IMG/VR virus record: IMGVR_UViG_3300021138_000016 | Coordinates: 14,143 to 78,142 of that record | DNA length: 64,000 bases | Strand: one strand, 5' to 3' | Source: a virus | Part shown: positions 1-64,000 of the stretch, piece after piece | Position numbering within the stretch: the stretch's first letter is position 1 | Layout of the letters: each line of letters begins with the position of its first letter | Made by a program: the position numbers and the translations under genes | Notes under the pieces: generated by a model | Databases searched by the model: none | The model's input: only the letters and a program-made list of their open reading frames with translations | Told to the model about the DNA's origin: nothing

Positions 1-391
1 AAGGTATCTTTATTCTAGTGGTTAATCTTTCGGTTATTATGTCCTCTATTGATTTTAAAATGTCGCTTTCTTGTGTTTGTTCGCATTTTACGAATATGGA
101 AGCATCTTTAGTTTTCCACCAGTAATGCGTGACCCTTTCTGGCGGCAATCCGTCTCTTTCGCACTCATTAACTAAGGCTTGGTGTTTTTCTTCTGTCTTT
201 CTTTGCCTATACCCTTCTTCTAACTTAGGCAGTTTGCCCTCTTTGCGAAGTTCCATTACTTGTTTAACAATGTAATTCTTAGTACTCTTAAACCGTTTCG
301 CAATACTATCGTAGCTTTCATCTTGGTGCGATAAAAAGTACTCCTTTATCTGTTCTGTCTTTGTTTTACTTTTTTCTTCGGTGTTAGGCAT
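1..391 (-). CDS. Partial CDS running off the window edge; possibly the N-terminus of a phage metallophosphoesterase-like protein
   Basis: Hand-translated from ATG at 391: MPNTEEKSK...VTHYWWKTKDASIFVK..., open to the edge and absent from the ORF track. Function is a weak recollection. Confidence 0.55.
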   Translation of the reverse strand, partial: MPNTEEKSKTKTEQIKEYFLSHQDESYDSIAKRFKSTKNYIVKQVMELRKEGKLPKLEEGYRQRKTEEKHQALVNECERDGLPPERVTHYWWKTKDASIFVKCEQTQESDILKSIEDIITERLTTRIKIP

Positions 392-443
392 ATTTTCTTT
401 TTAATTAAGCGTAACGGCTCAAATATTATCGGGGGTGTGGGCA

Positions 444-977
444 TTATACAAACAGTTTTTTAGCTTGTGAGTACATACTATTAAAGTCGCTTATCTCTAT
501 TGCAGTAGGCTTATAGTTCTTATCACCATACACCCATAAATCTTCGTAGGCTTGGCAGAAATTAGCTTCGGTTACATCGGTAAAAGATACATAAGGACTG
601 TTAATTTTTCCGCCTACATAAAGCCCTCTAGTGGCAATTTCATCACTAAGAATATCTACACTAGCTTTCCAACTATCAAAACATAAAAAACCCCTTGATT
701 TGCCCGTAAGGTTTTCATTTTCGATGCAGTAGCCTGTGAAATGAACGCTGTATTTGTTTGGGAATTTGTCTCCATCGCTTTGTAAGCCAATATAGTTGTT
801 TTGCACCCCTGCCGTTCCATTTGCGCCCTCATTCCTAAATATTAAGTAAGTAGCCCTTTTAACTTCTAACGGTACTTCTAGTGTCTTTATATAAGCAATA
901 ACACTATCCATATCAATAGAAGTCTTTTTATATGGTAGTTGTGGTAGTAGTGGGTATGCTTTGTTGTATTGTGTCAT
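444..977 (-). CDS. Putative endolysin (glucosaminidase/lysozyme-like, GH73-type)
   Basis: RNEG...NNYIGLQ...FLCFDSWKASV resembles the GH73 pattern E...NNLFGIK...F..Y.SW.ES. Lies near holin and spanin candidates. Confidence 0.6.
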   Translation of the reverse strand: MTQYNKAYPLLPQLPYKKTSIDMDSVIAYIKTLEVPLEVKRATYLIFRNEGANGTAGVQNNYIGLQSDGDKFPNKYSVHFTGYCIENENLTGKSRGFLCFDSWKASVDILSDEIATRGLYVGGKINSPYVSFTDVTEANFCQAYEDLWVYGDKNYKPTAIEISDFNSMYSQAKKLFV

Positions 978-1186
978 AACGCTTCAATTTCTAATTTAAC
1001 TTGTTTCCAATATTGATTATGACCAGAGTGTATTTCTTTATCATTTGTAAGATAAATACTAGGCACTTGGTTATAAACCTCTTCTACTGCAATATAAGCC
1101 ATAGTTTTTGCGTGACCTATAAACATACCCTTTTCGATATTAAGAAACTTATCTACTAACTCCTTAGCTTTTTCTTTCGGTGTCAT
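974..1186 (-). CDS. Hypothetical phage protein
   Basis: 70 aa, ATGA-coupled to neighbours. The MTPKEKAKELV N-terminus is common in Bacteroidota phages. Confidence 0.7.
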   Translation of the reverse strand: MTPKEKAKELVDKFLNIEKGMFIGHAKTMAYIAVEEVYNQVPSIYLTNDKEIHSGHNQYWKQVKLEIEAL

Positions 1187-1371
1187 ACTATAAAAATTGT
1201 ATTTATTAAATGAGTAAAAAAGTCGTTATCTTGTTTAATTTTCTGCTTTACTTGTTCTTTCTTCCTCAATACCTTATCTACATAAACATCTTTGCTTTGT
1301 AATATCTCATCGCTTTCAACTTCAACCATTACTTTCTTTTCGCCTACTTGTATTACTATTTTATAAGTCAT
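1183..1371 (-). CDS. Hypothetical protein
   Basis: 62-aa ORF with ATGA overlaps on both sides. Confidence 0.6.
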   Translation of the reverse strand: MTYKIVIQVGEKKVMVEVESDEILQSKDVYVDKVLRKKEQVKQKIKQDNDFFTHLINTIFIV

Positions 1372-1886
1372 AATCTAGGTTTTACAATATACAATACCAA
1401 CGCAATTACTATCGCTGCAATCAATAGCCAAAAGTACAACTCCCACCTACTAGCATCTTTTTCGTTTGATGCTGCTTGTAATCGGCTATCTGTTACCGCT
1501 TGGTTAAGTATTGCTATCTGCTTATCCTTATCCTCAATTTGCGATTTAAGTATGGATAGTTGTTGATTATCTACTATCGTATCTTTATCGTGAATGTGAA
1601 TAGTATTAGTGTGGGTTATTGTAGTTGTATCGTGTATGTAATTGCCTACTGTATCATGACAAGTAACTATAGATGTATCGTGTAAATAGCTTGTATCGCT
1701 ACTATGCGATATCACCTTATTATCGCAAGGGTGTAAGCTAGTGTACACTTTCCCAACCGTATCGAATAACGGTTCTTTAGTAAGCACCTTCTGTAGTGCT
1801 GTACGGTCGGACATACAACCTATAAAAACGTTGCCCCAAATAATAAAGTTAAATAACCATAATAATATTACTGTTGATTTTTTCAT
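1368..1886 (-). CDS. Putative unimolecular spanin (u-spanin)
   Basis: N-terminal lipoprotein signal ending FIGC, Thr-rich/coiled periplasmic region, C-terminal TM (YFWLLIAAIVIALVLYIV); near the endolysin. Confidence 0.7.
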   Translation of the reverse strand: MKKSTVILLWLFNFIIWGNVFIGCMSDRTALQKVLTKEPLFDTVGKVYTSLHPCDNKVISHSSDTSYLHDTSIVTCHDTVGNYIHDTTTITHTNTIHIHDKDTIVDNQQLSILKSQIEDKDKQIAILNQAVTDSRLQAASNEKDASRWELYFWLLIAAIVIALVLYIVKPRL

Positions 1887-1937
1887 TTGTATTTATTTTA
1901 ATAACCGTATAAAACTTCTAGTGTGTTGTTGAAGTGC

Positions 1938-2138
1938 CTAAAATGGTGCTATTATTATGAGCAATAAAAACAATGTTAATAGTACTAAGTATGATATTGG
2001 GTTATATTTATTCAACCCCTTTGTAGAATAACTTTTTAAGCCAGTGTTAGGGTCTTCGTAAGGCGGCTTACCATCCGACTTAATCACTTTTAATTTTATC
2101 AATATAAAAGCAAGTAAAAGTTTTATTTTGTTACTCAT
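1938..2138 (-). CDS. Small membrane protein
   Basis: Hydrophobic C-terminal segment; in lysis region. Confidence 0.55.
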   Translation of the reverse strand: MSNKIKLLLAFILIKLKVIKSDGKPPYEDPNTGLKSYSTKGLNKYNPISYLVLLTLFLLLIIIAPF

Positions 2139-2338
2139 TTTCTTTTCATTTTAATTAAATCAGAATCAGATAATTGTAAATCGTGAATATCATCTTTAGT
2201 TAATCCACTTATATTGCAATAAAAATTAGCAGGGTATTTTATCACAACTGTACACCCCACCAACGCCCCTAACATAGCCAAAAAGACTATCATTATGAAT
2301 AAGTAGTTGTAGCCTTCGGTGTGTTGTTTATGGTGCAT
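2135..2338 (-). CDS. Small membrane protein or lipoprotein
   Basis: Hydrophobic stretch ending in lipobox-like LVGC. Confidence 0.55.
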   Translation of the reverse strand: MHHKQHTEGYNYLFIMIVFLAMLGALVGCTVVIKYPANFYCNISGLTKDDIHDLQLSDSDLIKMKRK

Positions 2339-2343
2339 ATTAC

Positions 2344-2427
2344 TTAAATTTTAAACATAACCCAACCCACGACACAAACTATCGCTGTAAGGATTACTTC
2401 TTTAGTGAGGAATAGTAGATGTTTCAT
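2344..2427 (-). CDS. 27-aa single-TM peptide (not in ORF track)
   Basis: MKHLLFLTKEVILTAIVCVVGWVMFKI*, with A-rich upstream sequence. Confidence 0.45.
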   Translation of the reverse strand: MKHLLFLTKEVILTAIVCVVGWVMFKI

Positions 2428-2439
2428 TTTTTCTAATTT

Positions 2440-2477
2440 TAAAAGTACCCTCTATCGTTCTTGTGTTAGATAGAGGG
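2440..2477 (-). terminator. Putative intrinsic terminator
   Basis: Stem ccctctatc (2448-2456) / gatagaggg (2469-2477), followed by TACTTTT on the minus strand. Confidence 0.5.
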
Positions 2478-2645
2478 CGTTAAGTGTGTCTCGGACACTA
2501 GCCCCGTATGATTTGAGGGCGAACTTGGGGCAATGTAGCCGCAATGATGTTAAAAATGTGGGTCTCTGGAAACGTTATAACACTGCTTAGGTGCGTATGC
2601 GTTGTGCAATCCTTTTATGCCACATTCATTTACTTGCACCATAAT

Positions 2646-2903
2646 TTACTTTGAAGGCTCACTCGTAAGTACTTGCCCGTTGCTATTTGTAATAAACTGC
2701 TTTAACACATAAGAAGCCCCCACCGTCAAAGCTGTATGCTCAACACTATGCCAATCAATATTAAATGTACCTGCGTTAATTGACGTGTAAACAATACTAC
2801 CCACCGAACCTATTACGGCAGCTATTAATCCGTGAATAAAATCTTTAACCCTTACCGAATATAAACCGCTAACCTGATTTGCGAAAAAACTTTGTAAACT
2901 CAT
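2646..2903 (-). CDS. Putative holin
   Basis: 85 aa with two hydrophobic segments, in the lysis cassette. Confidence 0.55.
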   Translation of the reverse strand: MSLQSFFANQVSGLYSVRVKDFIHGLIAAVIGSVGSIVYTSINAGTFNIDWHSVEHTALTVGASYVLKQFITNSNGQVLTSEPSK

Positions 2904-2907
2904 TTTA

Positions 2908-3186
2908 TTAATATTTAAGTGTTAATACTTTTACTACATTCATTTGAGCATCTAGTATGTCACCAAAAGCCTTATTGATAAGGATATTGCTAATTTCTGA
3001 ACGTTCACATCCACTTGTTTCGGTGTAAAGTAAATCAGCCAAATCGGCACAAAGCCTTTTAGCTTTACTAACTTTATCATCGTTGCTTGGATTAAAAGTT
3101 AATCCTACTAATTTTTCACCAAAAGTCCGAACAGTTTGGGGGTTTGTTGGTTCAGCCATTTCGAATTCTTTTTTTTCTGTAATCAT
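2908..3186 (-). CDS. Acb2/Tad1-like helical-hairpin protein (candidate immune-signal sponge)
   Basis: TFGEKLVGLTFNPS...AKRLCADLADLL...AFGDILDAQMNVVKVLT matches, from memory, the Acb2/Tad1 hairpin-domain family. Confidence 0.55.
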   Translation of the reverse strand: MITEKKEFEMAEPTNPQTVRTFGEKLVGLTFNPSNDDKVSKAKRLCADLADLLYTETSGCERSEISNILINKAFGDILDAQMNVVKVLTLKY

Positions 3187-3189
3187 TTC

Positions 3190-3279
3190 TTATCTTTTTT
3201 TATTGTTTAATGGATACGCCAATACGGCATAACCCATATACATAGACAAAACTACATAAATAAGTTTAATTATCCACAA
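3190..3279 (-). CDS. 29-aa hydrophobic peptide (TTG start; not in ORF track)
   Basis: (M)WIIKLIYVVLSMYMGYAVLAYPLNNKKR* fills the gap between genes. Confidence 0.35.
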   Translation of the reverse strand: MWIIKLIYVVLSMYMGYAVLAYPLNNKKR

Positions 3280-3290
3280 TTTATTTTATT

Positions 3291-3506
3291 TTAGTCTATT
3301 TCGGGGTTTTTCCCTTTCTTCACCAACTTTCTCATTTGATACCATTTATCAATAGTAAATGCCATCGTCAATAACCCCGTACCTATGGACACATAAACAA
3401 GTACATCACTTGCTGTTATTACTCCTGCTACACCTGATAAGTTGGTAATAACCCAACCTAGTAAACTGTACTTGCTATTGGTATTAGCTTCGTTTAAATG
3501 TTCCAT
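3291..3506 (-). CDS. Holin/antiholin-like membrane protein
   Basis: Two TM-like segments and a basic C-terminal tail. Confidence 0.5.
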   Translation of the reverse strand: MEHLNEANTNSKYSLLGWVITNLSGVAGVITASDVLVYVSIGTGLLTMAFTIDKWYQMRKLVKKGKNPEID

Positions 3507-3521
3507 AGTTAATTGATATTT

Positions 3522-3749
3522 TTATTTGAAGGTTAATTGAATATTTATTACTGCATCAATAGCACTCCTGTCCGCCACATATTTACTCGTCACTTCATCT
3601 GCTATAATTGCGAATTTGCCGTCAATAGTTTCTTTAATGTCTGTATATTGTTTTGTTACGTCAACGGCATCATTATCAATCCCTTCGCCTGTTGTTATAG
3701 CGTTATTTATTGCCGTAGCTTGTTCGATAGTGTCGTAGATAAAATACAT
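3522..3749 (-). CDS. Small acidic protein following the fibre genes (possible fibre chaperone or tip)
   Basis: 75 aa; function inferred from position only. Confidence 0.5.
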   Translation of the reverse strand: MYFIYDTIEQATAINNAITTGEGIDNDAVDVTKQYTDIKETIDGKFAIIADEVTSKYVADRSAIDAVINIQLTFK

Positions 3750-3750
3750 A

Positions 3751-4707
3751 TTAGTAGACTTTATAAAAGTTATTTACATTTCCTCCTATTGCAGTAGCGT
3801 TTGATATTTGATTGCTTTGCCATACTACAACTTCTTGGAAATATTCTGTACTGAAATTAGCTATTGCATTATCAGTTCCTAGTGCTATTGTTCCACCACC
3901 TGTTGATACATTTGCGGTATTATTTACAGTTATGGGAGCATTTGAACCGTTTAACTTCAAGGCATTTTCAGTACTATTTAATGAGCCAAACCAAATATTT
4001 TGAGAGTTATTAGTATAAATATGTGTTGGAGTTAATAATCTAGGGTTATTTGATGAAGGATAGCCATTGCCAAACATTAGAGTTCCACCTCCAACCCAAT
4101 CTTGGTAATTATTTTGAGCAGATGATATAAAAGATTTGAAACCTGTGCTTGGTGGATTTATACCAATAGAAAATTGATAATTATAACTATAAAACGCCCC
4201 TGTACTCCATTTATTAAACATTACACTACTAAAGGATAAAGATGTTGCAAAAGAACTAAAGCTTGTAGTTGATAATAAATAATTAGTTGAACCGTTAAAT
4301 ACCGCACAAACATTCCCATTTGTGTAGTTAATAACACCAGAAACAACTAGACTAGGTTGCGCTGTGGCTGTACTTTGCGATACATCATAGCCGCCGCCGC
4401 TTTGGTCATACCAAGTAGTTATAAAGCCGTTATTAACCCCAACGAAAGTCTTTAATGTGGCTGTGTCTAAATAGTTGTTTACAAAGCCGATATTACTTTC
4501 GGTGTTATCACTACTACGGCGAACTCTAATACAGTTACCTGCATAAGTACTTGATAGCTTTCTGAATGAGTAAGCAAAGCCTGTCGTTGGGTATAAGTCT
4601 AGTAAGAAAGAGTATTGGCTTAACGGCACATAATAACGGCTAGCATTGATTATTTGCCCTTTGCCAACAGTAGCAACTAATAGTAATATGATTAATAACC
4701 TATACAC
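3751..4707 (-). CDS. Signal-peptide-bearing lectin-like/receptor-binding protein (arabinofuranosidase-B-catalytic/ConA-like fold)
   Basis: YSFRKLSSTYAGNCIRVRRSSDN...GFITTWYDQSG motif; N-terminus MYRLLIILLLVATVGKG|Q. Confidence 0.65.
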   Translation of the reverse strand: MYRLLIILLLVATVGKGQIINASRYYVPLSQYSFLLDLYPTTGFAYSFRKLSSTYAGNCIRVRRSSDNTESNIGFVNNYLDTATLKTFVGVNNGFITTWYDQSGGGYDVSQSTATAQPSLVVSGVINYTNGNVCAVFNGSTNYLLSTTSFSSFATSLSFSSVMFNKWSTGAFYSYNYQFSIGINPPSTGFKSFISSAQNNYQDWVGGGTLMFGNGYPSSNNPRLLTPTHIYTNNSQNIWFGSLNSTENALKLNGSNAPITVNNTANVSTGGGTIALGTDNAIANFSTEYFQEVVVWQSNQISNATAIGGNVNNFYKVY

Positions 4708-7051
4708 GCTTCTTATATCCGATTAATGTTAAAGTAAAATAGGTAGGCTTAGTCGTAACTTTTGGTGTTTTAACCCACACCCAAGTATTAGGGGGTATTT
4801 TCATATTATCAAAGCTAGTAACACTATTTAGCCCATACAGACTGCTTATCGTACTTCCTGCTGTCACTAACTTATATCCGCCTGTTGTTTCAACTAATAA
4901 ACTATCATTTACCCATACAGTTGCTAACACACTAGCCGATGTCCCTTGCACCCCTCCTTGTATTCTTGTTATCACTAAAGTATCAGTTCCACTATTGAAG
5001 AATGAGCCATATACTGCCGATGTGCTGAATGCTGCCGTGTCCCCTGCCGCTGCTGAACCTGCACCAAAAGAAACTAATGTAATAGTGTCTGTGTTTAGTG
5101 TAACTGTTGATGGTAAATCTGCTGCTGTCGCTGCACTAACATTACCACTACCGTCCGCCTTTAATATCCCCGTTACACTACCTGCACCGCCTTTAGTACT
5201 GCCTATTACTGACCCGTTCCATGTAGCGTTGGTTATACTTGCCGCCCCTAGATTAAAAGTGTTTGTACTCCAACTTACCGCCGAAGGTGCGCTAAAATGA
5301 TAATCCCATGTACCCGCTGAACTGCCATTGCTTACCAATACAACATAGGCATAACCGCCCGAAGGGATGGATAAAACAGTTGTTCCAGAGTTATTGTTTA
5401 CGGTTACTGCTCCACTAGACTGATTGTTATTGAAACTAAAAGTACACCCATTGGGCAAAGTAGTTGCATCAGGTAACTGCACAACCTGCCCACCTGACCC
5501 TGTTATGTAATAGTTGGGGGTAGATAAAACGGTTAAAGTTATCTGTGTGCCGCTTGCCGCTACGTTACTAAAACCGCTATAAAACGTATTCGCCGCTACA
5601 TTACCACACGCTGTATCTACTGTTACACCGTTGGTATATCCCACATGGTTTGTGCCATTCCAATAAGTTAGGGGTACTTTCGAAGATGTGATAGTTGGGG
5701 AGTTGCCTGTGATGCTACCTGTGCCTTTGTTAGCGTTGAAGTAAGTAGGGGTAATGTATAAACTACTATCTTTTGCCATTAAGACTTGCCTAAAATATTG
5801 CCCCGAACCTATTTGAGCAAATAAACTACCATTATGAGTGCCTATCAAATTATAAGCAACGTTTCTGTTGGTGTCGGGCAATGATAAGTAATTAATAGGA
5901 TATATCGCACCTCCTGTTATGGCTGCGCTACTCGATGCGGTTACGTCACCTGCAAAATCAAAAGAAACGCCACTATTACTTAATGTGCCTGTTTTGCCGA
6001 AAGTCCAATAGTTAGTATTGTTATTCATTATTTTCAAGTCGTTATTATCCGTAGTACCCAATGTTGCAGTTGTGCCGAATGAGTTGCCGCCTTGTGAGAA
6101 ATAATTAGAAGCGTTTAAACTATCTTTAGGAACGTTACCGATTGCAACCAATAATGAACCGTTTGTATTATTAGCGGTTACTATACCTATTCTCATTGCA
6201 GGGTATAATGTAGAGGGGGTTGGTGATATTCCCCCGTTATCGCCTAGATAAACGTTTTGTCCTGCATTGTATATGCTTAAATTAAGCCCCGTTACTATCC
6301 CCCCGTTATAAACTATTCTTCCATATCCATTATTAGGGATGGAATCTAAAGATATTGCAAAAGGGGGGTATCTAGGATTACTACCTTTTGCTATTGCTAT
6401 ACTAGATGTTGAATCAAGGCAAACGGGTGTTAGTGGGGAAATCCCCGTCCCCGTATTTTTGGGACTAGCCCCTACTGTACTTAACCTACTTGAATTGCCA
6501 AGACTATCTATGTAGTAGGGTTCTGTAAAGCCATTATTAGTCTTTGAATAAACCGATATTCCGACACTAGGATTAGAAGGGTCTGTACTTAGTGGGGTAT
6601 AATTATTTTTGGTTGTTTTACCTATGTAATAATATGTCGTACCGCTAGGTGTATCTATTGAAAGATTTGCAGTATAGCTTAATGAATGAACACCATTATA
6701 AAATGGTATGTCTTGAATAACACCATTTCCCGTTATTACGTTAGAAGGTAGTGAGCCTAACTTAAAAGCATACCAATTGTCATTTATTAAAGTAGTTGAT
6801 TTTAATTGATAGGTAGTGTCTGTGTTTTTAACATAAACTAACATACCGTATTTTCTTTCTGCAAAGGGGATTGAATCCCTTTGACCCGTTGTTACTAATA
6901 CTCTGTAACCCCCTTTTACTAAACTATCGTATGTTACGCAGTAGTTTGTATCTGCTATTGCATTAGTAGATATTGGTGCTGTTATTTTTGTATTTTGGGC
7001 ATTAGCGTACCCTATTAATCCTAAAAACAATATAATAAATATCTTTCTCAT
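4700..7051 (-). CDS. Tail fibre-like protein with Sec signal peptide
   Basis: G/S/T/N-rich mosaic fibre-like sequence; N-terminus MRKIFIILFLGLIGYANA|Q; many D(S/T) motifs. Confidence 0.7.
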   Translation of the reverse strand: MRKIFIILFLGLIGYANAQNTKITAPISTNAIADTNYCVTYDSLVKGGYRVLVTTGQRDSIPFAERKYGMLVYVKNTDTTYQLKSTTLINDNWYAFKLGSLPSNVITGNGVIQDIPFYNGVHSLSYTANLSIDTPSGTTYYYIGKTTKNNYTPLSTDPSNPSVGISVYSKTNNGFTEPYYIDSLGNSSRLSTVGASPKNTGTGISPLTPVCLDSTSSIAIAKGSNPRYPPFAISLDSIPNNGYGRIVYNGGIVTGLNLSIYNAGQNVYLGDNGGISPTPSTLYPAMRIGIVTANNTNGSLLVAIGNVPKDSLNASNYFSQGGNSFGTTATLGTTDNNDLKIMNNNTNYWTFGKTGTLSNSGVSFDFAGDVTASSSAAITGGAIYPINYLSLPDTNRNVAYNLIGTHNGSLFAQIGSGQYFRQVLMAKDSSLYITPTYFNANKGTGSITGNSPTITSSKVPLTYWNGTNHVGYTNGVTVDTACGNVAANTFYSGFSNVAASGTQITLTVLSTPNYYITGSGGQVVQLPDATTLPNGCTFSFNNNQSSGAVTVNNNSGTTVLSIPSGGYAYVVLVSNGSSAGTWDYHFSAPSAVSWSTNTFNLGAASITNATWNGSVIGSTKGGAGSVTGILKADGSGNVSAATAADLPSTVTLNTDTITLVSFGAGSAAAGDTAAFSTSAVYGSFFNSGTDTLVITRIQGGVQGTSASVLATVWVNDSLLVETTGGYKLVTAGSTISSLYGLNSVTSFDNMKIPPNTWVWVKTPKVTTKPTYFTLTLIGYKKRV

Positions 7052-7058
7052 TTATACT

Positions 7059-8039
7059 TTAATAATGTAATGAATAACTTATAGCCCCTGTTGTCGTAAG
7101 AGGGGAAACTAATACTGTGTAATTAGCAATACCCCCACTTTGATTTGTGAAACTATTATATGGATTAGATATGTATGATACTTGAAGACCCCCTATATAT
7201 ACTAAAGGAGTTGTGATAGTAGATAGGAAAGCAAAAAAAACATACTTTGGACTTGAAGGGGCAGCTAAATTGCCTATCAACGGTGTGTTAAATATCGTAT
7301 TGCCCGTTGTATTTAAAAATGAATTTGCACCTGCATATAATTCAGAAGGTGTTGGCGTAGATGTAGAAGAATACCCTATATATATCTTGCTATAAGCATT
7401 AAAACTTGTTGTTGCTGTTGCTGATTTTCCGTCTGTAGTTAAAACAACGTTACTAAATGAAGTATTAGTATTATATGTTACTGTTACCCTTTGTGTGTCA
7501 CTGATTGTACAAGGGGGGGATGAACACCCTGTTGTTGATTTGCTAACCCCTGCTACTGTAATAGATGCAAAAGGGGATGTTGCTGCCACGTTTGTTCCTG
7601 CGGCTAACCTTCCTGCTGAATAATTTAAAGTAGGAGTGAATGTCCCCGCACTATGTAGTTCGTAATTACTTCCCCCCGTCAAAGTAGCAGTAGGGTTTTG
7701 TGTTTGTATCTTTACATACCCCAATAAGGTATCATTAAGTGCTGTATGGGTTACAAATAGGCTACTATCTACTGTTGATGAGTTTCGTTTCCATCCGAAA
7801 CCATTCCAAAACCATTTTGCTGTATCCACCCCTGCATTTGCAAAAATTATTTCTGTACCATAATAACGGGCTTTCATATTTGTATCCGTCCTTACTGCGG
7901 GGATATAGCCACTATCTGATTTTAAAAAAGCGTATTTTATCCAACTTGTAGAATTGGTTACGGGATTACCTTGTGGGAGTGATTGTGAAAATCCCCCTAA
8001 GACAAAAAAACAAGATATAAAACTAATTACTAATCGCAT
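7059..8039 (-). CDS. Fibre-like protein with Sec signal peptide
   Basis: N-terminus MRLVISFISCFFVLGGFS|Q; Thr/Ser-rich, beta-rich body. Confidence 0.6.
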   Translation of the reverse strand: MRLVISFISCFFVLGGFSQSLPQGNPVTNSTSWIKYAFLKSDSGYIPAVRTDTNMKARYYGTEIIFANAGVDTAKWFWNGFGWKRNSSTVDSSLFVTHTALNDTLLGYVKIQTQNPTATLTGGSNYELHSAGTFTPTLNYSAGRLAAGTNVAATSPFASITVAGVSKSTTGCSSPPCTISDTQRVTVTYNTNTSFSNVVLTTDGKSATATTSFNAYSKIYIGYSSTSTPTPSELYAGANSFLNTTGNTIFNTPLIGNLAAPSSPKYVFFAFLSTITTPLVYIGGLQVSYISNPYNSFTNQSGGIANYTVLVSPLTTTGAISYSLHY

Positions 8040-8511
8040 AATTTATCATTACTTTCATTCCATATTGTAATCCCAAGTTTTCTGTTGGGTTGTCAATGGA
8101 ATAGTTAAAGAAGTTTATTGTTACTGTATTGTTAGTGCCATATACTATTGTAATGTATATTTGATTCGTTACTGCTACGGGGTATATTGGTGTCCCTTCT
8201 ATTATTACTTTTACTGATTGTGGTATTATATTCTGTACGGGGTTATCTACTTCTTGACCTATTACATAAGTTACATCGCCACTATTCAAAACCCCGTCTA
8301 CGCCAACTATTGTATTCAATTCGGGAAATGTTATTGAAGAAATACAAGAAAGAATGTTTGATATACTTCTTAAAGCGTACATCCCTGCCCCTGCACCGCC
8401 TACCGCTCCACTAACAAGTATCATCTCACTTGGAGATGGGCATCCCGTTAGTACGGGCAACTGATTTATTTCAACAGAACATCCTGCCATTAGTTTAAAA
8501 GTAGGGCGCAT
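8023..8511 (-). CDS. Putative structural protein (fibre attachment/tail hub)
   Basis: Beta-rich, immediately upstream of the fibre genes, no signal peptide. Confidence 0.45.
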   Translation of the reverse strand: MRPTFKLMAGCSVEINQLPVLTGCPSPSEMILVSGAVGGAGAGMYALRSISNILSCISSITFPELNTIVGVDGVLNSGDVTYVIGQEVDNPVQNIIPQSVKVIIEGTPIYPVAVTNQIYITIVYGTNNTVTINFFNYSIDNPTENLGLQYGMKVMINYAISN

Positions 8512-8810
8512 CCATTTATTGTGGCTACGCAGTTATTGATTAATAAAGAACAAAATCCACTACAAGGGGCGCATATTGCATCTTTATAGGTGACAAAGTT
8601 AAGGAAAGAATTGAATTGTCGTGTACCAAATATATCTTCCCCCACTTTTACTAAAAAAACATTGGTTGCAACTATATCATCATTTATTGTATAACCCCTT
8701 ACAACAGAGTTACCAATAGGGGTTACAGAATAACAAGGCAATGATAATACTATGGGAAATTCTTGTATCGCCCCATTAACTGTATCTGCTATGATTTCTA
8801 TGTACTGCAT
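8490..8810 (-). CDS. Putative structural protein with Cys-rich C-terminus
   Basis: 106 aa ending CAPCSGFCSLLINNCVATINGC. Confidence 0.5.
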   Translation of the reverse strand: MQYIEIIADTVNGAIQEFPIVLSLPCYSVTPIGNSVVRGYTINDDIVATNVFLVKVGEDIFGTRQFNSFLNFVTYKDAICAPCSGFCSLLINNCVATINGCALLLN

Positions 8811-8814
8811 TGGT

Positions 8815-10095
8815 TTATATAAATCTTATTCCGTTTTTCGATAAATTCTGTAATGCTTCTTTTGCTTCTTCTATACAATCAGTATTTATCTTTAAATCAT
8901 GCCCTTTTACTGTTTTTGCTATTTCTACTGCCATTTTAATTGCAGACTCCATAGAGTTACCTAATCCTATAACCGCACCGACCTCGCACATTTCAATATT
9001 GTTAGGAACATAGTAATGTGTACCATCTTCTTCTACTACTAAATTCTTAATCTTTACGTTATTTTTATACTCTATTGGGAACTGAATTGCTATTGGCTCT
9101 GTTTTAGCTAATTCAGACTTCATAATTAATTCGCAGCCCCAAAGATACTTATATTTTATGTTTGGAACAATACCGTTTGCAACTTCCCATATTATTTCAG
9201 AATAATTTTCATATTGTTCTAATGTTATAGAAGTATTGGGTTCGGGAAATCTTAATGTCGGGTCAATAAAATACCCCACCTTGTTTTCATCAACCCTTAT
9301 TTCTGTACTAAATGCAGCCCTATAACCTTTACTTTGTAGTATTGGTGCAAATTTGTCATTTACTTCCCTTACTTGTTTAGGTAGCATTTCATACCTAGTC
9401 ATTTTGCTAACAGCGCACGCATCTTTTATCTCTAAGCAACAACTACTTTCTTTTGGGTATTCCCCGTCCACAGAAAAGCCATCGTAGCCTATTTCTCCGA
9501 TAGCATCTACGGGGTCGCAAATCAAGTAAGTTTCATCATTTGCATAAGTTCCCATATCGTGTTTAAGCCTTTTTAACTCTGTTTGTGTAAGCGTATAATT
9601 AACATGATGAAAAGTTTCGAGGTCGCCACGAAGGCTTGCTTTGATGTATTTATCTTCTACTCTTTTCAACTTATACTCTAACTCGTCTAGCCCATTTGCT
9701 ACATCATAAGTTAGTGTAGGCAATCCTAAGTCACTAACTAATTCTAAAAATTCCTTTCTATTGCTTTCTAATTCACTTGCAGTACCCCCACCAAAAACGG
9801 GTTTGCCTATCCCTCTAAGATATTCTTGCAATCCCCCCATGTATATGTCTGTAAATACAAATAAATCTATCTCTCTAATATATTGCCACCAATCATCTAC
9901 TCTTTCTACCCCTTCAACTCCTCTACCTATTGAATGTGCTTTATGGTCTTTAAATCCATTTGTTACAGATGGGATATAATACAATACTCTTTTATAGTCT
10001 CTAGCCAACCTTTCAGCAACGGCAAACTGACTGCCAAAATCGAAAACCAAAACGGTCATTTCGCTTAGTCCATATTTATCATATACCTTATCCAT
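8815..10095 (-). CDS. PurD/GARS-like ATP-grasp ligase
   Basis: FGGGTASELESNR..LGLPT, IDPTLRFPEP (compare PurD EFNxRFGDP) and a GARS_C-like VIGLGNSMESAIKMA. Lacks the GSGGREH loop. Confidence 0.75.
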   Translation of the reverse strand: MDKVYDKYGLSEMTVLVFDFGSQFAVAERLARDYKRVLYYIPSVTNGFKDHKAHSIGRGVEGVERVDDWWQYIREIDLFVFTDIYMGGLQEYLRGIGKPVFGGGTASELESNRKEFLELVSDLGLPTLTYDVANGLDELEYKLKRVEDKYIKASLRGDLETFHHVNYTLTQTELKRLKHDMGTYANDETYLICDPVDAIGEIGYDGFSVDGEYPKESSCCLEIKDACAVSKMTRYEMLPKQVREVNDKFAPILQSKGYRAAFSTEIRVDENKVGYFIDPTLRFPEPNTSITLEQYENYSEIIWEVANGIVPNIKYKYLWGCELIMKSELAKTEPIAIQFPIEYKNNVKIKNLVVEEDGTHYYVPNNIEMCEVGAVIGLGNSMESAIKMAVEIAKTVKGHDLKINTDCIEEAKEALQNLSKNGIRFI

Positions 10096-10104
10096 TATTT
10101 ATGT

Positions 10105-10497
10105 TTAAAGTGATTCTATTAAGTTGGAATATTCAATCCAATCAACCCCACATTCTGCTGCTAAAAGCATTTCTATTGCTGTACTTTGCAAGTGCTGTTT
10201 TCGGTAAGGGGCGTTGTGTCTAAATCCGTTTTCAATATCATCTGTCATTGTACCAATTTCTTTTGCTTTTTCACAATAGGCATCCCAATCTGTTATTTCT
10301 TTTTCGCTGATATTATTAGCCTCGCAAGTAAGCACTTCGAATAATTCGTGAATAGCAATTAATGATTCTTTCTTTTTATCCCCCAACTCTGCAACTAAGA
10401 TGTTCAAAACGCCATTTGCATCATAGAAATAATCGCCCACGTCATTATTTCTGATTTTGCTTTTATCTACTGACTTAATATGTATTTCTAGTGCCAT
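10105..10497 (-). CDS. Small protein with HExxE metal-binding motif (zincin-like candidate)
   Basis: VGDY...IAIHELFE...APYRKQH...AIE...GVDW. Confidence 0.55.
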   Translation of the reverse strand: MALEIHIKSVDKSKIRNNDVGDYFYDANGVLNILVAELGDKKKESLIAIHELFEVLTCEANNISEKEITDWDAYCEKAKEIGTMTDDIENGFRHNAPYRKQHLQSTAIEMLLAAECGVDWIEYSNLIESL

Positions 10498-10521
10498 TTT
10501 GTTTATGGGGGTTGTTTAAAA

Positions 10522-13500
10522 TTATTGTTCTGTTGATGGTTCAAATCCCTTCCCGCTTGGATGCTTCTCGTTGTTTTTGTAAAAACTTTTTATATCTTTA
10601 TCCAATTGTTCATCAATATGTTTTTTCTTTTCTTCCTTTTGTTCTTCACTAAGGGACTTGTTTGTTTCTACTTCTCCTTTTCTGTGTTTTGCAGACTTTA
10701 CTGCGTTTGTTGCTTTTTTATACCAAAACTCGGACAATAATTCTTTTTTATTCCCTATACCTACCCATTTAACGTAATCTTCGGGTGTAAAGGTAACTCT
10801 TTTTATGTCATTCCCCTTTTCATCTACATCATTAATTTTATAAGGCGGCAATAGCCTTTGCGAAAGCGGGTCAAACACCCATTTTTGTCCCCTTTCTAAT
10901 TGTGGTGAACTTTCAATAAGATGTTCCACATTTGACACTACCGCATCTTTTGCCGCTGCTGCCGATATTTCTCCACGTTTAATTTTATCTTTATACACAT
11001 CTGCCGCATCTAAAGCCATCATTGCAGGATAGAAAGCGGGGGTATGTTCTATTACCATAGACACCCATTTAGGTAAAGTATAATTACCGATACGAATATC
11101 CCCCGTTTTTGTTTCGGGTTCTTTTGTCTTTTTTTGCCTTCTTTCTTTCTCCTTATCTTCTGCTGATTGACCTAGATGTGGGAATCCACCAAATGAAGCC
11201 CCGAAATACATTGACCCAATAGAAGCTAAAGCAAACATCCCTAACCCAAATCCCCCCTTTCTAAAAGCCCTTGCTATGGTTGCAGCTTCTTTAGCGGGGA
11301 TTTCATTTAATCGTTCCCTTAATGCTGTTTTAAATTCTTCTGAATCCCTATCAGTATATCCTAAATCAAACGCTTCGCCTTTAGCTTGTCTATATGCCTT
11401 ATTCATTTTATATACTGCAATAACAGACCCTGCCGTGTATTCCATAACTAACTCTTTTAGCATATTGTTAGGTACACGGGTAATTGCTACATCTAGTCTT
11501 AATGCCGCCGCTACTGTGGGGTATTTTTTTTCTATATTAGTTAATGTATCGTTCCAAAATCTTGTTACCGCATTATCTTCTGAATATTTACCACGTTCCC
11601 AATCGGGATAACTGTCATAGGCTATTTCTAATATTTTATTTGAATCTATTGGCATCCCTGCTTCTATATTCCCTTCTAATCTTGCAATAAATCCTGCCGC
11701 AAATTCAGAACGTGCAGAAAATGTTTTTAAAGCCCCGTGAAGCCTTCCCATCACACCAACTAAATGTTCTATTGATTGTACAGATACTAATTGGTTTTGC
11801 CAATCGCTTCTTTCTTCATTCAATTCGCCAAATTCTTTTTCTATTTTATTTACCCTATGTAAAAAAGTTTCATAAGCATCTTCAAAAGAACGTCCTGCAA
11901 TAAACTCATATACCATATTGCCCAAGTCCTCTACCATAGCTTTGCCGTAATCTACTTTTAACTTGTCTACCTCTGTTTTTTTAGAATCATACTCTTTAGA
12001 CTTTGATAAAGGGATTTCATCTAATTCTTTTTTGGCATCTAAATATTTACCTTCCGCTAGTTTAAACTTTTCCCTAGATTTTTCGTATAAGTTAGCTAAT
12101 CCCTTCTCACCATATTGCATCCAAACAGCTTGTTGCAGTTTCTTTAGTGTTTCTATGGAATTGCTTTCGCCACCTAGCTTTGCATTTTTAGAAATAGCCT
12201 TTGTTGTTTCAAATGGAAGTGCATCAAATATTTTACCCGTAGTAAGTTTTGTTAATGCGTTTAATTGGGGTTTTATCCCTGCCGAAAATGCCACTTTCAA
12301 CAAAGTTTTCCAACTATGTATAAGAAAAGCCACATTCAACCCTCTTGCCAATACTCCTGCCGCCCTCCATTGCCAATTTTTACCTTTGTTTTGTGAGGCT
12401 GCTTTTTCTTTAGACAATTCAAATGCTTGTTTCTTTAATCTTCTTTGATTTTCAAGCCTAATCAAGTCTGCATCGTATTGGGTAAATGGTTCTGTCTTTT
12501 TAGGCTCATCATCAAATTCCCCTGCATTTATTTTTCTTTCATACTCATTAATATCTGATTGAAACTTACGTTTGGTTTTTTCTAACTTAATAGTAAGTTC
12601 ATCTTTCTTTTTATCTTCTTCATAGTTATCTAATATAGACTTTGCTTTTAACCTATTCTCATAATCTTTAGCATCTTTAAATACATCCAAAGCGTTTTTC
12701 ATAGCTTTTTCTGCTGCTTTAAATTTAGGTTCTTCGCTTGTCCCATCTAAATAAACTTTTGACTTCTCAAGTTCATCTATTGCATTTTCAAGCATAGACT
12801 TTTGCCTATTAAAATTTTTGTCAGTAGTGTCCCCTATTTCTTCAATCTTGTTTTTAAAATCTTTTATTGCGTCATCTACTCTTTGATTATGACTTGATGC
12901 ACGAGTTTCATAAGAAGCCCTTGTAGTGCTATCTGTATGACTTACTTTCAACTCCTTCTTCCTTAGTGAATCAGCTAATTCTTTTTGTTTTTTAACTAAG
13001 TCCTTATCTATTTGTTTAGGGGATTTATTACGGTTCTTTTTAAAATATTCCCCACTTTCATTAACTCTTTTTATCTGTTTGTCATAATCCTCTATCTGTT
13101 CATTTTTGCGATTTATATCCCTCTGAATCTTCTTTAATTCGTTTTCTTTATCACGCAATTCTTTGTCAGCAACTTTTACTGATTCTTTTAATGCTTCTAT
13201 TTCGGGAGTATCTATTTTTTCGTTGGATTTAGCCCTTTTTTCACGAATACCTTGTTGCAACTTATCCCTTTTATCGGTAAGTTCTTTTATTGCCCTTTCT
13301 TGTCTTTTTGCTTCATTTTCTTTATCACGCAATTCTTTTCTTGCTGCCGCTGCCTTTTCACGTCTATCTTTTAATATGGCTTCCTTTTCAGCAATAAGAC
13401 CCTTTTCATATTCGTCACGTTCTCTTTGTGATTCAAATTGTTTTCCCTTAATATCCTTTAACTCCTTCAAGTCATTAATGTCATTTTCTAATTTAGTAAT

Positions 13501-16500
13501 AGCATTAAATTCTATTTGGGTGTTTTGTTGTTTTGATTTAATCTTCCTAGATGTTTCTTGGGTAAATTCGTCTTTTTTAAGATACGCTTTTCTTAGCTTA
13601 TTCTCGTCAACGTTTGGTAATACTTTCTTTAATTCTTCTAATGCTTGGGGTAATATTTCTTTCGCATCATAAGAAGGGAAATGAGCCTTAATATAATCAT
13701 CAATTAGTTTTTTGCCTACCATTTCGTTATTAATATCATTTACCCCGTTTAGTTCGGCATATTCTTTTATTGCATTTAAAGACTTTTCAATAGATGAAGG
13801 CTCGTTTAATATTTCTTCGTCTATCCCTGCTTCTTTTAACTTAGTCTTTATTTCTAATTTTAATTTTTCCTTATCCGTACCATCATCGACTTTATTTACT
13901 GCTTTTTCTATAATGTCAGGGATTGATTTATCCCCCTTGTCTAATCCTGTTTTTATTTCACGAATAGCATCTGCGGACGACATTTTTTGTGGGGTTTCTT
14001 TACTGCCCGTATCTATCTTTTCTGATTTAGCACGTTCGTCAAATTCAGTAGCAAAATCTTCTAGGATAAGTTTAGCTTTATCCCTAATTGGTTTTTCTAC
14101 TTTTGTTTTATTTACTTTCCCGCCTTGTGCTTTATCAGCCTTTTCTGATTCCGATTTTGCTTTAGCAACATCATCAGACAATCTTTTTTCAAAGTCTTTC
14201 TTAATCTTTTCAATTTCTATTTCTTGTGACTTTATAAGACTTGCCCTTTCTTCTTCCCAATCCCTTGCTGTTCTTTCTAGTTCTTCGGGGGATAAAGGTT
14301 CACCCTTTGCAGCACGAAGTTCTCCACGCTTTATTTCTAATCCCGTATCACTATCATATCCTAATGCGGCTTGTAAGAATACTAAAGAACGCCCTAACGT
14401 AGTACCCCCTGCTTTAATTACTTTTACTATATCTTCAAATTGGCTTATTAATTTTTTATAAGAATCATTTGCTTTTTCTTTTGATAATGGGGTTTCGGCA
14501 GTAAATCTATCTTCTGATTTTTTTACTAAATCTTGTTCTGTTTCTCTTTTTAAATATAACATTACTGCCAAATCTTCATCATCCATTCTTATCCTGCCAT
14601 TTTCAATATCCGAAAGATGTTTATATAGCATTTGTTCTGCACCTTCTTTTAAACTTAAATGGGGGTAATCTTGCTTAACCCTATTAAGCCCTTTTTCTAA
14701 ACTTTCACTCCACTTTTTAACCCCTTGTGCTTCGTAGGCTTCTTTTAAAGCAGAAACTTCTTTTAATTGGGTAGCCTTGTTTATTTGAGTAAATTTAGGT
14801 TGCCCACTTTCTTTTATAATAGGTTCTGTAATAGGAGGCACAATAGGAGGTGGGGGAACAAGCCCCCTATCCTCAAATACATCTTCTTCCCGCCCTTCGG
14901 CATCGGCTTCTTTGTCCCTTTGTCTTTCAACTTGTTCTATTTTTGCTTCTCTACCGATATTGGCATTATCTTGTGTTGGGGTTTGTTCCCCTACTGTTTC
15001 TTCTTTCGGCTCAACGTTAATATTGCCGCTTTTTTCTGTAAATCCGTTAGTGGCTGCGTACTGTTCCCAATATTCTTTTTCAAGTTGTTCGATTGTATCA
15101 AACTGTTGTTCTGCAAGTTTTTGTTGCCCTTCTGTGAGTTTTCTAAATTCATTTTCTATCGCTTTTGTGGCTATCTCATTGTTTAATGGAAGCCCTGTTA
15201 ATTTTTCAAATTTGTCTTTTGCACTTTGTGCAACGCTATTTTCTGATTCTTTTAATGCGCTACTTTCGCCTTTAGGGAATTTGATAATAAAGTCAACAAT
15301 ATCTTGTGGGGTTATTTCAGTTCCATAATGGTCGGACATTTCTTTTGCAACCTCGTCTATACTTCTTGCTTCTTCGCCTTTTTTGCCTTTAAAATAACTA
15401 TTTATAATGTCGGAATCAATATTATTCCTATCCCCAAAACTTTTAAAGCTATCTTGAGATATTTTACCAAGACCATATTCTGCTATTTGTCTTTCTTTCG
15501 TGTCAATTACTTCCCCTTCGGGCTGTTGCCTAATATAAGTTTCTGCAATTTCTAGTGGATTATTTGAATTGTCAATTACATATTGGTCTGCTTCTTTCTC
15601 GTCTTTAAAAGAAATCCCTTTAGGTTCTTTTGAAACTTCTCCCACATTAAAATTATAATTGTCTGCCGCCTCGTTTATAACCTTTTTAGATGTTTTTTTA
15701 CTTACTTCTTTACCCGTATTAATATCAACCACTTTGGCAAACCCGTTCTCGTCATAAACTAATTTATTTCTCCCACTTTTTGAAATATACTCTTTTGGTT
15801 CTGCAACTTGGATATTTTCTTCACTAGGTACAGATGCTTCTTCTTTAGGTACAGATACTTCACTTGTTGGGATAGGTGTCGTAGGTTTTTCTTCTTGTTG
15901 TTGGGGTTCGGTTGCTTTTTCTGCTGCTACTTCTCTCTTATTTAATTCATTTGCATTTATGAATTTAATATCCGCACCTAACCCTAAGTTTTCTACTTCT
16001 CCTGCAACTGCATTACTATTATCTATTAATACCCCCCCACTTTTTTCTGCTAAAGATGCCTTTTCTTCACCACTTAACCCTTGTATTATTGTAAGGTTCT
16101 TTTCTGCTTCGGGGGATAATCCCATAGTCTTTAAAATTTCAGCCTTGTTTTCTTCGGGGTTATCCTTTCCACTTTTGGTAACTATTGTTACCTTCTCCCC
16201 GTTTTCTAAACGTTGCTTTACTTCTTTACCAAAAGGTAATAATTCCCCATTTTTAGCTATTGTACTATGATAGTCTGAAAATATTGGTCTGCCTTCAAAT
16301 TCGTTTTCTTTACTTACAAATTTATCTGTACCCTTCTCTATTGGGGCTTGTTCCCCTTCTGCTTTTTTAACTTCCTTCTTTAATTGTTCTGCCTCAAATA
16401 ATTGTTTTCTATACTTAGATGGAAATTCGGCATCGTCACTTTTTACTACTTCCTTAATATACCCCTTATCCATCCCCTTTTTAATATCACCATTTTCAGT

Positions 16501-19443
16501 CATTACTTTTAATGCTTTGTCTGATAATATTACGGGGTTATCATTGCCATCTACTAAATAATGGAATGATGCCTCGTTATTCATTGATTTAGAGGCTTCT
16601 TCTTGGTATTCTTTTGATTTAGATTTATGGAAGTCTGCTAATGCTTTATTTTCCCCGTTATCCCCTGCTAATTGCTTAGATAGGGCATCGTGCATATCTG
16701 CTAGGGTAAGATTGTGTGCAGTATATAAATCATTGATGTTATATCTGTCTAGTTTTGCATTTGCTATATTCCTTTCCAATCCTTGTGCGTGAAGAATAGT
16801 GTTTTCTAAAGATATTTTATTGGCTTTTGTTTCAGCCTCATTATCTGTTTTGTAATCGCCGTTTTCTTTCATCAACATAAGGTTGTCAATCAAAGATGCA
16901 CTATTGTCATTTATAGCGTGTTGTATGTTGTTATTATAGAATTTATTTTGGTGGATTTCGGCATTTGTCGTATTCAATAATTCGTTCCAATTTTTCATTG
17001 AAGCCAAATGACCTTGAACCCCGTGATATAAATCCATAGGCAAGAAAGACAATGCAGAAACAAAACTATCAACACCGTGTTTTTTTACATAATCAACTAT
17101 GTTTGGCTTTTCATTACCTAATGCTTCTGCTTGGGCTGATTCTTGTAATAATCCTTGATTAGTCATCATTGCGGTATTGGCAGCAATGTTTTTTGTCAAG
17201 TTAGTAGCGGTCTTTAATAAAGTGGGTTTTAATGTTTTTCCAAATAAAGATGCTGACTGTAAATACCCCGTAAAAGCATTAAACAGCAAATCATTGGCAG
17301 CAATATTACTTGTCGCTGTACTTGCATCATAGGTATTAACCCCTTGCTTTAATAAACTACCATAAGAATTAGCCAAATTAGCGGCAGTCATATATCCTGC
17401 ATTACCTACTGTTGCCAATCCCGTCCCTACTACTTCGGGCGCACCTAAAGCAACTGCACCTTCACCTATCCCCCCTGTTGCAGCACCCAATACTGTTGCA
17501 CCTGCTATTAAAGGTGTAGAAGAACCTAAGAAGTGTTGCCAATAATCCCAACTTTTTAAAGAATTAATCCCCTTGTATTCAAAATGTTCTTTTGCTACGT
17601 TAGACAGGTCTATATTATTAGCACTAAGGCTTGAATTGTAAACTCTTGCAGCATCCCCACCGTGTCCTGTTTTTGCGTACATAAAAGCACTAAGACCATA
17701 CATCATATTTTTATATGCTTGGTCTACACTTGCCATATAAGTCCCCTTATCTGCTAATACTTCATCCGCTTTTCTTCCCCTTGCTTTAGATACTGCTTCT
17801 AGGGTTTTGTTTTCTACTTCACCTAACCCCTTATAGTAATCTTCTAGTGCTTTTTGTGATTGGGCTTTAGTCATGCCTTTTATACCAATACTTCCATCGG
17901 GATAAACAGACACATCTTTGTTTGCTGATTGCAAAGCCCCAATTAAAAATCCTTTACGAACATCATTTGCCTTATCCTTTGCATTTTTTATATCTGCTTC
18001 TCTTTTCTTTACTAAAGCAGATGTTTCTTTATTGTTTTGTAGGTCACGGATAATATTCTTTTGGGCTATTTCGGGTGTAACCATTTTTGATTCCACTTGC
18101 GAAGCCCATTTTTGCATAATAGATTTCCCCGATTCATTTGCATCCAACGCTTTATTAAAGTTGTCATTTGCCGCTAATACATCATTATTAAAATGTGTTT
18201 CTGCTAATGAGTTTGCTTGTGCATATTTTTCGGGGGAGAAAGTATCTTTTATATTATGTCCGTTGTCTATAAAACTTTTTAAGGCAGGGTTATTTTTAGC
18301 AACTTGTTCATTGTATTTTCTTGTTGCGTGTTGTACGGGGATAGCCGTTTCTATATGGTCTATAATACGATTTTCTACATCTGTGTACTCTGTATTTTTC
18401 AAGTTTTCTCCCAATGCTAATCCTGCACCGTGTTCTTTTGCAGCAGCAATAACATCATTCTTACTTGACATATAATCGTGTACTATCTTACGGATAGCAT
18501 ATTGGTCTGATTCGTCAAATATATGTGCTTGTCCTAGTGGGCTTCCTTTCCTTTGTTCGGGGTTTAATGACTTTAATTTCCCTTCATAATCCAACGCTGC
18601 TTTTTCAATATATTTTTGAAGTGCAGGTAGTTGTAGTAATTGCGGTTGGTATTCCGTAGTGTATTTGTGGTTATAAACTACATCAATACCGTGTTTTATA
18701 AAGTTCTCTTTATCCTTTAAGTTGTTTAATTGTGCATCTATTTTTTCGTAATCTTGTTGTGAAGGGGTAACGAAACGGGAAGCCAAATTTTGCCTTTGGT
18801 TATTCAATCGTTCCATATCCTTCTTAACATTCCCCCATTCTTGCAAAGCGGGCATAATGCTTTGTGTTTGAGTAAGATTAGATATAGTTGCTAAATTCTT
18901 ATTTTTTTGATTTATTGCATTGGTTAATTGTGGTAAGTCAATACCCATATTAGGCTTAACCCCGTATGCTTCTAAATCTTCTTCTTTTAAATCACCCTTA
19001 TAAAACCTTTCAGTTATATCTTGTCTTTTATTGGCATCGTGTATATTAGCCTCTAAGTTTTCGGGGGAAACCAATGATGTTGTTGGCTTTTTACCCGACA
19101 ATATCCCACTAAATAAGTTTTTGTTCTTTATTTGTTGTTCTTGGGCTTGTTTAGCCATTTCAGCATTATTACCTTCTACTACTGTTTTAGTTAAAGGCGA
19201 AACAGGCTTATCATCCCTTCCTAATGTAGATTTTGAAGTGGATGTGGATGTGGGTGAAGTTACCCCACCATTTTGCAAAGGCTTTGAGCCATCCAAAGGT
19301 ATAGTTGGTATAGTAGGTTCGGTAGATGCTTTTTTTTTTAATATAGGCAATCCATCTTCTGTTGTTTCCGTGTTTGCAGAAACATTTTGATTACTAATTA
19401 TTGGTAACCCATCCTCTGTGTATTTTCTAACCGATGTAGCCAT
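10522..19443 (-). CDS. Giant internal virion/DNA ejection protein (2973 aa)
   Basis: Third of three genes after the tail muzzle. Gly/Ala hydrophobic patches, long K/E coiled coils and an internal HAD-like segment. Confidence 0.7.
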   Translation of the reverse strand: MATSVRKYTEDGLPIISNQNVSANTETTEDGLPILKKKASTEPTIPTIPLDGSKPLQNGGVTSPTSTSTSKSTLGRDDKPVSPLTKTVVEGNNAEMAKQAQEQQIKNKNLFSGILSGKKPTTSLVSPENLEANIHDANKRQDITERFYKGDLKEEDLEAYGVKPNMGIDLPQLTNAINQKNKNLATISNLTQTQSIMPALQEWGNVKKDMERLNNQRQNLASRFVTPSQQDYEKIDAQLNNLKDKENFIKHGIDVVYNHKYTTEYQPQLLQLPALQKYIEKAALDYEGKLKSLNPEQRKGSPLGQAHIFDESDQYAIRKIVHDYMSSKNDVIAAAKEHGAGLALGENLKNTEYTDVENRIIDHIETAIPVQHATRKYNEQVAKNNPALKSFIDNGHNIKDTFSPEKYAQANSLAETHFNNDVLAANDNFNKALDANESGKSIMQKWASQVESKMVTPEIAQKNIIRDLQNNKETSALVKKREADIKNAKDKANDVRKGFLIGALQSANKDVSVYPDGSIGIKGMTKAQSQKALEDYYKGLGEVENKTLEAVSKARGRKADEVLADKGTYMASVDQAYKNMMYGLSAFMYAKTGHGGDAARVYNSSLSANNIDLSNVAKEHFEYKGINSLKSWDYWQHFLGSSTPLIAGATVLGAATGGIGEGAVALGAPEVVGTGLATVGNAGYMTAANLANSYGSLLKQGVNTYDASTATSNIAANDLLFNAFTGYLQSASLFGKTLKPTLLKTATNLTKNIAANTAMMTNQGLLQESAQAEALGNEKPNIVDYVKKHGVDSFVSALSFLPMDLYHGVQGHLASMKNWNELLNTTNAEIHQNKFYNNNIQHAINDNSASLIDNLMLMKENGDYKTDNEAETKANKISLENTILHAQGLERNIANAKLDRYNINDLYTAHNLTLADMHDALSKQLAGDNGENKALADFHKSKSKEYQEEASKSMNNEASFHYLVDGNDNPVILSDKALKVMTENGDIKKGMDKGYIKEVVKSDDAEFPSKYRKQLFEAEQLKKEVKKAEGEQAPIEKGTDKFVSKENEFEGRPIFSDYHSTIAKNGELLPFGKEVKQRLENGEKVTIVTKSGKDNPEENKAEILKTMGLSPEAEKNLTIIQGLSGEEKASLAEKSGGVLIDNSNAVAGEVENLGLGADIKFINANELNKREVAAEKATEPQQQEEKPTTPIPTSEVSVPKEEASVPSEENIQVAEPKEYISKSGRNKLVYDENGFAKVVDINTGKEVSKKTSKKVINEAADNYNFNVGEVSKEPKGISFKDEKEADQYVIDNSNNPLEIAETYIRQQPEGEVIDTKERQIAEYGLGKISQDSFKSFGDRNNIDSDIINSYFKGKKGEEARSIDEVAKEMSDHYGTEITPQDIVDFIIKFPKGESSALKESENSVAQSAKDKFEKLTGLPLNNEIATKAIENEFRKLTEGQQKLAEQQFDTIEQLEKEYWEQYAATNGFTEKSGNINVEPKEETVGEQTPTQDNANIGREAKIEQVERQRDKEADAEGREEDVFEDRGLVPPPPIVPPITEPIIKESGQPKFTQINKATQLKEVSALKEAYEAQGVKKWSESLEKGLNRVKQDYPHLSLKEGAEQMLYKHLSDIENGRIRMDDEDLAVMLYLKRETEQDLVKKSEDRFTAETPLSKEKANDSYKKLISQFEDIVKVIKAGGTTLGRSLVFLQAALGYDSDTGLEIKRGELRAAKGEPLSPEELERTARDWEEERASLIKSQEIEIEKIKKDFEKRLSDDVAKAKSESEKADKAQGGKVNKTKVEKPIRDKAKLILEDFATEFDERAKSEKIDTGSKETPQKMSSADAIREIKTGLDKGDKSIPDIIEKAVNKVDDGTDKEKLKLEIKTKLKEAGIDEEILNEPSSIEKSLNAIKEYAELNGVNDINNEMVGKKLIDDYIKAHFPSYDAKEILPQALEELKKVLPNVDENKLRKAYLKKDEFTQETSRKIKSKQQNTQIEFNAITKLENDINDLKELKDIKGKQFESQRERDEYEKGLIAEKEAILKDRREKAAAARKELRDKENEAKRQERAIKELTDKRDKLQQGIREKRAKSNEKIDTPEIEALKESVKVADKELRDKENELKKIQRDINRKNEQIEDYDKQIKRVNESGEYFKKNRNKSPKQIDKDLVKKQKELADSLRKKELKVSHTDSTTRASYETRASSHNQRVDDAIKDFKNKIEEIGDTTDKNFNRQKSMLENAIDELEKSKVYLDGTSEEPKFKAAEKAMKNALDVFKDAKDYENRLKAKSILDNYEEDKKKDELTIKLEKTKRKFQSDINEYERKINAGEFDDEPKKTEPFTQYDADLIRLENQRRLKKQAFELSKEKAASQNKGKNWQWRAAGVLARGLNVAFLIHSWKTLLKVAFSAGIKPQLNALTKLTTGKIFDALPFETTKAISKNAKLGGESNSIETLKKLQQAVWMQYGEKGLANLYEKSREKFKLAEGKYLDAKKELDEIPLSKSKEYDSKKTEVDKLKVDYGKAMVEDLGNMVYEFIAGRSFEDAYETFLHRVNKIEKEFGELNEERSDWQNQLVSVQSIEHLVGVMGRLHGALKTFSARSEFAAGFIARLEGNIEAGMPIDSNKILEIAYDSYPDWERGKYSEDNAVTRFWNDTLTNIEKKYPTVAAALRLDVAITRVPNNMLKELVMEYTAGSVIAVYKMNKAYRQAKGEAFDLGYTDRDSEEFKTALRERLNEIPAKEAATIARAFRKGGFGLGMFALASIGSMYFGASFGGFPHLGQSAEDKEKERRQKKTKEPETKTGDIRIGNYTLPKWVSMVIEHTPAFYPAMMALDAADVYKDKIKRGEISAAAAKDAVVSNVEHLIESSPQLERGQKWVFDPLSQRLLPPYKINDVDEKGNDIKRVTFTPEDYVKWVGIGNKKELLSEFWYKKATNAVKSAKHRKGEVETNKSLSEEQKEEKKKHIDEQLDKDIKSFYKNNEKHPSGKGFEPSTEQ

Positions 19444-19448
19444 TTATT

Positions 19449-21104
19449 TTACTTTAATCCTGTTTGTTTAATATATTCATCAACGCTTACCCCCGATGCC
19501 TTTGCCGCTTTAGTAATTTGGTCTATGCTGAAACTTTTTGAGCCTAGCTTATACTGCTTTTGTTCGTTATTCTTTGCAGGTTCTTTACCAATTAATTTAT
19601 TAACCCCACCTTCTTTGTGCAAAATATCTTGCGCCTGTTTAAGTATATCTAAATGTTCTTTACTTGTTCCCGAACCACTTGTCTTAACTATTTTATTCAT
19701 TAAGTCATTTGTAGTTACAGGCTCTCCCGAAGTGTATAAAGGTATGTTTTTATCTTTCTTTATTTCTCCAACTTTAGGGGCTTCCCCCTTTTTAGTCACA
19801 TCCCAAATATCAATTTCTGATTGAGAATACCTACTATAATAGATAGGTCTTATTTCCCCATCGGGTGTTCTAGTTATAACATCGGGGTGAATAGTTTTTG
19901 TTTCTATTTTTATCTTACCTGCATCGTCTTTTATCTCAACTTTTTCTTGTTTGTCAAATAATTTATTTATATCTGTTGAAACCGATAATACGGGTTCTTT
20001 TTGTCCCCCTTGTACTGATATTGCGGGAGTGTTTTCATCTACGTTAGTGAGAACATCTTTTGTGATATTAACCAACCCTTTTGCTGCTTCCGACTTCTCT
20101 TTATCAGAATGTCCAAATTCAAGATTTTTTAAATATATAGCTTGTCTTTGTCTTTTATCTGCAAGCATCAACTCTGTTTCTCTTTTATAAGCAGGGTCTT
20201 GTTCGTCTTTAATTGTTTCTTTGCCACCTTCGGGTCTATATGCTTCTTGCCAAGATTTTAGCCAAAATGCTTTTTCGGGATTAGTTGGATTTTCTTTTTT
20301 GAAAACTTCTTTTTGCTCGTCAGGTAGTTTGTTGAACATATATTTAGAAGCATCTGAAATAGAATACTTTTGATTTCCGCCCGCAGGTTGGTTACTATCA
20401 TAAAGAGCATTGCCAATATTCATATATTGCCCCTTATCAAATTCTATCCCCCCTTCTTTTCTTCTTAATAATCCCGTATAAATAGCTTTATCCCCTTCAC
20501 CTTCCATCACACGTTCCCCTTGCGATGGGTATTGTTTTGATTTACCTATACCACCGTGTTCTACTGTTGTGAGAACCTTGCTAGATAACCCTTGAAGGTC
20601 TACTGTCTTAGGCATATCAAATTGGAATATAGGTGCATCTAACCCCCCTTGTCTAAAATCTGCTATCCTTTTTTTATTTTCATCAGTAAGTACACTAGGG
20701 TCTTTATCTGCAAATGATTGTTGTGTTTGTAGGTATGAGTTACGGGCTTTGCTTTTTTGCATATTACCCAATAATTGTTGAAATTCGGGGTCATTACCTA
20801 TTTGTGCTAACTTGCTAGGGTTTTGAGCCATCTTTTGAAAGTAGGCGGTTGATTGCTTTTGAAGTAGTGGGACATCTTCTTGCATTACACCTGCCCAATC
20901 TAATTGATGATTAGCAGCCCAATCTGCTACTTGCTTTTGATGATTTTCGTACTTAGCCCAATCGTATTGTGCTTTTTCGTGCGCTGCATCCCAAACCCCT
21001 TTTAAACCGCTAGATATATCCAATACAACGGCAGGGCTACCTGCAACGAGGTTAGCATCTTTGTCAAAGCTATTGATTTCTCCTAAAGAGGGTTCGTTTG
21101 CCAT
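19449..21104 (-). CDS. Internal virion/ejection protein (middle)
   Basis: Position; helical, Q/K/E-rich. Confidence 0.6.
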   Translation of the reverse strand: MANEPSLGEINSFDKDANLVAGSPAVVLDISSGLKGVWDAAHEKAQYDWAKYENHQKQVADWAANHQLDWAGVMQEDVPLLQKQSTAYFQKMAQNPSKLAQIGNDPEFQQLLGNMQKSKARNSYLQTQQSFADKDPSVLTDENKKRIADFRQGGLDAPIFQFDMPKTVDLQGLSSKVLTTVEHGGIGKSKQYPSQGERVMEGEGDKAIYTGLLRRKEGGIEFDKGQYMNIGNALYDSNQPAGGNQKYSISDASKYMFNKLPDEQKEVFKKENPTNPEKAFWLKSWQEAYRPEGGKETIKDEQDPAYKRETELMLADKRQRQAIYLKNLEFGHSDKEKSEAAKGLVNITKDVLTNVDENTPAISVQGGQKEPVLSVSTDINKLFDKQEKVEIKDDAGKIKIETKTIHPDVITRTPDGEIRPIYYSRYSQSEIDIWDVTKKGEAPKVGEIKKDKNIPLYTSGEPVTTNDLMNKIVKTSGSGTSKEHLDILKQAQDILHKEGGVNKLIGKEPAKNNEQKQYKLGSKSFSIDQITKAAKASGVSVDEYIKQTGLK

Positions 21105-21114
21105 TAATTATTTA

Positions 21115-21903
21115 TTATTCGGGTGTCCATCCTAATCCACCGTAAGAAGGTTGAGCCATTTCTACTCCCAATGGAGTAGGTGGCAACGCTTGTGGTGCGT
21201 TAGGTGTTGTTAAATTGGGTAAAGGTCTTGAAACTATACTTTGTGGTATAGAATTACCACTAGCATCCGTTGGGGTATATCTTGGGGAATAAGTATCACC
21301 TTTTAGTTGATTTATTTGAGCCTTGTTTAATGCTGTATTTTGCATACCCGTACCAAGTGCAGAAACCCCGCTTATTGCATCACTTAGCCCACCAAAAGCA
21401 TTTTGTTTACCTGCTGCCATTCTTTGCTTCAACTCATTTAACTTCCTTTCATAAGGTTGGTATTCGTTCAAACTCCATTGCATTGTTTTTTGCCCCGCCA
21501 ACTCTTTATTCCGTTCCATAAAACGGTTAATGTTTTCAGTGTGCATTTGTGCATCTGCTACGGCGGTTGAACCTAATTGTTGATTGTAATTTTGCAATAA
21601 TCTTGCTATATTGTTTACATCGCCACCGCCTTGCAATGTTGCCCCAATACCTGCACCTAATCCCCTTTGTGTTTCTTGGGTTAAATAGTCTTTAGCCCCT
21701 GTACCTAATCCCCCTTGCGCTTCTTGTGCTGCAAGGTCACGGTTTTGTTGGTATTCGCTTTGTATCTTATAAAAAGGCTGCCTTAAATTAGCCATTTCTT
21801 TTTTGGCTTTGGCTTCATCACTAAATCCTTCAATAGACTTAGCTATGCCCAAACCTGTTTGTGCAATACCCGCTCCTAAAATTAAACCTCCCGAAATTGG
21901 CAT
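21115..21903 (-). CDS. Small ejection protein (T7 gp14/P22 gp7-like position)
   Basis: Gly/Ala hydrophobic N-terminus (GGLILGAGIAQTGLG) and Gln/Ala-rich helices. Confidence 0.65.
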   Translation of the reverse strand: MPISGGLILGAGIAQTGLGIAKSIEGFSDEAKAKKEMANLRQPFYKIQSEYQQNRDLAAQEAQGGLGTGAKDYLTQETQRGLGAGIGATLQGGGDVNNIARLLQNYNQQLGSTAVADAQMHTENINRFMERNKELAGQKTMQWSLNEYQPYERKLNELKQRMAAGKQNAFGGLSDAISGVSALGTGMQNTALNKAQINQLKGDTYSPRYTPTDASGNSIPQSIVSRPLPNLTTPNAPQALPPTPLGVEMAQPSYGGLGWTPE

Positions 21904-21914
21904 TGTTATTTATT

Positions 21915-22709
21915 TTAATTTGTTACTTGTTTCCATCCGAACCCAGCTGCACTATATCCCTTGCCATTAACCACTCTTGCAATACTCTTCGTATCTAATC
22001 CAAGACTTTTTGCTGCGTGAGATATACTTGTATAATAAGATATAACTACATTTGTTTTTAAATCAAATTGACATACTTTTTTATGTTGAGAAATATTAGA
22101 TTTGCCATCTTTAAATTTCCAAACATATCCCGCACAAGTTTTACTGATACCATTTACTGCATTTTTTATAGCAGTTCTTTTTAATCCATTTTCATTTGCG
22201 GCATCTACCGTACTAGGGTACTCTTTTATAAAGTCACCATTGGTATCATACTGCAATATTGCTCTTTGAGATGCCTCTTTACACTTTAATAAAGTTTCCT
22301 TAGAAGGTTTTACTCTTGCATTATTTACGCTAACCCTATTTCTTGATTCGATAGATAACGACTTCCCAATATTGGATAATGATATTTTTTCTGTCATATC
22401 TTTACTCCTAATCTCTTTTAATTCTCCATATTTAGGCAAAATAGAATTTAAACCTAATTCTAAATCTAATACATTATATAACAACCCAAATTCTCTTTCT
22501 TTTAAAAATCTAATAGAAACATCTCCTTCCCATACTATTTCTGTTTTGTGATTATTATAACCATAAGCAAAAATGCTATTATATAGCTTTAATTGAAATT
22601 TGCAATTACCGTTTTTATAATAGTTCAATCTTCGCTCAAAATTTAAGGTAGAGCCAATATAAACTTGCCCAATAGGATTCGTTATTTTATATACAAATGC
22701 TTTACCCAT
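21915..22709 (-). CDS. GIY-YIG homing endonuclease with NUMOD1-type DNA-binding repeats
   Basis: VYKITNPIGQVYIGST. Two C-terminal repeats: ILQYDTNGDFIKEYPS..AA..CAGYVWK and VCQFD..YYTSISHAA..AAGFGWK. Confidence 0.85.
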   Translation of the reverse strand: MGKAFVYKITNPIGQVYIGSTLNFERRLNYYKNGNCKFQLKLYNSIFAYGYNNHKTEIVWEGDVSIRFLKEREFGLLYNVLDLELGLNSILPKYGELKEIRSKDMTEKISLSNIGKSLSIESRNRVSVNNARVKPSKETLLKCKEASQRAILQYDTNGDFIKEYPSTVDAANENGLKRTAIKNAVNGISKTCAGYVWKFKDGKSNISQHKKVCQFDLKTNVVISYYTSISHAAKSLGLDTKSIARVVNGKGYSAAGFGWKQVTN

Positions 22710-22711
22710 AT

Positions 22712-23173
22712 TTAATTGTTAAAAAATCGTCTCAAAATTACATACTTTTTCTGATTATCTGTAATTTCATTTATTATCTCAAATCCGTTACTTAAAAGAT
22801 GCTTTATTGCGGGGGTGTTTTTGGTACAAAGCCCTGCATAATAATCGTTCCCTAAATTAGCATCTATAAAATTCCAAAACAAAGATAAGAACCATTTTAC
22901 TCTGTACTTCTTCCTTATATGGAAAGAATTTAGAACTATTGAAGTCCCATCTGTAAACCTTGTAAAGAACGCTGCTAATTCATCGTCTACTTTTATTTTG
23001 TACACTATCTCGTCATGCGAAATACACCGCAACGTATCATCAATATTCTCTTGTACTGTACCGCCGTTCTTGTGGACATTTTTATGCCAATCGGGGCTTT
23101 CTTCTGAATATAATTCTTGAACAATGTCTCTAACGTTTTTAACCTGTTTGCAAATAATCTTTCTGCCATCCAT
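22712..23173 (-). CDS. GNAT-fold protein (T7 gp13-like position)
   Basis: FHIRKKYR and KNTPAIKHLLSNGF motifs; lies between muzzle and ejection genes. Confidence 0.6.
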   Translation of the reverse strand: MDGRKIICKQVKNVRDIVQELYSEESPDWHKNVHKNGGTVQENIDDTLRCISHDEIVYKIKVDDELAAFFTRFTDGTSIVLNSFHIRKKYRVKWFLSLFWNFIDANLGNDYYAGLCTKNTPAIKHLLSNGFEIINEITDNQKKYVILRRFFNN

Positions 23174-23486
23174 TATCTATTATAAACTCATTTATTTGTG
23201 ATTGTATTTCAGTATTGTAAGAACCAAAGTTAGGTCTTATTTGTGATTGTTGTAATGTTGGGATATTATTGTTTATCTCTAAAGTAAAATATCCTGCAAT
23301 AGTGCCATTATCTCCTTCTATTCTATAAGGGATTACATTGCTTGTTACCAATGCTATTTTGGCATCTACAAGGGGTTGCAAAACATTCCCATTACCAACA
23401 ACGGGGAAAGCGGTTTGCCTTGCATCCAACAAAACAAACTGAATTAACTTTGCATAATAAAATTCGTAAACAAATCTGAACGTCAT
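23139..23486 (-). CDS. Hypothetical virion-module protein
   Basis: 115-aa ORF coupled to neighbours. Confidence 0.55.
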   Translation of the reverse strand: MTFRFVYEFYYAKLIQFVLLDARQTAFPVVGNGNVLQPLVDAKIALVTSNVIPYRIEGDNGTIAGYFTLEINNNIPTLQQSQIRPNFGSYNTEIQSQINEFIIDNGWQKDYLQTG

Positions 23487-26400
23487 TTTTCTACTATTGA
23501 ATTGCCACTAGCAATGTATTGTAAGTAAATCTTGTTTAACTCAAAGTAACTTCCTGCACTATAAAAATCTTCTATCAATCTAAGTATAAAGTATTTCCCT
23601 GCTACCCTATTGCCATCTACTATCATACTTCTAAAGTCTTGTTCTGCATCGGCAGGGGGGTATGTATTCCCGTTTCTTAAAACTTGCCCGTAAGATAACC
23701 CCTCTTTATTTTGAAAGTAACTCGAAGGTACATAACTAAAGCTATATTTTGCAGTAAAATAAATTAAGTCTATGAACATTTTTGCATTAGTAATGTCTAA
23801 AGCTACATTCTGTAATATCTTTATTGTTTCGGGCATCATATTTATTACTAGCATTAAAGCAGGTAATTGAGTAAGCCCATAATAAGTGCAATAGTCTGTT
23901 GGTGGGGTATTATTGTGATAATAAGGTAATCCTGCTGCAAAACTGAAAAACTGATTGATTGTACCTATGCCCCTTAATTTGCCATAACTTTCGGGGGCGA
24001 ATCCTGCAAACCTTGTCCATCTTCCCGTATTCAAATTAAAGACTAATGTTTCTTGGAAGTCTAATTGAATATTTCTTCTATCGTTTACATAAGATGTTAA
24101 GTCATTTGTTTTGCCCCTTCTTGGTCTGAATGTAAGGTATATGTTTTCTCTTTCTAAATCTATTCCACTTACTACGTCAAATTTGTATCCTGTACTGTTA
24201 TTTTCGTTCCAACTGCCTATGAATTGGGATTTGGCTGTATAGTAAGATTTAATCCCCACTATTGCACCGTTTTCAATAATATGTGTAATGTCTTTTGCTT
24301 GTCTGAAATCACAAAGTACATAGCATCCGTTTCTTTGGTCGTGCCAAAAAGCATACTTATCATTGAATAAAATGCTACTTGTATATTCATAAGCGCATCC
24401 GTAATTATCCCCTATTTTTTGATGTGGCGTACCCATAGCATTATCTAGGTTTGCTATTTGTACTCCTTGTGCGTTTGCATATATGTAGTTGAAGTTAAAG
24501 TCGGTTACAAACCAATCGTTTTCACAAAGGAAAAACACTAATTGGAATTGGGTTTTGATTGCGACAATCCCCCCACGACCATAACCCTTAAACACTTTTC
24601 TGTTTTCATTTCTAAATGTTGCTAATCCGTTCTTTAAACCTTGACTGATATAATCATCTGATTTAATAGTATCATCTAGGTAGAACATTTGTTTTGCATA
24701 GGGGTTTATTAAGTTTGATTGACCCCCACTTGCTGCATCGTAACCCCAACTATCTGTTATGTTTGGGCTTTCAAAGTTATGTGTAAAGAACTGCACCCCT
24801 GCATTTGGGATAGTAATTGAACGTGGGAATAAATAAGTATCCCAATAGTTTAAATCCCCCGTAGTAGGAGCATAGGTAACCCCGTTATACACTATTGAAG
24901 GTTCTCCATCTATTATAGGCATCCAACTTGTAATGAATGTTTGGCTATTTTCTTGTGATTCTGTTTCGCTTTGAAAGAAAGGTGTCAAATCATTATTTTC
25001 AGAAGGGGAATAAATCTCTATCCAAAAGCCTGTTTTAAACTGTAACTGATTGAATCTATTATCGTATTCTACAAATAAATTCACCCCTGTTGATGTGGTT
25101 GTGCTACTTGGTAATACAGTATTTGAAGGGGGCGATATAAGTTGTGCGTTTATCGCTGATTGGTTGTAGTTTGTACCTTGTATTGGTACGTCTATAACTG
25201 CACTTAATAATTGCCCTTGTCCATTATCATATATCCTTAATCTATCGTTTTGTTGGAACTGATAGTTTGCCAATAAGTTAAGATTGTTTTGAATATTTGT
25301 ATTCAATAGGCTTGTAATAGATACAGAACAATACGTTGCCAAAGCGGGGTCAATTACCACTATTCCTGCCGCATTATAATATGTAATGGAATCCCCTACC
25401 CATTGTATGTATTTTTTATAGTTGGTGGCTTTTGTAACAAAGAAAGCCATATATGCTGCATTTTCGGTTTGGGTATATGTATTCAGTTTTAATCCCCCCG
25501 TAGCAATAGCCCATTGTAAATAAGTAGGTAAAGTATTCCCCCTTGAAACAAAAGAAGGTACTGTAATGTCTTGTACTTTTTGGATAGCCGTTACTCTCCC
25601 TGCCAAATCTGCCAAAACAACCCCCACAGAATAACTACCTTGTTGTTTTACACTTGTATATTGATTTGCTATCACATTAACCAATAATGGGTATGGCGAA
25701 TAAAACAATGTCCTTTGTGAAGTGGAACAAGCCGATGCAGGTAAAGCCTGTGGTACTATATATCCACAATTGGCAAGCGTAATCAAGAAATTACCGCCTG
25801 AATTTACATATACCAAGTCTGTTGAAGTGTAAACATTATCAGATGATTTTCTTGTGCTGCTGCTACTTGCATTATGTATGACCAATGTGGCAATACCATC
25901 TTCGTTGGTGTATGCAACTGCCCCATCCTTTACTGATACCCCTATATTTGAATACGGTATAGTGCCACTTAAATCTGTTACTTTTGCCTTATAAATTATT
26001 GCATTTACGTTTACATTGTAAGGCGTGGTATCAGGAGAAACGGGAACGTAGTCTGAAATGTACGATATCCCCATAGTATTATAGCCGCCGCTAGACGCAC
26101 CTTTTGCTAGAATTGTAAATAATATAAAGTTTCCACATTCAAAATAACCTTGAACATGAACATCCGTTGCCGCACTTGTAGCATATCTAAGCATAAAGAA
26201 AAACCCATTCTTATCTGTGTAGTAATACTTGGGAGACCCTGCTCCCGTTGCAGGATAATTTAAGTCTTTAGTGCCAGATATTTGTAATAATTCAAAAGGA
26301 TTGTTTGTAGTCCTAGTGTCATATATGTAGCCTTCATTAAAGCACCATTCCCCTGATTTTGTTGCGGGCGATAATACTATGAAGGAGTTGATGGCATCCC

Positions 26401-28237
26401 CCCACACATCCACGTCACCTGCCGTACAATCAACCTCAAACTCCTTTGAATAATCCAAAATGTCCGCCGTTGCATCAAATCCTTTGGCAGACTTGTAAAG
26501 CCCCATTATATAGGTGCTTTGTCCCCTGAAATCTTGGTTAAGGGAAATGTTGTGACGACCCAATGTTGCCGTGTAATATCCTGCGGGAACTTCAAAGTCA
26601 AAAACACAAACAAAATAGGCATTCTTTGAATAAATAGATGTAAGATAAGTCGTAAGGGCTGTACCGTCTCCGTTGTAATCCAAAGGTGTTGTTATTTCGG
26701 TAAAAACCCCTGCGTCAGACACCCAATTCCATTTCCCCACCGCAAAGTATGGAGTGCCTTTCAAGTAACAGACAAAGGCATTGTTTTCTCCGTCCGCCCC
26801 AAACCTTAAATCGAATGTGGAAAACTGTGAAAAATCAATATGTGCATTAGTTCCGTCAAATGTCATTCCCCCAAAACGCATACCCAACGCATCCTTGCTA
26901 TTATAAAACCCTACCTGTGTGGCATTGTTGTCAGCATTGGTAACGGTGGCGTATAACCTTATCTTTCTTGTAGGTATGACGCAACCCATAGATGCCTTTT
27001 CCTGTACTGAAATGGAAATCTTGTTGGTTATTTCTTGCGGGATATTGTCATAGCCGTATTGATTGTTCCCTAAAACAATTCCATCCCCCAAATCACTCAT
27101 TCCCACACTTAACAGGGGCATATTGCTTTGAACCATCGCAAACAATGATTGGTCAACTATTTGTCCTATTTTAGTGTTATCAAAAATATAGGTAAGCGTA
27201 TTAGTTATTGAATCGTAACTGTTTACATTTGAGTTTTGCCATGCCCCTGTTCTTTTCCAATATTCAACGGGACTATTTGTACCAAACTTATAGATAGTAT
27301 CATATAAATACCAATCACTCCAAGTTACATAAGCATTTACGTTTTGTTGTTTTTTTGTGAACCTATAAAATAGATTTATTTTTTCAACAAGGGGTGACCC
27401 TGTATATAATGTCAATAACCATTGGTTATCTATCAAATTAGGGTTAGCCAAAAATGATTGTGACTGTATTATATTTGGAACTGAAAACGGGGATACTGTT
27501 GTTTCCCTTCCATCAGTATAAACAAACTGATAACAGAACTCAAAACCGTAGTCTAATATATCGTTTAATCCGTTTGTATTATTTAGTTGTGAAACTGCCG
27601 TTACGGGCTGCATAGGTGGTCTAACGGGGTATTCTAACAACTCCCTTCTATCAAAAAGTGGTGGTTGTAAATCATAATAAGGATATTCTGTTGCATCATA
27701 CCCATCAGTATTGATAGCCGCTATTACGTTTATCCATATTTGCCATCTATCCCCGTTTGTAGCGATAAAATACTTCTCAATTACGTTTTTATTTTCATCA
27801 TACTTTACTCTTAATGTGCAACGATGTTCTGCAAAAAATCCGTCTTGTTCGTCTGTAAAGTTTAGTTGTGGGTCTATGATAACTTTTGTTACATTCAAAT
27901 CATCCCCACTTATAATATATATTCCGTGTTGGGAGTTGCTATTATAGTTAAGGTAGTATAATTCTTTTGTTAGTGTACTTTCAAATGTGCCAACGTTTTT
28001 ATTGTATCCATCGGGCAAAACTGAATCAGGCACTTGTACGTTTCTTCTTAGTGGGGTTAGTGCTAATTCGTTCTGACCTTCCCCTGTAGGATTGCCTGTA
28101 CCCGTAGATAGTTGTGGGTTACTGTTTATATCCCATCCTAAGTCCTTTATAAAAGGGGAACTATCGGGCTTCATGGTTTCATTGCTCGAATCAGTATCCA
28201 AAAATAAAGGTAGTATTTTAGATTGCTCTTGTGCCAT
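23483..28237 (-). CDS. Tail muzzle/stabilization protein (crAss muzzle/P22 gp10-like)
   Basis: 1584 aa, beta-rich; FEFCYQFVYTDGRETTVSPFS, TLVFNLNTGRWTRF, NKEGLSYG; position after ring proteins. Confidence 0.75.
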   Translation of the reverse strand: MAQEQSKILPLFLDTDSSNETMKPDSSPFIKDLGWDINSNPQLSTGTGNPTGEGQNELALTPLRRNVQVPDSVLPDGYNKNVGTFESTLTKELYYLNYNSNSQHGIYIISGDDLNVTKVIIDPQLNFTDEQDGFFAEHRCTLRVKYDENKNVIEKYFIATNGDRWQIWINVIAAINTDGYDATEYPYYDLQPPLFDRRELLEYPVRPPMQPVTAVSQLNNTNGLNDILDYGFEFCYQFVYTDGRETTVSPFSVPNIIQSQSFLANPNLIDNQWLLTLYTGSPLVEKINLFYRFTKKQQNVNAYVTWSDWYLYDTIYKFGTNSPVEYWKRTGAWQNSNVNSYDSITNTLTYIFDNTKIGQIVDQSLFAMVQSNMPLLSVGMSDLGDGIVLGNNQYGYDNIPQEITNKISISVQEKASMGCVIPTRKIRLYATVTNADNNATQVGFYNSKDALGMRFGGMTFDGTNAHIDFSQFSTFDLRFGADGENNAFVCYLKGTPYFAVGKWNWVSDAGVFTEITTPLDYNGDGTALTTYLTSIYSKNAYFVCVFDFEVPAGYYTATLGRHNISLNQDFRGQSTYIMGLYKSAKGFDATADILDYSKEFEVDCTAGDVDVWGDAINSFIVLSPATKSGEWCFNEGYIYDTRTTNNPFELLQISGTKDLNYPATGAGSPKYYYTDKNGFFFMLRYATSAATDVHVQGYFECGNFILFTILAKGASSGGYNTMGISYISDYVPVSPDTTPYNVNVNAIIYKAKVTDLSGTIPYSNIGVSVKDGAVAYTNEDGIATLVIHNASSSSTRKSSDNVYTSTDLVYVNSGGNFLITLANCGYIVPQALPASACSTSQRTLFYSPYPLLVNVIANQYTSVKQQGSYSVGVVLADLAGRVTAIQKVQDITVPSFVSRGNTLPTYLQWAIATGGLKLNTYTQTENAAYMAFFVTKATNYKKYIQWVGDSITYYNAAGIVVIDPALATYCSVSITSLLNTNIQNNLNLLANYQFQQNDRLRIYDNGQGQLLSAVIDVPIQGTNYNQSAINAQLISPPSNTVLPSSTTTSTGVNLFVEYDNRFNQLQFKTGFWIEIYSPSENNDLTPFFQSETESQENSQTFITSWMPIIDGEPSIVYNGVTYAPTTGDLNYWDTYLFPRSITIPNAGVQFFTHNFESPNITDSWGYDAASGGQSNLINPYAKQMFYLDDTIKSDDYISQGLKNGLATFRNENRKVFKGYGRGGIVAIKTQFQLVFFLCENDWFVTDFNFNYIYANAQGVQIANLDNAMGTPHQKIGDNYGCAYEYTSSILFNDKYAFWHDQRNGCYVLCDFRQAKDITHIIENGAIVGIKSYYTAKSQFIGSWNENNSTGYKFDVVSGIDLERENIYLTFRPRRGKTNDLTSYVNDRRNIQLDFQETLVFNLNTGRWTRFAGFAPESYGKLRGIGTINQFFSFAAGLPYYHNNTPPTDYCTYYGLTQLPALMLVINMMPETIKILQNVALDITNAKMFIDLIYFTAKYSFSYVPSSYFQNKEGLSYGQVLRNGNTYPPADAEQDFRSMIVDGNRVAGKYFILRLIEDFYSAGSYFELNKIYLQYIASGNSIVEK

Positions 28238-28246
28238 TAAGTGTCA

Positions 28247-29377
28247 TTAATAATTAACGTCCTGTGCGTAATTACCCCCAAAATAAGAAGGCATATAAGT
28301 CTTTTGTGCGAACATTGAACCAAGTTCTTTAACGGTGTATTTGTTTAATTCTCCCAATAACCCCCACTTCATTTTTGCATACTTTACATTATACCCATCA
28401 TTTAATCTTTGCATATTGTCATTATACAAGGTATAGTAGTATTTAAGCCCCATTATGAAAGTAGGTACTGCTATAAAGGGGATTGTCATTTTTTCTAGTG
28501 GAACACTTTCGTAGTAACGTATAAGTACTTTTTTGTGACCAAAATTTTTAGGGAATATCAATCTATTACCTAATTCTGAAATATTGTAAATATCATTAAA
28601 TTGATTTCTGCAATTCCCTCTTGAAAAATAACAACCACATTGCGTACTGTATATGTCTGCTTTTGAACTGCAATAATATATCCAAGTATTTACATTGGGG
28701 GATGGTGGCAACCAAGAATCTCCCCCTATTGCTACCTTTTGATTATTAGGTACAGCGCAATGGGAACAAGCCAATATAGCATCGTAATTTTCTTCACAAT
28801 CTGTAACACATCCTTTTTTATCTGTTTTTAAGGCGCAAAGTTGTGTATTAGTCGTTACTACTTGTGTTGAAGTCCACACACCGTCTGTATATATTGCTTG
28901 TGGGGCTTGTTTTTCTTCGTAATAATGTCCGTCCAAAAAACCCCTTCTAGTAATGCAAGTGAATTGTTGTGTATTCCCATCGGGCAACGGTGCTGTCACA
29001 TAAGATGTAATTCCTTCATACCCCTTAATCATATTACACAACTCATAATTACAAGTACAGTTACCACGCCCCCCTGCATTTACATCAACTAAATCATCGT
29101 GTAACTTTTGATTCATAAATACGGGGGTAAAAGAACCGTTTTCGTTCATTATTGAAACCCCACTTAAATCTAAGTAGTTGCAAGGTAAATCAACCGTATT
29201 CGTTCTTTTGTTTACGTCCAATAATACCCTAGTAGCATTTTTTACTGTTGTAAGATTGAGGTCGTCCCAAACGTATTTTGCAAGACGGTGGTAACGCATC
29301 TTCAACTGTTGCAAGATGTCGTCACCGAAAAGGCTTGCATCTTCTATTGCTTCTGATATAGGGATAAATCTACCCAT
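28247..29377 (-). CDS. Tail tubular/ring protein, Cys-rich
   Basis: VDLPCNYLDL, VLIRYY, IP..AV motifs; position. Confidence 0.65.
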   Translation of the reverse strand: MGRFIPISEAIEDASLFGDDILQQLKMRYHRLAKYVWDDLNLTTVKNATRVLLDVNKRTNTVDLPCNYLDLSGVSIMNENGSFTPVFMNQKLHDDLVDVNAGGRGNCTCNYELCNMIKGYEGITSYVTAPLPDGNTQQFTCITRRGFLDGHYYEEKQAPQAIYTDGVWTSTQVVTTNTQLCALKTDKKGCVTDCEENYDAILACSHCAVPNNQKVAIGGDSWLPPSPNVNTWIYYCSSKADIYSTQCGCYFSRGNCRNQFNDIYNISELGNRLIFPKNFGHKKVLIRYYESVPLEKMTIPFIAVPTFIMGLKYYYTLYNDNMQRLNDGYNVKYAKMKWGLLGELNKYTVKELGSMFAQKTYMPSYFGGNYAQDVNY

Positions 29378-29384
29378 AGGTTAT

Positions 29385-30047
29385 TTATTGTGGGGCTGAA
29401 TCCCCTAGTTTACTTTTTATTTGTTGTAACATTTCATTACTTTCATCATCTACCTTGTTTTGGGGCAATTTACGGGTATCCAATAACAAAGCCAAAACAG
29501 ATTTAACAATATCAAAAGCAATGTCATTGGGGACTTGCAATTCATCGCTATCCCATAACCCTTCTACTTCTACTTCGTTGATGCAAAGTGGGAAATTATA
29601 GGCATCTATCCCGTTCCCCCTTTTTGAAAAGAAAGAAAGCCCTTTAAATTCGGGCGTTAGATAAAATCTTTCTTCGGCAGGTTGTACTTGTGTTATTGTG
29701 CTGAATATGGTGCTAGTATCACAACTACCTATCCCTTCCACATTGAATATGTCCTTATTTTCGGGTAAGGGTATAGTGTAATACTTTCCAAATTCAACCC
29801 TTCTTCTGCCCGATGCAGTAGGTTCTCCTAGTGGGAATTTCTTTCTGAAAAGGTTTGCACTAAAAAAATAGTTTTCATTGTCGTTGTTCTTGTTTTGGTA
29901 TCTCATATACAATTCACGCATAACATTGGCATAACCAAGTTTACAGAACTGTACTATCTTCTGTTGGCTAATCAACTGTTGTGTTGATTTAGGATTACCA
30001 TTGTTGTAGGCACTCCAAATAATATTTGCTAAGTCGTCTAGGCGCAT
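29385..30047 (-). CDS. Tail ring protein (putative)
   Basis: Position and C-terminal VPNDIAFDIVK. Confidence 0.55.
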   Translation of the reverse strand: MRLDDLANIIWSAYNNGNPKSTQQLISQQKIVQFCKLGYANVMRELYMRYQNKNNDNENYFFSANLFRKKFPLGEPTASGRRRVEFGKYYTIPLPENKDIFNVEGIGSCDTSTIFSTITQVQPAEERFYLTPEFKGLSFFSKRGNGIDAYNFPLCINEVEVEGLWDSDELQVPNDIAFDIVKSVLALLLDTRKLPQNKVDDESNEMLQQIKSKLGDSAPQ

Positions 30048-30050
30048 TGA

Positions 30051-30413
30051 TTAAAGGCTTTTGTAAACAAAGTAATTCACCGATACTAAAATAAAAATAT
30101 CCCAAATCCAAACCCATATTTCTATTGTATGAAACCCAAATACAGAAACAACCGTTCCCCAATAAGTTATAGACCCCCAAACAGATGCCATACACTTAAC
30201 ACATCCCCACAAAGGCAATGTCCAATTATTGCCCCTATACTTTTCAAAGAATGAAGGGTTTAGTTTATAAAATATGTTTCCACTACAAATATTCCCCTTA
30301 TTAATATCATTTACACAACCACCTTTAAATGCTTCATAAACACCATTTATAGCTAAAGACTGTAAATAAGTAAAAAGAAGAAAAGATAATATGTATAAAA
30401 AAAGTGTACCCAT
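30051..30413 (-). CDS. Membrane protein with CxxC (DUF1360-like)
   Basis: Three hydrophobic segments; GCVKCMASVWG. Confidence 0.6.
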   Translation of the reverse strand: MGTLFLYILSFLLFTYLQSLAINGVYEAFKGGCVNDINKGNICSGNIFYKLNPSFFEKYRGNNWTLPLWGCVKCMASVWGSITYWGTVVSVFGFHTIEIWVWIWDIFILVSVNYFVYKSL

Positions 30414-31183
30414 TATGTAAGCCCTATTTGTTTTAATTCTTGTGCAAAAGCCCTAAATGTATTGTCTTTTGAATAACACCCATAAAGAACACTTAACCCT
30501 TTAAATATGTACTCATACGCATTTGTTTCCCACTCTGTTTCTATTGTTGTTTCGGGGTTATAAACAAATGTATCATCGGGTTGTTGTATGTATCCTAATG
30601 AATAAGTATTTTCATTGCGAAGATACCTAATTTCTACCGAAGTTAAATCGTATGGGCAAACTTTTAAGTTACTGTCAAAAAAGCAACCTATTGGGTCTTT
30701 GTATGTCGGATAGTCAAAATTATCTGTTGTACGGTAATCCCATTCATTTTGGTCTACGATTACGATTGGTCTGCTTTGGCATCCTGCTTTTGCTACGCTT
30801 ATTTTAAATTCTTGTAGTTTTTGTTGTTGGGTTTGAAATGGCTTCCCCTCCTTTTCTTCTTTTGTTTCGTATGTGCCACATTCCCCCGAAAAATCATTTT
30901 TTACTGTTACCCCTGCGCTTAAAAAGTTTCTGCAATCATTGGGTATTACTATCATCCCATTAGTTACGGGTATAGATACTTTTACCATAAAAGGACGTGC
31001 TATATCTATTATGCGTTGATTTGTAGGGAATAACTCTGCTACTTTAGATAACAGCCAAGAACTGACTGTATTATACATTGCTGAATATATCGAAGGGGGC
31101 AAGAACTGATTGAAGTCTTGATTCGATACAGCCAACAATGAAGTAAGCATATTGTTAAGACTAGATTTGTTCTCTGATGCCAT
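30413..31183 (-). CDS. Head-tail adaptor/tail tubular protein
   Basis: VEIRYLR...YNP...ETEW pattern typical of crAss-like ring proteins; position. Confidence 0.65.
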   Translation of the reverse strand: MASENKSSLNNMLTSLLAVSNQDFNQFLPPSIYSAMYNTVSSWLLSKVAELFPTNQRIIDIARPFMVKVSIPVTNGMIVIPNDCRNFLSAGVTVKNDFSGECGTYETKEEKEGKPFQTQQQKLQEFKISVAKAGCQSRPIVIVDQNEWDYRTTDNFDYPTYKDPIGCFFDSNLKVCPYDLTSVEIRYLRNENTYSLGYIQQPDDTFVYNPETTIETEWETNAYEYIFKGLSVLYGCYSKDNTFRAFAQELKQIGLT

Positions 31184-31196
31184 TATTTAATATTTA

Positions 31197-32282
31197 TTAA
31201 CAAGATAATCCCGTGTTGTTGCCTATTAATCCTGTTGATGGATTGATGCTGTAAATACTTCCCCCTACGCCTGTTGTAACACCTAAGAACCCTGTAACGG
31301 GAACTGTCAATGCGTTATCGTAATATAAAGTAACACCCGTAGCAATAGGTTTTGAAGAATACAATGTAATTGGGGTTTGTCCACAAACAGTATAGATAGT
31401 ACTTCCTAAAAGATAACTTCTACTGTAAACAGAACTAAATTGTGAAGCATAGAACGTTTGTACCAAGTTATTTAGTGTCGCCGCTAAATTTATATTAAAC
31501 GCTGATTGAGAAGTGCTTGAAGGGTATGTAGTTGTATTTACATTGTGATTATAGTCTATTGTCTGTAATGATATAGATTGCCCTATTGTAACTTCCAATG
31601 CGGTCAAAGAACATATATAATTTATAATTGCTTGCAATACCGCTACCAAACTTGTGCTTGTGCTTTGGAAAGGTACAGTCATTGGGCTACCATTAACAAT
31701 CAGAACTACCGATACGGGGTTGTTTGCATTGCCATTTGTTAGAATATTAAAATAGCCCCCACTTGTACTATTTGAATAACTTGTTTGGTATGTGCCAAGT
31801 CCTAAACCATTTAGCCAAGCCAATATGTCAGACGAATCTGAAACTAAATAAGGTGTTGGTGCTGTATGTGTCGTTGCCCCAATTAATATGCTTTGTATTT
31901 GCGCTGCATTACTAGGTACTGATTGTGATAAGAAGTAATTAGTAGAAGATAGGTTTATAACACATCCCCCGTTAAGATTAGCAAGGTTTATAGCATTTGA
32001 TTGTGTTACCAATGCGTTTAATTGCGCTTCCAAAACCCCTGTTGTATCTGCCGCTATTGCAGCAAGGATATAAGATGCCAATTTTGTATAATTCCAAGAA
32101 ATAAGGTATTGTACATTATTTGGGATTGCGGTATTTAGTGTTATCTCAAATGCCAAATCGCTATTGTTAGCTTTCGCCACTTGATACGAACTAGATTGTA
32201 TCTCAAATTGGGTAGTACTACCTACTGGTTCACTTGTAACGGTTGTAGCCCCTGCACCTATGATATTTACATTTTGTGGCAT
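31197..32282 (-). CDS. Putative head fibre/structural protein
   Basis: Ser/Thr/Asn-rich; C-terminal GVTLYYDNALTVP beta module. Confidence 0.5.
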   Translation of the reverse strand: MPQNVNIIGAGATTVTSEPVGSTTQFEIQSSSYQVAKANNSDLAFEITLNTAIPNNVQYLISWNYTKLASYILAAIAADTTGVLEAQLNALVTQSNAINLANLNGGCVINLSSTNYFLSQSVPSNAAQIQSILIGATTHTAPTPYLVSDSSDILAWLNGLGLGTYQTSYSNSTSGGYFNILTNGNANNPVSVVLIVNGSPMTVPFQSTSTSLVAVLQAIINYICSLTALEVTIGQSISLQTIDYNHNVNTTTYPSSTSQSAFNINLAATLNNLVQTFYASQFSSVYSRSYLLGSTIYTVCGQTPITLYSSKPIATGVTLYYDNALTVPVTGFLGVTTGVGGSIYSINPSTGLIGNNTGLSC

Positions 32283-32288
32283 ATCTTA

Positions 32289-33263
32289 TTAATAAAATTG
32301 GTTTTGATTATTGCAATTACAATTTAGTATGTCTTGCATTATTTTTATTTGGGAAGAAGCATCTTGCCCTATTGATTCCAATGCTTGTGCTATTGCCAAA
32401 GGTACAGTTATTTGTTGTAGTTTCTGATAGGCGTTTTGTCCTATTGCATTATTACAGTTAGCCTTGTATATTTCTTGTTGTTGAAGTATGCAGCATATAA
32501 CACTTTGTACTGCATTATTACAAGTAACGTCATAAGGCTGATTGGTATAATAAGAAACCAATACATAAGTATCTGTCCCAACTAGATAGGTAGCAGTAGT
32601 CGTGTTCACTATCCTAAATTCCCCCGAAACAACAGAATTATTTACAAAGGGGGTAAAAGTAAATGGAACGGGAGAAATAGTACCTACGGGGTAATATAAT
32701 TCACCCGAAACCACTTTACTTGTAGGAATGGTGTTTTGATAGAACAACGGCGTAATTTCTGTAACCGTCAATGCGTTTGTTTGGCAATTAGGCGTAATTG
32801 TGAAAGCCCCCTGTGAATATCCCGTAGATAAAAACAAAGGCGGTTTACTTACCGTTGCTACCATTGGTGTAGTTTGGTAAATAGTGCCATCTTGGTCTTT
32901 TATCGCCCCTTGAATAATATAATCTTGAAATAAGAATGGGTAATTAACAGAAGATAAATCTAATGTAAATGTACTTTCCCCCATATATACAGGTTCGTTA
33001 TCTGTACTTGGGTGTGGGATTTGTGGGCTTGTCCAATTATAAGACAAAAGAACTATCCCCGAACTATCTTGCAAGGAAAAGCAAATACCCTGTACATTCA
33101 AAGCCCCACCACTCTTAAAAATAGTAAGTTGTGAAATATCAAATACAACTACCCTATTAAGTATGTCAAAAGTAGTTGAAAACCCAAATTGGGATATATT
33201 AGGAGAATCTATTTGTACTTGTGGCACTTGTGTTAATTTTTGCTGTAAAATAATAAAGGGCAT
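32289..33263 (-). CDS. Putative structural protein (true start may be GTG at 33227)
   Basis: Beta-rich with a Cys-containing helical C-terminus. The annotated ATG lies inside a hairpin. Confidence 0.55.
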   Translation of the reverse strand: MPFIILQQKLTQVPQVQIDSPNISQFGFSTTFDILNRVVVFDISQLTIFKSGGALNVQGICFSLQDSSGIVLLSYNWTSPQIPHPSTDNEPVYMGESTFTLDLSSVNYPFLFQDYIIQGAIKDQDGTIYQTTPMVATVSKPPLFLSTGYSQGAFTITPNCQTNALTVTEITPLFYQNTIPTSKVVSGELYYPVGTISPVPFTFTPFVNNSVVSGEFRIVNTTTATYLVGTDTYVLVSYYTNQPYDVTCNNAVQSVICCILQQQEIYKANCNNAIGQNAYQKLQQITVPLAIAQALESIGQDASSQIKIMQDILNCNCNNQNQFY

Positions 33264-33281
33264 CCGAAATTAGATGCCCTT
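33246..33281 (-). terminator. Intrinsic terminator/attenuator after the capsid genes
   Basis: Stem aagggcatc (33256-33264) / gatgccctt (33273-33281), followed by TATTATTTT on the minus strand. Confidence 0.6.
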
Positions 33282-33319
33282 CAAATCTTTTCGGGAATTA
33301 CTAGCGTAATATTTTAAGA

Positions 33320-33916
33320 CTACGAACTACAAGCCCCAAGATAAACCGTATCTGTACCTTGCACCAAACTTTGGAATTGGGTGTAAGTATAGTAGCTTTG
33401 AATTGTGTAGTGGGATGTGTTACTAAAGTTACTTCTCATAACCGCAGTACCTACATATAAACCTACATAATCATCTGCGAAAGCATCGTGCGCCCCTGCA
33501 CTACCATCATCATTACGATAAATACACAAAGAGTTTATTGAAAGGGGAGTGAAAGCAGGTGCATTACCTCCGTATAAGTTGGCAACAATAGTTGGGACAG
33601 TACCGCAACACGCATCACACGCTTGTTGAAATACCGCTATTGACGTAGCATCAATCATCACATCTTGACCGTCTTGTTCTATCCAAAAACCTTGCAATGT
33701 ATTAGCGTCCAACAACTCGTCAGACGTTGGTTGGAACGTTGGTTCATACAAGATTATTGTGCCATCACCGGGAGCAAGGATTCTCTTTAACCAAACAGGT
33801 CTTGGAGAAAACGCTTGTAAGCGTTCACAGTTTATAGATATGGTAACCCCTTGACCCCCAACGTAGGAGTTCATCGTACCATTGTAAATGACGTAAGCGT
33901 TGATTAAATTTGCCAT
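33320..33916 (-). CDS. Putative auxiliary capsid/decoration protein
   Basis: Co-transcribed with the MCP, upstream of the terminator. Confidence 0.45.
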   Translation of the reverse strand: MANLINAYVIYNGTMNSYVGGQGVTISINCERLQAFSPRPVWLKRILAPGDGTIILYEPTFQPTSDELLDANTLQGFWIEQDGQDVMIDATSIAVFQQACDACCGTVPTIVANLYGGNAPAFTPLSINSLCIYRNDDGSAGAHDAFADDYVGLYVGTAVMRSNFSNTSHYTIQSYYTYTQFQSLVQGTDTVYLGACSS

Positions 33917-33935
33917 TGTATTTGATATTTATAAT

Positions 33936-34934
33936 TTATTTAAACTGTTTTGCTACTATTTGATTCAACTTGATTATTGCTTCAAAAATGTCGGCATCCA
34001 AATAATTCTCAAAGACGTAATCCAACATCCCTTCTCCCTTTGCAGGAATATCTTTCAATAGAACTTCTTTTTTTGATTTACCTACTACTATTTCACCGTC
34101 AGTAGTCAAATCTAAGAAGTTGTTGTCAGACTTAATCTTTTCAAACAAAGCGGATACATCTCCTTTGTACTTAGTAACTCCGTTTATAATAATTTCGGGT
34201 TCTTTATCAGCAAGTTTCTTTAAGTGGCTAAACTTGTTTTCATCTGCCACCGTATTGTCTCCTGCACCGTACAATATACTATAAAGGTTCTTTACCTTGT
34301 TTCTAGTGTTATCCAAACCAGCTTCGTTTACTATTTTCAACGCCTCGAATTTAGAATCTAAGAATGATTCGTTTTCTGATTCAACAAATTCATCTTTGTA
34401 TTCTTCAAACATAGAGTTGAAGTGTCTTGGGTCTTTACTTACACTATTCTTGTTGTATGGGCTTGCTTTTAAAAATTGAATCTTATAAGGTTCAATATCT
34501 TCATCAAACTCGTTTACTCCACTTGTTAGCGTAATAAAGAAGGCATCTGCTGAACTAGCATCATTATCATTAATGTTTTTATCTGCATTAAGGATAAGGT
34601 TTTGATACTGCGTGTCCAATGTGGCGTAAGATTGAAGAAATCTAACGGGTATCAAACTACCTTGTGGGTCTCCCCATTTAAGTATCTTGATTTTCCCCGA
34701 ATAGTTAGTGTCTTTGACATCTAATACCTTTTCGGGGATTTTACCGTTTTTATCCAATCTTACCGCCCATATATCGGCAGAGTTTGGAATCCCTACGGAT
34801 TGCGGTTGTAACGTGTATTGCGTTTTTGTGCCGCTGTCCGTAACTGATTGCCCACTATTCTTTTCAATGAACTGTCCTGTCAATGTTGCAGGTCTATCAC
34901 CCGCACCTGCGAATACTTTGTACTTCTGTCCCAT
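33936..34934 (-). CDS. Conserved protein downstream of the MCP (crAss-like)
   Basis: FLKASPYN...FEE motif and synteny. Confidence 0.5.
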   Translation of the reverse strand: MGQKYKVFAGAGDRPATLTGQFIEKNSGQSVTDSGTKTQYTLQPQSVGIPNSADIWAVRLDKNGKIPEKVLDVKDTNYSGKIKILKWGDPQGSLIPVRFLQSYATLDTQYQNLILNADKNINDNDASSADAFFITLTSGVNEFDEDIEPYKIQFLKASPYNKNSVSKDPRHFNSMFEEYKDEFVESENESFLDSKFEALKIVNEAGLDNTRNKVKNLYSILYGAGDNTVADENKFSHLKKLADKEPEIIINGVTKYKGDVSALFEKIKSDNNFLDLTTDGEIVVGKSKKEVLLKDIPAKGEGMLDYVFENYLDADIFEAIIKLNQIVAKQFK

Positions 34935-34972
34935 TTTATTCTTTTAGTTTATTTTTTTAGCTTGTTTGAATC

Positions 34973-36466
34973 CTAGTTATAAACGTTACCCCTAGAAATC
35001 ATACCCAACTGTGTTGGCTTGTGTATTTCAAGACCGAAACTGTCTTTTGCAAATACTGATGCGATACGACCACCTTCATTTCTGAAATCGTGCATCCATA
35101 CCTTTTGGTCTTTTGCAGGTTCAGCACCTTGAATATTAACATAGTTCATAATTGGAACTCTGTTGCCATCTGTATCAGTGTAAGCCTTTGCAGGAAGTAA
35201 TGCTGCAAAATATTCCAAAGGACGACCTAATTGGTAATCATCGAAAGCATCCATTTGATAAGTAAGGAAATGGTAGTTATTCCAAGAGAAATTACCAAAG
35301 TTAAAATATTCAAACTCTCTCATTCCTTCACCACCTTCACCAAACAATCTGTATTGGTAGTTTTGGTTGTAGTTACGAACCAATGCTGCGATTGCTTCGC
35401 TCCAATCTAAGCCAAAGTTGAAGTCGTGAATCATAAAGTAATCAGTAGAACCATTTACTTTACGAAGTGATTTGATAATAGAGAACAACAATGATTTGAA
35501 AGAACCACCCAAGAATTGGTCGTATGCGTAGTTGAATAACCCGTATTTTCTGATAGTTGGAATCAAACCATCGAAATCTTGGTCTAATTGGCTATCGTGT
35601 TGGTTGAACAAGGTTCTCATAATACGGTTTTGAGTAATCCAAGTTTCAACTTCCATTGACAATTGTGGGATATAGAAATAATCTATTGTGTTACCGTTTG
35701 CATCAAGACCCTTTGCAATCATAATGTCCTTGTCATAGATGTAGTTATCTATTTCAGATTCATCCACGTCAATACGTTGCTCATATTTTTGTACTTGTGA
35801 AGCATACAATACAGGTGGGTTCTTAACGATACCTTGACCTTGTATTTGATTTGCAGGGTATGGGTTTTGTACCGATTCGGGTTGATACTTAGTGTTAGTG
35901 TAGTTACGCATTGCGTTCATAACTACTGTATATTGACCTCTTACTGTAAGGTCTAACACTTGGTTATTGATTGGTTGCAATGTTACTGCATAGTTACCTG
36001 CCGAAGTGGTAGTAACGTTTGTGATAGTAACTACTTGTTGGTTGTTTTCTTTGATGATTGCTTTCAATCCAACTTCGGGTTTTGCAAACACACCGTTTTG
36101 GCTCAAAGAAGAACGACTGATATTAACAGTTACAGGAACACCTGCTGGCGGTACAGAGCCACTTGCTTTCAAGATAGCAAAAGAGAATGTTTGGAATTGG
36201 TCGTATTCAGCCCACCAAAACTTTCTTGACTTAACCATTTTAGTGTCAGAACCCAATTTAGATTGAAGTTGTGACAACAACCCCCAAATAGAAGTTTTAG
36301 GATAAGGCAACACGGGAGCAATATTCCCATTAGCACCCCTTCTTATACTTGGTTGATAAGCAACTTGCTTCAACGGGTCATAGAAAGTCAAAGGTGTTTG
36401 ACCTTGTATTACTTGGTCGATACTGAACGACCCTGCTTCTGAAAAAAACTGATTCTGATTTGCCAT
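34973..36466 (-). CDS. Major capsid protein (HK97 fold, crAss-like)
   Basis: KFWWAE, FDGLIPTIRKYG and NFGNFSWNNYHF match recalled crAss-like/Flavobacteria-phage MCP motifs; follows the scaffold gene. Confidence 0.85.
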   Translation of the reverse strand: MANQNQFFSEAGSFSIDQVIQGQTPLTFYDPLKQVAYQPSIRRGANGNIAPVLPYPKTSIWGLLSQLQSKLGSDTKMVKSRKFWWAEYDQFQTFSFAILKASGSVPPAGVPVTVNISRSSLSQNGVFAKPEVGLKAIIKENNQQVVTITNVTTTSAGNYAVTLQPINNQVLDLTVRGQYTVVMNAMRNYTNTKYQPESVQNPYPANQIQGQGIVKNPPVLYASQVQKYEQRIDVDESEIDNYIYDKDIMIAKGLDANGNTIDYFYIPQLSMEVETWITQNRIMRTLFNQHDSQLDQDFDGLIPTIRKYGLFNYAYDQFLGGSFKSLLFSIIKSLRKVNGSTDYFMIHDFNFGLDWSEAIAALVRNYNQNYQYRLFGEGGEGMREFEYFNFGNFSWNNYHFLTYQMDAFDDYQLGRPLEYFAALLPAKAYTDTDGNRVPIMNYVNIQGAEPAKDQKVWMHDFRNEGGRIASVFAKDSFGLEIHKPTQLGMISRGNVYN

Positions 36467-36493
36467 TGTTTGTTATTTAAACTGTTTTTATAT

Positions 36494-37528
36494 TTATTTA
36501 CCAAAACGCTCCCTTGCGGCTGCTATTTTTCTGTTACTTTCTTCTAAAGCATCTGCATCAAATTTCCTTACAGGGGGCTGACCGCTTTGTTGTGTTCCAA
36601 AAAGGTTTTCTGCACCTATTGTAGAACCGTTTTTTACTCCTATACCTTTACCCACTTCGTAAGACCTATTAACTACCCTATCGTAGTTGTTCAATTTGAT
36701 AAACCCTTGTATTTTAGATGCTATCTTTTCTTTTACTGCATCACGGCTATCTTTATTTGTAAGGTATTGGTATAGTGTCTTTTCGTTTTTGAAGGACTTT
36801 TCAATTTCCTTCTTTTGTTCCTTAGTCAATTCTATATCAATATCTACATCTACTTCGCCGTCTTTTACTTTTGCTACTAACTTATCTGTTACAGTAGTTT
36901 CAATTATATCGTCAATGAACTTATTAAATGCGGGGTATTCTGTTCTTAGGGTTTTGTTTTCATCGTATCTGCTTTTTGCAGTACCAAACTTTTCTTCAAG
37001 TGGCTTTCTTAATTCTGCTGCTTCTTTTGCAATCTTTTGTTCCCAACGTGCTTTTTGTTTGTCATTAGAAGCATTTAGGTGGTATTCTTCTTCAAAGTCT
37101 TGCTTTGCTTGTTCCCTTGCTTCTTTTGCATCGTAATCGGGATTTTCTTCTTGCCAAGCCTTCAAGTAGTTTTCAAAAACCAAGTCTGTATCTGATTTTG
37201 ATTTTAGACTTTCATAGGTGTTAATTTCTTCAACCCCCATTATATCTTCGTCAGTAGAAAACTTAATGAAATCCGCTTTTTCTTTTTCTTGTTCCCTCTT
37301 TATTTGTTCGGGGGATTTGCTTGTTTCTTTTACTTTAGCAAAATATTCGTTTGCCGCTTCAATACTATCAAACCCCCACCCTTTTATTACATCTTCGCTA
37401 AAAGTAGGTTTTACTACTTCTTGTGGTTGTTCTGCGACTATTGGTGTTTCTACTATTTCAGTAGTACTGCTGCCGTTACCGCCTTCCCCTTCTTCTGTAT
37501 TATAAAAAAAACGACTTTTAAAAAGCAT
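36494..37528 (-). CDS. Scaffolding protein (start revised to ATG 37528, MLFKSRFF)
   Basis: Acidic coiled-coil protein directly upstream of the MCP. The ORF-track extension to 37723 overlaps a plus-strand gene. Confidence 0.7.
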   Translation of the reverse strand: MLFKSRFFYNTEEGEGGNGSSTTEIVETPIVAEQPQEVVKPTFSEDVIKGWGFDSIEAANEYFAKVKETSKSPEQIKREQEKEKADFIKFSTDEDIMGVEEINTYESLKSKSDTDLVFENYLKAWQEENPDYDAKEAREQAKQDFEEEYHLNASNDKQKARWEQKIAKEAAELRKPLEEKFGTAKSRYDENKTLRTEYPAFNKFIDDIIETTVTDKLVAKVKDGEVDVDIDIELTKEQKKEIEKSFKNEKTLYQYLTNKDSRDAVKEKIASKIQGFIKLNNYDRVVNRSYEVGKGIGVKNGSTIGAENLFGTQQSGQPPVRKFDADALEESNRKIAAARERFGK

Positions 37529-37579
37529 ACATTTGTTTAAATGATTACACAAAGTTGGTACAGTTTGTAATTTTAATAC

Positions 37580-37587
37580 TATCTTTG
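37580..37587 (+). promoter_or_regulatory. Bacteroidota -7 promoter element TATCTTTG
   Basis: Matches TAnnTTTG, 18 nt upstream of ATG 37606. Confidence 0.6.
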
Positions 37588-37605
37588 TCGGACATAAATT
37601 TTTAT

Positions 37606-37833
37606 ATGTCAGATACAACGCCCCGTAGGATATACCTAAGAGTAAGTGAATTTGAATGGAGGAAGTTTCAAAGACTAAAAGACAATGGCATTGGCGCAAG
37701 AGAGATTTTTGAAATAATATCAAATCAATGTTTATGCGAAAAGTGCAATAAGATAGAAATGGTTGCGTTTAATAAAGAAAATGGAGAACCTATAATAATC
37801 CCCAATAAAATTTTAACTAAAAGAAATAGATAA
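37606..37833 (+). CDS. Ribbon-helix-helix-like DNA-binding protein with CxCxxC
   Basis: RRIYLRVSEFEWRKFQRL strand-helix pattern; CLCEKC. Confidence 0.5.
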   Translation: MSDTTPRRIYLRVSEFEWRKFQRLKDNGIGAREIFEIISNQCLCEKCNKIEMVAFNKENGEPIIIPNKILTKRNR

Positions 37834-38051
37834 TGAAAATAGAAATAGAACAAGCAGAATACGATAAGCTAAAAGAAAGAATAGCTTGTTTAGAAGGGGA
37901 TACCCTTATTTATAAAATGAAAATAGAGGCATTAACTAAAAAGTATGAATTTATTTACAAAAATGCTTCTGAAAATTTAAAGAACAAAGTAACTTTTGAC
38001 CGACAATTTATCCCAAGTTTTAGTGACATTTTTAAAGCATTAAAAAGATGA
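37833..38051 (+). CDS. Small coiled-coil hypothetical protein
   Basis: 72 aa, translationally coupled. Confidence 0.6.
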   Translation: MKIEIEQAEYDKLKERIACLEGDTLIYKMKIEALTKKYEFIYKNASENLKNKVTFDRQFIPSFSDIFKALKR

Positions 38052-38740
38052 AAAAAGCAATAGAACTAGCAAAGAAGATAACTCTTAATATAGGGGTAGA
38101 TAATACAGAACTACTTACTGATTACAACTTCCACAAAATATTTGAGCCTATATTAGAAACAAGCGAACCCCACTTAATAAAGAACACCCTTATAGCAGCA
38201 ATAATATATGGCTATGACAATGATAGTAAATGGATAGATACTAGACTAGATGGGATTACTAACAATAAAAACATCCTTAAAGGTTTAAATGCTGACTTTA
38301 AAAACCCCACTTTAATAGAGTTTATAAACTTACAGCACGAACCATCTTTAGAATGTATTGGGAATTTCTTGGATAGACTACCTGACTGGCGTTTTCGCCA
38401 CATAAGGCGTTTGTTAGATTCTTATACTACTACTATGAATCAAGCATCCCCCGATGTTTCAGAAGTTGATGCCGAAAAAGTTGCAATGGTTTTTGTTAAT
38501 TGGGGGAAAGCAATGGAATCTGCAAAAAGACAAATGTATGATTCACAAGAAATGCTTAAAGAGATTGAACGTGATTATCTAGCAACTAACTCTAAAACAG
38601 AAAGTGATTTGGGAGAACCATTTACAACCAAGACATTACAAATGTTTGAAGAAGAAAATACAAAACGAGATGCAATGAGTTGGAATCAATACGTTAGAAC
38701 CGTAGTTATTCCTAAAAGAAAAAATCCCCCTATTGTATAG
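38048..38740 (+). CDS. Hypothetical helical protein (possible terminase small subunit-like)
   Basis: IIYGYDNDSKW resembles a conserved crAss-like packaging-region gene; weak. Confidence 0.45.
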   Translation: MKKAIELAKKITLNIGVDNTELLTDYNFHKIFEPILETSEPHLIKNTLIAAIIYGYDNDSKWIDTRLDGITNNKNILKGLNADFKNPTLIEFINLQHEPSLECIGNFLDRLPDWRFRHIRRLLDSYTTTMNQASPDVSEVDAEKVAMVFVNWGKAMESAKRQMYDSQEMLKEIERDYLATNSKTESDLGEPFTTKTLQMFEEENTKRDAMSWNQYVRTVVIPKRKNPPIV

Positions 38741-41276
38741 GTGGGAGTTTTTTTCTTTGTTCCGCCTCTGCCTCTAATTCTGCCTTTGTTTTTGCTTCTT
38801 GCTGACGGTTATTGCCTTTTTGGTCTATTAATTGTGATTGTGATAGTGTCTTTAATTGTGCAATAAGTTGTTGAAGTTCCATCTTTATTTTACCTTCTTC
38901 ATCAACAAGTGCTATCTTGCTTTGTGTTTGCGCTTGTAACATCATCATTGCTGATTGTTGTTGTGCTTGTTGCATTTCTAAAGCCCTCTGATGTTGAAGT
39001 TCCTCAAAATCGCTTTTCTTTTTCTCCATCTTATTTGCAGCGATAACCATTAATACTGCACCATACTTGTAGTTTTGTTGTATTGTATCTACTATTAATT
39101 GCACGTCTTGGGTTTCTATCTTACCATCCCTTAACATCTGCATTGCCATATTGATAAAGAAATCTGTTTTGGCTTTAACATCCTCTAATGAAACTGTTAG
39201 TGCCAAATCTTCGGCTTCGATTCCTTCAATACTGTCTAATAAAGAAGCGTTTGCAATACCAATGGCACTTGTTAGTTCTTCCCACCTTTGTTTAAAGCCA
39301 TATTTTTTCTTTTCTTTAATCATTGCTAATATATGCTGTACACATCTTTCCCCATACATTATTAGCATTTCCCTACAAGCCTTTTCCATAAACCATATAC
39401 CTTCATTAGCGGCGTTTAGTTGGGATGTTATTGATTGCTCATTTTGTCTTGGGGCAATTTGACCTAAAGAAGCATCAGTAGCGGATAAAGCAACAGTCAT
39501 TTGGTCGTATAATTGCATCATTACTTTTAAGTAATTTTCTGCTTTATCCAAATGTTTTGTATCTATTGGGACAAATAACTTAGAAGGGTCGTTTACTACT
39601 ACATTACCGTTTTTGTCTCTGAATTTAAGCCAAGCCATACCGCTTTGTCTTAGCATCTTCCATTGTTCCATTGCCGCATCGTATCCATTATTCCCAGATG
39701 GCTTATCTTCATCTACGTTGCCTATGTTTTTAGAGTTCGCTTCGTCTGCCACATTCAATAACCCACTTATCAAATCCCAATCCATTGCCAACCCTGTCAT
39801 ATCTTGTACTATACAGTTTTGGAATTTATGCCATAAAGTATTTATTTTAGGCATATAGGCTTGTTTAATATCCATATAAGATGGTCTTTCTACATCTTGC
39901 CAAATAACAAGTGTACTTTTAGCGTATCTCATATCAATACCATATCGGTACATATCAATATCTTTTTTCATATCGAAAATGTACTGCGACTGCCAAGCCC
40001 AATCTGTTTGTTGGTTATTTTGAAGCCTATCTCCGGGCGGTGGGACATAATAACAACTGTACCAAGTGTTGTATATCCTTTGCCTTTTTTCTTCGCTATC
40101 TGTTTCGGGAATCCAATTAAGAGGTTTTGGTTGCCAAGTCTTTATTTTATCATTAACCAATTTTTCGGAAAATGATTCAGCATCTTGTGTAAGTATTGAA
40201 AAGAATCCTACTTGTATAAAAGCATTACTGCCGCTAACTCCCCCTGCTTTGGAGTAACTCATATTGTGACCTGCACCTTGAACCTTATTTAGTTCAAATA
40301 CTTCTTTCAATTGTTCGTCTGTAAGTGTTTCACCAAACCTTCTTACAAATTCTGCAAAGGTTATTAGTTTCTGATGATACCAAAATACAATATCTTCCCC
40401 GTTATGCGTTTTAAAGGGGGATGTAAACAATTCTGTTGGGTCTATGTATTCTACTGTACCCCTACCGTTAGTTTCATCCGTGTACCATCTGCCACAAGCC
40501 CGATTAAAGTTTTTTATATCTCTATTGAAGTCTTGGGATATTATTCTCCACTTATTAAGGTTTATTAAATAGTGTTCTATACCTAATTCAAAAGCTAATT
40601 CAATATTCCCCCTGTAAATGTAAGATTGATATAAGGCAAGTGTTTGGGAATCGTTTATTTGTGATTTTATGTAATCTAAAACCCCACTTATCTTATCTTC
40701 CTTTAAAGTAACATCCTTATCGTCCGATTTTTTACCGCCTTTTGTTGCTAATGATGCAGCATATTTATATGGGTCTTGGCTTTCTGATAGTGGGGACATA
40801 TTTAATTCAACCAAAACGTGATTGATTATATCCCTAAATAAATGCTGATAGATTAACTTGTCTTTTTCTTTCTGCCTTTGCATTTTGGCATACTTATCTA
40901 TTTCGTTTACTTGTATTTTGTTTTCAATCCCAATTTTATCTAGTTTTGCTAAAATGATATTATCTAAATGTGCGTCTATGGGGTTTGCCTTAAAATCTGC
41001 CGAAAAATAAGATGCAGTACCACCGCCGCCTTGTGGTGTTTTAGGGTCAATGATATTTATATACTCTTGTTTGTTTAATTCTAGTACATCTAGTTTTCTG
41101 TAAATTTTTGCTTTTTTGGGGTCTAAAAACCTAGAACTATTTTTTTGTGCATAGAATATGGCTTGTGCTAACCATAACTTAGATAGCTTTAAATCTTCGG
41201 GAAAGAAGTTTAAATCCGACCAAAATAAGGTTATATCTTTAACTTGGGGCGTGTTCGTAATTTTTGGCTTTGCCAT
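38730..41276 (-). CDS. Portal protein (crAss-like)
   Basis: VEYIDPTELF...ITFAEFVRRFGETLTDEQLKEV, NIELAFE, Gln-rich C-terminal coil; lies between TerL and scaffold. Confidence 0.85.
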   Translation of the reverse strand: MAKPKITNTPQVKDITLFWSDLNFFPEDLKLSKLWLAQAIFYAQKNSSRFLDPKKAKIYRKLDVLELNKQEYINIIDPKTPQGGGGTASYFSADFKANPIDAHLDNIILAKLDKIGIENKIQVNEIDKYAKMQRQKEKDKLIYQHLFRDIINHVLVELNMSPLSESQDPYKYAASLATKGGKKSDDKDVTLKEDKISGVLDYIKSQINDSQTLALYQSYIYRGNIELAFELGIEHYLINLNKWRIISQDFNRDIKNFNRACGRWYTDETNGRGTVEYIDPTELFTSPFKTHNGEDIVFWYHQKLITFAEFVRRFGETLTDEQLKEVFELNKVQGAGHNMSYSKAGGVSGSNAFIQVGFFSILTQDAESFSEKLVNDKIKTWQPKPLNWIPETDSEEKRQRIYNTWYSCYYVPPPGDRLQNNQQTDWAWQSQYIFDMKKDIDMYRYGIDMRYAKSTLVIWQDVERPSYMDIKQAYMPKINTLWHKFQNCIVQDMTGLAMDWDLISGLLNVADEANSKNIGNVDEDKPSGNNGYDAAMEQWKMLRQSGMAWLKFRDKNGNVVVNDPSKLFVPIDTKHLDKAENYLKVMMQLYDQMTVALSATDASLGQIAPRQNEQSITSQLNAANEGIWFMEKACREMLIMYGERCVQHILAMIKEKKKYGFKQRWEELTSAIGIANASLLDSIEGIEAEDLALTVSLEDVKAKTDFFINMAMQMLRDGKIETQDVQLIVDTIQQNYKYGAVLMVIAANKMEKKKSDFEELQHQRALEMQQAQQQSAMMMLQAQTQSKIALVDEEGKIKMELQQLIAQLKTLSQSQLIDQKGNNRQQEAKTKAELEAEAEQRKKLPPIQ

Positions 41277-41292
41277 TAATAAAAAATTTCTA

Positions 41293-41300
41293 CAAAATTA
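41293..41300 (-). promoter_or_regulatory. Bacteroidota -7 element (TAATTTTG) upstream of portal
   Basis: CAAAATTA on the plus strand. Confidence 0.5.
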
Positions 41301-41321
41301 GAGATATTTTTGGTAGTTCCA

Positions 41322-42059
41322 TTATTTTTTTGTATTGGTGGCTATCGCAAGTACATCTGTATCTACTACGCAATCAATTTTTTTGTCATTTAGTATAACG
41401 GGAAACACGTCCCTATCGTCTAATAATAGTATATCTCCTTTATTTATTGGTATTTGTTTGTTTAGATAAATAGGGGATGATATTACTTTCCTTTGATATG
41501 TTTTTTCTTCTTCTGTGTACAAAATATCAAATGCAGATACTTTTTGTATAACACTTTCTTCGTGTTCTAGGAATACATAAGGGCTATTGCTTATTAACTC
41601 ACCCCCTCTTATTAATCCTAGTATTGGGCTTAACTCATCCACATCCCCTGCATAATAAACTATGGTGGGTTTTGTTATCCTTCTGTTGGCATCAACTACC
41701 AATGTTTCTTTGTGATAAGTACTGTTGGCATTTACCAAAAATAAATCATCGTCACCATCTTTACAAAAGAAGTTAGAAGAACTATTACAAACAGTATAGT
41801 CTATTATTGCTATATCCCCTACTTGAATGTTTTTCTCATTGGGGTTTACTTTCTCTACTGTTGCTGTCTGTACAAACTTAGAGTTGTATGCTTCATCTAT
41901 TTCATCAACCTTAATGGTTTTGAATAGGGTTACTTTACTACCATCGTCCCTAACTATTTGCTTTGTATAGATACTTTCTCTATGCTCTGATGTTATTCTT
42001 AGTAAGATTCTATCTCCTAATAACTGTACTTTGCTTAAATCTAAATCTGTGATAGCCAT
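41322..42059 (-). CDS. GroES/Cpn10-like co-chaperonin, tandem domains
   Basis: QLLGDRILLR...ATVEKV...IQVGDIAII; second repeat INKGDILL...DTDVLA. Confidence 0.7.
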   Translation of the reverse strand: MAITDLDLSKVQLLGDRILLRITSEHRESIYTKQIVRDDGSKVTLFKTIKVDEIDEAYNSKFVQTATVEKVNPNEKNIQVGDIAIIDYTVCNSSSNFFCKDGDDDLFLVNANSTYHKETLVVDANRRITKPTIVYYAGDVDELSPILGLIRGGELISNSPYVFLEHEESVIQKVSAFDILYTEEEKTYQRKVISSPIYLNKQIPINKGDILLLDDRDVFPVILNDKKIDCVVDTDVLAIATNTKK

Positions 42060-42065
42060 TTTCTT

Positions 42066-44090
42066 TTATTTATTTCTTGGGGGGTTTATTTCCATCATTA
42101 TTTGCATCATTGTTCTAGTACTATTGTCTGTAAGATTTGTTTCTTGTATCTGCTTTAATCCATACTCTAACATTACCTCTGACATTGTTATGTGGGATTC
42201 CTCTGTATTGCTCAAATCGAAATTCTTTTTATCTTCCAAACCTTCTTCAAAAGGGTATTGTTCTAGTTGGTCTATGTCGTTGGGGGATTTTGGTATATCA
42301 AACCTAGTCACCAACATTTGCAATCCATTTTCAGTTGTCTTTGGGGTTGTCCACATTCCCCACTTCTTATCTGTTTCACTTTTCAATAAAAAGTTAGACA
42401 TATTTTCTTCTTCAAATACTTCTTCTGTTGATTCTACCTGTCTTTCTGCCATTACGGGGTATCCCCAAAACTTACAAGCCTTAACGCACTCTTTATGTGC
42501 TATTTTAGGGTCACTTGGACGTTGTAAATATAAGGCACAATATTTATTTGCATTACCACTACCAAAATAATCAAATTTTTGATACACGACTATTGATGCT
42601 TTAGATAGTTTTTTACTGATAGTGTTATCGGTCTTATATCTTATAGGGTCATATCCTATACAACCTTCGGGGTTTATTGGGGGATAGTAAGTACCTTCAC
42701 TACGTCTGAACCTATTTCTTGTATCAATGTTTTTTTCTGTATCAAAGTATGGCATAACGGCAACTAACCAAGCCCCTTCATCGTTCTGTTCAAACCAAAC
42801 CTTGCCTTGTTTATCTTCTACCAAATCCCCTTTAACATAAGGCTTTTGGTCTATTGGGAGTGCGTAAAGATGATTTAACCTTTCGTCAAAACGCATTACC
42901 GAGAAGTAGGTTTTGTCATTTGCCGACATTAACCCGTGTTCTTCTTTTAGTGGCATACGCCTTAACTCAAATACATATTGCTTACTATCTTTTGCGTATT
43001 TGTTTGCTTGCGCCCATACATAAGCCTCACAAGCATCTTTGTTTACTTTGCCAAATCTGGTATAAACAGGGTCACGAACCTTATCGGGGATGTCGGCAGA
43101 GTGTATTGCACTAACGAACCATTTGTATAACCCACTTGTTGTACGGTTATTAGCATCCCTTACAAGGGGATTACTTTCCATATACATCTTACACCCTTCC
43201 TTTACGGCGTTTAATTGGTTGTCACTATCTCCCATTGTAGAAAGAACATCTATCTTACCTTTTATGCCATATTCTACTACACACTTTTTATTAATGTCTA
43301 GTGTTTCCATTGTAGAGGCGGTTGTCCACTTAAAGGCTTCGTCCTGTACTATAAATCTCTTTTTTGTACCATCCATTGCTGATGCTACTGTTGGATAAGC
43401 CCTTGCAGTTCCCCCTAAGTAAGTATTGTTTTCATCACTATCCTCATCTTTAAGAACATTGCAAGTTAATTCTATCCCGTTACGGGGTTTCTTTGATGCA
43501 GGGGTATAAATCTTTTCACGCATCCAAATAGGTCTTGCAAGATATGTTTCTATAAAAGGCAACATCAAAGTTTCCTTTACTTTTTTATCGGTATTACTTT
43601 GTAATCCAACGTGACTATTTTCATCTTCTAGTAGAGTATAAATACCTTCGCTTATTTCCTCTGACGACATACCACTACGCCTACACTTTAGAATACATTT
43701 CCCAAAACAATCTGCATCTTTTCTAACCAAGTCCCTAAAATAAAAGTCTAATCTTTGTTGGTCTAAGTAGTTGGGGTATCCGAAGTCAAACTTATTGAAA
43801 ACAAGAAAGTCATAGTGCATCCCTGTAAGGTAAACCAATTCTCCTCCTATAAGTATCCAAACCCCTTCAAGCCATCTTTTTCTATGCAAGTCTATTATTT
43901 CAATCCTTTTCTTTTCTGTCAATCTTCTTACATCGGGTATGTCGGGGCGTGTCCAAATTTGATTTTGTTTATTATAAACATCAAAGTTTATTATATCTTT
44001 TTCATCATTAGGTACAGACAAAGGGATTTCGTAGGTATATAACCCATCCATTAGTGAAACCGTATTACTATTTGTTACTTTCTTTGACAC
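42066..44090 (-). CDS. terL: Terminase large subunit
   Basis: YLTGMHY, Walker A KCRRSGMS, Walker B FIVQDEAFKW, RNase H-like CIGYDP. Confidence 0.9.
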   Translation of the reverse strand: MSKKVTNSNTVSLMDGLYTYEIPLSVPNDEKDIINFDVYNKQNQIWTRPDIPDVRRLTEKKRIEIIDLHRKRWLEGVWILIGGELVYLTGMHYDFLVFNKFDFGYPNYLDQQRLDFYFRDLVRKDADCFGKCILKCRRSGMSSEEISEGIYTLLEDENSHVGLQSNTDKKVKETLMLPFIETYLARPIWMREKIYTPASKKPRNGIELTCNVLKDEDSDENNTYLGGTARAYPTVASAMDGTKKRFIVQDEAFKWTTASTMETLDINKKCVVEYGIKGKIDVLSTMGDSDNQLNAVKEGCKMYMESNPLVRDANNRTTSGLYKWFVSAIHSADIPDKVRDPVYTRFGKVNKDACEAYVWAQANKYAKDSKQYVFELRRMPLKEEHGLMSANDKTYFSVMRFDERLNHLYALPIDQKPYVKGDLVEDKQGKVWFEQNDEGAWLVAVMPYFDTEKNIDTRNRFRRSEGTYYPPINPEGCIGYDPIRYKTDNTISKKLSKASIVVYQKFDYFGSGNANKYCALYLQRPSDPKIAHKECVKACKFWGYPVMAERQVESTEEVFEEENMSNFLLKSETDKKWGMWTTPKTTENGLQMLVTRFDIPKSPNDIDQLEQYPFEEGLEDKKNFDLSNTEESHITMSEVMLEYGLKQIQETNLTDNSTRTMMQIMMEINPPRNK

Positions 44091-44156
44091 GTTATAGATT
44101 AAAACTATTAAAAACCTTGTAAATATAGAAAATATCTATCAAGTGCTATTCTGTTT

Positions 44157-44954
44157 TTAGAATTTAACGATGTATTTTTCAAAAATCTCGTTTAAAACAT
44201 CTTTCCCCAATGCTGTTATTTTTAATTTAGTCCCCATTAACTTTCCGCTTTTGCTTATATAACCTTTATTTTGAAGGGTGCTAAATGCCAATTTTATTTT
44301 AGTCTTACTGCTATTGAAAGAATATTTATACAAATCACGCCAAATTGTACTGCTTAATACCTCTTCCCCTGCATATAACCTAATCATTACTTGAAATTCG
44401 GGCATATTTAACTTAGTCCTTAAAGCAATAGTCTTTCTATTAGCTTCATAATTAACTAAGAACCTAGACATATAGTTTGAAGCTATCATCCATTGGTCTT
44501 TAGGTATAGATAGTTTGTTCTTTGATTTTATAAGGTAGTTGTATGTTGGGGAAAGATTAATTGTATTTATTTTGGAAAATGTATCAACCAATTCCTTGCA
44601 TCCTAAAACAAAAATACCCTTACTGATAATATCATCTGAATCTTTTGATTTTAAGTTCTTTTCGTGCAATTCTTTGTACTTAAAAAACTCCTCAACAGAC
44701 ATCCCATTTACATCATCCTCAACTATTAGTATCCACTTCTTTCTTAAAGCCCTAATCAATACAAACATCTTGGATAAGAAACTTAACTTACAACTAGACT
44801 TAGTATCAAATATGTGACCTTTCTTGAAAATTTTATACCCTATGTCTTTAGGTAATAATTCTCTTTGAGCCTCTCCCATAAGTGATGCTTGGCTTTGAAA
44901 ATAGTATTCAAAGTTTTCGTTCTGCAAATCAAATTTACTATTGCCTATATTCAT
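44157..44954 (-). CDS. Winged-helix (MarR-like) DNA-binding protein
   Basis: LNMPEFQVM...IKLAFSTLQNKGYISK...LKITALGKDVL. Confidence 0.6.
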   Translation of the reverse strand: MNIGNSKFDLQNENFEYYFQSQASLMGEAQRELLPKDIGYKIFKKGHIFDTKSSCKLSFLSKMFVLIRALRKKWILIVEDDVNGMSVEEFFKYKELHEKNLKSKDSDDIISKGIFVLGCKELVDTFSKINTINLSPTYNYLIKSKNKLSIPKDQWMIASNYMSRFLVNYEANRKTIALRTKLNMPEFQVMIRLYAGEEVLSSTIWRDLYKYSFNSSKTKIKLAFSTLQNKGYISKSGKLMGTKLKITALGKDVLNEIFEKYIVKF

Positions 44955-45127
44955 TAGTTGTTAGGTTTAGTTTTCAATACTTCGTGGGGGTTGCTTGGGC
45001 AAGTACACATTTCCTTATAGAAAATAAGTTTGCCACACTCACAAGTCCTGCCATCAAACTGTAAGTCGTTTGGTTGTGGTATAACCCCATCAACCTTATG
45101 TGCATCTTTACAAGGTTTGTTATCCAT
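44954..45127 (-). CDS. 57-aa Cys-rich protein (not in ORF track)
   Basis: MDNKPCKDAHK...TCECGK...MCTCPSNPHE...NN*, overlapping both neighbouring genes. Confidence 0.65.
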   Translation of the reverse strand: MDNKPCKDAHKVDGVIPQPNDLQFDGRTCECGKLIFYKEMCTCPSNPHEVLKTKPNN

Positions 45128-46106
45128 CGCTAAAAGTGTTTAGTTGGATTTCTTTGAATTGAAACCCGTGATTAACAATAATTTTTTCTAATTGATTTAT
45201 CCTATTACTCCAAGTGTGATTTGATAGAAATAATCTATTGGTGGCTTTTGCAGCCCCCTGTACAAAAAAGTCCCTATACAAAGCAGCGTGACATATTTCA
45301 CCTAATTCTTTAAAGTTAGACCATTTGTAAATAAAATCTTCTGACAATCCTTTTATATCTTGGTGAACCGTGAATATACCACAAGCCAATGCCCTAAAAT
45401 CCCTATCACTACAATATCCTTCACGTTCAAAGTTGTTTTGGGTAAATGTTATCTTGGCTGAATTGTAACAAAGTATTTCTTCTTGTGGGTTTAGGAATCC
45501 ACCTTTTTGCCCCAACCCATAAGCCTTAAACTTGTCTCCAAATTCTTTCTCCATATACTCAATTACTTCTTGTCGTTCTTTTGACTTAGGGAAGTTTAAG
45601 TTTGAGTTTTGATAGTTACTACCTATGAATACTATTGGGGGAAAATCAAATATAGTGTTCTTGTTATTAAACTTTCGATACATTTTAGTATCACAACTTG
45701 GTTGCATATAATCAACGTTGTTAATCCCTTTTTCTTTTAGTTGTGCAACACTTTCTCTATCACAAAAAAGAATAAGATTTAAGTGTGGGGCAAGTTCTTC
45801 TATGAAGTCAATATTGTCCCTTACATCTACTGTATAAAAAAAAGTAAATCCCAACTTAGACAACTCCGATGCAGTATAACTGTCTAAAGAACCTTCGTTT
45901 TGCATTTGAATAAATATCAAATCGGGTTCTTCCATTGCTGCTTTAGCAATAAGTCGTGGGGAAACCCCCTCTATCCCTGCGTTTAGCTTTACTTTCTGCC
46001 AATCAATTTCAGAAACTTCCCATCCATTGCTTTCAAATGCTTCGCTTATCCCCGTATTTGGATATGCGGCACTTGTTTGTCTGATGTGTAATACTTTCTT
46101 TATCAT
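45120..46106 (-). CDS. Glycosyltransferase, GT-B (CgeB/Glyco_trans_1_2-like)
   Basis: VFIGSNY, YNSAKI, SDRDFRALACG, HTWSNR. Confidence 0.8.
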   Translation of the reverse strand: MIKKVLHIRQTSAAYPNTGISEAFESNGWEVSEIDWQKVKLNAGIEGVSPRLIAKAAMEEPDLIFIQMQNEGSLDSYTASELSKLGFTFFYTVDVRDNIDFIEELAPHLNLILFCDRESVAQLKEKGINNVDYMQPSCDTKMYRKFNNKNTIFDFPPIVFIGSNYQNSNLNFPKSKERQEVIEYMEKEFGDKFKAYGLGQKGGFLNPQEEILCYNSAKITFTQNNFEREGYCSDRDFRALACGIFTVHQDIKGLSEDFIYKWSNFKELGEICHAALYRDFFVQGAAKATNRLFLSNHTWSNRINQLEKIIVNHGFQFKEIQLNTFSDG

Positions 46107-46419
46107 TTGTCTTTTTTTATTGCTTTAATATGTTCCGTATAATAACTTAAAGAAAATAAAGAATGTTTTATTAATAACTTCTTACCTTCTTCCAAATATT
46201 TATCTAAGTCATTATGCCCCCACTCTTCTGGGTCAAAACTAATTCGGACTTCTTTTGTTGTTCTCTTACTTTCTTTATGTTTTATATAAAAAAATAAGCA
46301 ATCTCTCTGCCGCCAGAACTAATAAAATCGTGAACCCAATCTTTGTAAAAAAAATCTGTACCCTCAAAAGATTGTTTTAAAATACTGTCTAAATAAAGTA
46401 ATTCATTAATTTGTATCAT
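46103..46419 (-). pseudogene. ~105-aa gene interrupted by a one-base frameshift at a poly-T tract
   Basis: ATG at 46419 and TGA at 46103 both form ATGA overlaps with neighbours. The span is 317 nt; one added T at the tract near 46288-46294 restores the frame. Confidence 0.55.
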
Positions 46420-47084
46420 ATATTATTTGTTAATCGGTTAAAATTTTGTTCCATCATTATTGAAAAATCAACAACTCCCAATTCTTTATTATAAATACTA
46501 TCAAGACCTTTATGCTTTAATGGGTCGTAGTTGAATATGTCTGATTTAGTAGGTCTTTGTGTAAATATCATTGGGTTACTGCAATAACACTTGCCTAATG
46601 GCTGTATCTTTCTCATAATACTTACATCTATTGGTTGTGTTTCATCTTCCAAGAGGGGCAAGATTAGATTTATCGCTTCCTTCGAGTAAAATGTAGCGTG
46701 TAAAGCGTATGAAGCTGTTATTTTAAGTATGTTTTCAGATACTTTAGTAGGTGGAACTAATAAGTTTACCCCTAAGTGTAGGCAATGATAGTCTTTAGGG
46801 ATTTGTTGCAAACATTCTGAAATAAACCCTTCTGTACCTTCTATAAATTTAGCATCATCTTCAAATACAAGTATATTTTCATAATTCATTAGTTTGGCTA
46901 TTGAAAAAAGGCTGTGCATTGTCTTAATTAAACCAACATAACCTTCTTTGTTTCTTAAAGCATCAAACTTAACCCATTCAATCCCCAATGAATCCAATTC
47001 CTTACCCAACACATCAAGTCTATCCGACTTTCTTTCGGGCAATGAAATAATAAAAACCTTATCTACAAAATCATTAATTAGCAT
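46416..47084 (-). CDS. Glycosyltransferase family 25-like
   Basis: FIISLPERKSDR, ILVFEDDAKF, PIDV. Confidence 0.8.
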   Translation of the reverse strand: MLINDFVDKVFIISLPERKSDRLDVLGKELDSLGIEWVKFDALRNKEGYVGLIKTMHSLFSIAKLMNYENILVFEDDAKFIEGTEGFISECLQQIPKDYHCLHLGVNLLVPPTKVSENILKITASYALHATFYSKEAINLILPLLEDETQPIDVSIMRKIQPLGKCYCSNPMIFTQRPTKSDIFNYDPLKHKGLDSIYNKELGVVDFSIMMEQNFNRLTNNI

Positions 47085-48621
47085 CTGTTATTATTTGATA
47101 CTTGAAAGAAATAAACTTGTTGGTTATCGTTTTCTTGACCCCTTCGTAAGTAAAAAATTCATTGAACATTGCTTTACAGTTTTCTTGCAATATCCATATT
47201 TGCTTTTCGGGATATGATTGCAATATAATATCAATGTCATTTATTTCTGCTTCACTAATAACAATACCAAATCTTTCAAATTGTTCTTTTGTCAGTCCGT
47301 ATGGATATAAATGCTTGTCAGAAATGTAAACAGGGATACTACCTTGCTCAACCGCTTCCATTATTCTAAAACTACTCAATCCAAACCCCCTAAAACATAA
47401 AGTAAAAACAGATTGTGCCATTATATCGCAATATTCTTGCATTGAATGATTATCTGTTGATATGTAGTAGTTGGGGTTGTTTCTTAAAGATTTAATACCT
47501 TCACTTCTTAGGGGGTTTGTTAATCTGCCAACAAAGTTCGCCAAGTACTTCTTATCTGTTTTTTTTGATTTGCCGTGTGGCTTACAGATAAGTGGCAGTA
47601 TATAGTCACATTGCTCGTCACACATACCAAATACCTTTATGTCTAAGTTGCTTAAATCGTTGATAACCCCCAAATCAAATTGGCAAATAGTAAAATACTT
47701 CTTTGACTTGTCTAGCTTATCCAAATAGGATTGTAATTGCTTTATCGCTAGTGTATCGTTACCGAAATTGTGGTTTTTATAATAAGCAGTCCACATAATA
47801 GGTAGATACTCTCTGTCTTTCACTTCTCCTTTGTATGTTGATGCAAACCATTCCTCAAATATTTGTTCGTTATCTGATGGATACTTGCTTGTTTCTTTAG
47901 GGGTAAATAATTTGGGGATGCCAAAATCGTTAAATTCTTCCAATAGCTTAGGTATATACCTTTTTTCTGCGAATTTCAAGGCACTTTTAGCGGGTTCACG
48001 TCTAATATAGAACGCATCACCCCATCCTGCCCCTGTCATTGATAATTCTACCCTATCAAACCCATTTCTTTCCAAAAATTCGTCTATTTCGTGCAGTTTA
48101 GGCACTCCCTTGTAGACTTCTCCCGTGTTTACCTCACAATAAATGTACTTCATCTGCTTTAAAAAGTTACCAAGACCTTTTAAAGCCATCAATTCAGCAC
48201 CCTGTATGTCTAAATTTAAGAAAAAATCAGAAACGTCCACTCTTTGTATTCTTAAAAAAGTGTCTAATCGCTTTGTAGTAAGTTGTATTTTACTTACAAA
48301 TGATACTTCGGGGTGGTTTGTTGTGTGTGTACCAAAATCAAATATTGAACTGCTTTCCCCTTTGTTAGAAGAAACATTAAATTGCACTACTTCACCGTCT
48401 TTGTCGCCTACACATACATTGTACGCCTTGTGTGTGGGGTAATCTTTCAGTATTTCTTTTGCTGAATTAAATGTTTCGGGCAATGCATCTACCCAATAAA
48501 CGTTTTCAAGACCATTACGTTTGTAATCCTCTCTTTCTTGGAAGTAATTAGCCCCAACGTGAAGTACCCCGTTTGCTTTTATATTGTATTTGTTATTTAG
48601 AAAGTCTAGTTTAATCAGCAT
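47074..48621 (-). CDS. Fusion of FkbM-family methyltransferase and exostosin (GT47)-like glycosyltransferase
   Basis: N-half LHVGAN...LNLDIQGAELMALKG; C-half SVFTLCFRGFGLSSFRIMEAVEQGSIPVYISD. Confidence 0.85.
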   Translation of the reverse strand: MLIKLDFLNNKYNIKANGVLHVGANYFQEREDYKRNGLENVYWVDALPETFNSAKEILKDYPTHKAYNVCVGDKDGEVVQFNVSSNKGESSSIFDFGTHTTNHPEVSFVSKIQLTTKRLDTFLRIQRVDVSDFFLNLDIQGAELMALKGLGNFLKQMKYIYCEVNTGEVYKGVPKLHEIDEFLERNGFDRVELSMTGAGWGDAFYIRREPAKSALKFAEKRYIPKLLEEFNDFGIPKLFTPKETSKYPSDNEQIFEEWFASTYKGEVKDREYLPIMWTAYYKNHNFGNDTLAIKQLQSYLDKLDKSKKYFTICQFDLGVINDLSNLDIKVFGMCDEQCDYILPLICKPHGKSKKTDKKYLANFVGRLTNPLRSEGIKSLRNNPNYYISTDNHSMQEYCDIMAQSVFTLCFRGFGLSSFRIMEAVEQGSIPVYISDKHLYPYGLTKEQFERFGIVISEAEINDIDIILQSYPEKQIWILQENCKAMFNEFFTYEGVKKTITNKFISFKYQIITDAN

Positions 48622-48633
48622 TTTTTTTATTTT

Positions 48634-48834
48634 TTAATTATCAGATATTATTTCACATTGGTCTAACCTAGCATATACATAATCCCCATGTCCATGTATT
48701 TCAATTATTAAAGGACTATCTAAAAATGACATATTATTATCCAAATCTTTTACTACTATTGTGCCTTTAGGATATTTATAAATAGTCCCATAAACATCTT
48801 TTTCTATTTGTTCTTTCAAAACAAGATTTCTCAT
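48634..48834 (-). CDS. Hypothetical protein
   Basis: 66-aa ORF within the GT cluster. Confidence 0.55.
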   Translation of the reverse strand: MRNLVLKEQIEKDVYGTIYKYPKGTIVVKDLDNNMSFLDSPLIIEIHGHGDYVYARLDQCEIISDN

Positions 48835-49452
48835 TTACTTTTTAGTTATAATTATTAGTTTTTCATCTGCCTCTATTGAAACAGACTTTATTAGGTTTTG
48901 GAATACTTTACTTTCCCCATCACTAAAGAACTTGTTTTGTATTTTACCTGTTTCCAAGTAGTTTTTAAACATCCATAGTGGGGTATCTTCAAATACATTT
49001 ACTCCTTCGCCCCAATAAAATTCATCCTTGCAGCAATGGGTATCCTCTATAAAGTAAACACCGCCACTATTTAAGTTATTTACAAATAAGTGTTTAAAGG
49101 TTATTATTTGGTGGGCAGAGTTATGTGACGCATCTTCTGAAATTAATTCAAATTTTTGATGTATCCTAGATAAAGCATCTATATCTGTTTGGCTACATTG
49201 ATAAGGGACAAAAAAGTGTTCCCTACACCATCTTTGGGTAGTGTGGTTGGGGTCTAAAAACAAATCAACACAATGAATATCAACCTTGCTTTGAAAGTAA
49301 TCATTAAACATAAGCAATGATGCCCCTTTTGCAATACCAACTTCTAAATATGCTAATGTATTTTTAGGGATATATTTTTCGTAAAAAGGTAAATACCCGT
49401 GTTCTACTTTATCTGTTTTGTATCTTCTTCCAAGTGTTTCTAAATATGACAT
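48835..49452 (-). CDS. Class I SAM-dependent (sugar) O-methyltransferase
   Basis: TDK..HGY..FYE, LEVGIAKGASL, EDASH, GGVYFIED (MycE-like pattern). Confidence 0.8.
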   Translation of the reverse strand: MSYLETLGRRYKTDKVEHGYLPFYEKYIPKNTLAYLEVGIAKGASLLMFNDYFQSKVDIHCVDLFLDPNHTTQRWCREHFFVPYQCSQTDIDALSRIHQKFELISEDASHNSAHQIITFKHLFVNNLNSGGVYFIEDTHCCKDEFYWGEGVNVFEDTPLWMFKNYLETGKIQNKFFSDGESKVFQNLIKSVSIEADEKLIIITKK

Positions 49453-49455
49453 TTA

Positions 49456-50253
49456 TTAGTATTTAATTTGATGAAAATAATCGGGTATTATTGTTTCAGT
49501 AGAAAGGTGCTTGTTATCTTCTCCAAACCAATTTTCTTTTGAAGGGGATATGCAAATTTTATTTTGTGAATCAGAAAGTATTGCAGCAATTAAACTAAAT
49601 GTGCTATTGCTAATTATAAAATTTGCACAACCAAGCATTAATAAAAAATCTTCACTATCGCTTTTACCTTCTGAAAATAATACGCTATCTGCATTTAAAA
49701 TAGGGTCAAATAATTTATTAAACCCTATTAAATTATTTTTACACCAATCTATATCATCAGAAAAAACAATAAACATAGGTCTTAATGGCATTATACCATT
49801 AATAAAATGAGCGGATTCACATATATATTCATAAGTTACACAAGGATGCTTTGAAGACAACTTAACATAATCTCCACGCCTAACGTGCAATGCGACTGTT
49901 CTTCTATTTTTAACAGAACAATCAAATAACATTATCTCTCTTATCTGTATCAAGTAATCTTTAAAATACAATTCGCTTTGCCTATACCCATCAATAACTA
50001 TGTTTATATTTCTCCATTCTTCTTTAAATGGGATTTCTTCGTAAGCGTGCGATTTTTCTGTAAGTATTATTGTTTGTACTGATGGATTCCATTCGGGGTT
50101 TTCTAAGTGTGTTATTGCAGGATTCCATACACTATCATTAAGGGTATGTGCAGGGATATGGTAATCTAATCCGTGTTTCAAAGCATAAGCAATAGCGCAA
50201 AATGCTTGAAAGTATTGGTTTCCCATCCGCCCGTATAACTTAACAGAAACCAT
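49456..50253 (-). CDS. Alpha-1,2-fucosyltransferase-like (GT11)
   Basis: GRMGNQYFQ, HVRRGDY, FSDDIDWCK, NSTFS. Confidence 0.88.
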   Translation of the reverse strand: MVSVKLYGRMGNQYFQAFCAIAYALKHGLDYHIPAHTLNDSVWNPAITHLENPEWNPSVQTIILTEKSHAYEEIPFKEEWRNINIVIDGYRQSELYFKDYLIQIREIMLFDCSVKNRRTVALHVRRGDYVKLSSKHPCVTYEYICESAHFINGIMPLRPMFIVFSDDIDWCKNNLIGFNKLFDPILNADSVLFSEGKSDSEDFLLMLGCANFIISNSTFSLIAAILSDSQNKICISPSKENWFGEDNKHLSTETIIPDYFHQIKY

Positions 50254-50257
50254 TTTT

Positions 50258-50402
50258 AAAAAAAAATTTATATCCTAACCGTGTGGGGTTTGCAAAGAAA
50301 GTTATGCCTTATAGAAGGAGTAAATTCTACCACCACACGGTTACGATGTATCTAAAAACTATTTTTAATTTTAACCATAACTTTCTTTGCGCTACAAATA
50401 TA
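50258..50402 (-). promoter_or_regulatory. Promoter plus structured leader (pseudoknot/attenuator) upstream of GT11
   Basis: -7 TATATTTG at 50402-50395. Interleaved inverted repeats 50292-50306/50376-50390 (15 bp) and 50276-50286/50333-50343 (11 bp), then a T run on the minus strand. Confidence 0.65.
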
Positions 50403-50412
50403 GTGAAACTTA

Positions 50413-51102
50413 TTAAAGTAGTTTAATCTTTTTTTCAAGTGACATTGCATCAGCCATATTCTTGTGTACATTCTTCATAAACCCCGATTCATCGTGTACT
50501 AAATGATTATACCACATATCTTCTACTACTGTAAACGTTCCTCCTTTTTTCAAGTGGTTATATAGGTGGTTGATAGTATCTGCTTCTAGTATTTCACTAT
50601 CGTACTCAAAAGCGTTTATGTATGTTTCTTTATGGCAAACGTAGTTGCAAGTATTTAAGCAAGCCCCGAAAAATGGTACTCCTATAAACTGTTTAACACT
50701 ATCACTATCAAATAGGATATTTTGAAATTGTCTATAATCAAATCTAGGCATAGCCCAACTTGGCATATAAATACATTTTGGTTCTAGTACTTCGGGGATA
50801 TGTTCGATATAGTGTTCTGTCAATTCATTATCACTATCCAAAAGGATAACCCAATCGTTATAAGAATATGCAACCGCATCACGCTTGTTTCTTTGCATCC
50901 CCCTATTCCTTACTTGTTGTACTAATCTTACTTTTGGTTCATCTTTAAAATACTCATTCAACTTCTCAAAAGAACCGTCTGTACTAGCATCATCCAAAAT
51001 AAGAATATCCCCTATTCTATCATTGTTTAATACCTTTTCAAAAGACTTTATCGTTAATTCATAACGATTGTAATTAGTAATTGCTAAACTTAATTGCTGC
51101 AT
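50413..51102 (-). CDS. Glycosyltransferase family 2
   Basis: AITNYNR, LDDASTDGS, LLDSDN. Confidence 0.88.
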   Translation of the reverse strand: MQQLSLAITNYNRYELTIKSFEKVLNNDRIGDILILDDASTDGSFEKLNEYFKDEPKVRLVQQVRNRGMQRNKRDAVAYSYNDWVILLDSDNELTEHYIEHIPEVLEPKCIYMPSWAMPRFDYRQFQNILFDSDSVKQFIGVPFFGACLNTCNYVCHKETYINAFEYDSEILEADTINHLYNHLKKGGTFTVVEDMWYNHLVHDESGFMKNVHKNMADAMSLEKKIKLL

Positions 51103-51287
51103 TGTGAAATATATTTTTTAGTTGAATGGTCGAATGTTATTTTATAATCCCTTATCAATCTTTCTACTACCCTTCGTGAACGAACCCCTAAATCTTTTGA
51201 AGCAGAAACAAAACACTTGTTTTTATTTAATGCTTTTAATGTGGCATTTCTTATATGGTAGTCAATGTTTAATGTTTGTTCTGTCAT
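51090..51287 (-). CDS. Fis-type HTH protein
   Basis: LKALNKNKCFVSASKDLGVRSRRVVERLIRDYKI. Confidence 0.6.
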   Translation of the reverse strand: MTEQTLNIDYHIRNATLKALNKNKCFVSASKDLGVRSRRVVERLIRDYKITFDHSTKKYISQCSN

Positions 51288-51295
51288 TGATTTAA

Positions 51296-51610
51296 TTATT
51301 TGAATGTTTCCAATGCTTCTTCTTTTGTTTCAAAATACTTACCTGCCGCACCTGTATTTTTATCAAAGTTGTAAAAGTTTCTACACGACTGTTTATCTAC
51401 ATATTCATCCGCTTTCATCAAATAATTAATCCTATTTAGTTGACTATTTAACTCATAAATAAGACAGGCGATATTAAAGTTGGGCGCAACTACCTCTGCA
51501 AGTAGTTTTGGTTCTTCAGAAGGGTCTTCACCTTGTCCCCAATGATAAAACCCAATCCATATTTCATATTTATGCAAAGGGTACTTTCTTTTGTTATTTT
51601 GTTCTATCAT
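51296..51610 (-). CDS. Hypothetical protein
   Basis: 104-aa ORF in a same-strand string of small genes. Confidence 0.6.
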   Translation of the reverse strand: MIEQNNKRKYPLHKYEIWIGFYHWGQGEDPSEEPKLLAEVVAPNFNIACLIYELNSQLNRINYLMKADEYVDKQSCRNFYNFDKNTGAAGKYFETKEEALETFK

Positions 51611-51633
51611 TTACTTAGTTTAAATTTAGTTGG

Positions 51634-51852
51634 TTAGTTAATGGGGTTTTGTTTGTAATATTCTTTATTCATATAGTAACACCTAAAAGACATATCTGTA
51701 TAATTACCTTTTGCTATTATTGATTTTTCATCGCTTTGTGTTGCATCTTTTATAGCCCATTTTCTGCCATTTTCATCCAATGGATAGCAATGATATTTTC
51801 TTTTGCCGTATTCTGGCATTTCTATTTCTTCATTTGTAACCTCTATTGCCAT
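51634..51852 (-). CDS. Hypothetical protein
   Basis: 72-aa ORF with A-rich upstream sequence. Confidence 0.6.
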   Translation of the reverse strand: MAIEVTNEEIEMPEYGKRKYHCYPLDENGRKWAIKDATQSDEKSIIAKGNYTDMSFRCYYMNKEYYKQNPIN

Positions 51853-51863
51853 TATTTATTAAA

Positions 51864-52226
51864 TTAGTGGTTATCTTTATTCCAGTGTTCTTTTAATTGC
51901 TCTCTAAAAGTTTCGTATGGGTCTTCGTATTGCTCCCCCTTTAAGTATAAATCATAAATACTTTCGTCTGTTGAACCCATCCAAGTAACTATCCCCCCTC
52001 CTAAAATAGTGTGCTTTATGTGCATATAATTACTTTCTCTACGTTTATAAACATCTCTAAATTTTGCAAAGTCAATACTTTTTTCTTTTAATAATGCTTC
52101 ATTAAATAAATCGAATTTAGGTAATAACTTATTTGTATTATTTATTTTATTAATAGATTCTTTCTGTTGTTCTTCTGTTGGCATATTGTTTATATTGTAT
52201 AATATCAATGTTTTTGGCGTAGCCAT
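51864..52226 (-). CDS. Hypothetical protein
   Basis: 120-aa ORF. Confidence 0.55.
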   Translation of the reverse strand: MATPKTLILYNINNMPTEEQQKESINKINNTNKLLPKFDLFNEALLKEKSIDFAKFRDVYKRRESNYMHIKHTILGGGIVTWMGSTDESIYDLYLKGEQYEDPYETFREQLKEHWNKDNH

Positions 52227-52238
52227 TATTTATTAAAT

Positions 52239-52445
52239 TTAGTTGTTATTATCTTTAAAATTATCAATAATTTCTGCTGCTGGGTCAAACTTTTCTAAAA
52301 CCAAAGTTACGTTTACCCATATACCACAAGGTAAGGCTACCTTAGCTAATATTTCAGATTCATATTCAACACCTTCTTTTTTTATTCTTTCTAAGAGATA
52401 CTCTAATTGTTCATCAAATATATCTGTGATATTATCGTGTGGCAT
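52239..52445 (-). CDS. Small acidic hypothetical protein
   Basis: 68-aa ORF. Confidence 0.55.
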   Translation of the reverse strand: MPHDNITDIFDEQLEYLLERIKKEGVEYESEILAKVALPCGIWVNVTLVLEKFDPAAEIIDNFKDNNN

Positions 52446-52470
52446 TATTTAATAAATTTAGTCTGTTAAA

Positions 52471-52713
52471 TTAACCTGCATTAAAAGATGCTAATTCTAC
52501 CCCTCTTGTTGCGCCTTCGATTGCAATGCCGATTAATTTGCAAGTTATATTTTCACTTAATTTAGCCCAACTTGACCGCATTGTATTTTCTACAAATGTG
52601 CTTCCATCGGGATGTATAGTTCTTGCATCTTGTTCGCTTTCTGCACATACTATCATATTGTCGTATGTATCGTAATCATTGTTGTCTGTTTGTTCTAATA
52701 AATAAAGATTCAT
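52471..52713 (-). CDS. Conserved phage hypothetical protein
   Basis: YDTYD..IVCAESEQDAR..HP motif, recalled from many phages. Confidence 0.65.
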   Translation of the reverse strand: MNLYLLEQTDNNDYDTYDNMIVCAESEQDARTIHPDGSTFVENTMRSSWAKLSENITCKLIGIAIEGATRGVELASFNAG

Positions 52714-52714
52714 T

Positions 52715-53290
52715 TTAATTAAATTTAAGCATTAAATAATTTAGTTTTTCTATGTACTCCCTTCTTAATTCAATTAGTTCGTTTAGGGTGAATTTATGTA
52801 CCAAGTGAGATTGTTCAATTAAGTAGGTTGTTATCCCTTTATGTAGGGATTCTAAAGCATCAGTGTATGGGGCTTTGTCGGTATTGTGTATTTCATTGCA
52901 ACGTGGGCAACTTTCATTGCAGTTATTAAAGTCAAACCTTAATCCTAAGTGCCTTCTATCTATATAGTGGGAATTGTGCATTTTTGTCCAATGATTACGA
53001 CCTTTCCCCTTACAAACTACACAATCAACAAACCCCGAAACATCACTATGCCTAATCCTTACTATCTTACTTGTTAGTACATCTAAATCGTTAATGACAT
53101 TTTGCATACTTTCCCCTTGTATTCCTAACACTTCACTTTCTCTTTTCTTTGAGAATTTAGAAATAGGTTTAGGGGGGTTTTCACGCATATAGCATTCCTT
53201 TAACATCCCCTTTGCCCATATCCTGCCTTCACGTTTACAACCGCATTTGCATTTTTTGTTCTTAGGTATTATTGTTGAATTAAAAGACAT
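52715..53290 (-). CDS. ninG: NinG/Rap-like HNH recombination endonuclease
   Basis: LD..SKIVRIR..CVVC..HYIDRR..LRFD..NC...CPRCN. Confidence 0.8.
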   Translation of the reverse strand: MSFNSTIIPKNKKCKCGCKREGRIWAKGMLKECYMRENPPKPISKFSKKRESEVLGIQGESMQNVINDLDVLTSKIVRIRHSDVSGFVDCVVCKGKGRNHWTKMHNSHYIDRRHLGLRFDFNNCNESCPRCNEIHNTDKAPYTDALESLHKGITTYLIEQSHLVHKFTLNELIELRREYIEKLNYLMLKFN

Positions 53291-53429
53291 TTATAAAAAT
53301 TTAAAAAATAAAACTTAGTTAGTAACCTATTATTTCAGACAGTAGGCTTCTCACCTCGCTTTTATCTGTCATTATCATTCTAACAATGCGGTTGCGACAT
53401 CGAAAATTATAAACCTATTTCACGGCGTT

Positions 53430-53732
53430 TTATTTTTTAGTGTTACTACTTCCTTTTTCTTGTACTGTAATAGAATCCCAAAACCCATCACTATCATCTA
53501 ATAATTCTAGTGGGAGATTGTTGTCTGCAATTACTTTAATTGCTTCTGTCCTTGCTTCGTTACCAACCCCCTTAGCAATCTTACCATAAACTAAACAATC
53601 ATCATATACCATTAGGTTTTTCTTTTTGTAGAATAATCTTCTAAAGGTATCTAGCGGGGTTTCTTCGCCCCCTGTTTCCGATAATCCCCCCTCGTAAACA
53701 TAAGGTTCTTTGTTATCATTTTTTTTACTCAT
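53430..53732 (-). CDS. Hypothetical protein (first gene of the leftward operon)
   Basis: 100-aa ORF downstream of a promoter. Confidence 0.6.
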   Translation of the reverse strand: MSKKNDNKEPYVYEGGLSETGGEETPLDTFRRLFYKKKNLMVYDDCLVYGKIAKGVGNEARTEAIKVIADNNLPLELLDDSDGFWDSITVQEKGSSNTKK

Positions 53733-53758
53733 AACTTTTTATTTTTTTTAGTACGGGA

Positions 53759-53844
53759 CAAAAGTAATAATTAATTCGGAATAGTAACCAAAAAATTTCT
53801 GAAAAAAAATAATTTCTTATGTAAATGTTTTTTTACTATGTTTG
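53759..53844. promoter_or_regulatory. Divergent Bacteroidota promoters
   Basis: Minus-strand -7 TACTTTTG (53766-53759) and plus-strand -7 TATGTTTG (53837-53844) at the strand switch. Confidence 0.65.
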
Positions 53845-53873
53845 CATTTTCAAATCAACAAATAATAAAAATT

Positions 53874-54065
53874 ATGGAAGAACAAAAGAAAGACCCTCGT
53901 GATTTAATAATCGCACACTTAAATGAAAAGGGGATTAAGAAAAAATGGTTAAAAGAAAAATTAGGATTGTCTGACACTCACTTCTCTTTAGTACTAACAA
54001 AAGACCGTGACCTTACAGATGAAAACTTAAAAAAGATAAACGAAATTTTAGGAACTAGCTTTTAA
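53874..54065 (+). CDS. Cro/XRE-like HTH regulator (start revised to ATG 53874)
   Basis: HLNEKGIKKKWLKEKLGLSDTHFSLVL...LTDENLKKI. Confidence 0.75.
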   Translation: MEEQKKDPRDLIIAHLNEKGIKKKWLKEKLGLSDTHFSLVLTKDRDLTDENLKKINEILGTSF

Positions 54066-54083
54066 TCCACACATAAAATTCAA

Positions 54084-54791
54084 ATGAAGGAAACTTTTAT
54101 TATACGAACAGAGTGGTTTGACGCTATTGAAGATTTATCGGAATTAGAACAATCTATAATCTTAAAGAATTTATTTTATTTTCATAGCGACAAAGAAAAC
54201 CTAATTAACCTAAATAACCTATCGGTTAAATTGGTTTGGAAATTAATTGAACCTAATTTAATAAGGAATATTAATGATTATGATAAAAGGAGGGAAACTT
54301 CTAAGGATAATGGTAAATTAGGTGGTAGACCACCTAAATCTAATGAAAATAAACCTAATAAACCTAATAAACCTAACGAAACCCTATCTGTAAGTGATAG
54401 TGTAAGTGATAGTGTAAGTGTCCCCGTTATTGAACCTGTAAAAGAAATATCATTTACCGATATTGAAAAAAAGGCAATTTATAGCCCAGAATCATTCCCA
54501 ACTTGGGGCGTAGAAGCAAGTAAATTTTTAAAAGATGAAATTTTTAAGAAAAATTTTTGCAAGGCTAAAAATTTAACTTATATTCAAGTTGAAAAATTTA
54601 TGATTGATTTTGTTGTAGAACAAAATTTGAAAGCACAATACAAGGATGTAGCAGGATTGAAAAGCCACTTTACAAATCATTATAAAAAACACTATGAAAA
54701 CAAAGAAATAGTTAATGGCACATTACCAAAAGGATTTGTAGACGTACCAAAAGATTTTGATTATAATAGTGAAAATGTAGGAAAATGGTAA
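54084..54791 (+). CDS. Replication initiator (lambda O-like; DUF6291-like N-terminus)
   Basis: FIIRTEWFDAIEDLS, NGKLGGRP, internal tandem repeats; upstream of DnaC-like and DnaB genes. Confidence 0.75.
   Translation: MKETFIIRTEWFDAIEDLSELEQSIILKNLFYFHSDKENLINLNNLSVKLVWKLIEPNLIRNINDYDKRRETSKDNGKLGGRPPKSNENKPNKPNKPNETLSVSDSVSDSVSVPVIEPVKEISFTDIEKKAIYSPESFPTWGVEASKFLKDEIFKKNFCKAKNLTYIQVEKFMIDFVVEQNLKAQYKDVAGLKSHFTNHYKKHYENKEIVNGTLPKGFVDVPKDFDYNSENVGKW
54197..54420 (+). repeat. Iteron-like repeats; putative replication origin inside the initiator gene
   Basis: AACCTA x3 at 54198-54221, AAACCTAAT x3 at about 54351-54377, TGTAAGTGATAG x2.6 at 54389-54420. Confidence 0.7.
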
Positions 54792-55381
54792 AAGAACAAT
54801 CAAACATAACCGTTTCAGAAGCAATTATTATTGTTGGGAAACAATTTTATGGAGACAAATTTTCTTTAGAGAATAAGCAGACTAAAGATTTTTACAAGAA
54901 GATTTTTACATCTATTTATAAAAATGAAAAGGGAATTTTTATAACAGGCTCTATTGGGGTTGGGAAAACTGCTTCTATGAGAATTATGCAACGTCTTTTA
55001 AAGGACACAGAAAGGCGTTTTAAATGGGTTTCTGGTTACGAGTTGAAGGATATGTCTGAAACTTATACTTCTGCTGAAATTAAGGAATATTATGGCAAAT
55101 CATTATTGTGCGATTTGTATATTGATGATATTGGGTTTTCTTTAGATGTAAAAAGGTATGGCAATACAGTAAATATAATTTCAGAAATTATTATGGAAAG
55201 ATATGACCTTTTTATTACTAGCGGATACCGAACACATTTATCATCAAATATTGTTGCTTATTTAAAAAATGATGATGGTAAAACACCCACAATAGAAAAA
55301 ATGTATGGGAATAGGGTTTTAGACAGGATAAAAGAAATGTGTGAATTAATAGTTTGGAACGGAGAAAGTTTAAGAAAATAA
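54785..55381 (+). CDS. DnaC/IstB-like helicase-loader ATPase
   Basis: Walker A GSIGVGKT, Walker B LYIDDIG, YGNRVLDRIKEM. Confidence 0.85.
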   Translation: MVKEQSNITVSEAIIIVGKQFYGDKFSLENKQTKDFYKKIFTSIYKNEKGIFITGSIGVGKTASMRIMQRLLKDTERRFKWVSGYELKDMSETYTSAEIKEYYGKSLLCDLYIDDIGFSLDVKRYGNTVNIISEIIMERYDLFITSGYRTHLSSNIVAYLKNDDGKTPTIEKMYGNRVLDRIKEMCELIVWNGESLRK

Positions 55382-55391
55382 CAAATTTGAT

Positions 55392-56834
55392 ATGGCAAAA
55401 GATATTAAGGGTTCTGATATTTCAAAAATGGTATTGGGTAATGTGTCTTTACCACACTCAAAAGAGTTGGAAGAACAAGTTTTAGGTTCTATGTTGGTTG
55501 ATAATTCTTGTGTTAATAAAGTACAATCAATACTTAAAGAAGAGGATTTTTATTTAGAAAAAAATAGAATTATTTATAATGCTATATGCGAAGTTTACAA
55601 GAATAACCCTGTTGATATAGTACTTGTTTGTGAATGTATCATAAAAAATAATTACATCAATGAAGTAGACGGTGTATATGGAGTTTCATTATTAACAAAT
55701 AATGTTACAAGTACTGCAAATATAGAAGCCTATTGTACATTGATAAAGCAAAAAAGCATACAAAGAAGGTTGATAGATTTCAGTAGTAGTATTTTAGCAA
55801 AATCTGCTGACGTAACCCAAGATGTTTTTGATTTACTATCTGATTCTGAAAATAAATTAAGAGGGATTAATTATGAATTATCTGAATTAAAAATAACCCC
55901 TTTATCAACAATAGCGATGAACGTTATAACGAAATTTGACCAAAGGGTTTATAACGCAAAAAATAACATAGAGGACTTAAATAGTATTTATACCAATTTT
56001 AAAGAGTGGGATGAAATTAATGGGGAGTTATTTAATGGTATTTACGTTATTGCTGGTAGACCTGCTATGGGTAAGGGTGTTCATTTAACAGAATGTATTT
56101 GTCGTATGTCTAAAAAAACTAGAATAGGTGTTATTAATGGGGAAATGACAGACGAGCAATTACTTAAACGTATTGGCTGTAACCTATTGGGTTTTGATAA
56201 CTTTTTATACAAAAAGAATCCAAAGTACATAACAGAAGAAGAACAACAATTAGTACACGATGCAATGCAAGAAGCTATTAATTTAGATTTTAGAATTTAT
56301 AATAACAGGTACATAAACAAAATTTCGACTAAAATAAAAAATTGGGTAGAAAACGATGGTGTTAAATGTGTTTTTGTTGACTTCTTGACCTTATTAAAAT
56401 TACCAAAAGAATTAGAGCGTGTTTATAATACAGCAACAGCTAGGGTTGACTATATTTTAGACGTATTAACTTCACTTTGTAAAGACTTAAAAGTCCCAAT
56501 AATACTTTATGTTCAAATGAATAGAGAAATTTTAGGGAAGGGTAGAAGTAATCACGAACCTAACCTTGCAGATTTAAAACAATCGGGTAGTATAGAAGAA
56601 TTGGCATACCAAGTTTCTTTTTTACATCGCCCCGAATATTATGATGAAAATTCAATAACTGACGAATTAGGGGAAAGCACAAAAGGGTTGATGTATCAAA
56701 TAATAGCAAAGCATAGAGATGGCATAAATGGCAGATTAAAGTTTAGGGCTGAATTAGGTAAAAGTAAATTAATAGAATGGTATGAACCATTTGAAGAACT
56801 TAAAGGTTTTCAAATAAACGGTAACATTTTTTAA
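55392..56834 (+). CDS. dnaB: Replicative DNA helicase
   Basis: PHSKELEEQVLGSML, AGRPAMGK, FVDFL, QMNR, DLKQSGSIE, IAKHRDG. Confidence 0.92.
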   Translation: MAKDIKGSDISKMVLGNVSLPHSKELEEQVLGSMLVDNSCVNKVQSILKEEDFYLEKNRIIYNAICEVYKNNPVDIVLVCECIIKNNYINEVDGVYGVSLLTNNVTSTANIEAYCTLIKQKSIQRRLIDFSSSILAKSADVTQDVFDLLSDSENKLRGINYELSELKITPLSTIAMNVITKFDQRVYNAKNNIEDLNSIYTNFKEWDEINGELFNGIYVIAGRPAMGKGVHLTECICRMSKKTRIGVINGEMTDEQLLKRIGCNLLGFDNFLYKKNPKYITEEEQQLVHDAMQEAINLDFRIYNNRYINKISTKIKNWVENDGVKCVFVDFLTLLKLPKELERVYNTATARVDYILDVLTSLCKDLKVPIILYVQMNREILGKGRSNHEPNLADLKQSGSIEELAYQVSFLHRPEYYDENSITDELGESTKGLMYQIIAKHRDGINGRLKFRAELGKSKLIEWYEPFEELKGFQINGNIF

Positions 56835-56852
56835 ACAATAAAAATAAACACA

Positions 56853-57161
56853 ATGCAAAAAAGTTTTTCAGACAACCGTAACAGAGAAGTAATAATTAAA
56901 ATAGAAGATGATTATATATCTTTTTATTATGCTGATTCATTTAGGCACATGGAACAATACCTAGAATTAATAGGCGAAGAAGCGGCAAACGAATTAAGTA
57001 AAGAAGAAAAAACTGTTTACGATTTTTATTATATCCCTAAAGAACAATGGATTAATGATAGAAACAAACCACTTGAAAGAGGTAATAATTGGCATCACCA
57101 CATGAAAGAAAAAAATTGGTTTACAGATGCTATGTATAATTTTTTAGAAACAATTAAGTAA
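56853..57161 (+). CDS. Hypothetical protein
   Basis: 102 aa; W..HM.EKNWF motif. Confidence 0.6.
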   Translation: MQKSFSDNRNREVIIKIEDDYISFYYADSFRHMEQYLELIGEEAANELSKEEKTVYDFYYIPKEQWINDRNKPLERGNNWHHHMKEKNWFTDAMYNFLETIK

Positions 57162-57192
57162 TTTTTTAATCAAACAATAAATACAAACAGTT

Positions 57193-57624
57193 ATGGTACT
57201 AGAAATGACAGTAGTGGGCAACATTGGGAATGATTGCACTATCTCAAACGTACAAGGTAAAAATTGCATTAATTTCAACGTAGCACACGGGGAAAGTTAT
57301 AAAGATGCAAATGGTGTTAAAGTAGAAAAATCAACTTGGATTAGTTGCGCCTATTGGGTTGAGAATACAGCCATATCCCCCTATCTAAAAAAAGGGACAT
57401 TGGTTTATGTAAAAGGTAAACCCGAAGCAACAGCCTATCAAGACAAGCAAGGTAAGTGGGTAGCACAGTTGAGATTAAGGGTTTTTGAAGTAAGGTTACT
57501 TTCTGCATCAAAAGAAATATCACAACCGCAACAATCTACACAAACCACAACACCACAAGGTAACGGAGCAAAAATAGATTATGGTAATAATAATGTAGAA
57601 CCAACTGATGATTTGCCATTCTAA
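57193..57624 (+). CDS. ssb: Single-stranded DNA-binding protein
   Basis: VGNIGND, YLKKGTLVYVKG, C-terminal DDLPF. Confidence 0.92.
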   Translation: MVLEMTVVGNIGNDCTISNVQGKNCINFNVAHGESYKDANGVKVEKSTWISCAYWVENTAISPYLKKGTLVYVKGKPEATAYQDKQGKWVAQLRLRVFEVRLLSASKEISQPQQSTQTTTPQGNGAKIDYGNNNVEPTDDLPF

Positions 57625-57637
57625 AATTTAACTAAAC

Positions 57638-57709
57638 GGCTCAAATTTTAATCTTAATGTATTTTGTGTACAATGTACCCAAAATTAAATTATCGTTGAA
57701 ATTTGAGCC
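57638..57709. other. Long intergenic hairpin after ssb
   Basis: Outer stem ggctcaaattttaa / ttgaaatttgagcc; inner stem attttg-gtac / gtac-caaaat. Confidence 0.55.
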
Positions 57710-57749
57710 ACTTAAAGCGTTTTTAATAACAACCTAAAAAATAAAAAAA

Positions 57750-58835
57750 ATGAGTAACAGTAAAGAACAATTATTTAGTGATGATTATGTAAGGGGGTTT
57801 TTAAACGGAGTATTGCCTCCTTTTATGGGGATGGAAACACAATGGAGTAATTATAAAAATTCACATCCCCCCATTCCCGAACCAATAGTAGAAATGCCCC
57901 GTAGTAAACACCCTATCGAGTTAGTAAACGAAAAGTACCCTAATGGGTGGTATTGCGAGGAATTTCAAGAAGTAAAAGACGATATAAGAAGTCGTTTAGG
58001 TGAAGATGCTTATTGTTTTATTGATGGTATCAAATATTGGGGTAAAGATAATAGCCCTAGTAATTGTATTTATGCTGCTGATAATAGTAAATTTAGCGAC
58101 GGCTATACTTTCATCACCCGTTCCGAGTATATGGCGATTACGAGACCACAACAACGAGACTATACGGGGGTGAAGTTTAGGCATAAGTCGTCGGAAGAAA
58201 TTAATATATTAAACAAATACGGAAATGATTATAGGGTAGAAGGTTGGTATTACTATTCAAATGAGGCTATTACTTCATGCCAAATTTCAGTTTTATTTCA
58301 AGACGGCACTTGGATAGAAATCCCCAATGAAGAAAAATGGCAACCAAAAGTAGGCGAATTAGTAGAGATATACGGTGACAATGAATCAGACGGGGTTTTC
58401 AGAGGCGAATACAGTTATACTACAAAAGATGGGTATCATTACATTAAGGGGAAAGATGCCATTGGGTGTATTAATATACGTCCTGCTTCTAAATCCATCC
58501 ACATCGAACAACCGAAGCCTGAACCAACACAAAGGATTGAATCTTTAGAGAAAAGTAGAAAAGAATTGTTTACTAATCAAAGTAATATTTTTAGTAGGCT
58601 AGATGCGTTAGAATTACAAGATGAAAAATACCAAAAGATGTTATATAAGTGGGATGAAACTTTAGAGGGGTTACAACATTTATTAAAACCCCAACCAACT
58701 AAAAAAAATCTTGATATAGAGGGGCATGATTGGAGGAAAGTAGAATGTTTAAGTTGGGATGATTTAAAAGGATTTATTAATACAGATTTTTATTCTGATG
58801 TAAAGCAATTAATTTGGTTAAAAACAAAAAAATAA
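57750..58835 (+). CDS. Modular hypothetical phage protein
   Basis: 361-aa ORF. Confidence 0.65.
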   Translation: MSNSKEQLFSDDYVRGFLNGVLPPFMGMETQWSNYKNSHPPIPEPIVEMPRSKHPIELVNEKYPNGWYCEEFQEVKDDIRSRLGEDAYCFIDGIKYWGKDNSPSNCIYAADNSKFSDGYTFITRSEYMAITRPQQRDYTGVKFRHKSSEEINILNKYGNDYRVEGWYYYSNEAITSCQISVLFQDGTWIEIPNEEKWQPKVGELVEIYGDNESDGVFRGEYSYTTKDGYHYIKGKDAIGCINIRPASKSIHIEQPKPEPTQRIESLEKSRKELFTNQSNIFSRLDALELQDEKYQKMLYKWDETLEGLQHLLKPQPTKKNLDIEGHDWRKVECLSWDDLKGFINTDFYSDVKQLIWLKTKK

Positions 58836-59179
58836 TGAGCGAACAAAGAAGCAATATCATAAGTGCCTTTCACCACCTTAAAGTATCAAGGGAGTATTGG
58901 GAAGATTTAAAAAGGGAGTTGCCCGAAACTGACGCAGAAAAGTTAGCAAACCGATATATCAAAAAGATAGATTGGTGCTATGGGGATTTTATTACTATCC
59001 CTGCTTTCCCCGATGCAGTAAGAGAAGGGGTTAGGTTAGAATGGAGTAGTGATGTGTTAGCAATCCCCGAAATAATGAATAAGATTTCGTTACTAACCCC
59101 CGATAAAAGAAGTTTAGTTGAAGAACTTGTTGATGCTTTATATCGAGGGGAAAAAATTACTTTTGAAGAAAAGGTTTAG
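58835..59179 (+). CDS. Hypothetical protein (start ATG 58835)
   Basis: TAATG coupling with the previous gene. Confidence 0.65.
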   Translation: MSEQRSNIISAFHHLKVSREYWEDLKRELPETDAEKLANRYIKKIDWCYGDFITIPAFPDAVREGVRLEWSSDVLAIPEIMNKISLLTPDKRSLVEELVDALYRGEKITFEEKV

Positions 59180-59290
59180 TTACATTATATTTGCAATAAA
59201 TAATACAGGTCGCATCTGTATCATTAAACTTATTGCCCCTTTAGATTGGTACTTTATGCGACAAAGTACTGGTTTTTAGGGGCTATTTTA
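59162..59290 (+). promoter_or_regulatory. Promoter plus two-hairpin kissing-loop leader RNA
   Basis: -33 TTTG at 59162-65 and -7 TATATTTG at 59186-93. Hairpin loops GTCGCAT (59209-15) and ATGCGAC (59256-62) are complementary. Confidence 0.7.
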
Positions 59291-59301
59291 ATTTAAAAAA
59301 A

Positions 59302-60672
59302 ATGGAAGATTACAAAGAGTTTCTGCAAAAGAAACGGCACTCAATAGGGGATAGTGGATTTAAGCCTACTTGGTTCCCATGTATAGGATTTGATTTCCAA
59401 AATTATATTATTGAAAAAAATATTGTTAAAGGTAGAATAGCAAACTTTTTAGATACAGGATTAGGTAAAACATTAATCCAGATATCAACAGCCTACAACA
59501 TTGTTTTACATACAAATAAACGTGTGCTAATACTTACTCCATTAGCGGTTGCTTTTCAGTTTATTAAAGAGGCGGAAAAGTTAGGTATAGATGATATTGA
59601 ATATTCTAAGGATGGAAAGTTTACTAAGAAGATTGTTATATGTAATTACGAGCGATTACACTATTTTAACAGCAGCGATTTTGTAGGTGTATTATTAGAC
59701 GAAAGTAGTATTCTTAAAAACTTTGAAGGGGCTATTAAAAACGAAGTAAATACTTTTATTAAAAAAGTCCCTTACCGTTTTCTTTCTACTGCAACGCCAT
59801 CGCCAAACGACTTTATTGAACTTGGCACAAGTAGCGAAGCATTAGGCTACATGGGTTATATGGATATGCTTACAAAGTTCTTTAAAAACAATCAAAATAG
59901 CGTAGATAGTAACAACAGGAATATAGGCGAAAAGTTTTATCTTAAACCACACGCCGAAGAAAGTTTTTTTGCTTGGGTTAATCAATGGTCTGTAATGTGC
60001 AAAATGCCTAGCGACTTAGGATTTAGTGACGAACGATATAATTTGCCCAATTTAATAGTAAAAAAACATACAGTTCAAAATCAATCCTTAATTGATATTA
60101 GCGGACAAATACAAATGTTTACGCCTATTGCTAAGTCAATGACAGAGGTTAGATTTGAGCAAAAGCAAACAGAAGAAAAGCGTTGCGAAAAAGCTATTGA
60201 ATTAGCAAAAGACAAACTTTCTGTTTACTGGTGTAATACAAATAACGAAAGCGCAATTTTAAAACAAAACGACAAAGAAGCCGTTGAGATAATAGGCAGT
60301 CAATCAATAGAAAAGAAAGAAGAAATATTGATTGCATTTGCTAACGGTGAAATAAAACGTTTGATAACCAAAGCTAAGATGACAGGCATGGGATTAAACT
60401 GGCAACATTGTAACCATTCTGTTTTCTTTCCAACTTGGAGTTATGAACAATATTATCAAGCGATTAGAAGGTTTTGGCGTTTCGGTCAGACTAAAGATGT
60501 TACTATTGATATGGTAATTTCGGACGGTCAAACTAGGGTTATTGAGGCACTACAACAAAAGACAGAAAAAGCTATACAACTTTATCAGAACCTTACAAAA
60601 AACGTAAACAAAGATTTTACACATAAGACTAAAGAATTTAACAAACAAATTATTTTACCTTCATTTATTTAA
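59302..60672 (+). CDS. SNF2-like SF2 helicase
   Basis: DTGLGKT, LDESS, TATP, GLNWQ, QAIRRFWRFGQ. Confidence 0.88.
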   Translation: MEDYKEFLQKKRHSIGDSGFKPTWFPCIGFDFQNYIIEKNIVKGRIANFLDTGLGKTLIQISTAYNIVLHTNKRVLILTPLAVAFQFIKEAEKLGIDDIEYSKDGKFTKKIVICNYERLHYFNSSDFVGVLLDESSILKNFEGAIKNEVNTFIKKVPYRFLSTATPSPNDFIELGTSSEALGYMGYMDMLTKFFKNNQNSVDSNNRNIGEKFYLKPHAEESFFAWVNQWSVMCKMPSDLGFSDERYNLPNLIVKKHTVQNQSLIDISGQIQMFTPIAKSMTEVRFEQKQTEEKRCEKAIELAKDKLSVYWCNTNNESAILKQNDKEAVEIIGSQSIEKKEEILIAFANGEIKRLITKAKMTGMGLNWQHCNHSVFFPTWSYEQYYQAIRRFWRFGQTKDVTIDMVISDGQTRVIEALQQKTEKAIQLYQNLTKNVNKDFTHKTKEFNKQIILPSFI

Positions 60673-60674
60673 TT

Positions 60675-61721
60675 ATGAAAAAGAAAACACAAGAAAAAGA
60701 AGTTCTAATTAAAGAACAAGTAGTTACCGAAAATTATAGCATTTATAATGCCGACTGCATGGATGTTATTAATGCGATGCCAGACGAAAGTATTGACCTA
60801 TCTATTTACTCCCCTCCATTTGCAGGTTTGTACAATTATTCTAGTAGCGAAAGGGATTTTAGTAACTGCGAAAGTAAAGAACAATTTTTGCAGCAGTATG
60901 AGTTTTTAATTGAACAAATGGCAAGGGTGACAAAGAAAGGTAGAATTAACGCCGTACACGTTACAGATGTACATACTAACACATGCCAACTATGGGACTT
61001 TCCACATGAAGTTATTGCACTTCACGAAAAGTACGGTTTTGAATATCGTAATAGAATAACCATTTGGAAAGAACCTTTAAAAGTTAGGATGAGAACAATG
61101 GTTCAATCTTTGATGCACAAATTTATAGTCGAGGATAGTACAAAGTGTTTTACTGCTATGCCCGATTATGTGCTTATATTTACAAAAAAAGGCGAAAATA
61201 AAACCCCTGTTATCCATCCTTTTGGTCTTACTCATTATGCAGGCGAAATACCTATTTTACCAAATATTCTAAAGGCTTGGAATAATGCAAACGAAAGTGA
61301 TTTAAACGAGGATGAACTTTGGGAACATTTGAAAGTTTCTTTTGATGACCACAAAGACCCTAAGACTAATAAACTATCGCACTACATTTGGCAGCGTTAC
61401 GCCTCTAGCACTTGGGATGATATTAGAATAGACGAAGTTTTGCAGTTTAAAGACAGCAAAGAAGAAGATGACGAGAAGCATGTTCACCCTTTGCAATTAG
61501 ATGTTATTGATAGACTAGTGGAACTTTACAGCAATCCTAACGAAGTTGTATTTACTCCTTTTATGGGTGTTGGTAGTGAAGTTTATAGCCCTGTTTCTAT
61601 GGGTCGTAAAGCGATAGGAGTTGAGTTAAAAGATAGCTATTTTAAACAAGCTATTATGAACTTGAAAGAAGTTAAAGTAAGGTTTAAAACTACTGATATA
61701 CATCAACAATCCCTATTTTAA
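60675..61721 (+). CDS. DNA methyltransferase (N4-C/N6-A, beta class)
   Basis: SIYSPPF catalytic motif; FTPFMGVGS SAM-binding motif. Confidence 0.88.
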   Translation: MKKKTQEKEVLIKEQVVTENYSIYNADCMDVINAMPDESIDLSIYSPPFAGLYNYSSSERDFSNCESKEQFLQQYEFLIEQMARVTKKGRINAVHVTDVHTNTCQLWDFPHEVIALHEKYGFEYRNRITIWKEPLKVRMRTMVQSLMHKFIVEDSTKCFTAMPDYVLIFTKKGENKTPVIHPFGLTHYAGEIPILPNILKAWNNANESDLNEDELWEHLKVSFDDHKDPKTNKLSHYIWQRYASSTWDDIRIDEVLQFKDSKEEDDEKHVHPLQLDVIDRLVELYSNPNEVVFTPFMGVGSEVYSPVSMGRKAIGVELKDSYFKQAIMNLKEVKVRFKTTDIHQQSLF

Positions 61722-61751
61722 CATAAGTGTTTTCATTTTGGTTTAATGTGT

Positions 61752-61787
61752 AAGCCCTGCATTTTTATGTGGGGCTTTTTTGTTTTT
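61752..61787 (+). terminator. Intrinsic terminator
   Basis: Stem aagccctgcat / atgtggggctt plus T run, at the convergence of operons. Confidence 0.8.
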
Positions 61788-61809
61788 AAGGCATAAAAAA
61801 AGGCAACCG

Positions 61810-62007
61810 TTATTGGTTGCCTAAAAGTTTATCACAAACAGAAACAATATATTCCCAACTATTATCTTGGGTTAATAATACTTCTTTGTCTTTGTAGTTA
61901 AGACGTACCCAAATATTATCAGACCCCACTAACTTACTTATTCTTTTGTAACGGGGGTGATGTAACAAAGTAGTGATGTTGTGTTCCCAAACTTCTTGTT
62001 CTATCAT
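61810..62007 (-). CDS. Hypothetical protein
   Basis: 65 aa, ATGA-coupled. Confidence 0.55.
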   Translation of the reverse strand: MIEQEVWEHNITTLLHHPRYKRISKLVGSDNIWVRLNYKDKEVLLTQDNSWEYIVSVCDKLLGNQ

Positions 62008-62405
62008 TTTAAAAAATTTTCTAGTATTTCTTTTTTTAATTTCATTTGGTTGGGCAAGTATTCTTTGTTATACCAATCGGAAGCCTCTTTATTTTTGCAA
62101 TACCAAAATAGTTCTTGTAAACTTTTGGATGGTTCAAAAACTATTTTATCGACCCTCACTGTAAAATCTTTACTTTTTCTGCCATAACTAATCCGCCAAC
62201 CTTCCCCATACATAAATGGGCTACCTAATTTTCCTAGACCACAAGTATATCCTCCAAGAGATATATCTGATTTTATTTTATCTTCAATGTTTTTCATTTC
62301 TTCTTTTGAAGGTTCAATTACATCGTAATCGAGATTACGCCTTTTTGCTATTGGTTCGTCTTTTAAAACGGCAAAAAATTTCCAAATATCTTTTTTTTGT
62401 ACCAT
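62004..62405 (-). CDS. Hypothetical protein
   Basis: 133-aa ORF. Confidence 0.6.
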   Translation of the reverse strand: MVQKKDIWKFFAVLKDEPIAKRRNLDYDVIEPSKEEMKNIEDKIKSDISLGGYTCGLGKLGSPFMYGEGWRISYGRKSKDFTVRVDKIVFEPSKSLQELFWYCKNKEASDWYNKEYLPNQMKLKKEILENFLK

Positions 62406-62407
62406 AA

Positions 62408-62572
62408 CTAAAATAAATTATCAATTAAAATAATAGAGTAACGTTTCCCCTTCCAATTATAGTAAAGCACAAGTAACCCTGCTTTTGGTAGATAGTCAAA
62501 TGAAATATCTAAGGTCAATAGTAGAATTATAAAAAGGGGGATGATTGCACCACAAAAAAATAGATTTGTCAT
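62408..62572 (-). CDS. 54-aa membrane peptide (not in ORF track)
   Basis: MTNLFFCGAIIPLFIILLLTLDISF...DNLF* fills the gap between genes. Confidence 0.5.
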   Translation of the reverse strand: MTNLFFCGAIIPLFIILLLTLDISFDYLPKAGLLVLYYNWKGKRYSIILIDNLF

Positions 62573-62602
62573 ATTTGTTTTTTTATCCGTTCATTAATAT
62601 TC

Positions 62603-63163
62603 TTAATAAGTTTTTTCTGATTTTGCTATTGAAGAATTATATATGTCTATAAGTTTTTCTTTAAACTCAATATTAGATTTACTTACTTCTATTAATGAAT
62701 CCAATGCAGAAAATCTTCTTTTAGAATAAATATCTTCGTTTATATACTTGTATGTAGTAAACCTTATTCCATGCTGCAAATCAATTAAGTATTTTATATA
62801 CCCAATATTAACCCCCCAATTAAATATATAAGCCATGTCTTTAGTTAGTTTGTCCCCAACTAAGAATAACTCTATATTTACAGAATCAAAACATTTTACT
62901 GCCGATTCGTAGAAATGCTGCCCATATTCTATTAATTGAATGGCTGCACTAATGCCTAATTCATCTTTTTTTAATTCATAAATACTTACATCTAAAGTAT
63001 TGTCAATGATAGAATATGAAACAATGTCTGGGACTTTACCCGTAGGTAAAGTTAATTGAGATACTACAATATTTTTAATTCCCGAAAACCCCCTTATAAT
63101 AGCATCATTTACTTCTTTTACTATAAAGTTTTCTAAATTCTTTTCTGAAAAAATCTTGCTCAT
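62603..63163 (-). CDS. PD-(D/E)XK nuclease-like protein (NucS/Mrr-like)
   Basis: SEKNLE...GKVPDIV...YELKK...AAIQLIEY. Confidence 0.65.
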   Translation of the reverse strand: MSKIFSEKNLENFIVKEVNDAIIRGFSGIKNIVVSQLTLPTGKVPDIVSYSIIDNTLDVSIYELKKDELGISAAIQLIEYGQHFYESAVKCFDSVNIELFLVGDKLTKDMAYIFNWGVNIGYIKYLIDLQHGIRFTTYKYINEDIYSKRRFSALDSLIEVSKSNIEFKEKLIDIYNSSIAKSEKTY

Positions 63164-63190
63164 GTTTATTTATTTTAATGATTACTAATA

Positions 63191-63505
63191 TCAAATTTTG
63201 CTTCTCCATCTTTGTTCCATGAAATTATTTATAGAACTTTCAGACTTGTATTTGTTTTGGGGTACTGTTTTTTCAATAGGGTTTTCTTTTTTTTCTTCAA
63301 CCACCTTTATTACTTCCTTTTTGTCGCCGACTTTAAAATATTCTAAAAAAGGTTTGACCCATTTCTTAGGTAGTTTTCTTTTCCCTTTTAAAAACTGCTG
63401 CAAACTATTCTTAGGCAACTTAATCTCACGTTCTAAATCGGTAATAGATTTATAAACAGGTAATGCTTCAATCAACTTTTTTGCTTCTTCAATACTTAAT
63501 TCCAT
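63191..63505 (-). CDS. HTH DNA-binding protein (start revised to ATG 63505)
   Basis: SITDLEREIKLPKNSLQQFLKGKRKLPKKW. Confidence 0.7.
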   Translation of the reverse strand: MELSIEEAKKLIEALPVYKSITDLEREIKLPKNSLQQFLKGKRKLPKKWVKPFLEYFKVGDKKEVIKVVEEKKENPIEKTVPQNKYKSESSINNFMEQRWRSKI

Positions 63506-63510
63506 TTCGA

Positions 63511-63584
63511 TAAACAAATTTAAGCAAAGATAAGCACTTTTAATCAATAATAAACACTTTTAATCAATAATAAACACTTTTAAT
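63511..63584. repeat. 10-bp-phased TAANCA array (20-bp tandem repeat) overlapping a promoter
   Basis: TAANCA at 63511, 63521, 63531, 63541, 63551, 63561 and 63571; minus-strand -7 TATCTTTG at 63532-63525. Confidence 0.8.
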
Positions 63585-63587
63585 TAT

Positions 63588-63854
63588 TTATTTTTTCATA
63601 TTCGTGTAATAATCCTCCAAAATTTTCGATAGCTCTTCGTTTTTTGAGACGAATTGCCCGTTTATTTTTCGTACTTTAATGACTTCAAAACCGTTTTCTT
63701 CTATGTATTTTTCTATGTCTTGACGGTCTTTTTGGGTGGGGATTATTGCCCCCGAAGCCACATTTAGCACTTTAGTTTCATCCCATTGCAGCCCACACGC
63801 CACCACATCACTATCAAGATTATACTCCAACATCACCATTTTAAGTCCATTCAT
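63588..63854 (-). CDS. Possible HTH-like protein (start revised to ATG 63854)
   Basis: LDSDVVACGLQWDETKVLNVASGAIIP; -7 TAGTTTTG at 63879-63872. Confidence 0.5.
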   Translation of the reverse strand: MNGLKMVMLEYNLDSDVVACGLQWDETKVLNVASGAIIPTQKDRQDIEKYIEENGFEVIKVRKINGQFVSKNEELSKILEDYYTNMKK

Positions 63855-64000
63855 AACATAACTATTTTGCCCAAAACTAAAAGCAAACAAACACACTATC
63901 AAATCTAATCGGTAAACAACCAACCCCCAACACATAAGCACACGAGTAAGGGAATAAACCCACCTAATCAAAACAAATCGGTGAATAACCCGTTAAAATC

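Follow-up and report, generated by a model that had tools for sequence, protein, structure and literature searches.

Three consecutive genes occupy positions 3,751 to 8,039 of the 64,000-nucleotide stretch analysed here (the window), all on the minus strand. They encode a 326-aa fibre-type protein (7059..8039), a 783-aa mosaic fibre protein (4700..7051) and a 318-aa lectin-type protein (3751..4707), the last from a GTG start that is supported by the MYKLL... beginning shared by close homologues. The three ORFs are co-directional and nearly abut, and the block is packed tightly against its co-oriented neighbours at the end of the tail module (spacings of -17, +7, -8 and +1 nt). Each protein begins with a putative leader, in which a basic start (MR, MRK or MYR) is followed by 11–14 hydrophobic residues, then by G-F-S, A-N-A or G-K-G, and finally by Gln. 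The leader comprises residues 1–18 of the 326-aa protein (nt 7986–8039, GGFS↓Q, Gln19 at +1), residues 1–18 of the 783-aa protein (nt 6998–7051, YANA↓Q, Gln19 at +1) and residues 1–17 of the 318-aa protein (nt 4657–4707, VGKG↓Q, Gln18 at +1).

To score leaders, our own n/h/c-region heuristic was applied to the entire 78,142-bp genome (111 non-overlapping ORFs), and the three proteins were among the top (4.8–5.3). A strong Sec-type leader followed by Gln at +1 was found in four of the 111: the three fibre genes and a gene for a 234-aa Endonuclease_NS, located outside the window in the same genome. The heuristic thus agrees with an earlier sequence-only reading, which had noticed leaders ending at Gln in the translations of three consecutive genes; its further statement that no other structural gene has one is essentially right. 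The remaining matches were small membrane or lipoprotein ORFs in the presumed lysis region, together with a 120-aa multi-TM ORF of the virion module (30051–30413), which matched without a basic n-region. In its first run, the heuristic cut two residues off for two of the four leader-plus-Gln ORFs. The GFS↓Q cut of the 326-aa protein is based on the Gln column kept in the family alignment, and the SWG↓Q cut of Endonuclease_NS on a later run with nuclease homologues from loci L008 and L010. A lipoprotein (signal peptidase II) reading was rejected, as Gln and not a lipobox Cys follows the leader in all three proteins.

The leaders are conserved. Practically every close homologue of the 783-aa protein keeps the leader and Gln at +1 (13 IMG/VR loci and the signal-bearing homologues inspected), and the 326-aa family alignment has the leader in 27/27 homologues, nearly all with Gln at +1. 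Leader and Gln are also present in 44 of the best 120 relatives of the 318-aa protein, a family that comprises signal-plus-Gln and signal-less members; conservation thus extends to all three families, in the last case to part of the family. Relatives sharing only the central domain of the 783-aa protein, and Cellulophaga siphophage proteins sharing its N-terminal module, start in the ordinary way, with no signal. The conserved leader and Gln support the proposed Sec/SPI targeting, and export of the three proteins is likely on this sequence evidence. Their h-regions are long and very hydrophobic (Kyte–Doolittle (KD) values of 2.7–3.5 over 10 residues), a property that would also suit uncleaved signal-anchors. 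These would hold the fibres to the inner membrane on its periplasmic side, perhaps as a staging platform freed at lysis by proteolysis or membrane disruption. We regard such tethering as improbable: small residues at -3/-1 and Gln at +1, the signature of Bacteroidota signal peptidase I (SPI) substrates (PMC5837995), are kept across divergent leaders.

The host is probably a member of the Bacteroidota, judging from the leaders, which follow the Gln-at-+1 rule (Q-rule), from TerL relatives in Flavobacterium and Cellulophaga phages, and from one homologue in a Ferruginibacter MAG. Scans of bacterial genomes for the phage's host gave no match. We counted the O-glycosylation sequon D-(S/T)-(A/I/L/V/M/T) and compared the counts with those expected from shuffled sequences (5,000 shuffles for the 783-aa protein). 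Recounting reproduced earlier hand counts exactly. Ser or Thr follows 6 of 7 Asp in the 326-aa protein (2.0 expected, p=0.002) and 16 of 29 in the 783-aa protein (7.0 expected, p=0.0002), compared with 11.5% of Asp in the remaining genome. The 783-aa protein has 12 full sequons where 2.9 are expected (about fourfold), a number reached in 0 of the 5,000 shuffles. On its own the 326-aa protein has two full sequons versus 0.8 expected, which is not significant, but its family shows a 2.5x excess (z 7.5; 3.4x once de-replicated). The enrichment noticed by the sequence-only reading thus stands for these two proteins. None is seen in the 318-aa protein, in which Ser or Thr follows one of seven Asp, a single full sequon compares with 0.6 expected, and the family shows no signal-linked excess (1.24x versus 1.27x).

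Among 30 non-redundant signal-bearing relatives of the 783-aa protein, 278 sequons were found versus 88.8 expected (3.1x, z 21.6), and 2.9x (z 8.0) after window-level de-replication. Control motifs showed no such excess: D[ST] followed by a non-hydrophobic residue gave 0.88x, E[ST] followed by a hydrophobic residue 0.48x and the reversed motif 0.65x. Sequons were at 0.97x in 210 signal-less (cytoplasmic) phage ORFs and at 2.2x in other ORFs with signal and Gln. Sequon positions of the 783-aa protein are partly kept among aligned homologues (for example 182, 213, 310, 479 and 671), and five of the six D-S/T sites of the 326-aa protein sit in its stalk (residues ~21–108). These comparisons support selection for the sequon, specific to the full three-residue motif, in the 326- and 783-aa families. 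Sequons in non-cytoplasmic proteins are almost fully occupied, and engineered motifs become glycosylated (review PMC12871550); O-glycosylation of the 326- and 783-aa proteins is probable.

Could the proteins instead stay in the cytoplasm, their hydrophobic N-termini serving another purpose or arising from mis-called starts, and the sequon excess reflecting how fibres are built, with for instance Asx turns ahead of strands? One observation points that way: RDSIP, by its letters a sequon, is also kept in Cellulophaga tail proteins that have no signal, and some sequon sites are therefore structural. However, compared protein by protein, the excess goes together with the leader. In fibres that have the central domain of the 783-aa protein but no signal, sequons are scarce (0.69x), and the three homologues that lack the signal (P0025, P0032 and P0034) show no excess. 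Moreover, no in-frame start lies just past the leader (the next Met is residue 56, 70 or about 160), and leaders are kept while mature N-termini vary. A reading without export is thus very hard to sustain.

Behind the leaders, the proteins consist of ordinary tail-fibre modules, as supported by comparisons with other proteins. The N-terminal module of the 783-aa protein (residues ~42–100, RDSIP...GMLVYV; 6752..6928, minus strand; PHROGs 23630 and 24134) lies just behind the leader and matches the extreme N-termini of signal-less Cellulophaga siphophage tail proteins (phi17:1 gp60/gp61 and phi12:1) as well as those of jumbo-phage fibres; it may serve in tail attachment. The central domain (residues ~400–640; 5132..5854, minus strand) recurs at 45–62% identity in about 50 IMG/VR fibre genes and in phage MW202753, all without a signal and with ordinary fibre N-termini. 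The AF2 monomer model of this protein is poor (pLDDT 48.5). In the 326-aa protein, AF2 predicts two β-sandwich domains in residues 110–326 (pLDDT >90), preceded by the stalk, which is of low confidence; its BFVD matches are tail fibre or tail proteins, including those of crAss-like phages (E down to 6e-12). Residues 34–318 of the 318-aa protein form a predicted AbfB-like β-sandwich (partial Pfam PF09206 match, E 1.4e-7; PHROG 10356, 'virion structural protein'). The protein resembles minor tail proteins of actinophages and a virion protein of Synechococcus phage S-CBS4. As the PF09206 match spans only positions 19–92 of the 315-position profile, a GH54 α-L-arabinofuranosidase B assignment was rejected and the protein is treated as a lectin-type β-sandwich. 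The fibre/lectin-like identity first assigned from the letters is borne out by these modules, which are common to signal-less tail fibres and tail proteins. Such ordinary proteins (phi17:1 gp60/gp61 for the N-terminal module, the MW202753 fibre for the central domain, actinophage minor tail proteins for the AbfB-like domain) differ from those described here in having neither signal nor sequon excess, and their assembly presumably takes place in the cytoplasm.

The genes sit between the tail genes and presumed lysis genes, and this arrangement recurs. The interval from the last tail gene to a spanin-like gene contains one to four signal-plus-Gln genes in at least three tail types: the podovirus-like genome of the window, a myovirus type (L008, with sheath, tube, tape measure and baseplate hub) and a third type (L012/L014). 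The fibre position at the end of the tail module therefore holds across three tail types. Directly upstream of the 326-aa gene are two overlapping ORFs of 106 and 162 aa without a signal (8023..8810, minus strand), which had no family match in profile searches; the 162-aa ORF has 17 nt in common with the start of the 326-aa gene, and its C-terminal 100 residues match 265-aa proteins encoded immediately before the leader-fibre block in L009 and L011. Their products are possible tail or docking proteins. On the other side, a 172-aa protein (1368..1886, minus strand) with a lipobox-like Cys (FIGC) and a C-terminal TM helix looks like a unimolecular spanin, a function suggested by these features, as it has no family match; its homologues follow the leader-fibre block in loci L008–L014. 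Between it and the fibre block are small membrane ORFs with hydrophobic segments in their translations (1938–2138, 2135–2338, 2646–2903 and 3291–3506; span 1938..3506, minus strand). Profile searches matched none of these, so a holin or lysis role is only presumed, and the downstream genes are feature-based candidates for holin, endolysin and spanin.

We slightly favour the view that the three genes encode receptor-binding fibre-type proteins with Sec/SPI leaders, which mature in the periplasm, are glycosylated there (the 326- and 783-aa proteins) and dock at lysis. Periplasmic maturation of these host-recognition parts is probable because all three carry leaders and the sugar-attachment motif is packed in two. 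Late in infection, the host Sec system would translocate the three fibre proteins, the leaders would be cut off before Gln, and the host would cyclise the N-terminal Gln to pyroglutamate. The fibres would then fold in the periplasm, where the general O-glycosylation system of the host would modify the 326- and 783-aa proteins at many D-(S/T)-hydrophobic sites. Searches of NCBIfam and Pfam detected no type IX C-terminal sorting domain (TIGR04183/TIGR04131 type) in these proteins, nor in five homologues whose C-termini differ, and we therefore propose that the fibres stay in the periplasm. Once the inner membrane is breached through the action of the neighbouring lysis genes, the fibres would meet fibre-less particles built in the cytoplasm and could dock on them by way of the conserved module behind the leader. 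Removal of the leader, glycosylation, retention in the periplasm and docking at lysis are all inferred, and the joining of the particle at lysis is plausible. After lysis, dilution would make docking inefficient unless it occurs in the brief period during which the outer membrane is still intact. If this scheme is correct, host-recognition parts of a tailed phage mature in the periplasm, a route for which we found no published description.

The evidence for virion membership is indirect and consists of the synteny across several tail types together with an analogy. The cultured Cellulophaga phage phi18:3 (Pachyviridae, KC821620), a podovirus with TerL and portal distantly related to those of the present phage, likewise encodes a ~1600-aa structural protein, a giant protein and three consecutive leader-plus-Gln proteins, gp085–gp087 (547, 785 and 559 aa), the genes for which adjoin lysis genes, lying directly before them. 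These proteins carry the annotation 'structural protein, experimental MS/MS' and belong to tail or tail-fibre PHROGs; the Pachyviridae paper does not mention signal peptides. However, they have no detectable similarity to the three proteins here and are sequon-poor (one each versus ~3 expected), and phi18:3 therefore supports virion membership by analogy only. The block also lies upstream of the terminase in phi18:3, whereas here it follows the giant protein. MS/MS of purified particles can also detect adherent proteins.

The proteins might alternatively be exported, probably glycosylated, fibre-derived accessory proteins that never join the particle; their place of action would be the periplasm or, once the cell has lysed, the medium. 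Their roles might include masking or destruction of receptor glycans (for superinfection exclusion or protection of progeny from debris), decoys, and free depolymerases or lectins. We consider this unlikely, although it is the weightiest of the alternatives. The clearly non-structural Endonuclease_NS has the same kind of leader, Q-rule genes of Porphyromonas prophages have been read as host-modifying (PMC10367356), and homologues have lectin- or lyase-type tips (F5/8, LamG and K1-lyase_C). Other S/T-rich structural ORFs without a signal (for example 31197–32282 and a 1584-aa protein) could be the true receptor-binding proteins, and in MW202828, a very distant phage although its TerL is the closest, the late genes are arranged similarly but include no fibre block. 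On the other hand, the proteins keep the N-terminal module with which virion tail proteins without a signal begin, and a free protein would not need it; the available stretches of the myovirus-type and third-type loci show no further fibre-like gene; MS/MS detected the analogous phi18:3 proteins in particles; and there is no evident route across the outer membrane.

Partial parallels exist elsewhere. The O-glycosylation and Q-rule substrates of Bacteroidota share the Sec/SPI leader, Gln at +1 and D-(S/T)-(A/I/L/V/M/T) in soluble extracytoplasmic regions, but those described so far are all host proteins (PMC12871550, PMC5837995, PMC10653852), and the review of this system makes no mention of phages (PMC12871550). 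The Q-rule genes of Porphyromonas gingivalis prophages are also phage-encoded, with a predicted host Sec/SPI route and Gln at +1; they differ in being unknown genes that likely modify the host envelope, not of fibre type and reported without sequon analysis (PMC10367356). The mosaic adhesive trimer (MAT) fibres of Bdellovibrio bacteriovorus are fibre-like mosaics too, with a leader, a conserved β-rich N-terminal domain immediately behind it and variable adhesin tips, but they are cellular, located on the surface of a predator from another phylum, and have no Bacteroidota-type sequon (PMC10769870). Finally, the window contains a cluster of glycosyltransferase and methyltransferase genes (45120..51102, minus strand; Pfam GT1-like, GT25, FkbM plus GT47, methyltransferase, GT11 and GT2), all of whose products lack a signal peptide and which may possibly be linked to the glycan of the fibres.

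Three co-directional genes on the minus strand lie almost abutting at the usual fibre position (junctions with their neighbours of -17, +7, -8 and +1 nt) and encode proteins of 326 aa (7059-8039), 783 aa (4700-7051) and 318 aa (3751-4707, with a GTG start). The sequence-only reading had each of these begin with a signal peptide followed by Gln, and this is borne out: every leader opens with one or two basic amino acids, continues with a hydrophobic stretch of 11-14 and has small amino acids at -3 and -1 ahead of the Gln, the predicted cuts being GFS↓Q, ANA↓Q and GKG↓Q, respectively. Leaders were scanned for across the whole genome (111 non-overlapping ORFs) with a custom n/h/c-region heuristic. 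Only one further ORF, a 234-aa nuclease located outside the window, combines a strong leader with Gln at +1. For the 326-aa protein and the nuclease, the cuts initially given by the heuristic were two residues off; the GFS↓Q cut is based on the conserved Gln column of the family alignment and the SWG↓Q cut of the nuclease on a later run on nuclease homologues. The remaining matches are small proteins of the lysis region and a 120-aa ORF of the virion module, with multiple TM segments and no basic n-region. This last ORF (30051-30413, minus strand) has several hydrophobic segments and matches no family; it places a membrane protein amid the structural genes.

Export of the three proteins by Sec, with cleavage by signal peptidase I (SPI), is likely. 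A lipoprotein reading is ruled out by Gln at +1 and the lack of a lipobox. A type IX secretion domain is absent from all three proteins and, as there is no lipobox either, the exported proteins are expected to stay in the periplasm.

All three proteins are of the fibre type. The 783-aa protein has a mosaic make-up: residues ~42-100, which directly follow the leader, are matched by virion-protein PHROGs and also by the extreme N-termini of Cellulophaga siphophage tail proteins and jumbo-phage fibres, and residues ~400-640 are 45-62% identical to a domain of about 50 IMG/VR fibre genes and of phage MW202753. Close homologues carry C-terminal modules of the tailspike type (K1-lyase_C, F5/8 and LamG). 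The AF2 monomer of this protein was too poor for structure searching. The 326-aa protein forms two β-sandwiches from residue 110 in a high-confidence model, the nearest predicted-structure neighbours of which are tail fibres and tail proteins, several of them crAss-like (E down to 6e-12). Its look-alikes in the Atlas are likewise viral, and a Foldseek search of the PDB returned generic Ig-like matches only. Members of its family have zero or two Cys residues, with one exception, which is only suggestive of disulfides; Cys parity is uninformative as a disulfide sign in the 318-aa family. The 318-aa protein is an AbfB-like β-sandwich, a domain that it shares with minor tail proteins of actinophages and with a virion protein of a Synechococcus phage, and has no match to the catalytic part of GH54.

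The close relatives of the 783-aa protein, from 13 IMG/VR loci and from the signal-bearing members examined among its listed homologues, open with a leader and then Gln. Distant relatives that share only the central domain all have an ordinary fibre N-terminus, as does the MW202753 fibre, and the N-terminal module occurs without any leader in the Cellulophaga proteins, which begin with MPQE. In the 326-aa family, the leader is present in 27 of 27 aligned relatives, with Gln next in nearly all. The best 120 relatives of the 318-aa protein divide into 44 with leader and Gln and 76 with no leader; here, the leader stands in place of a short variable N-terminus, immediately ahead of the conserved LLDxYP with which the domain begins. 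The module after the leader has been swapped between the 326-aa and 783-aa families, as seen in two homologues (P0047 and P0018). These comparisons show a conserved leader that was added in a lineage-specific manner. Flavobacteriia phages do not share the trait in general, as the fibres of the cultured phages phi38:1, phi17:1 and phi12:1 and of the Flavobacterium elemo phages are leader-less. MW202828, the best match to the large terminase (TerL), has neither the fibre block nor ORFs with a signal followed by Gln within the 45 kb examined.

The window spans bases 14143-78142 of a phage genome represented by a single contig of 78,142 bp, with a G+C content of ~34% and no tRNA genes in the window. 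Podophages of Flavobacterium, Maribacter and Cellulophaga have large terminases with 20-25% identity to the one encoded here (42066-44090). Downstream of the terminase, the minus-strand order is portal-sized, capsid-sized, 1584-aa and 2973-aa genes, then the three leader-bearing genes and finally small membrane ORFs. Most virion genes lack a PHROG match, no near-identical DNA was found among cultured phages, and the genomes of 185,579 bacterial species, scanned once with the protein and once with a profile of the central domain, contained no prophage or host relatives. Sigma-70 and Bacteroidota promoter patterns are no more frequent than expected by chance. A GIY-YIG/HNH-type homing endonuclease (21915-22709, minus strand; phrog_314, E 3e-20) is inserted amid the late structural genes. 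The giant protein is separated from the fibre block by ORFs of 426 and 130 aa (8815-10497, minus strand), with no Pfam match at the thresholds used, and by a pair of ORFs of 106 and 162 aa that overlap by 22 nt (8023-8810, minus strand). The combined size of this pair is close to that of 265-aa proteins in two related loci (L009 and L011), in which the homologous C-terminal region is found; the pair could be a tail gene that has been split or frameshifted.

We then considered the O-glycosylation sequon of Bacteroidota, D-(S/T)-(A/I/L/V/M/T). The earlier hand counts of Asp followed by Ser/Thr are exact: 6 of 7 in the 326-aa protein (2.0 expected, p 0.002) and 16 of 29 in the 783-aa protein (7.0 expected, p 0.0002). 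In the 318-aa protein the count is 1 of 7 (1.6 expected, p 0.84). Full sequons number 2 (0.8 expected, not significant), 12 (2.9 expected) and 1 (0.6 expected), respectively, and the 12 of the 783-aa protein were reached in none of 5000 shuffles. The suggested enrichment over shuffled sequences therefore holds for the 783-aa protein and, for D-(S/T) only, for the 326-aa protein; it fails for the 318-aa protein. Comparison with cytoplasmic ORFs gave the proposed difference: 30 non-redundant leader-bearing relatives of the 783-aa protein contain 278 sequons versus 88.8 expected (3.1x, z 21.6), whereas the ratio is 0.97x in 210 other leader-less phage ORFs. It is 0.69x in 19 fibres that have this family's central domain but no leader and 2.2x in 10 other ORFs with leader and Gln; three leader-less homologues from the match list show no excess. 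Within the same 30 relatives, D-(S/T) followed by any other residue (0.88x), E-(S/T) followed by a hydrophobic residue (0.48x) and the reversed motif (0.65x) are not in excess.

Because these proteins are mosaics of shared modules, the test was repeated on de-replicated 40-residue windows with at most 15% of 4-mers in common. The ratio was 2.9x (z 8.0) for the 783-aa family, 3.4x (z 6.2) for the 326-aa family and 0.94x for leader-less fibres. Several sequon positions are kept among aligned relatives of the 783-aa protein, and one homologous column reads DTA or DSI in leader-bearing proteins versus DSN, DAN or DSS in leader-less ones. In the 318-aa family, the ratio is not linked to the leader (1.24x versus 1.27x). 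The sequon excess in the other two families is specific to the full motif and tracks the leader. This motif is glycosylated in soluble non-cytoplasmic regions throughout the phylum, its sites are almost fully occupied and engineered motifs are used (PMC12871550); phages are absent from that review. O-glycosylation of the 326-aa and 783-aa proteins is probable.

If these fibres are periplasmic, how might they reach the particle? The three fibre genes are followed by small membrane ORFs and a 172-aa gene (1368-1886, minus strand), the product of which resembles a unimolecular spanin in having FIGC, similar to a lipobox, and a membrane helix at its C-terminus. Homologues of this gene come after the leader-bearing block in all related loci. 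The lysis candidates have no Pfam, PHROG or PDB sequence match, and we infer their lysis role. Blocks of one to four genes with leader and Gln occupy the fibre position in three tail types: the podovirus-like genome of the window, a third type (L012/L014) and a myovirus (L008/L010) that has genes for sheath, tube and tape measure plus two for the baseplate hub. Loci with such blocks show no further fibre gene in the stretches examined. The module after the leader is the N-terminal module of leader-less tail proteins, which fits a docking role. Joining of the particle at or after lysis is plausible, somewhat ahead of an even chance. In the myovirus-type relative, a 143-aa protein with leader and Gln is encoded between the capsid-type and tail sheath genes (L008:1735-2166, plus strand).

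The main rival reading is that the three act as accessory lectins or depolymerases, exported but at no point part of the particle. By analogy, Cellulophaga phage phi18:3 provides indirect evidence for virion membership, as do the docking-type module and the position of the blocks. Its gp085, gp086 and gp087 (L072:2892-8584) are consecutive, lie directly before the lysis genes, each have a leader followed by Gln and are assigned to tail and tail-fibre PHROGs; each is annotated as a structural protein on the basis of experimental MS/MS proteomics, with the caveat that adherent proteins can travel with particle preparations. The two phages share a distant TerL, the portal and part of a large structural protein. 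However, gp085-087 are not detectable homologues of the three proteins of the window and are sequon-poor, with one each versus about three expected. In this marine phage, export without glycosylation seems favoured. We found no description in the literature of leader-bearing tail fibres or of phage substrates of this glycosylation system; the closest published cases are Porphyromonas prophage genes of unknown function with Q-rule leaders (PMC10367356) and, in Bdellovibrio, the MAT proteins, which are fibre-like and exported (PMC10769870). The contrast between sequon-rich freshwater and sequon-poor phi18:3 fibres suggests that glycosylation is selected for or against in each lineage.

The textbook rule is that the cytoplasm is where every component of a tailed-phage particle is produced and put together. 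Fibres that pass through Sec, are trimmed by SPI and are glycosylated by the periplasmic machinery of the host would break this rule. If so, the last assembly step would be coupled to lysis, and the structure that determines host range would carry a glycan made by the host or edited by the phage. This would matter for predicting host range, for engineering fibres and for interpreting 'secreted' phage genes from habitats rich in Bacteroidota. The question is directly testable, as both phi18:3 and its host are in culture and the three signal-bearing proteins of this phage already have records as virion proteins.

Upstream of the terminase, co-oriented genes on the minus strand (45120-51102) encode, by Pfam, GT1-like, GT25, FkbM-methyltransferase plus GT47, methyltransferase, GT11 and GT2 proteins, giving five glycosyltransferase domains and two methyltransferases; all members lack a leader. 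This cluster could alter an undecaprenyl-linked glycan, possibly that of the exported fibres. A bolder and, in our view, improbable scenario is that the phage supplies both halves of the decoration, namely exported sequon-rich fibres and a cytoplasmic cluster that rebuilds the undecaprenyl-linked O-glycan of the host; fibres, and perhaps host surface proteins, would then exit with a phage-specified sugar coat, and the virion would be completed outside the cytoplasm with a phage-designed glycan. Finally, the 234-aa DNA/RNA non-specific endonuclease (genome bases 11872-12576, minus strand, outside the window; PF01223, E 1e-21), with a leader ending SWG↓Q, is by its leader a predicted exported phage nuclease. 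It contains 3 sequons versus 0.7 expected and is 99% identical in the myovirus loci L008 and L010.

What the first reader, a model, noticed from the sequence alone, without database searches (positions are those of the whole stretch)
45120..51102. Phage-encoded glycan assembly line (GT2, GT11, O-methyltransferase, FkbM-GT47, GT25, CgeB-like GT) upstream of the terminase
Seen: five glycosyltransferase domains and two SAM methyltransferase domains are co-oriented with and directly upstream of the packaging and virion genes. None has a signal peptide, and no nucleotide-sugar synthesis, flippase or polymerase gene is visible. Known: some phages glycosylate their virions, and Bacteroidota O-glycans commonly contain fucose and O-methylated sugars. 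Inference: the cluster builds a fucosylated, methylated glycan from host NDP-sugars. It may go onto capsid proteins in the cytoplasm, or remodel the host lipid-linked glycan that then ends up on the exported fibres or the cell surface. Together with the 3751-8039 genes this would form a two-part virion glyco-engineering system.
Basis: partly seen in the sequence, partly recalled or inferred. Interest (0 to 1): 0.8.

Follow-up and report, generated by a model that had tools for sequence, protein, structure and literature searches.

The report
Swappable sugar-chain gene island in phage
An uncultured 78-kb freshwater phage carries, just before its DNA-packaging gene, six intact soluble enzymes (five sugar-adding and two methyl-adding domains); they should build a short methylated sugar chain, most likely on its own particle, though the target is not shown and such phage gene sets are already known.

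Summary
Window 45120-51102 (minus strand) encodes GT2, GT11, a class-I methyltransferase, an FkbM-GT47 fusion, GT25 and a CgeB-like GT-B enzyme. All are soluble, and their catalytic motifs are conserved among relatives. They are packed against a zinc-ribbon gene, a winged-helix protein and the large terminase.

The complete genome has no recognisable NDP-sugar, flippase, polymerase, hydroxymethylase or TET gene.

Relatives add three points:
- The CgeB-like GT and zinc ribbon are fused in five relatives. They form a phage-only family kept in about 16 of 20 related phages.
- The other enzymes form a swappable cassette in at least five versions, some with sugar epimerase/dehydratase and C-methyltransferase genes and homing endonucleases.
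- Cassette type follows the portal and putative capsid lineage, not the adjacent terminase.

DNA glycosylation is unlikely, because restriction sites are almost purged (GATC 0 seen, 203 expected).

The proposed link to exported fibres is not supported. Signal-peptide fibres also occur in relatives with no cassette.

Best reading: glycosylation of the phage's own particle (about 0.45). The main rival is remodelling of host lipid-linked glycans (about 0.25).

This scan has already reported at least 20 similar cassettes in other phages. I rate it a new variant of a known kind, of moderate interest.

The parts
50413..51102 (-). GT2-family (GT-A) glycosyltransferase, 229 aa
   Evidence: PF00535 E 1.8e-18. 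The DD (res 37-38) and DSDN (res 89-92) motifs are invariant in 7 homologues. No TM or signal peptide. Its start overlaps the stop of the upstream 65-aa ORF.
50254..50412 (-). 159-nt intergenic spacer between the GT2 and GT11 genes
   Evidence: One of the two gaps in the cluster, the other being 46107-46415. Another first-reader note (e1-6066581) flags it as a leader/attenuator. I did not test that.
49456..50253 (-). GT11-family glycosyltransferase (alpha-1,2-fucosyltransferase type), 265 aa
   Evidence: PF01531 E 4.5e-24 and PHROG 2644 E 5.5e-34. The H and first R of HVRRGDY (113-119) are invariant, the G, D and Y conserved in at least 75%; S of the SNSTFS block is invariant in 8 homologues. 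It is 31-34% identical to cyanophage GT11 genes in 102 records.
48835..49452 (-). Class-I SAM methyltransferase (Methyltransf_24 / TylF-like), 205 aa
   Evidence: PF13578 at 23.1 bits, just under the cut-off. PHROG 21658 E 2.5e-22. Motif LE.G.a.G.S is conserved. It is 28-33% identical to mycobacteriophage methyltransferases that sit beside GT and head genes.
48634..48834 (-). 66-aa ORF of unknown function inside the cluster
   Evidence: ORF list. No Pfam or PHROG match. tblastn at E <= 1e-3 found no match in the four relatives L002-L005; the larger locus set was searched only at stricter cut-offs.
47074..48621 (-). Bifunctional FkbM methyltransferase (res 22-188) fused to a GT47/exostosin-like GT-B glycosyltransferase (res 347-469), 515 aa
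   Evidence: PF05050 E 1.2e-17, PF03016 E 4.4e-15, PF24785 E 1.2e-07. The same fusion appears in more than 110 protein clusters, all on contigs of 88 kb or less, with only one named organism. It is split into two genes in L029.
46416..47084 (-). GT25-family glycosyltransferase, 222 aa
   Evidence: PF01755 at 28.8 bits against a 24-bit cut-off. EDD (75-77) is invariant in 10 homologues. Its start overlaps the stop of the FkbM-GT47 gene.
46107..46415 (-). 309-nt gap with only 30- and 45-aa ORFs; possibly a rearrangement scar
   Evidence: Sequence and ORFs. In L013 and L026 the order is CgeB-like GT then GT25; here it is the reverse.
45120..46106 (-). Anchor enzyme: CgeB-like GT-B glycosyltransferase (PF13524), 328 aa, a phage-clade-specific family
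   Evidence: PF13524 E 4.3e-09. AF2 model pLDDT 87.9; best PDB folds are GT4 enzymes MshA, GlgM, PglA and BshA. A profile search finds 73 relatives at E <= 1.5e-62, then nothing until 1e-11, all on contigs of 94 kb or less. Present upstream of TerL in about 16 of 20 informative related loci.
44954..45127 (-). 57-aa Cys/His zinc-ribbon protein, a detachable C-terminal domain of the anchor GT
   Evidence: Homologous sequence is fused to the C-terminus of the GT in L003, L009, L036, L037 and L042. It is a separate adjacent ORF here and in L002, L005, L016, L019, L029 and L043. No Pfam match.
44157..44954 (-). 265-aa conserved protein with a weak winged-helix signal; probable small terminase or DNA-binding packaging protein (context)
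   Evidence: Found in nearly all relatives, including some without the anchor GT. Only a sub-threshold SarA/Rot wHTH match, E 0.015. The function is inferred from position.
42066..44090 (-). Large terminase subunit (context)
   Evidence: PHROG 6681 E 1.2e-53. 236 relatives found at E <= 1e-10; the best 120 listed are 43-63% identical, many on 60-100 kb contigs.
53759..53792 (-). Bacteroidota-type promoter-like site (TTTG-N-TAnnTTTG) at the head of the minus-strand gene run that contains the cluster
   Evidence: Pattern match. The pattern is not enriched in the window as a whole (9 seen, 6.6 expected), so position and orientation are the only support. No convincing minus-strand terminator lies between here and TerL.

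Best explanation
The region is a working, modular glycan-building island of an uncultured freshwater phage. The phage is a distant relative of the Pachyviridae and probably infects Bacteroidota.

The island has two parts:
- A conserved anchor: the CgeB-like GT-B enzyme and its zinc-ribbon module.
- A swappable cassette: GT25, FkbM-GT47, a methyltransferase, GT11 and GT2.

All the enzymes are soluble and cytoplasmic. They use host-made nucleotide sugars.

Inferred mechanism: the anchor enzyme puts a first sugar on a conserved phage-specified acceptor. The cassette enzymes extend it to roughly a penta-saccharide that carries a fucose-type residue and up to two methyl groups.

The most likely acceptor is a protein of the particle assembled in the cytoplasm (capsid or another head/tail protein). 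This would give each phage lineage its own surface glycan, as shown for mycobacteriophages and giant viruses.

Shown here: enzyme identities, intact motifs, solubility, the anchor-plus-cassette architecture, the phage-only distribution of the key families, and co-inheritance with the structural module.

Inferred: the order of action, the glycan size and, above all, the acceptor.
For: - Enzyme families and solubility.
- Catalytic motifs are invariant in homologues that are only 30-50% identical.
- The genes are tightly packed and co-oriented with TerL, with no internal minus-strand terminator.
- Anchor family: 73 relatives at E <= 1.5e-62, all on phage-sized contigs, then a gap to 1e-11. The zinc ribbon is fused to it in five relatives.
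- The Atlas and BFVD place the anchor among viral PF13524 proteins, including giant-virus CgeB-like GTs, a viral GT2+PF13524 fusion and a bacterial PF13524+Maf_flag10_N architecture.
- The cassette is hypervariable at a fixed site upstream of TerL: at least five versions, some with SDR epimerase/dehydratase, sugar C-methyltransferase, TylF, GT8 and homing endonucleases. This pattern is typical of surface-glycan loci.
- Cassette type follows the portal/p497 lineage (p497 is 71-76% identical among window-type phages), while the adjacent TerL is mosaic at 41-45%.
- The same enzyme families occur in phages of unrelated hosts. The FkbM-GT47 fusion is in more than 110 clusters on contigs of 88 kb or less. 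GT11 is in 102 cyanophage records. The methyltransferase is in mycobacteriophages; in phage Omega it follows the major head protein and a GT. A phage-intrinsic target explains this spread more simply than a host-specific envelope pathway.
- Mycobacteriophage O-methyltransferase plus tandem GTs are reported to modify capsid and tail-tube proteins (PMC11600133 and PMC12619734, both citing Freeman et al. 2023).
- The cluster is 99+% identical in four independent freshwater runs from 2012-2016.
Against: - No acceptor is identified.
- p497, the putative major capsid protein, has no Ser/Thr-rich tail or insertion that tracks the cassette. Its identity as the capsid protein rests on gene position only, because the AF2 model failed at pLDDT 40 and there were no PDB or PHROG matches.
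- Soluble GT4-like enzymes such as PglA and PimB, which are among the best fold matches, act on lipid-linked acceptors. The fold therefore does not separate a protein target from a lipid target.
- Co-inheritance with structural genes could simply reflect vertical descent plus terminase exchange driven by homing endonucleases.
- Cultured Pachyviridae lack the island (Gundel_1), and four related loci lack the anchor GT, so it is not essential for particle assembly.
Confidence: 0.45

Rival explanations
1. Remodelling of a host lipid-linked glycan. The soluble phage GTs and MTs act at the cytoplasmic face of the membrane on undecaprenyl-PP-linked intermediates of the host general O-glycan, LPS or capsule. 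The host flippase and transferase then export the altered glycan. It would end up on the cell surface, giving superinfection exclusion or stopping progeny from sticking to debris. It could also end up on the phage's own Sec-exported fibres.
For: - PglA, PimB' and MshA-type enzymes are among the best fold matches of the anchor GT.
- GT11, GT25 and GT2 are classically LPS/O-antigen families (established knowledge of CAZy families).
- Cyanophage homologues sit in clusters annotated as LPS or capsule synthesis (PMC12801897).
- This phage does encode fibre-type proteins with Sec-type signals, and the 783-aa one is enriched in the Bacteroidota O-glycosylation motif: 12 sites seen, 2.8 expected.
- No phosphoglycosyl-transferase or flippase is needed if the host supplies them.
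Against: - Signal-peptide fibres also occur in G001 (no GT2, FkbM or CgeB-like GT found) and G002 (anchor GT only), so there is no co-variation.
- The key families (anchor GT, FkbM-GT47 fusion) are phage-specific and spread over phages of very different host phyla. That is hard to reconcile with dependence on one host lipid-linked core.
- The phage has no integrase or other sign of lysogeny at Pfam level. Classical serotype conversion is therefore not the setting.
- No Gtr-type membrane proteins are present.
Confidence: 0.25
2. DNA hypermodification. The GTs build a glycan on a hydroxylated base of the phage DNA before or during packaging, which would explain the position next to the terminase. 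The modification would protect the DNA from restriction and CRISPR.
For: - The cluster is adjacent to the packaging genes.
- Phage GT-A and GT-B enzymes, sometimes several per cluster, are known to glycosylate 5hmC or 5hoC DNA (bioRxiv 10.1101/2023.12.21.572611; PMC13326640).
- Terminase-neighbouring GTs were seen in that metagenome survey.
Against: - The whole genome has no thymidylate-synthase-like hydroxymethylase/hydroxylase, no TET/5mYOX, no C5-methyltransferase and no recognisable DNA polymerase of its own.
- Restriction sites are almost completely purged: GATC 0 seen/203 expected, CGCG 0/36, GGCC 1/98, CCGG 2/83, CCAG 25/125. This implies the DNA is exposed to restriction rather than blanket-protected.
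- T4 alpha- and beta-GT are not among the 50 best fold matches.
- FkbM/TylF-type methyltransferases and a fucosyltransferase-type enzyme point to an oligosaccharide of a kind I did not find reported on DNA in the papers I consulted.
Confidence: 0.04
3. Another cytoplasmic target. The glycan is placed on a host protein or small molecule as a takeover or anti-defence measure, or it is a free or secreted oligosaccharide acting as a decoy. In this reading the island's place beside the terminase is only a permissive insertion hotspot.
For: - The site is a hotspot for foreign genes: homing endonucleases (HNH_3/NUMOD4, GIY-YIG) and even a GroEL-like chaperonin lie in the same island in relatives.
- Four relatives do without the anchor GT.
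- GT4-like relatives include small-molecule glycosyltransferases such as MshA and BshA.
Against: - The anchor GT-zinc ribbon pair is retained over deep divergence (30-40% identity).
- Cassette type is co-inherited with the structural lineage.
- The islands combine methylated and deoxy-sugar tailoring enzymes, which is typical of surface glycans.
Confidence: 0.2

Closest known systems
Mycobacteriophage virion O-glycosylation cassettes (cluster O/Corndog-type O-methyltransferase plus three tandem GTs; Che8; Freeman et al. 2023 as cited in PMC11600133 and PMC12619734)
   Same: - Soluble GTs together with a SAM methyltransferase, encoded next to or inside the structural/packaging module of a tailed phage.
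- Variable between related phages.
- The window's methyltransferase is a detectable homologue (28-33% identity) of mycobacteriophage methyltransferases that lie beside GT and head genes.
   Different: - Different host phylum.
- More enzymes here: five GT domains.
- The GT families (GT11, GT25, GT47-like, PF13524) gave no hits in mycobacteriophage records; the GT2 enzyme was not searched.
- No Ser/Thr-rich C-terminal acceptor tail was seen in the putative capsid protein.
- Glycosylated particles are not demonstrated here.
Cyanomyovirus 'LPS / cell-wall synthesis and modification' GT clusters (S-SM2, P-SSM2, S-SKS1, S-SCSM2R; PMC12801897)
   Same: - Homologous GT11 (31-34% identity, 102 records), FkbM (37%) and GT47-like (29%) enzymes.
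- The function of those clusters is equally unproven.
   Different: - There the genes lie in the hyperplastic auxiliary-gene region of 150-250 kb T4-like genomes, together with NDP-sugar and heptose genes.
- Here they form a compact island fused to the packaging operon of a 78-kb podovirus-like genome, have no sugar-activation genes and are anchored by a clade-specific GT-zinc ribbon pair.
Giant-virus capsid and fibril glycosylation machinery (chlorovirus and mimivirus-type virus-encoded GT/MT clusters)
   Same: - Host-independent cytoplasmic GTs, including GT-methyltransferase fusions and CgeB-like GT-B domains, decorate the virus's own particle (from my own knowledge of that literature).
- The best viral structural matches of the anchor GT are CgeB-like proteins of Hokovirus, Yasminevirus and Tupanvirus.
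   Different: - Those are eukaryotic viruses.
- Similarity is at fold level only (13-18% identity).
- No shared gene order.
Phage DNA glycosylation pathways (T4 alpha/beta-GT; 5mYOX- or ThyA-homologue-linked GT clusters)
   Same: Phage-encoded GT-A and GT-B enzymes, sometimes several in a row and sometimes near the terminase (bioRxiv 10.1101/2023.12.21.572611).
   Different: - No base-hydroxylating enzyme is present.
- Restriction-site avoidance is extreme.
- Sugar-methylating enzymes and a fucosyltransferase-type enzyme are present.

Membership tests
Pfam/CAZy-type enzyme families of the seven domains | Match above the curated family threshold | tested here: met
   GT2 67.4/23.3 bits, GT11 85.6/23.9, FkbM 65/22.7, GT47 56.2/33.4, GT25 28.8/24, PF13524 36.9/25. 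The exception is Methyltransf_24 at 23.1/26.3, just below threshold; it is supported instead by PHROG 21658 at E 2.5e-22.
Pfam/CAZy-type enzyme families of the seven domains | Catalytic or cofactor motifs intact (GT-A DxD; GT11 HxRRxD; SAM motif I) | tested here: met
   DD and DSDN (GT2), H-x-R-x-x-D (GT11), EDD (GT25) and LE.G.a.G.S (MT24) are invariant or at least 75% conserved among 5-10 phage homologues.
Mycobacteriophage-type virion glycosylation cassette | Soluble GT(s) with or without an O-methyltransferase, encoded in or beside the structural/packaging module | tested here: met
Mycobacteriophage-type virion glycosylation cassette | Glycans demonstrated on capsid and/or tail-tube subunits | not testable with these tools
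   Needs purified particles and mass spectrometry. The phage is uncultured.
Mycobacteriophage-type virion glycosylation cassette | C-terminal acceptor region on the major capsid or tail-tube protein | tested here: inconclusive
   The putative capsid protein p497 has no Ser/Thr-rich tail or cassette-linked insertion. Its identity is unconfirmed.
Mycobacteriophage-type virion glycosylation cassette | Sequence homology of the enzymes | tested here: inconclusive
   Only the methyltransferase has mycobacteriophage homologues (E 2e-9 to 6e-6). The GTs searched have none among isolate mycobacteriophages; GT2 was not searched.
Phage DNA glycosylation system | Enzyme that creates a hydroxylated base (ThyA-like hydroxymethylase/5hoC synthase, or C5-MT plus TET/5mYOX) | tested here: not met
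   None found in the whole genome at Pfam E <= 1e-3. Unassigned ORFs remain.
Phage DNA glycosylation system | DNA shielded from restriction, so little selection against restriction sites | tested here: not met
   GATC 0/203, CGCG 0/36, GGCC 1/98, CCGG 2/83 observed/expected.
Serotype-converting O-antigen modification modules (GtrABC/Oac type) | Membrane-embedded flippase/transferase components and a temperate life style | tested here: not met
   No TM segments in the cluster. No integrase or Gtr families in the genome.
Cyanomyovirus LPS-like GT clusters | Homologous GT11 / FkbM / GT47-like genes | tested here: met
   For GT25 only huge uncultured phages gave hits.
Cyanomyovirus LPS-like GT clusters | Clustered with phage-encoded NDP-sugar and heptose synthesis genes in the auxiliary-gene region | tested here: not met
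   There are no such genes in this genome, and the island is joined to the packaging operon. Relatives L022, L036 and L037 do carry an SDR epimerase/dehydratase.

The most novel reading that the evidence does not exclude
The phage rewrites the host's general O-glycosylation pathway. Its soluble GTs and MTs would rebuild the undecaprenyl-linked glycan in the cytoplasm. The host flippase and oligosaccharyl-transferase would then place a phage-specified, methylated, fucose-type glycan on the phage's own Sec-exported, motif-rich fibres in the periplasm. That would be a virus-programmed periplasmic glyco-maturation route for host-recognition proteins, which I found described in no paper.
Probability: 0.1. 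Interest if true: 0.85.

Novelty: new variant of a known kind. Interest (0 to 1): 0.45.

Why it matters
- Sugar coats on phage particles have been demonstrated only for a few mycobacteriophages, where they blunt antibody recognition.
- This work shows that a whole clade of uncultured freshwater and soil phages, with probable Bacteroidota hosts, keeps a dedicated anchor glycosyltransferase and exchanges the rest of the pathway like a serotype cassette.
- The key enzyme families (the CgeB-like anchor and the FkbM-GT47 fusion) are essentially phage-only and widespread.
- If the target is the particle, virion glycosylation would be a general, diversifying trait of environmental phages. That would bear on adsorption, aggregation, grazing and defence evasion, and on phage-display and therapy design.
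- If the target is the host's lipid-linked glycan, this would be a new kind of host-surface takeover by a lytic phage.
- Either way, the anchor GT plus zinc ribbon is a well-defined and tractable entry point for biochemistry.

Tried and rejected
- Megablast of the cluster against isolate phages found nothing.
- A single-protein TerL scan of viral contigs found no relatives. It succeeded only with an alignment.
The genomic context of the 70+ anchor-GT homologues and 110+ FkbM-GT47 homologues could therefore not be inspected; only contig lengths are known.
- A PDB sequence-profile search with the anchor GT found nothing.
- tblastn of the anchor GT and of p497 against isolate phages found nothing.
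- PHROG and Pfam gave nothing for the virion proteins, the zinc ribbon or the small ORFs.
- The AF2 model of the putative capsid protein p497 was unusable (pLDDT 39.9). No fold search was made, and its capsid identity stays an inference.
- The fibre protein 4700-7051 has no detectable homologue in the four related full records. Fibres were therefore compared by signal-peptide and motif heuristics only.
- hhalign of two unassigned L022 proteins against the anchor-GT profile was negative.
- A scan for Ser/Thr-rich tracts in non-exported virion proteins showed nothing that tracks the cassette.
- Sequencing runs: no RNA holder is listed. Contig lay-down showed no cassette deletions or joints inside 44-51 kb.
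- Complex prediction and the search of protein representatives were not used. An enzyme-substrate pair with an unmodellable partner was judged unlikely to give a verdict.
- I considered classical serotype conversion and rejected it, because there are no membrane components and no integrase.

Full report
**1. What is there**

The window is bases 14143-78142 of a 78,142-bp IMG/VR virus record that CheckV rates complete. On the minus strand a long co-oriented gene run starts behind a Bacteroidota-type promoter-like site at 53759-53792. In order it holds:
- a NinG/HNH protein and several small ORFs;
- the cluster in question;
- a 57-aa Cys-rich ORF;
- a 265-aa protein;
- TerL (42066-44090; PHROG 6681, E 1.2e-53);
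- a portal-like 848-aa protein, weakly similar to the Tenacibaculum phage Gundel_1 portal (Pachyviridae);
- the rest of the virion module.

Most genes overlap or abut. No convincing minus-strand terminator lies inside the cluster. None of the proteins has a transmembrane or signal-like hydrophobic segment.

**2. The rest of the genome**

I scanned all other sizeable ORFs of the 78-kb genome against Pfam. The hits were replication and nuclease functions only: DnaB, a DEAD-type helicase, SSB, a sliding clamp, a DnaA-type HTH, an N6/N4 DNA methylase, GIY-YIG/NUMOD endonucleases and a non-specific endonuclease.

The scan found none of the following:
- nucleotide-sugar enzyme;
- phosphoglycosyl-transferase;
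- Wzx/Wzy;
- integrase;
- thymidylate-synthase-like enzyme;
- TET/5mYOX;
- recognisable DNA polymerase.

The caveat is that many ORFs have no family.

**3. Are the enzymes functional?**

Homologues from related phages are only 30-50% identical, yet they keep the diagnostic residues: DD and DSDN in GT2, H-x-R-x-x-D and the S-x-S-T-x-S block in GT11, EDD in GT25, and SAM motif I in the methyltransferase.

The cluster is 99+% identical in contigs from four independent freshwater runs dated 2012-2016, with no internal deletions.

**4. Comparative anatomy**

TerL has 236 relatives at E <= 1e-10; the best 120 listed are 43-63% identical, many on 60-100 kb contigs. A TerL alignment retrieved 4 viral and 37 metagenomic loci, each with up to 10 kb of flank.

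Mapping the window's proteins onto them and annotating unmatched ORFs gives this picture.

(a) *The anchor.* The CgeB-like GT lies upstream of TerL in about 16 of 20 informative loci. The 57-aa Cys/His ORF is detected alongside it in most of these (not in L009 or L015), and the 265-aa protein is present in nearly all loci.
- In L003, L009, L036, L037 and L042 the Cys/His module is fused to the C-terminus of the GT. The two are therefore one functional unit.
- A profile of this GT finds 73 proteins at E <= 1.5e-62 and then nothing until 1e-11. All sit on contigs of 94 kb or less. It has no hit in isolate phages.
- It is a phage-clade-specific family, not a recent host acquisition.

(b) *The cassette.* The other enzymes form a swappable set with at least five versions:
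- Window type (GT2, GT11, MT24, FkbM-GT47, GT25): L013, L026, L029, L014, L015.
- L003 type (GT2, GT11, two MT24/TylF, a second GT25, one or two stand-alone FkbM): L003, L036, L037 and L009 (L010 by its visible end only). L036 and L037 also carry a GDP-mannose-dehydratase-like SDR between the GT2 and GT11 genes.
- L022: SDR epimerase/dehydratase, sugar C-methyltransferase (Methyltransf_14), Methyltransf_11, MT24 and GT25.
- L042: GT2, TylF and FkbM.
- L005, L019 and L027: GT2 and FkbM between the 265-aa gene and TerL, plus GT8 in L005.
- L002 and L016 have the anchor alone. L004 and L039 have nothing.
- HNH_3/NUMOD4 and GIY-YIG homing endonucleases are scattered through the islands, and L015 even holds a GroEL-like gene.

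(c) *Co-inheritance.* Identity matrices show that cassette type follows the structural lineage.
- p497 is 71-76% identical among window-type phages, about 53% to L002 and L016, and 41-45% to the L003 group. The portal gives the same groups.
- TerL lies between the cassette and the portal, yet it is mosaic: the window's TerL is 61% identical to L002's and 55% to L003's, but only 41-45% to those of window-type phages.

**5. What the anchor enzyme looks like**

The AF2 model is confident (pLDDT 87.9, pTM 0.84). It is a GT-B fold closest to GT4 enzymes: MshA, GlgM, a methylmannose-polysaccharide mannosyltransferase, PglA, BshA, PimB' and a chlorovirus GT. T4 alpha- and beta-glucosyltransferases are not among the 50 best matches.

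Among viral models the best matches are CgeB-like proteins of giant viruses (Hokovirus, Yasminevirus, Tupanvirus) and of uncultured Caudovirales. The ESM Atlas points to viral PF13524 clusters, a viral GT2+PF13524 fusion and a bacterial PF13524+Maf_flag10_N architecture. I treat these as leads only.

The fold does not reveal the acceptor.

**6. Which acceptor?**

*DNA.* Unlikely, about 0.04.
- No base-hydroxylating enzyme and no own polymerase.
- The genome is almost purged of short palindromes: GATC 0 observed/203 expected, CGCG 0/36, GGCC 1/98, CCGG 2/83, CATG 35/196 and CCAG 25/125. That is the signature of DNA exposed to restriction.
- Related phages show no link between cassette and avoidance. 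G003, with a full cassette, does not avoid these sites, while G001, with none, avoids GATC, CGCG and CTAG.

*Host lipid-linked glycan, possibly ending on exported fibres.* Possible, about 0.25.
- I re-detected the Sec-type signals on the fibre genes. The 783-aa protein carries 12 D[ST][AILVMT] sites against 2.8 expected.
- The same kind of signal-peptide fibres, some also motif-rich, occurs in all five full records. That includes G001 (no GT2, FkbM or anchor GT) and G002 (anchor only).

*The phage particle.* Most likely, about 0.45.
- The key families are phage-only.
- The same enzyme families occur in phages of cyanobacteria and actinobacteria. In mycobacteriophage Omega, a homologue of the window's methyltransferase follows the major head protein and a GT.
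- The island diversifies like a surface-glycan locus and travels with the structural lineage.
- The only experimentally characterised phage GT + O-methyltransferase cassettes modify capsid and tail-tube proteins (PMC11600133 and PMC12619734, citing Freeman et al. 2023, which is not held in the library).

*Against the particle reading.* No acceptor feature was found in p497, and its capsid identity is unconfirmed.

*Other cytoplasmic targets.* I leave about 0.2 for these.

**7. Comparison with what is known, and novelty**

Multi-GT/MT cassettes in phages are known. They are proven in mycobacteriophages and unexplained in cyanomyoviruses (PMC12801897). This scan has already logged at least 20 similar cassettes beside terminase, portal or head genes in other phages.

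What is specific here:
- the anchor GT-zinc ribbon unit conserved across a deep clade;
- a documented set of at least five alternative cassettes at one site;
- the contrast between cassette/structural co-inheritance and terminase mosaicism;
- sequence evidence against DNA as the target;
- the coexistence with exported fibres, which I could not link to the cassette.

I rate it a new variant of a known kind, of moderate interest.

Noticed in passing
whole genome G000 (window 1-64000 plus L006): Extreme avoidance of short palindromes: GATC 0 observed/203 expected, CGCG 0/36, GGCC 1/98, CCGG 2/83, CATG 35/196, CCAG/CTGG 25/125. Relatives avoid different sets: G001 avoids GATC, CGCG and CTAG; G004 avoids CCGG, CGCG, GGCC and GATC; G002 avoids CCWGG only; G003 avoids none. 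This confirms another first-reader note (e1-6066573) and suggests different host restriction repertoires.
   Followed up: partly
window 42066-44090 versus 34973-36466 and 38730-41276; loci L002-L042: TerL is mosaic relative to the portal and the 497-aa putative capsid protein. The window's TerL groups with L002, L016, L022 and L003 (55-64% identity), but its p497 groups with L014, L026 and L029 (71-72%). The TerL-portal block appears to be exchanged between lineages, perhaps through the homing endonucleases seen nearby.
   Followed up: partly
L015:2927-4489: A related phage carries a 520-aa GroEL/Cpn60-family chaperonin gene (PF00118, E 7.9e-62) inside the island, between its GT25 and zinc-ribbon genes.
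   Followed up: no
L022:1760-4178; L036:1518-2489; L037:1312-2283: Relatives carry nucleotide-sugar tailoring genes in the same island. L022 has an SDR epimerase/dehydratase plus a sugar C-methyltransferase (Methyltransf_14, E 1.1e-41). L036 has a GDP-mannose-dehydratase-like SDR between its GT2 and GT11 genes; the same-sized ORF at that place in L037 was not scanned.
   Followed up: partly
L029:1636-2367, 4469-5638, 7702-8448; L042:4629-5219, 5809-6309; L015:348-1067: HNH_3/NUMOD4 and GIY-YIG/NUMOD homing-endonuclease genes are interspersed among the GT genes of relatives. In L029 one lies between the split FkbM and GT47 halves.
   Followed up: no
G001 57779-62889; G002 21370-25866; G003 12469-19397; G004 56384-60956; window 4700-8039: Large fibre-type proteins with Bacteroidota-style Sec signal peptides occur in all five full genomes of this phage group, whatever their GT content. 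Several are enriched in the D[ST][AILVMT] motif at z >= 3; others are not (G002 1498 aa z 2.4, the window's 326-aa protein z 1.2). Detection was by heuristic.
   Followed up: partly
window 34973-36466: The 497-aa protein is the best conserved structural protein and lies in the usual capsid-gene position. It has no PHROG, Pfam or PDB sequence match, and AF2 with 13 sequences gives an unusable model (pLDDT 39.9). It may be a divergent or unusual capsid fold.
   Followed up: partly
window 52224-53778 (run X5): A 17-kb contig in a 2012 freshwater run shares the NinG-region genes at about 90-95% identity, but has 218 and 2977 other letters in place of two short stretches. A related phage with different small early genes coexisted in that sample.
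   Followed up: no
L026:6679-7902: In this relative the anchor GT has an unrelated C-terminal extension of about 80 aa in place of the zinc ribbon, and a separate zinc-ribbon ORF lies further downstream.
   Followed up: no
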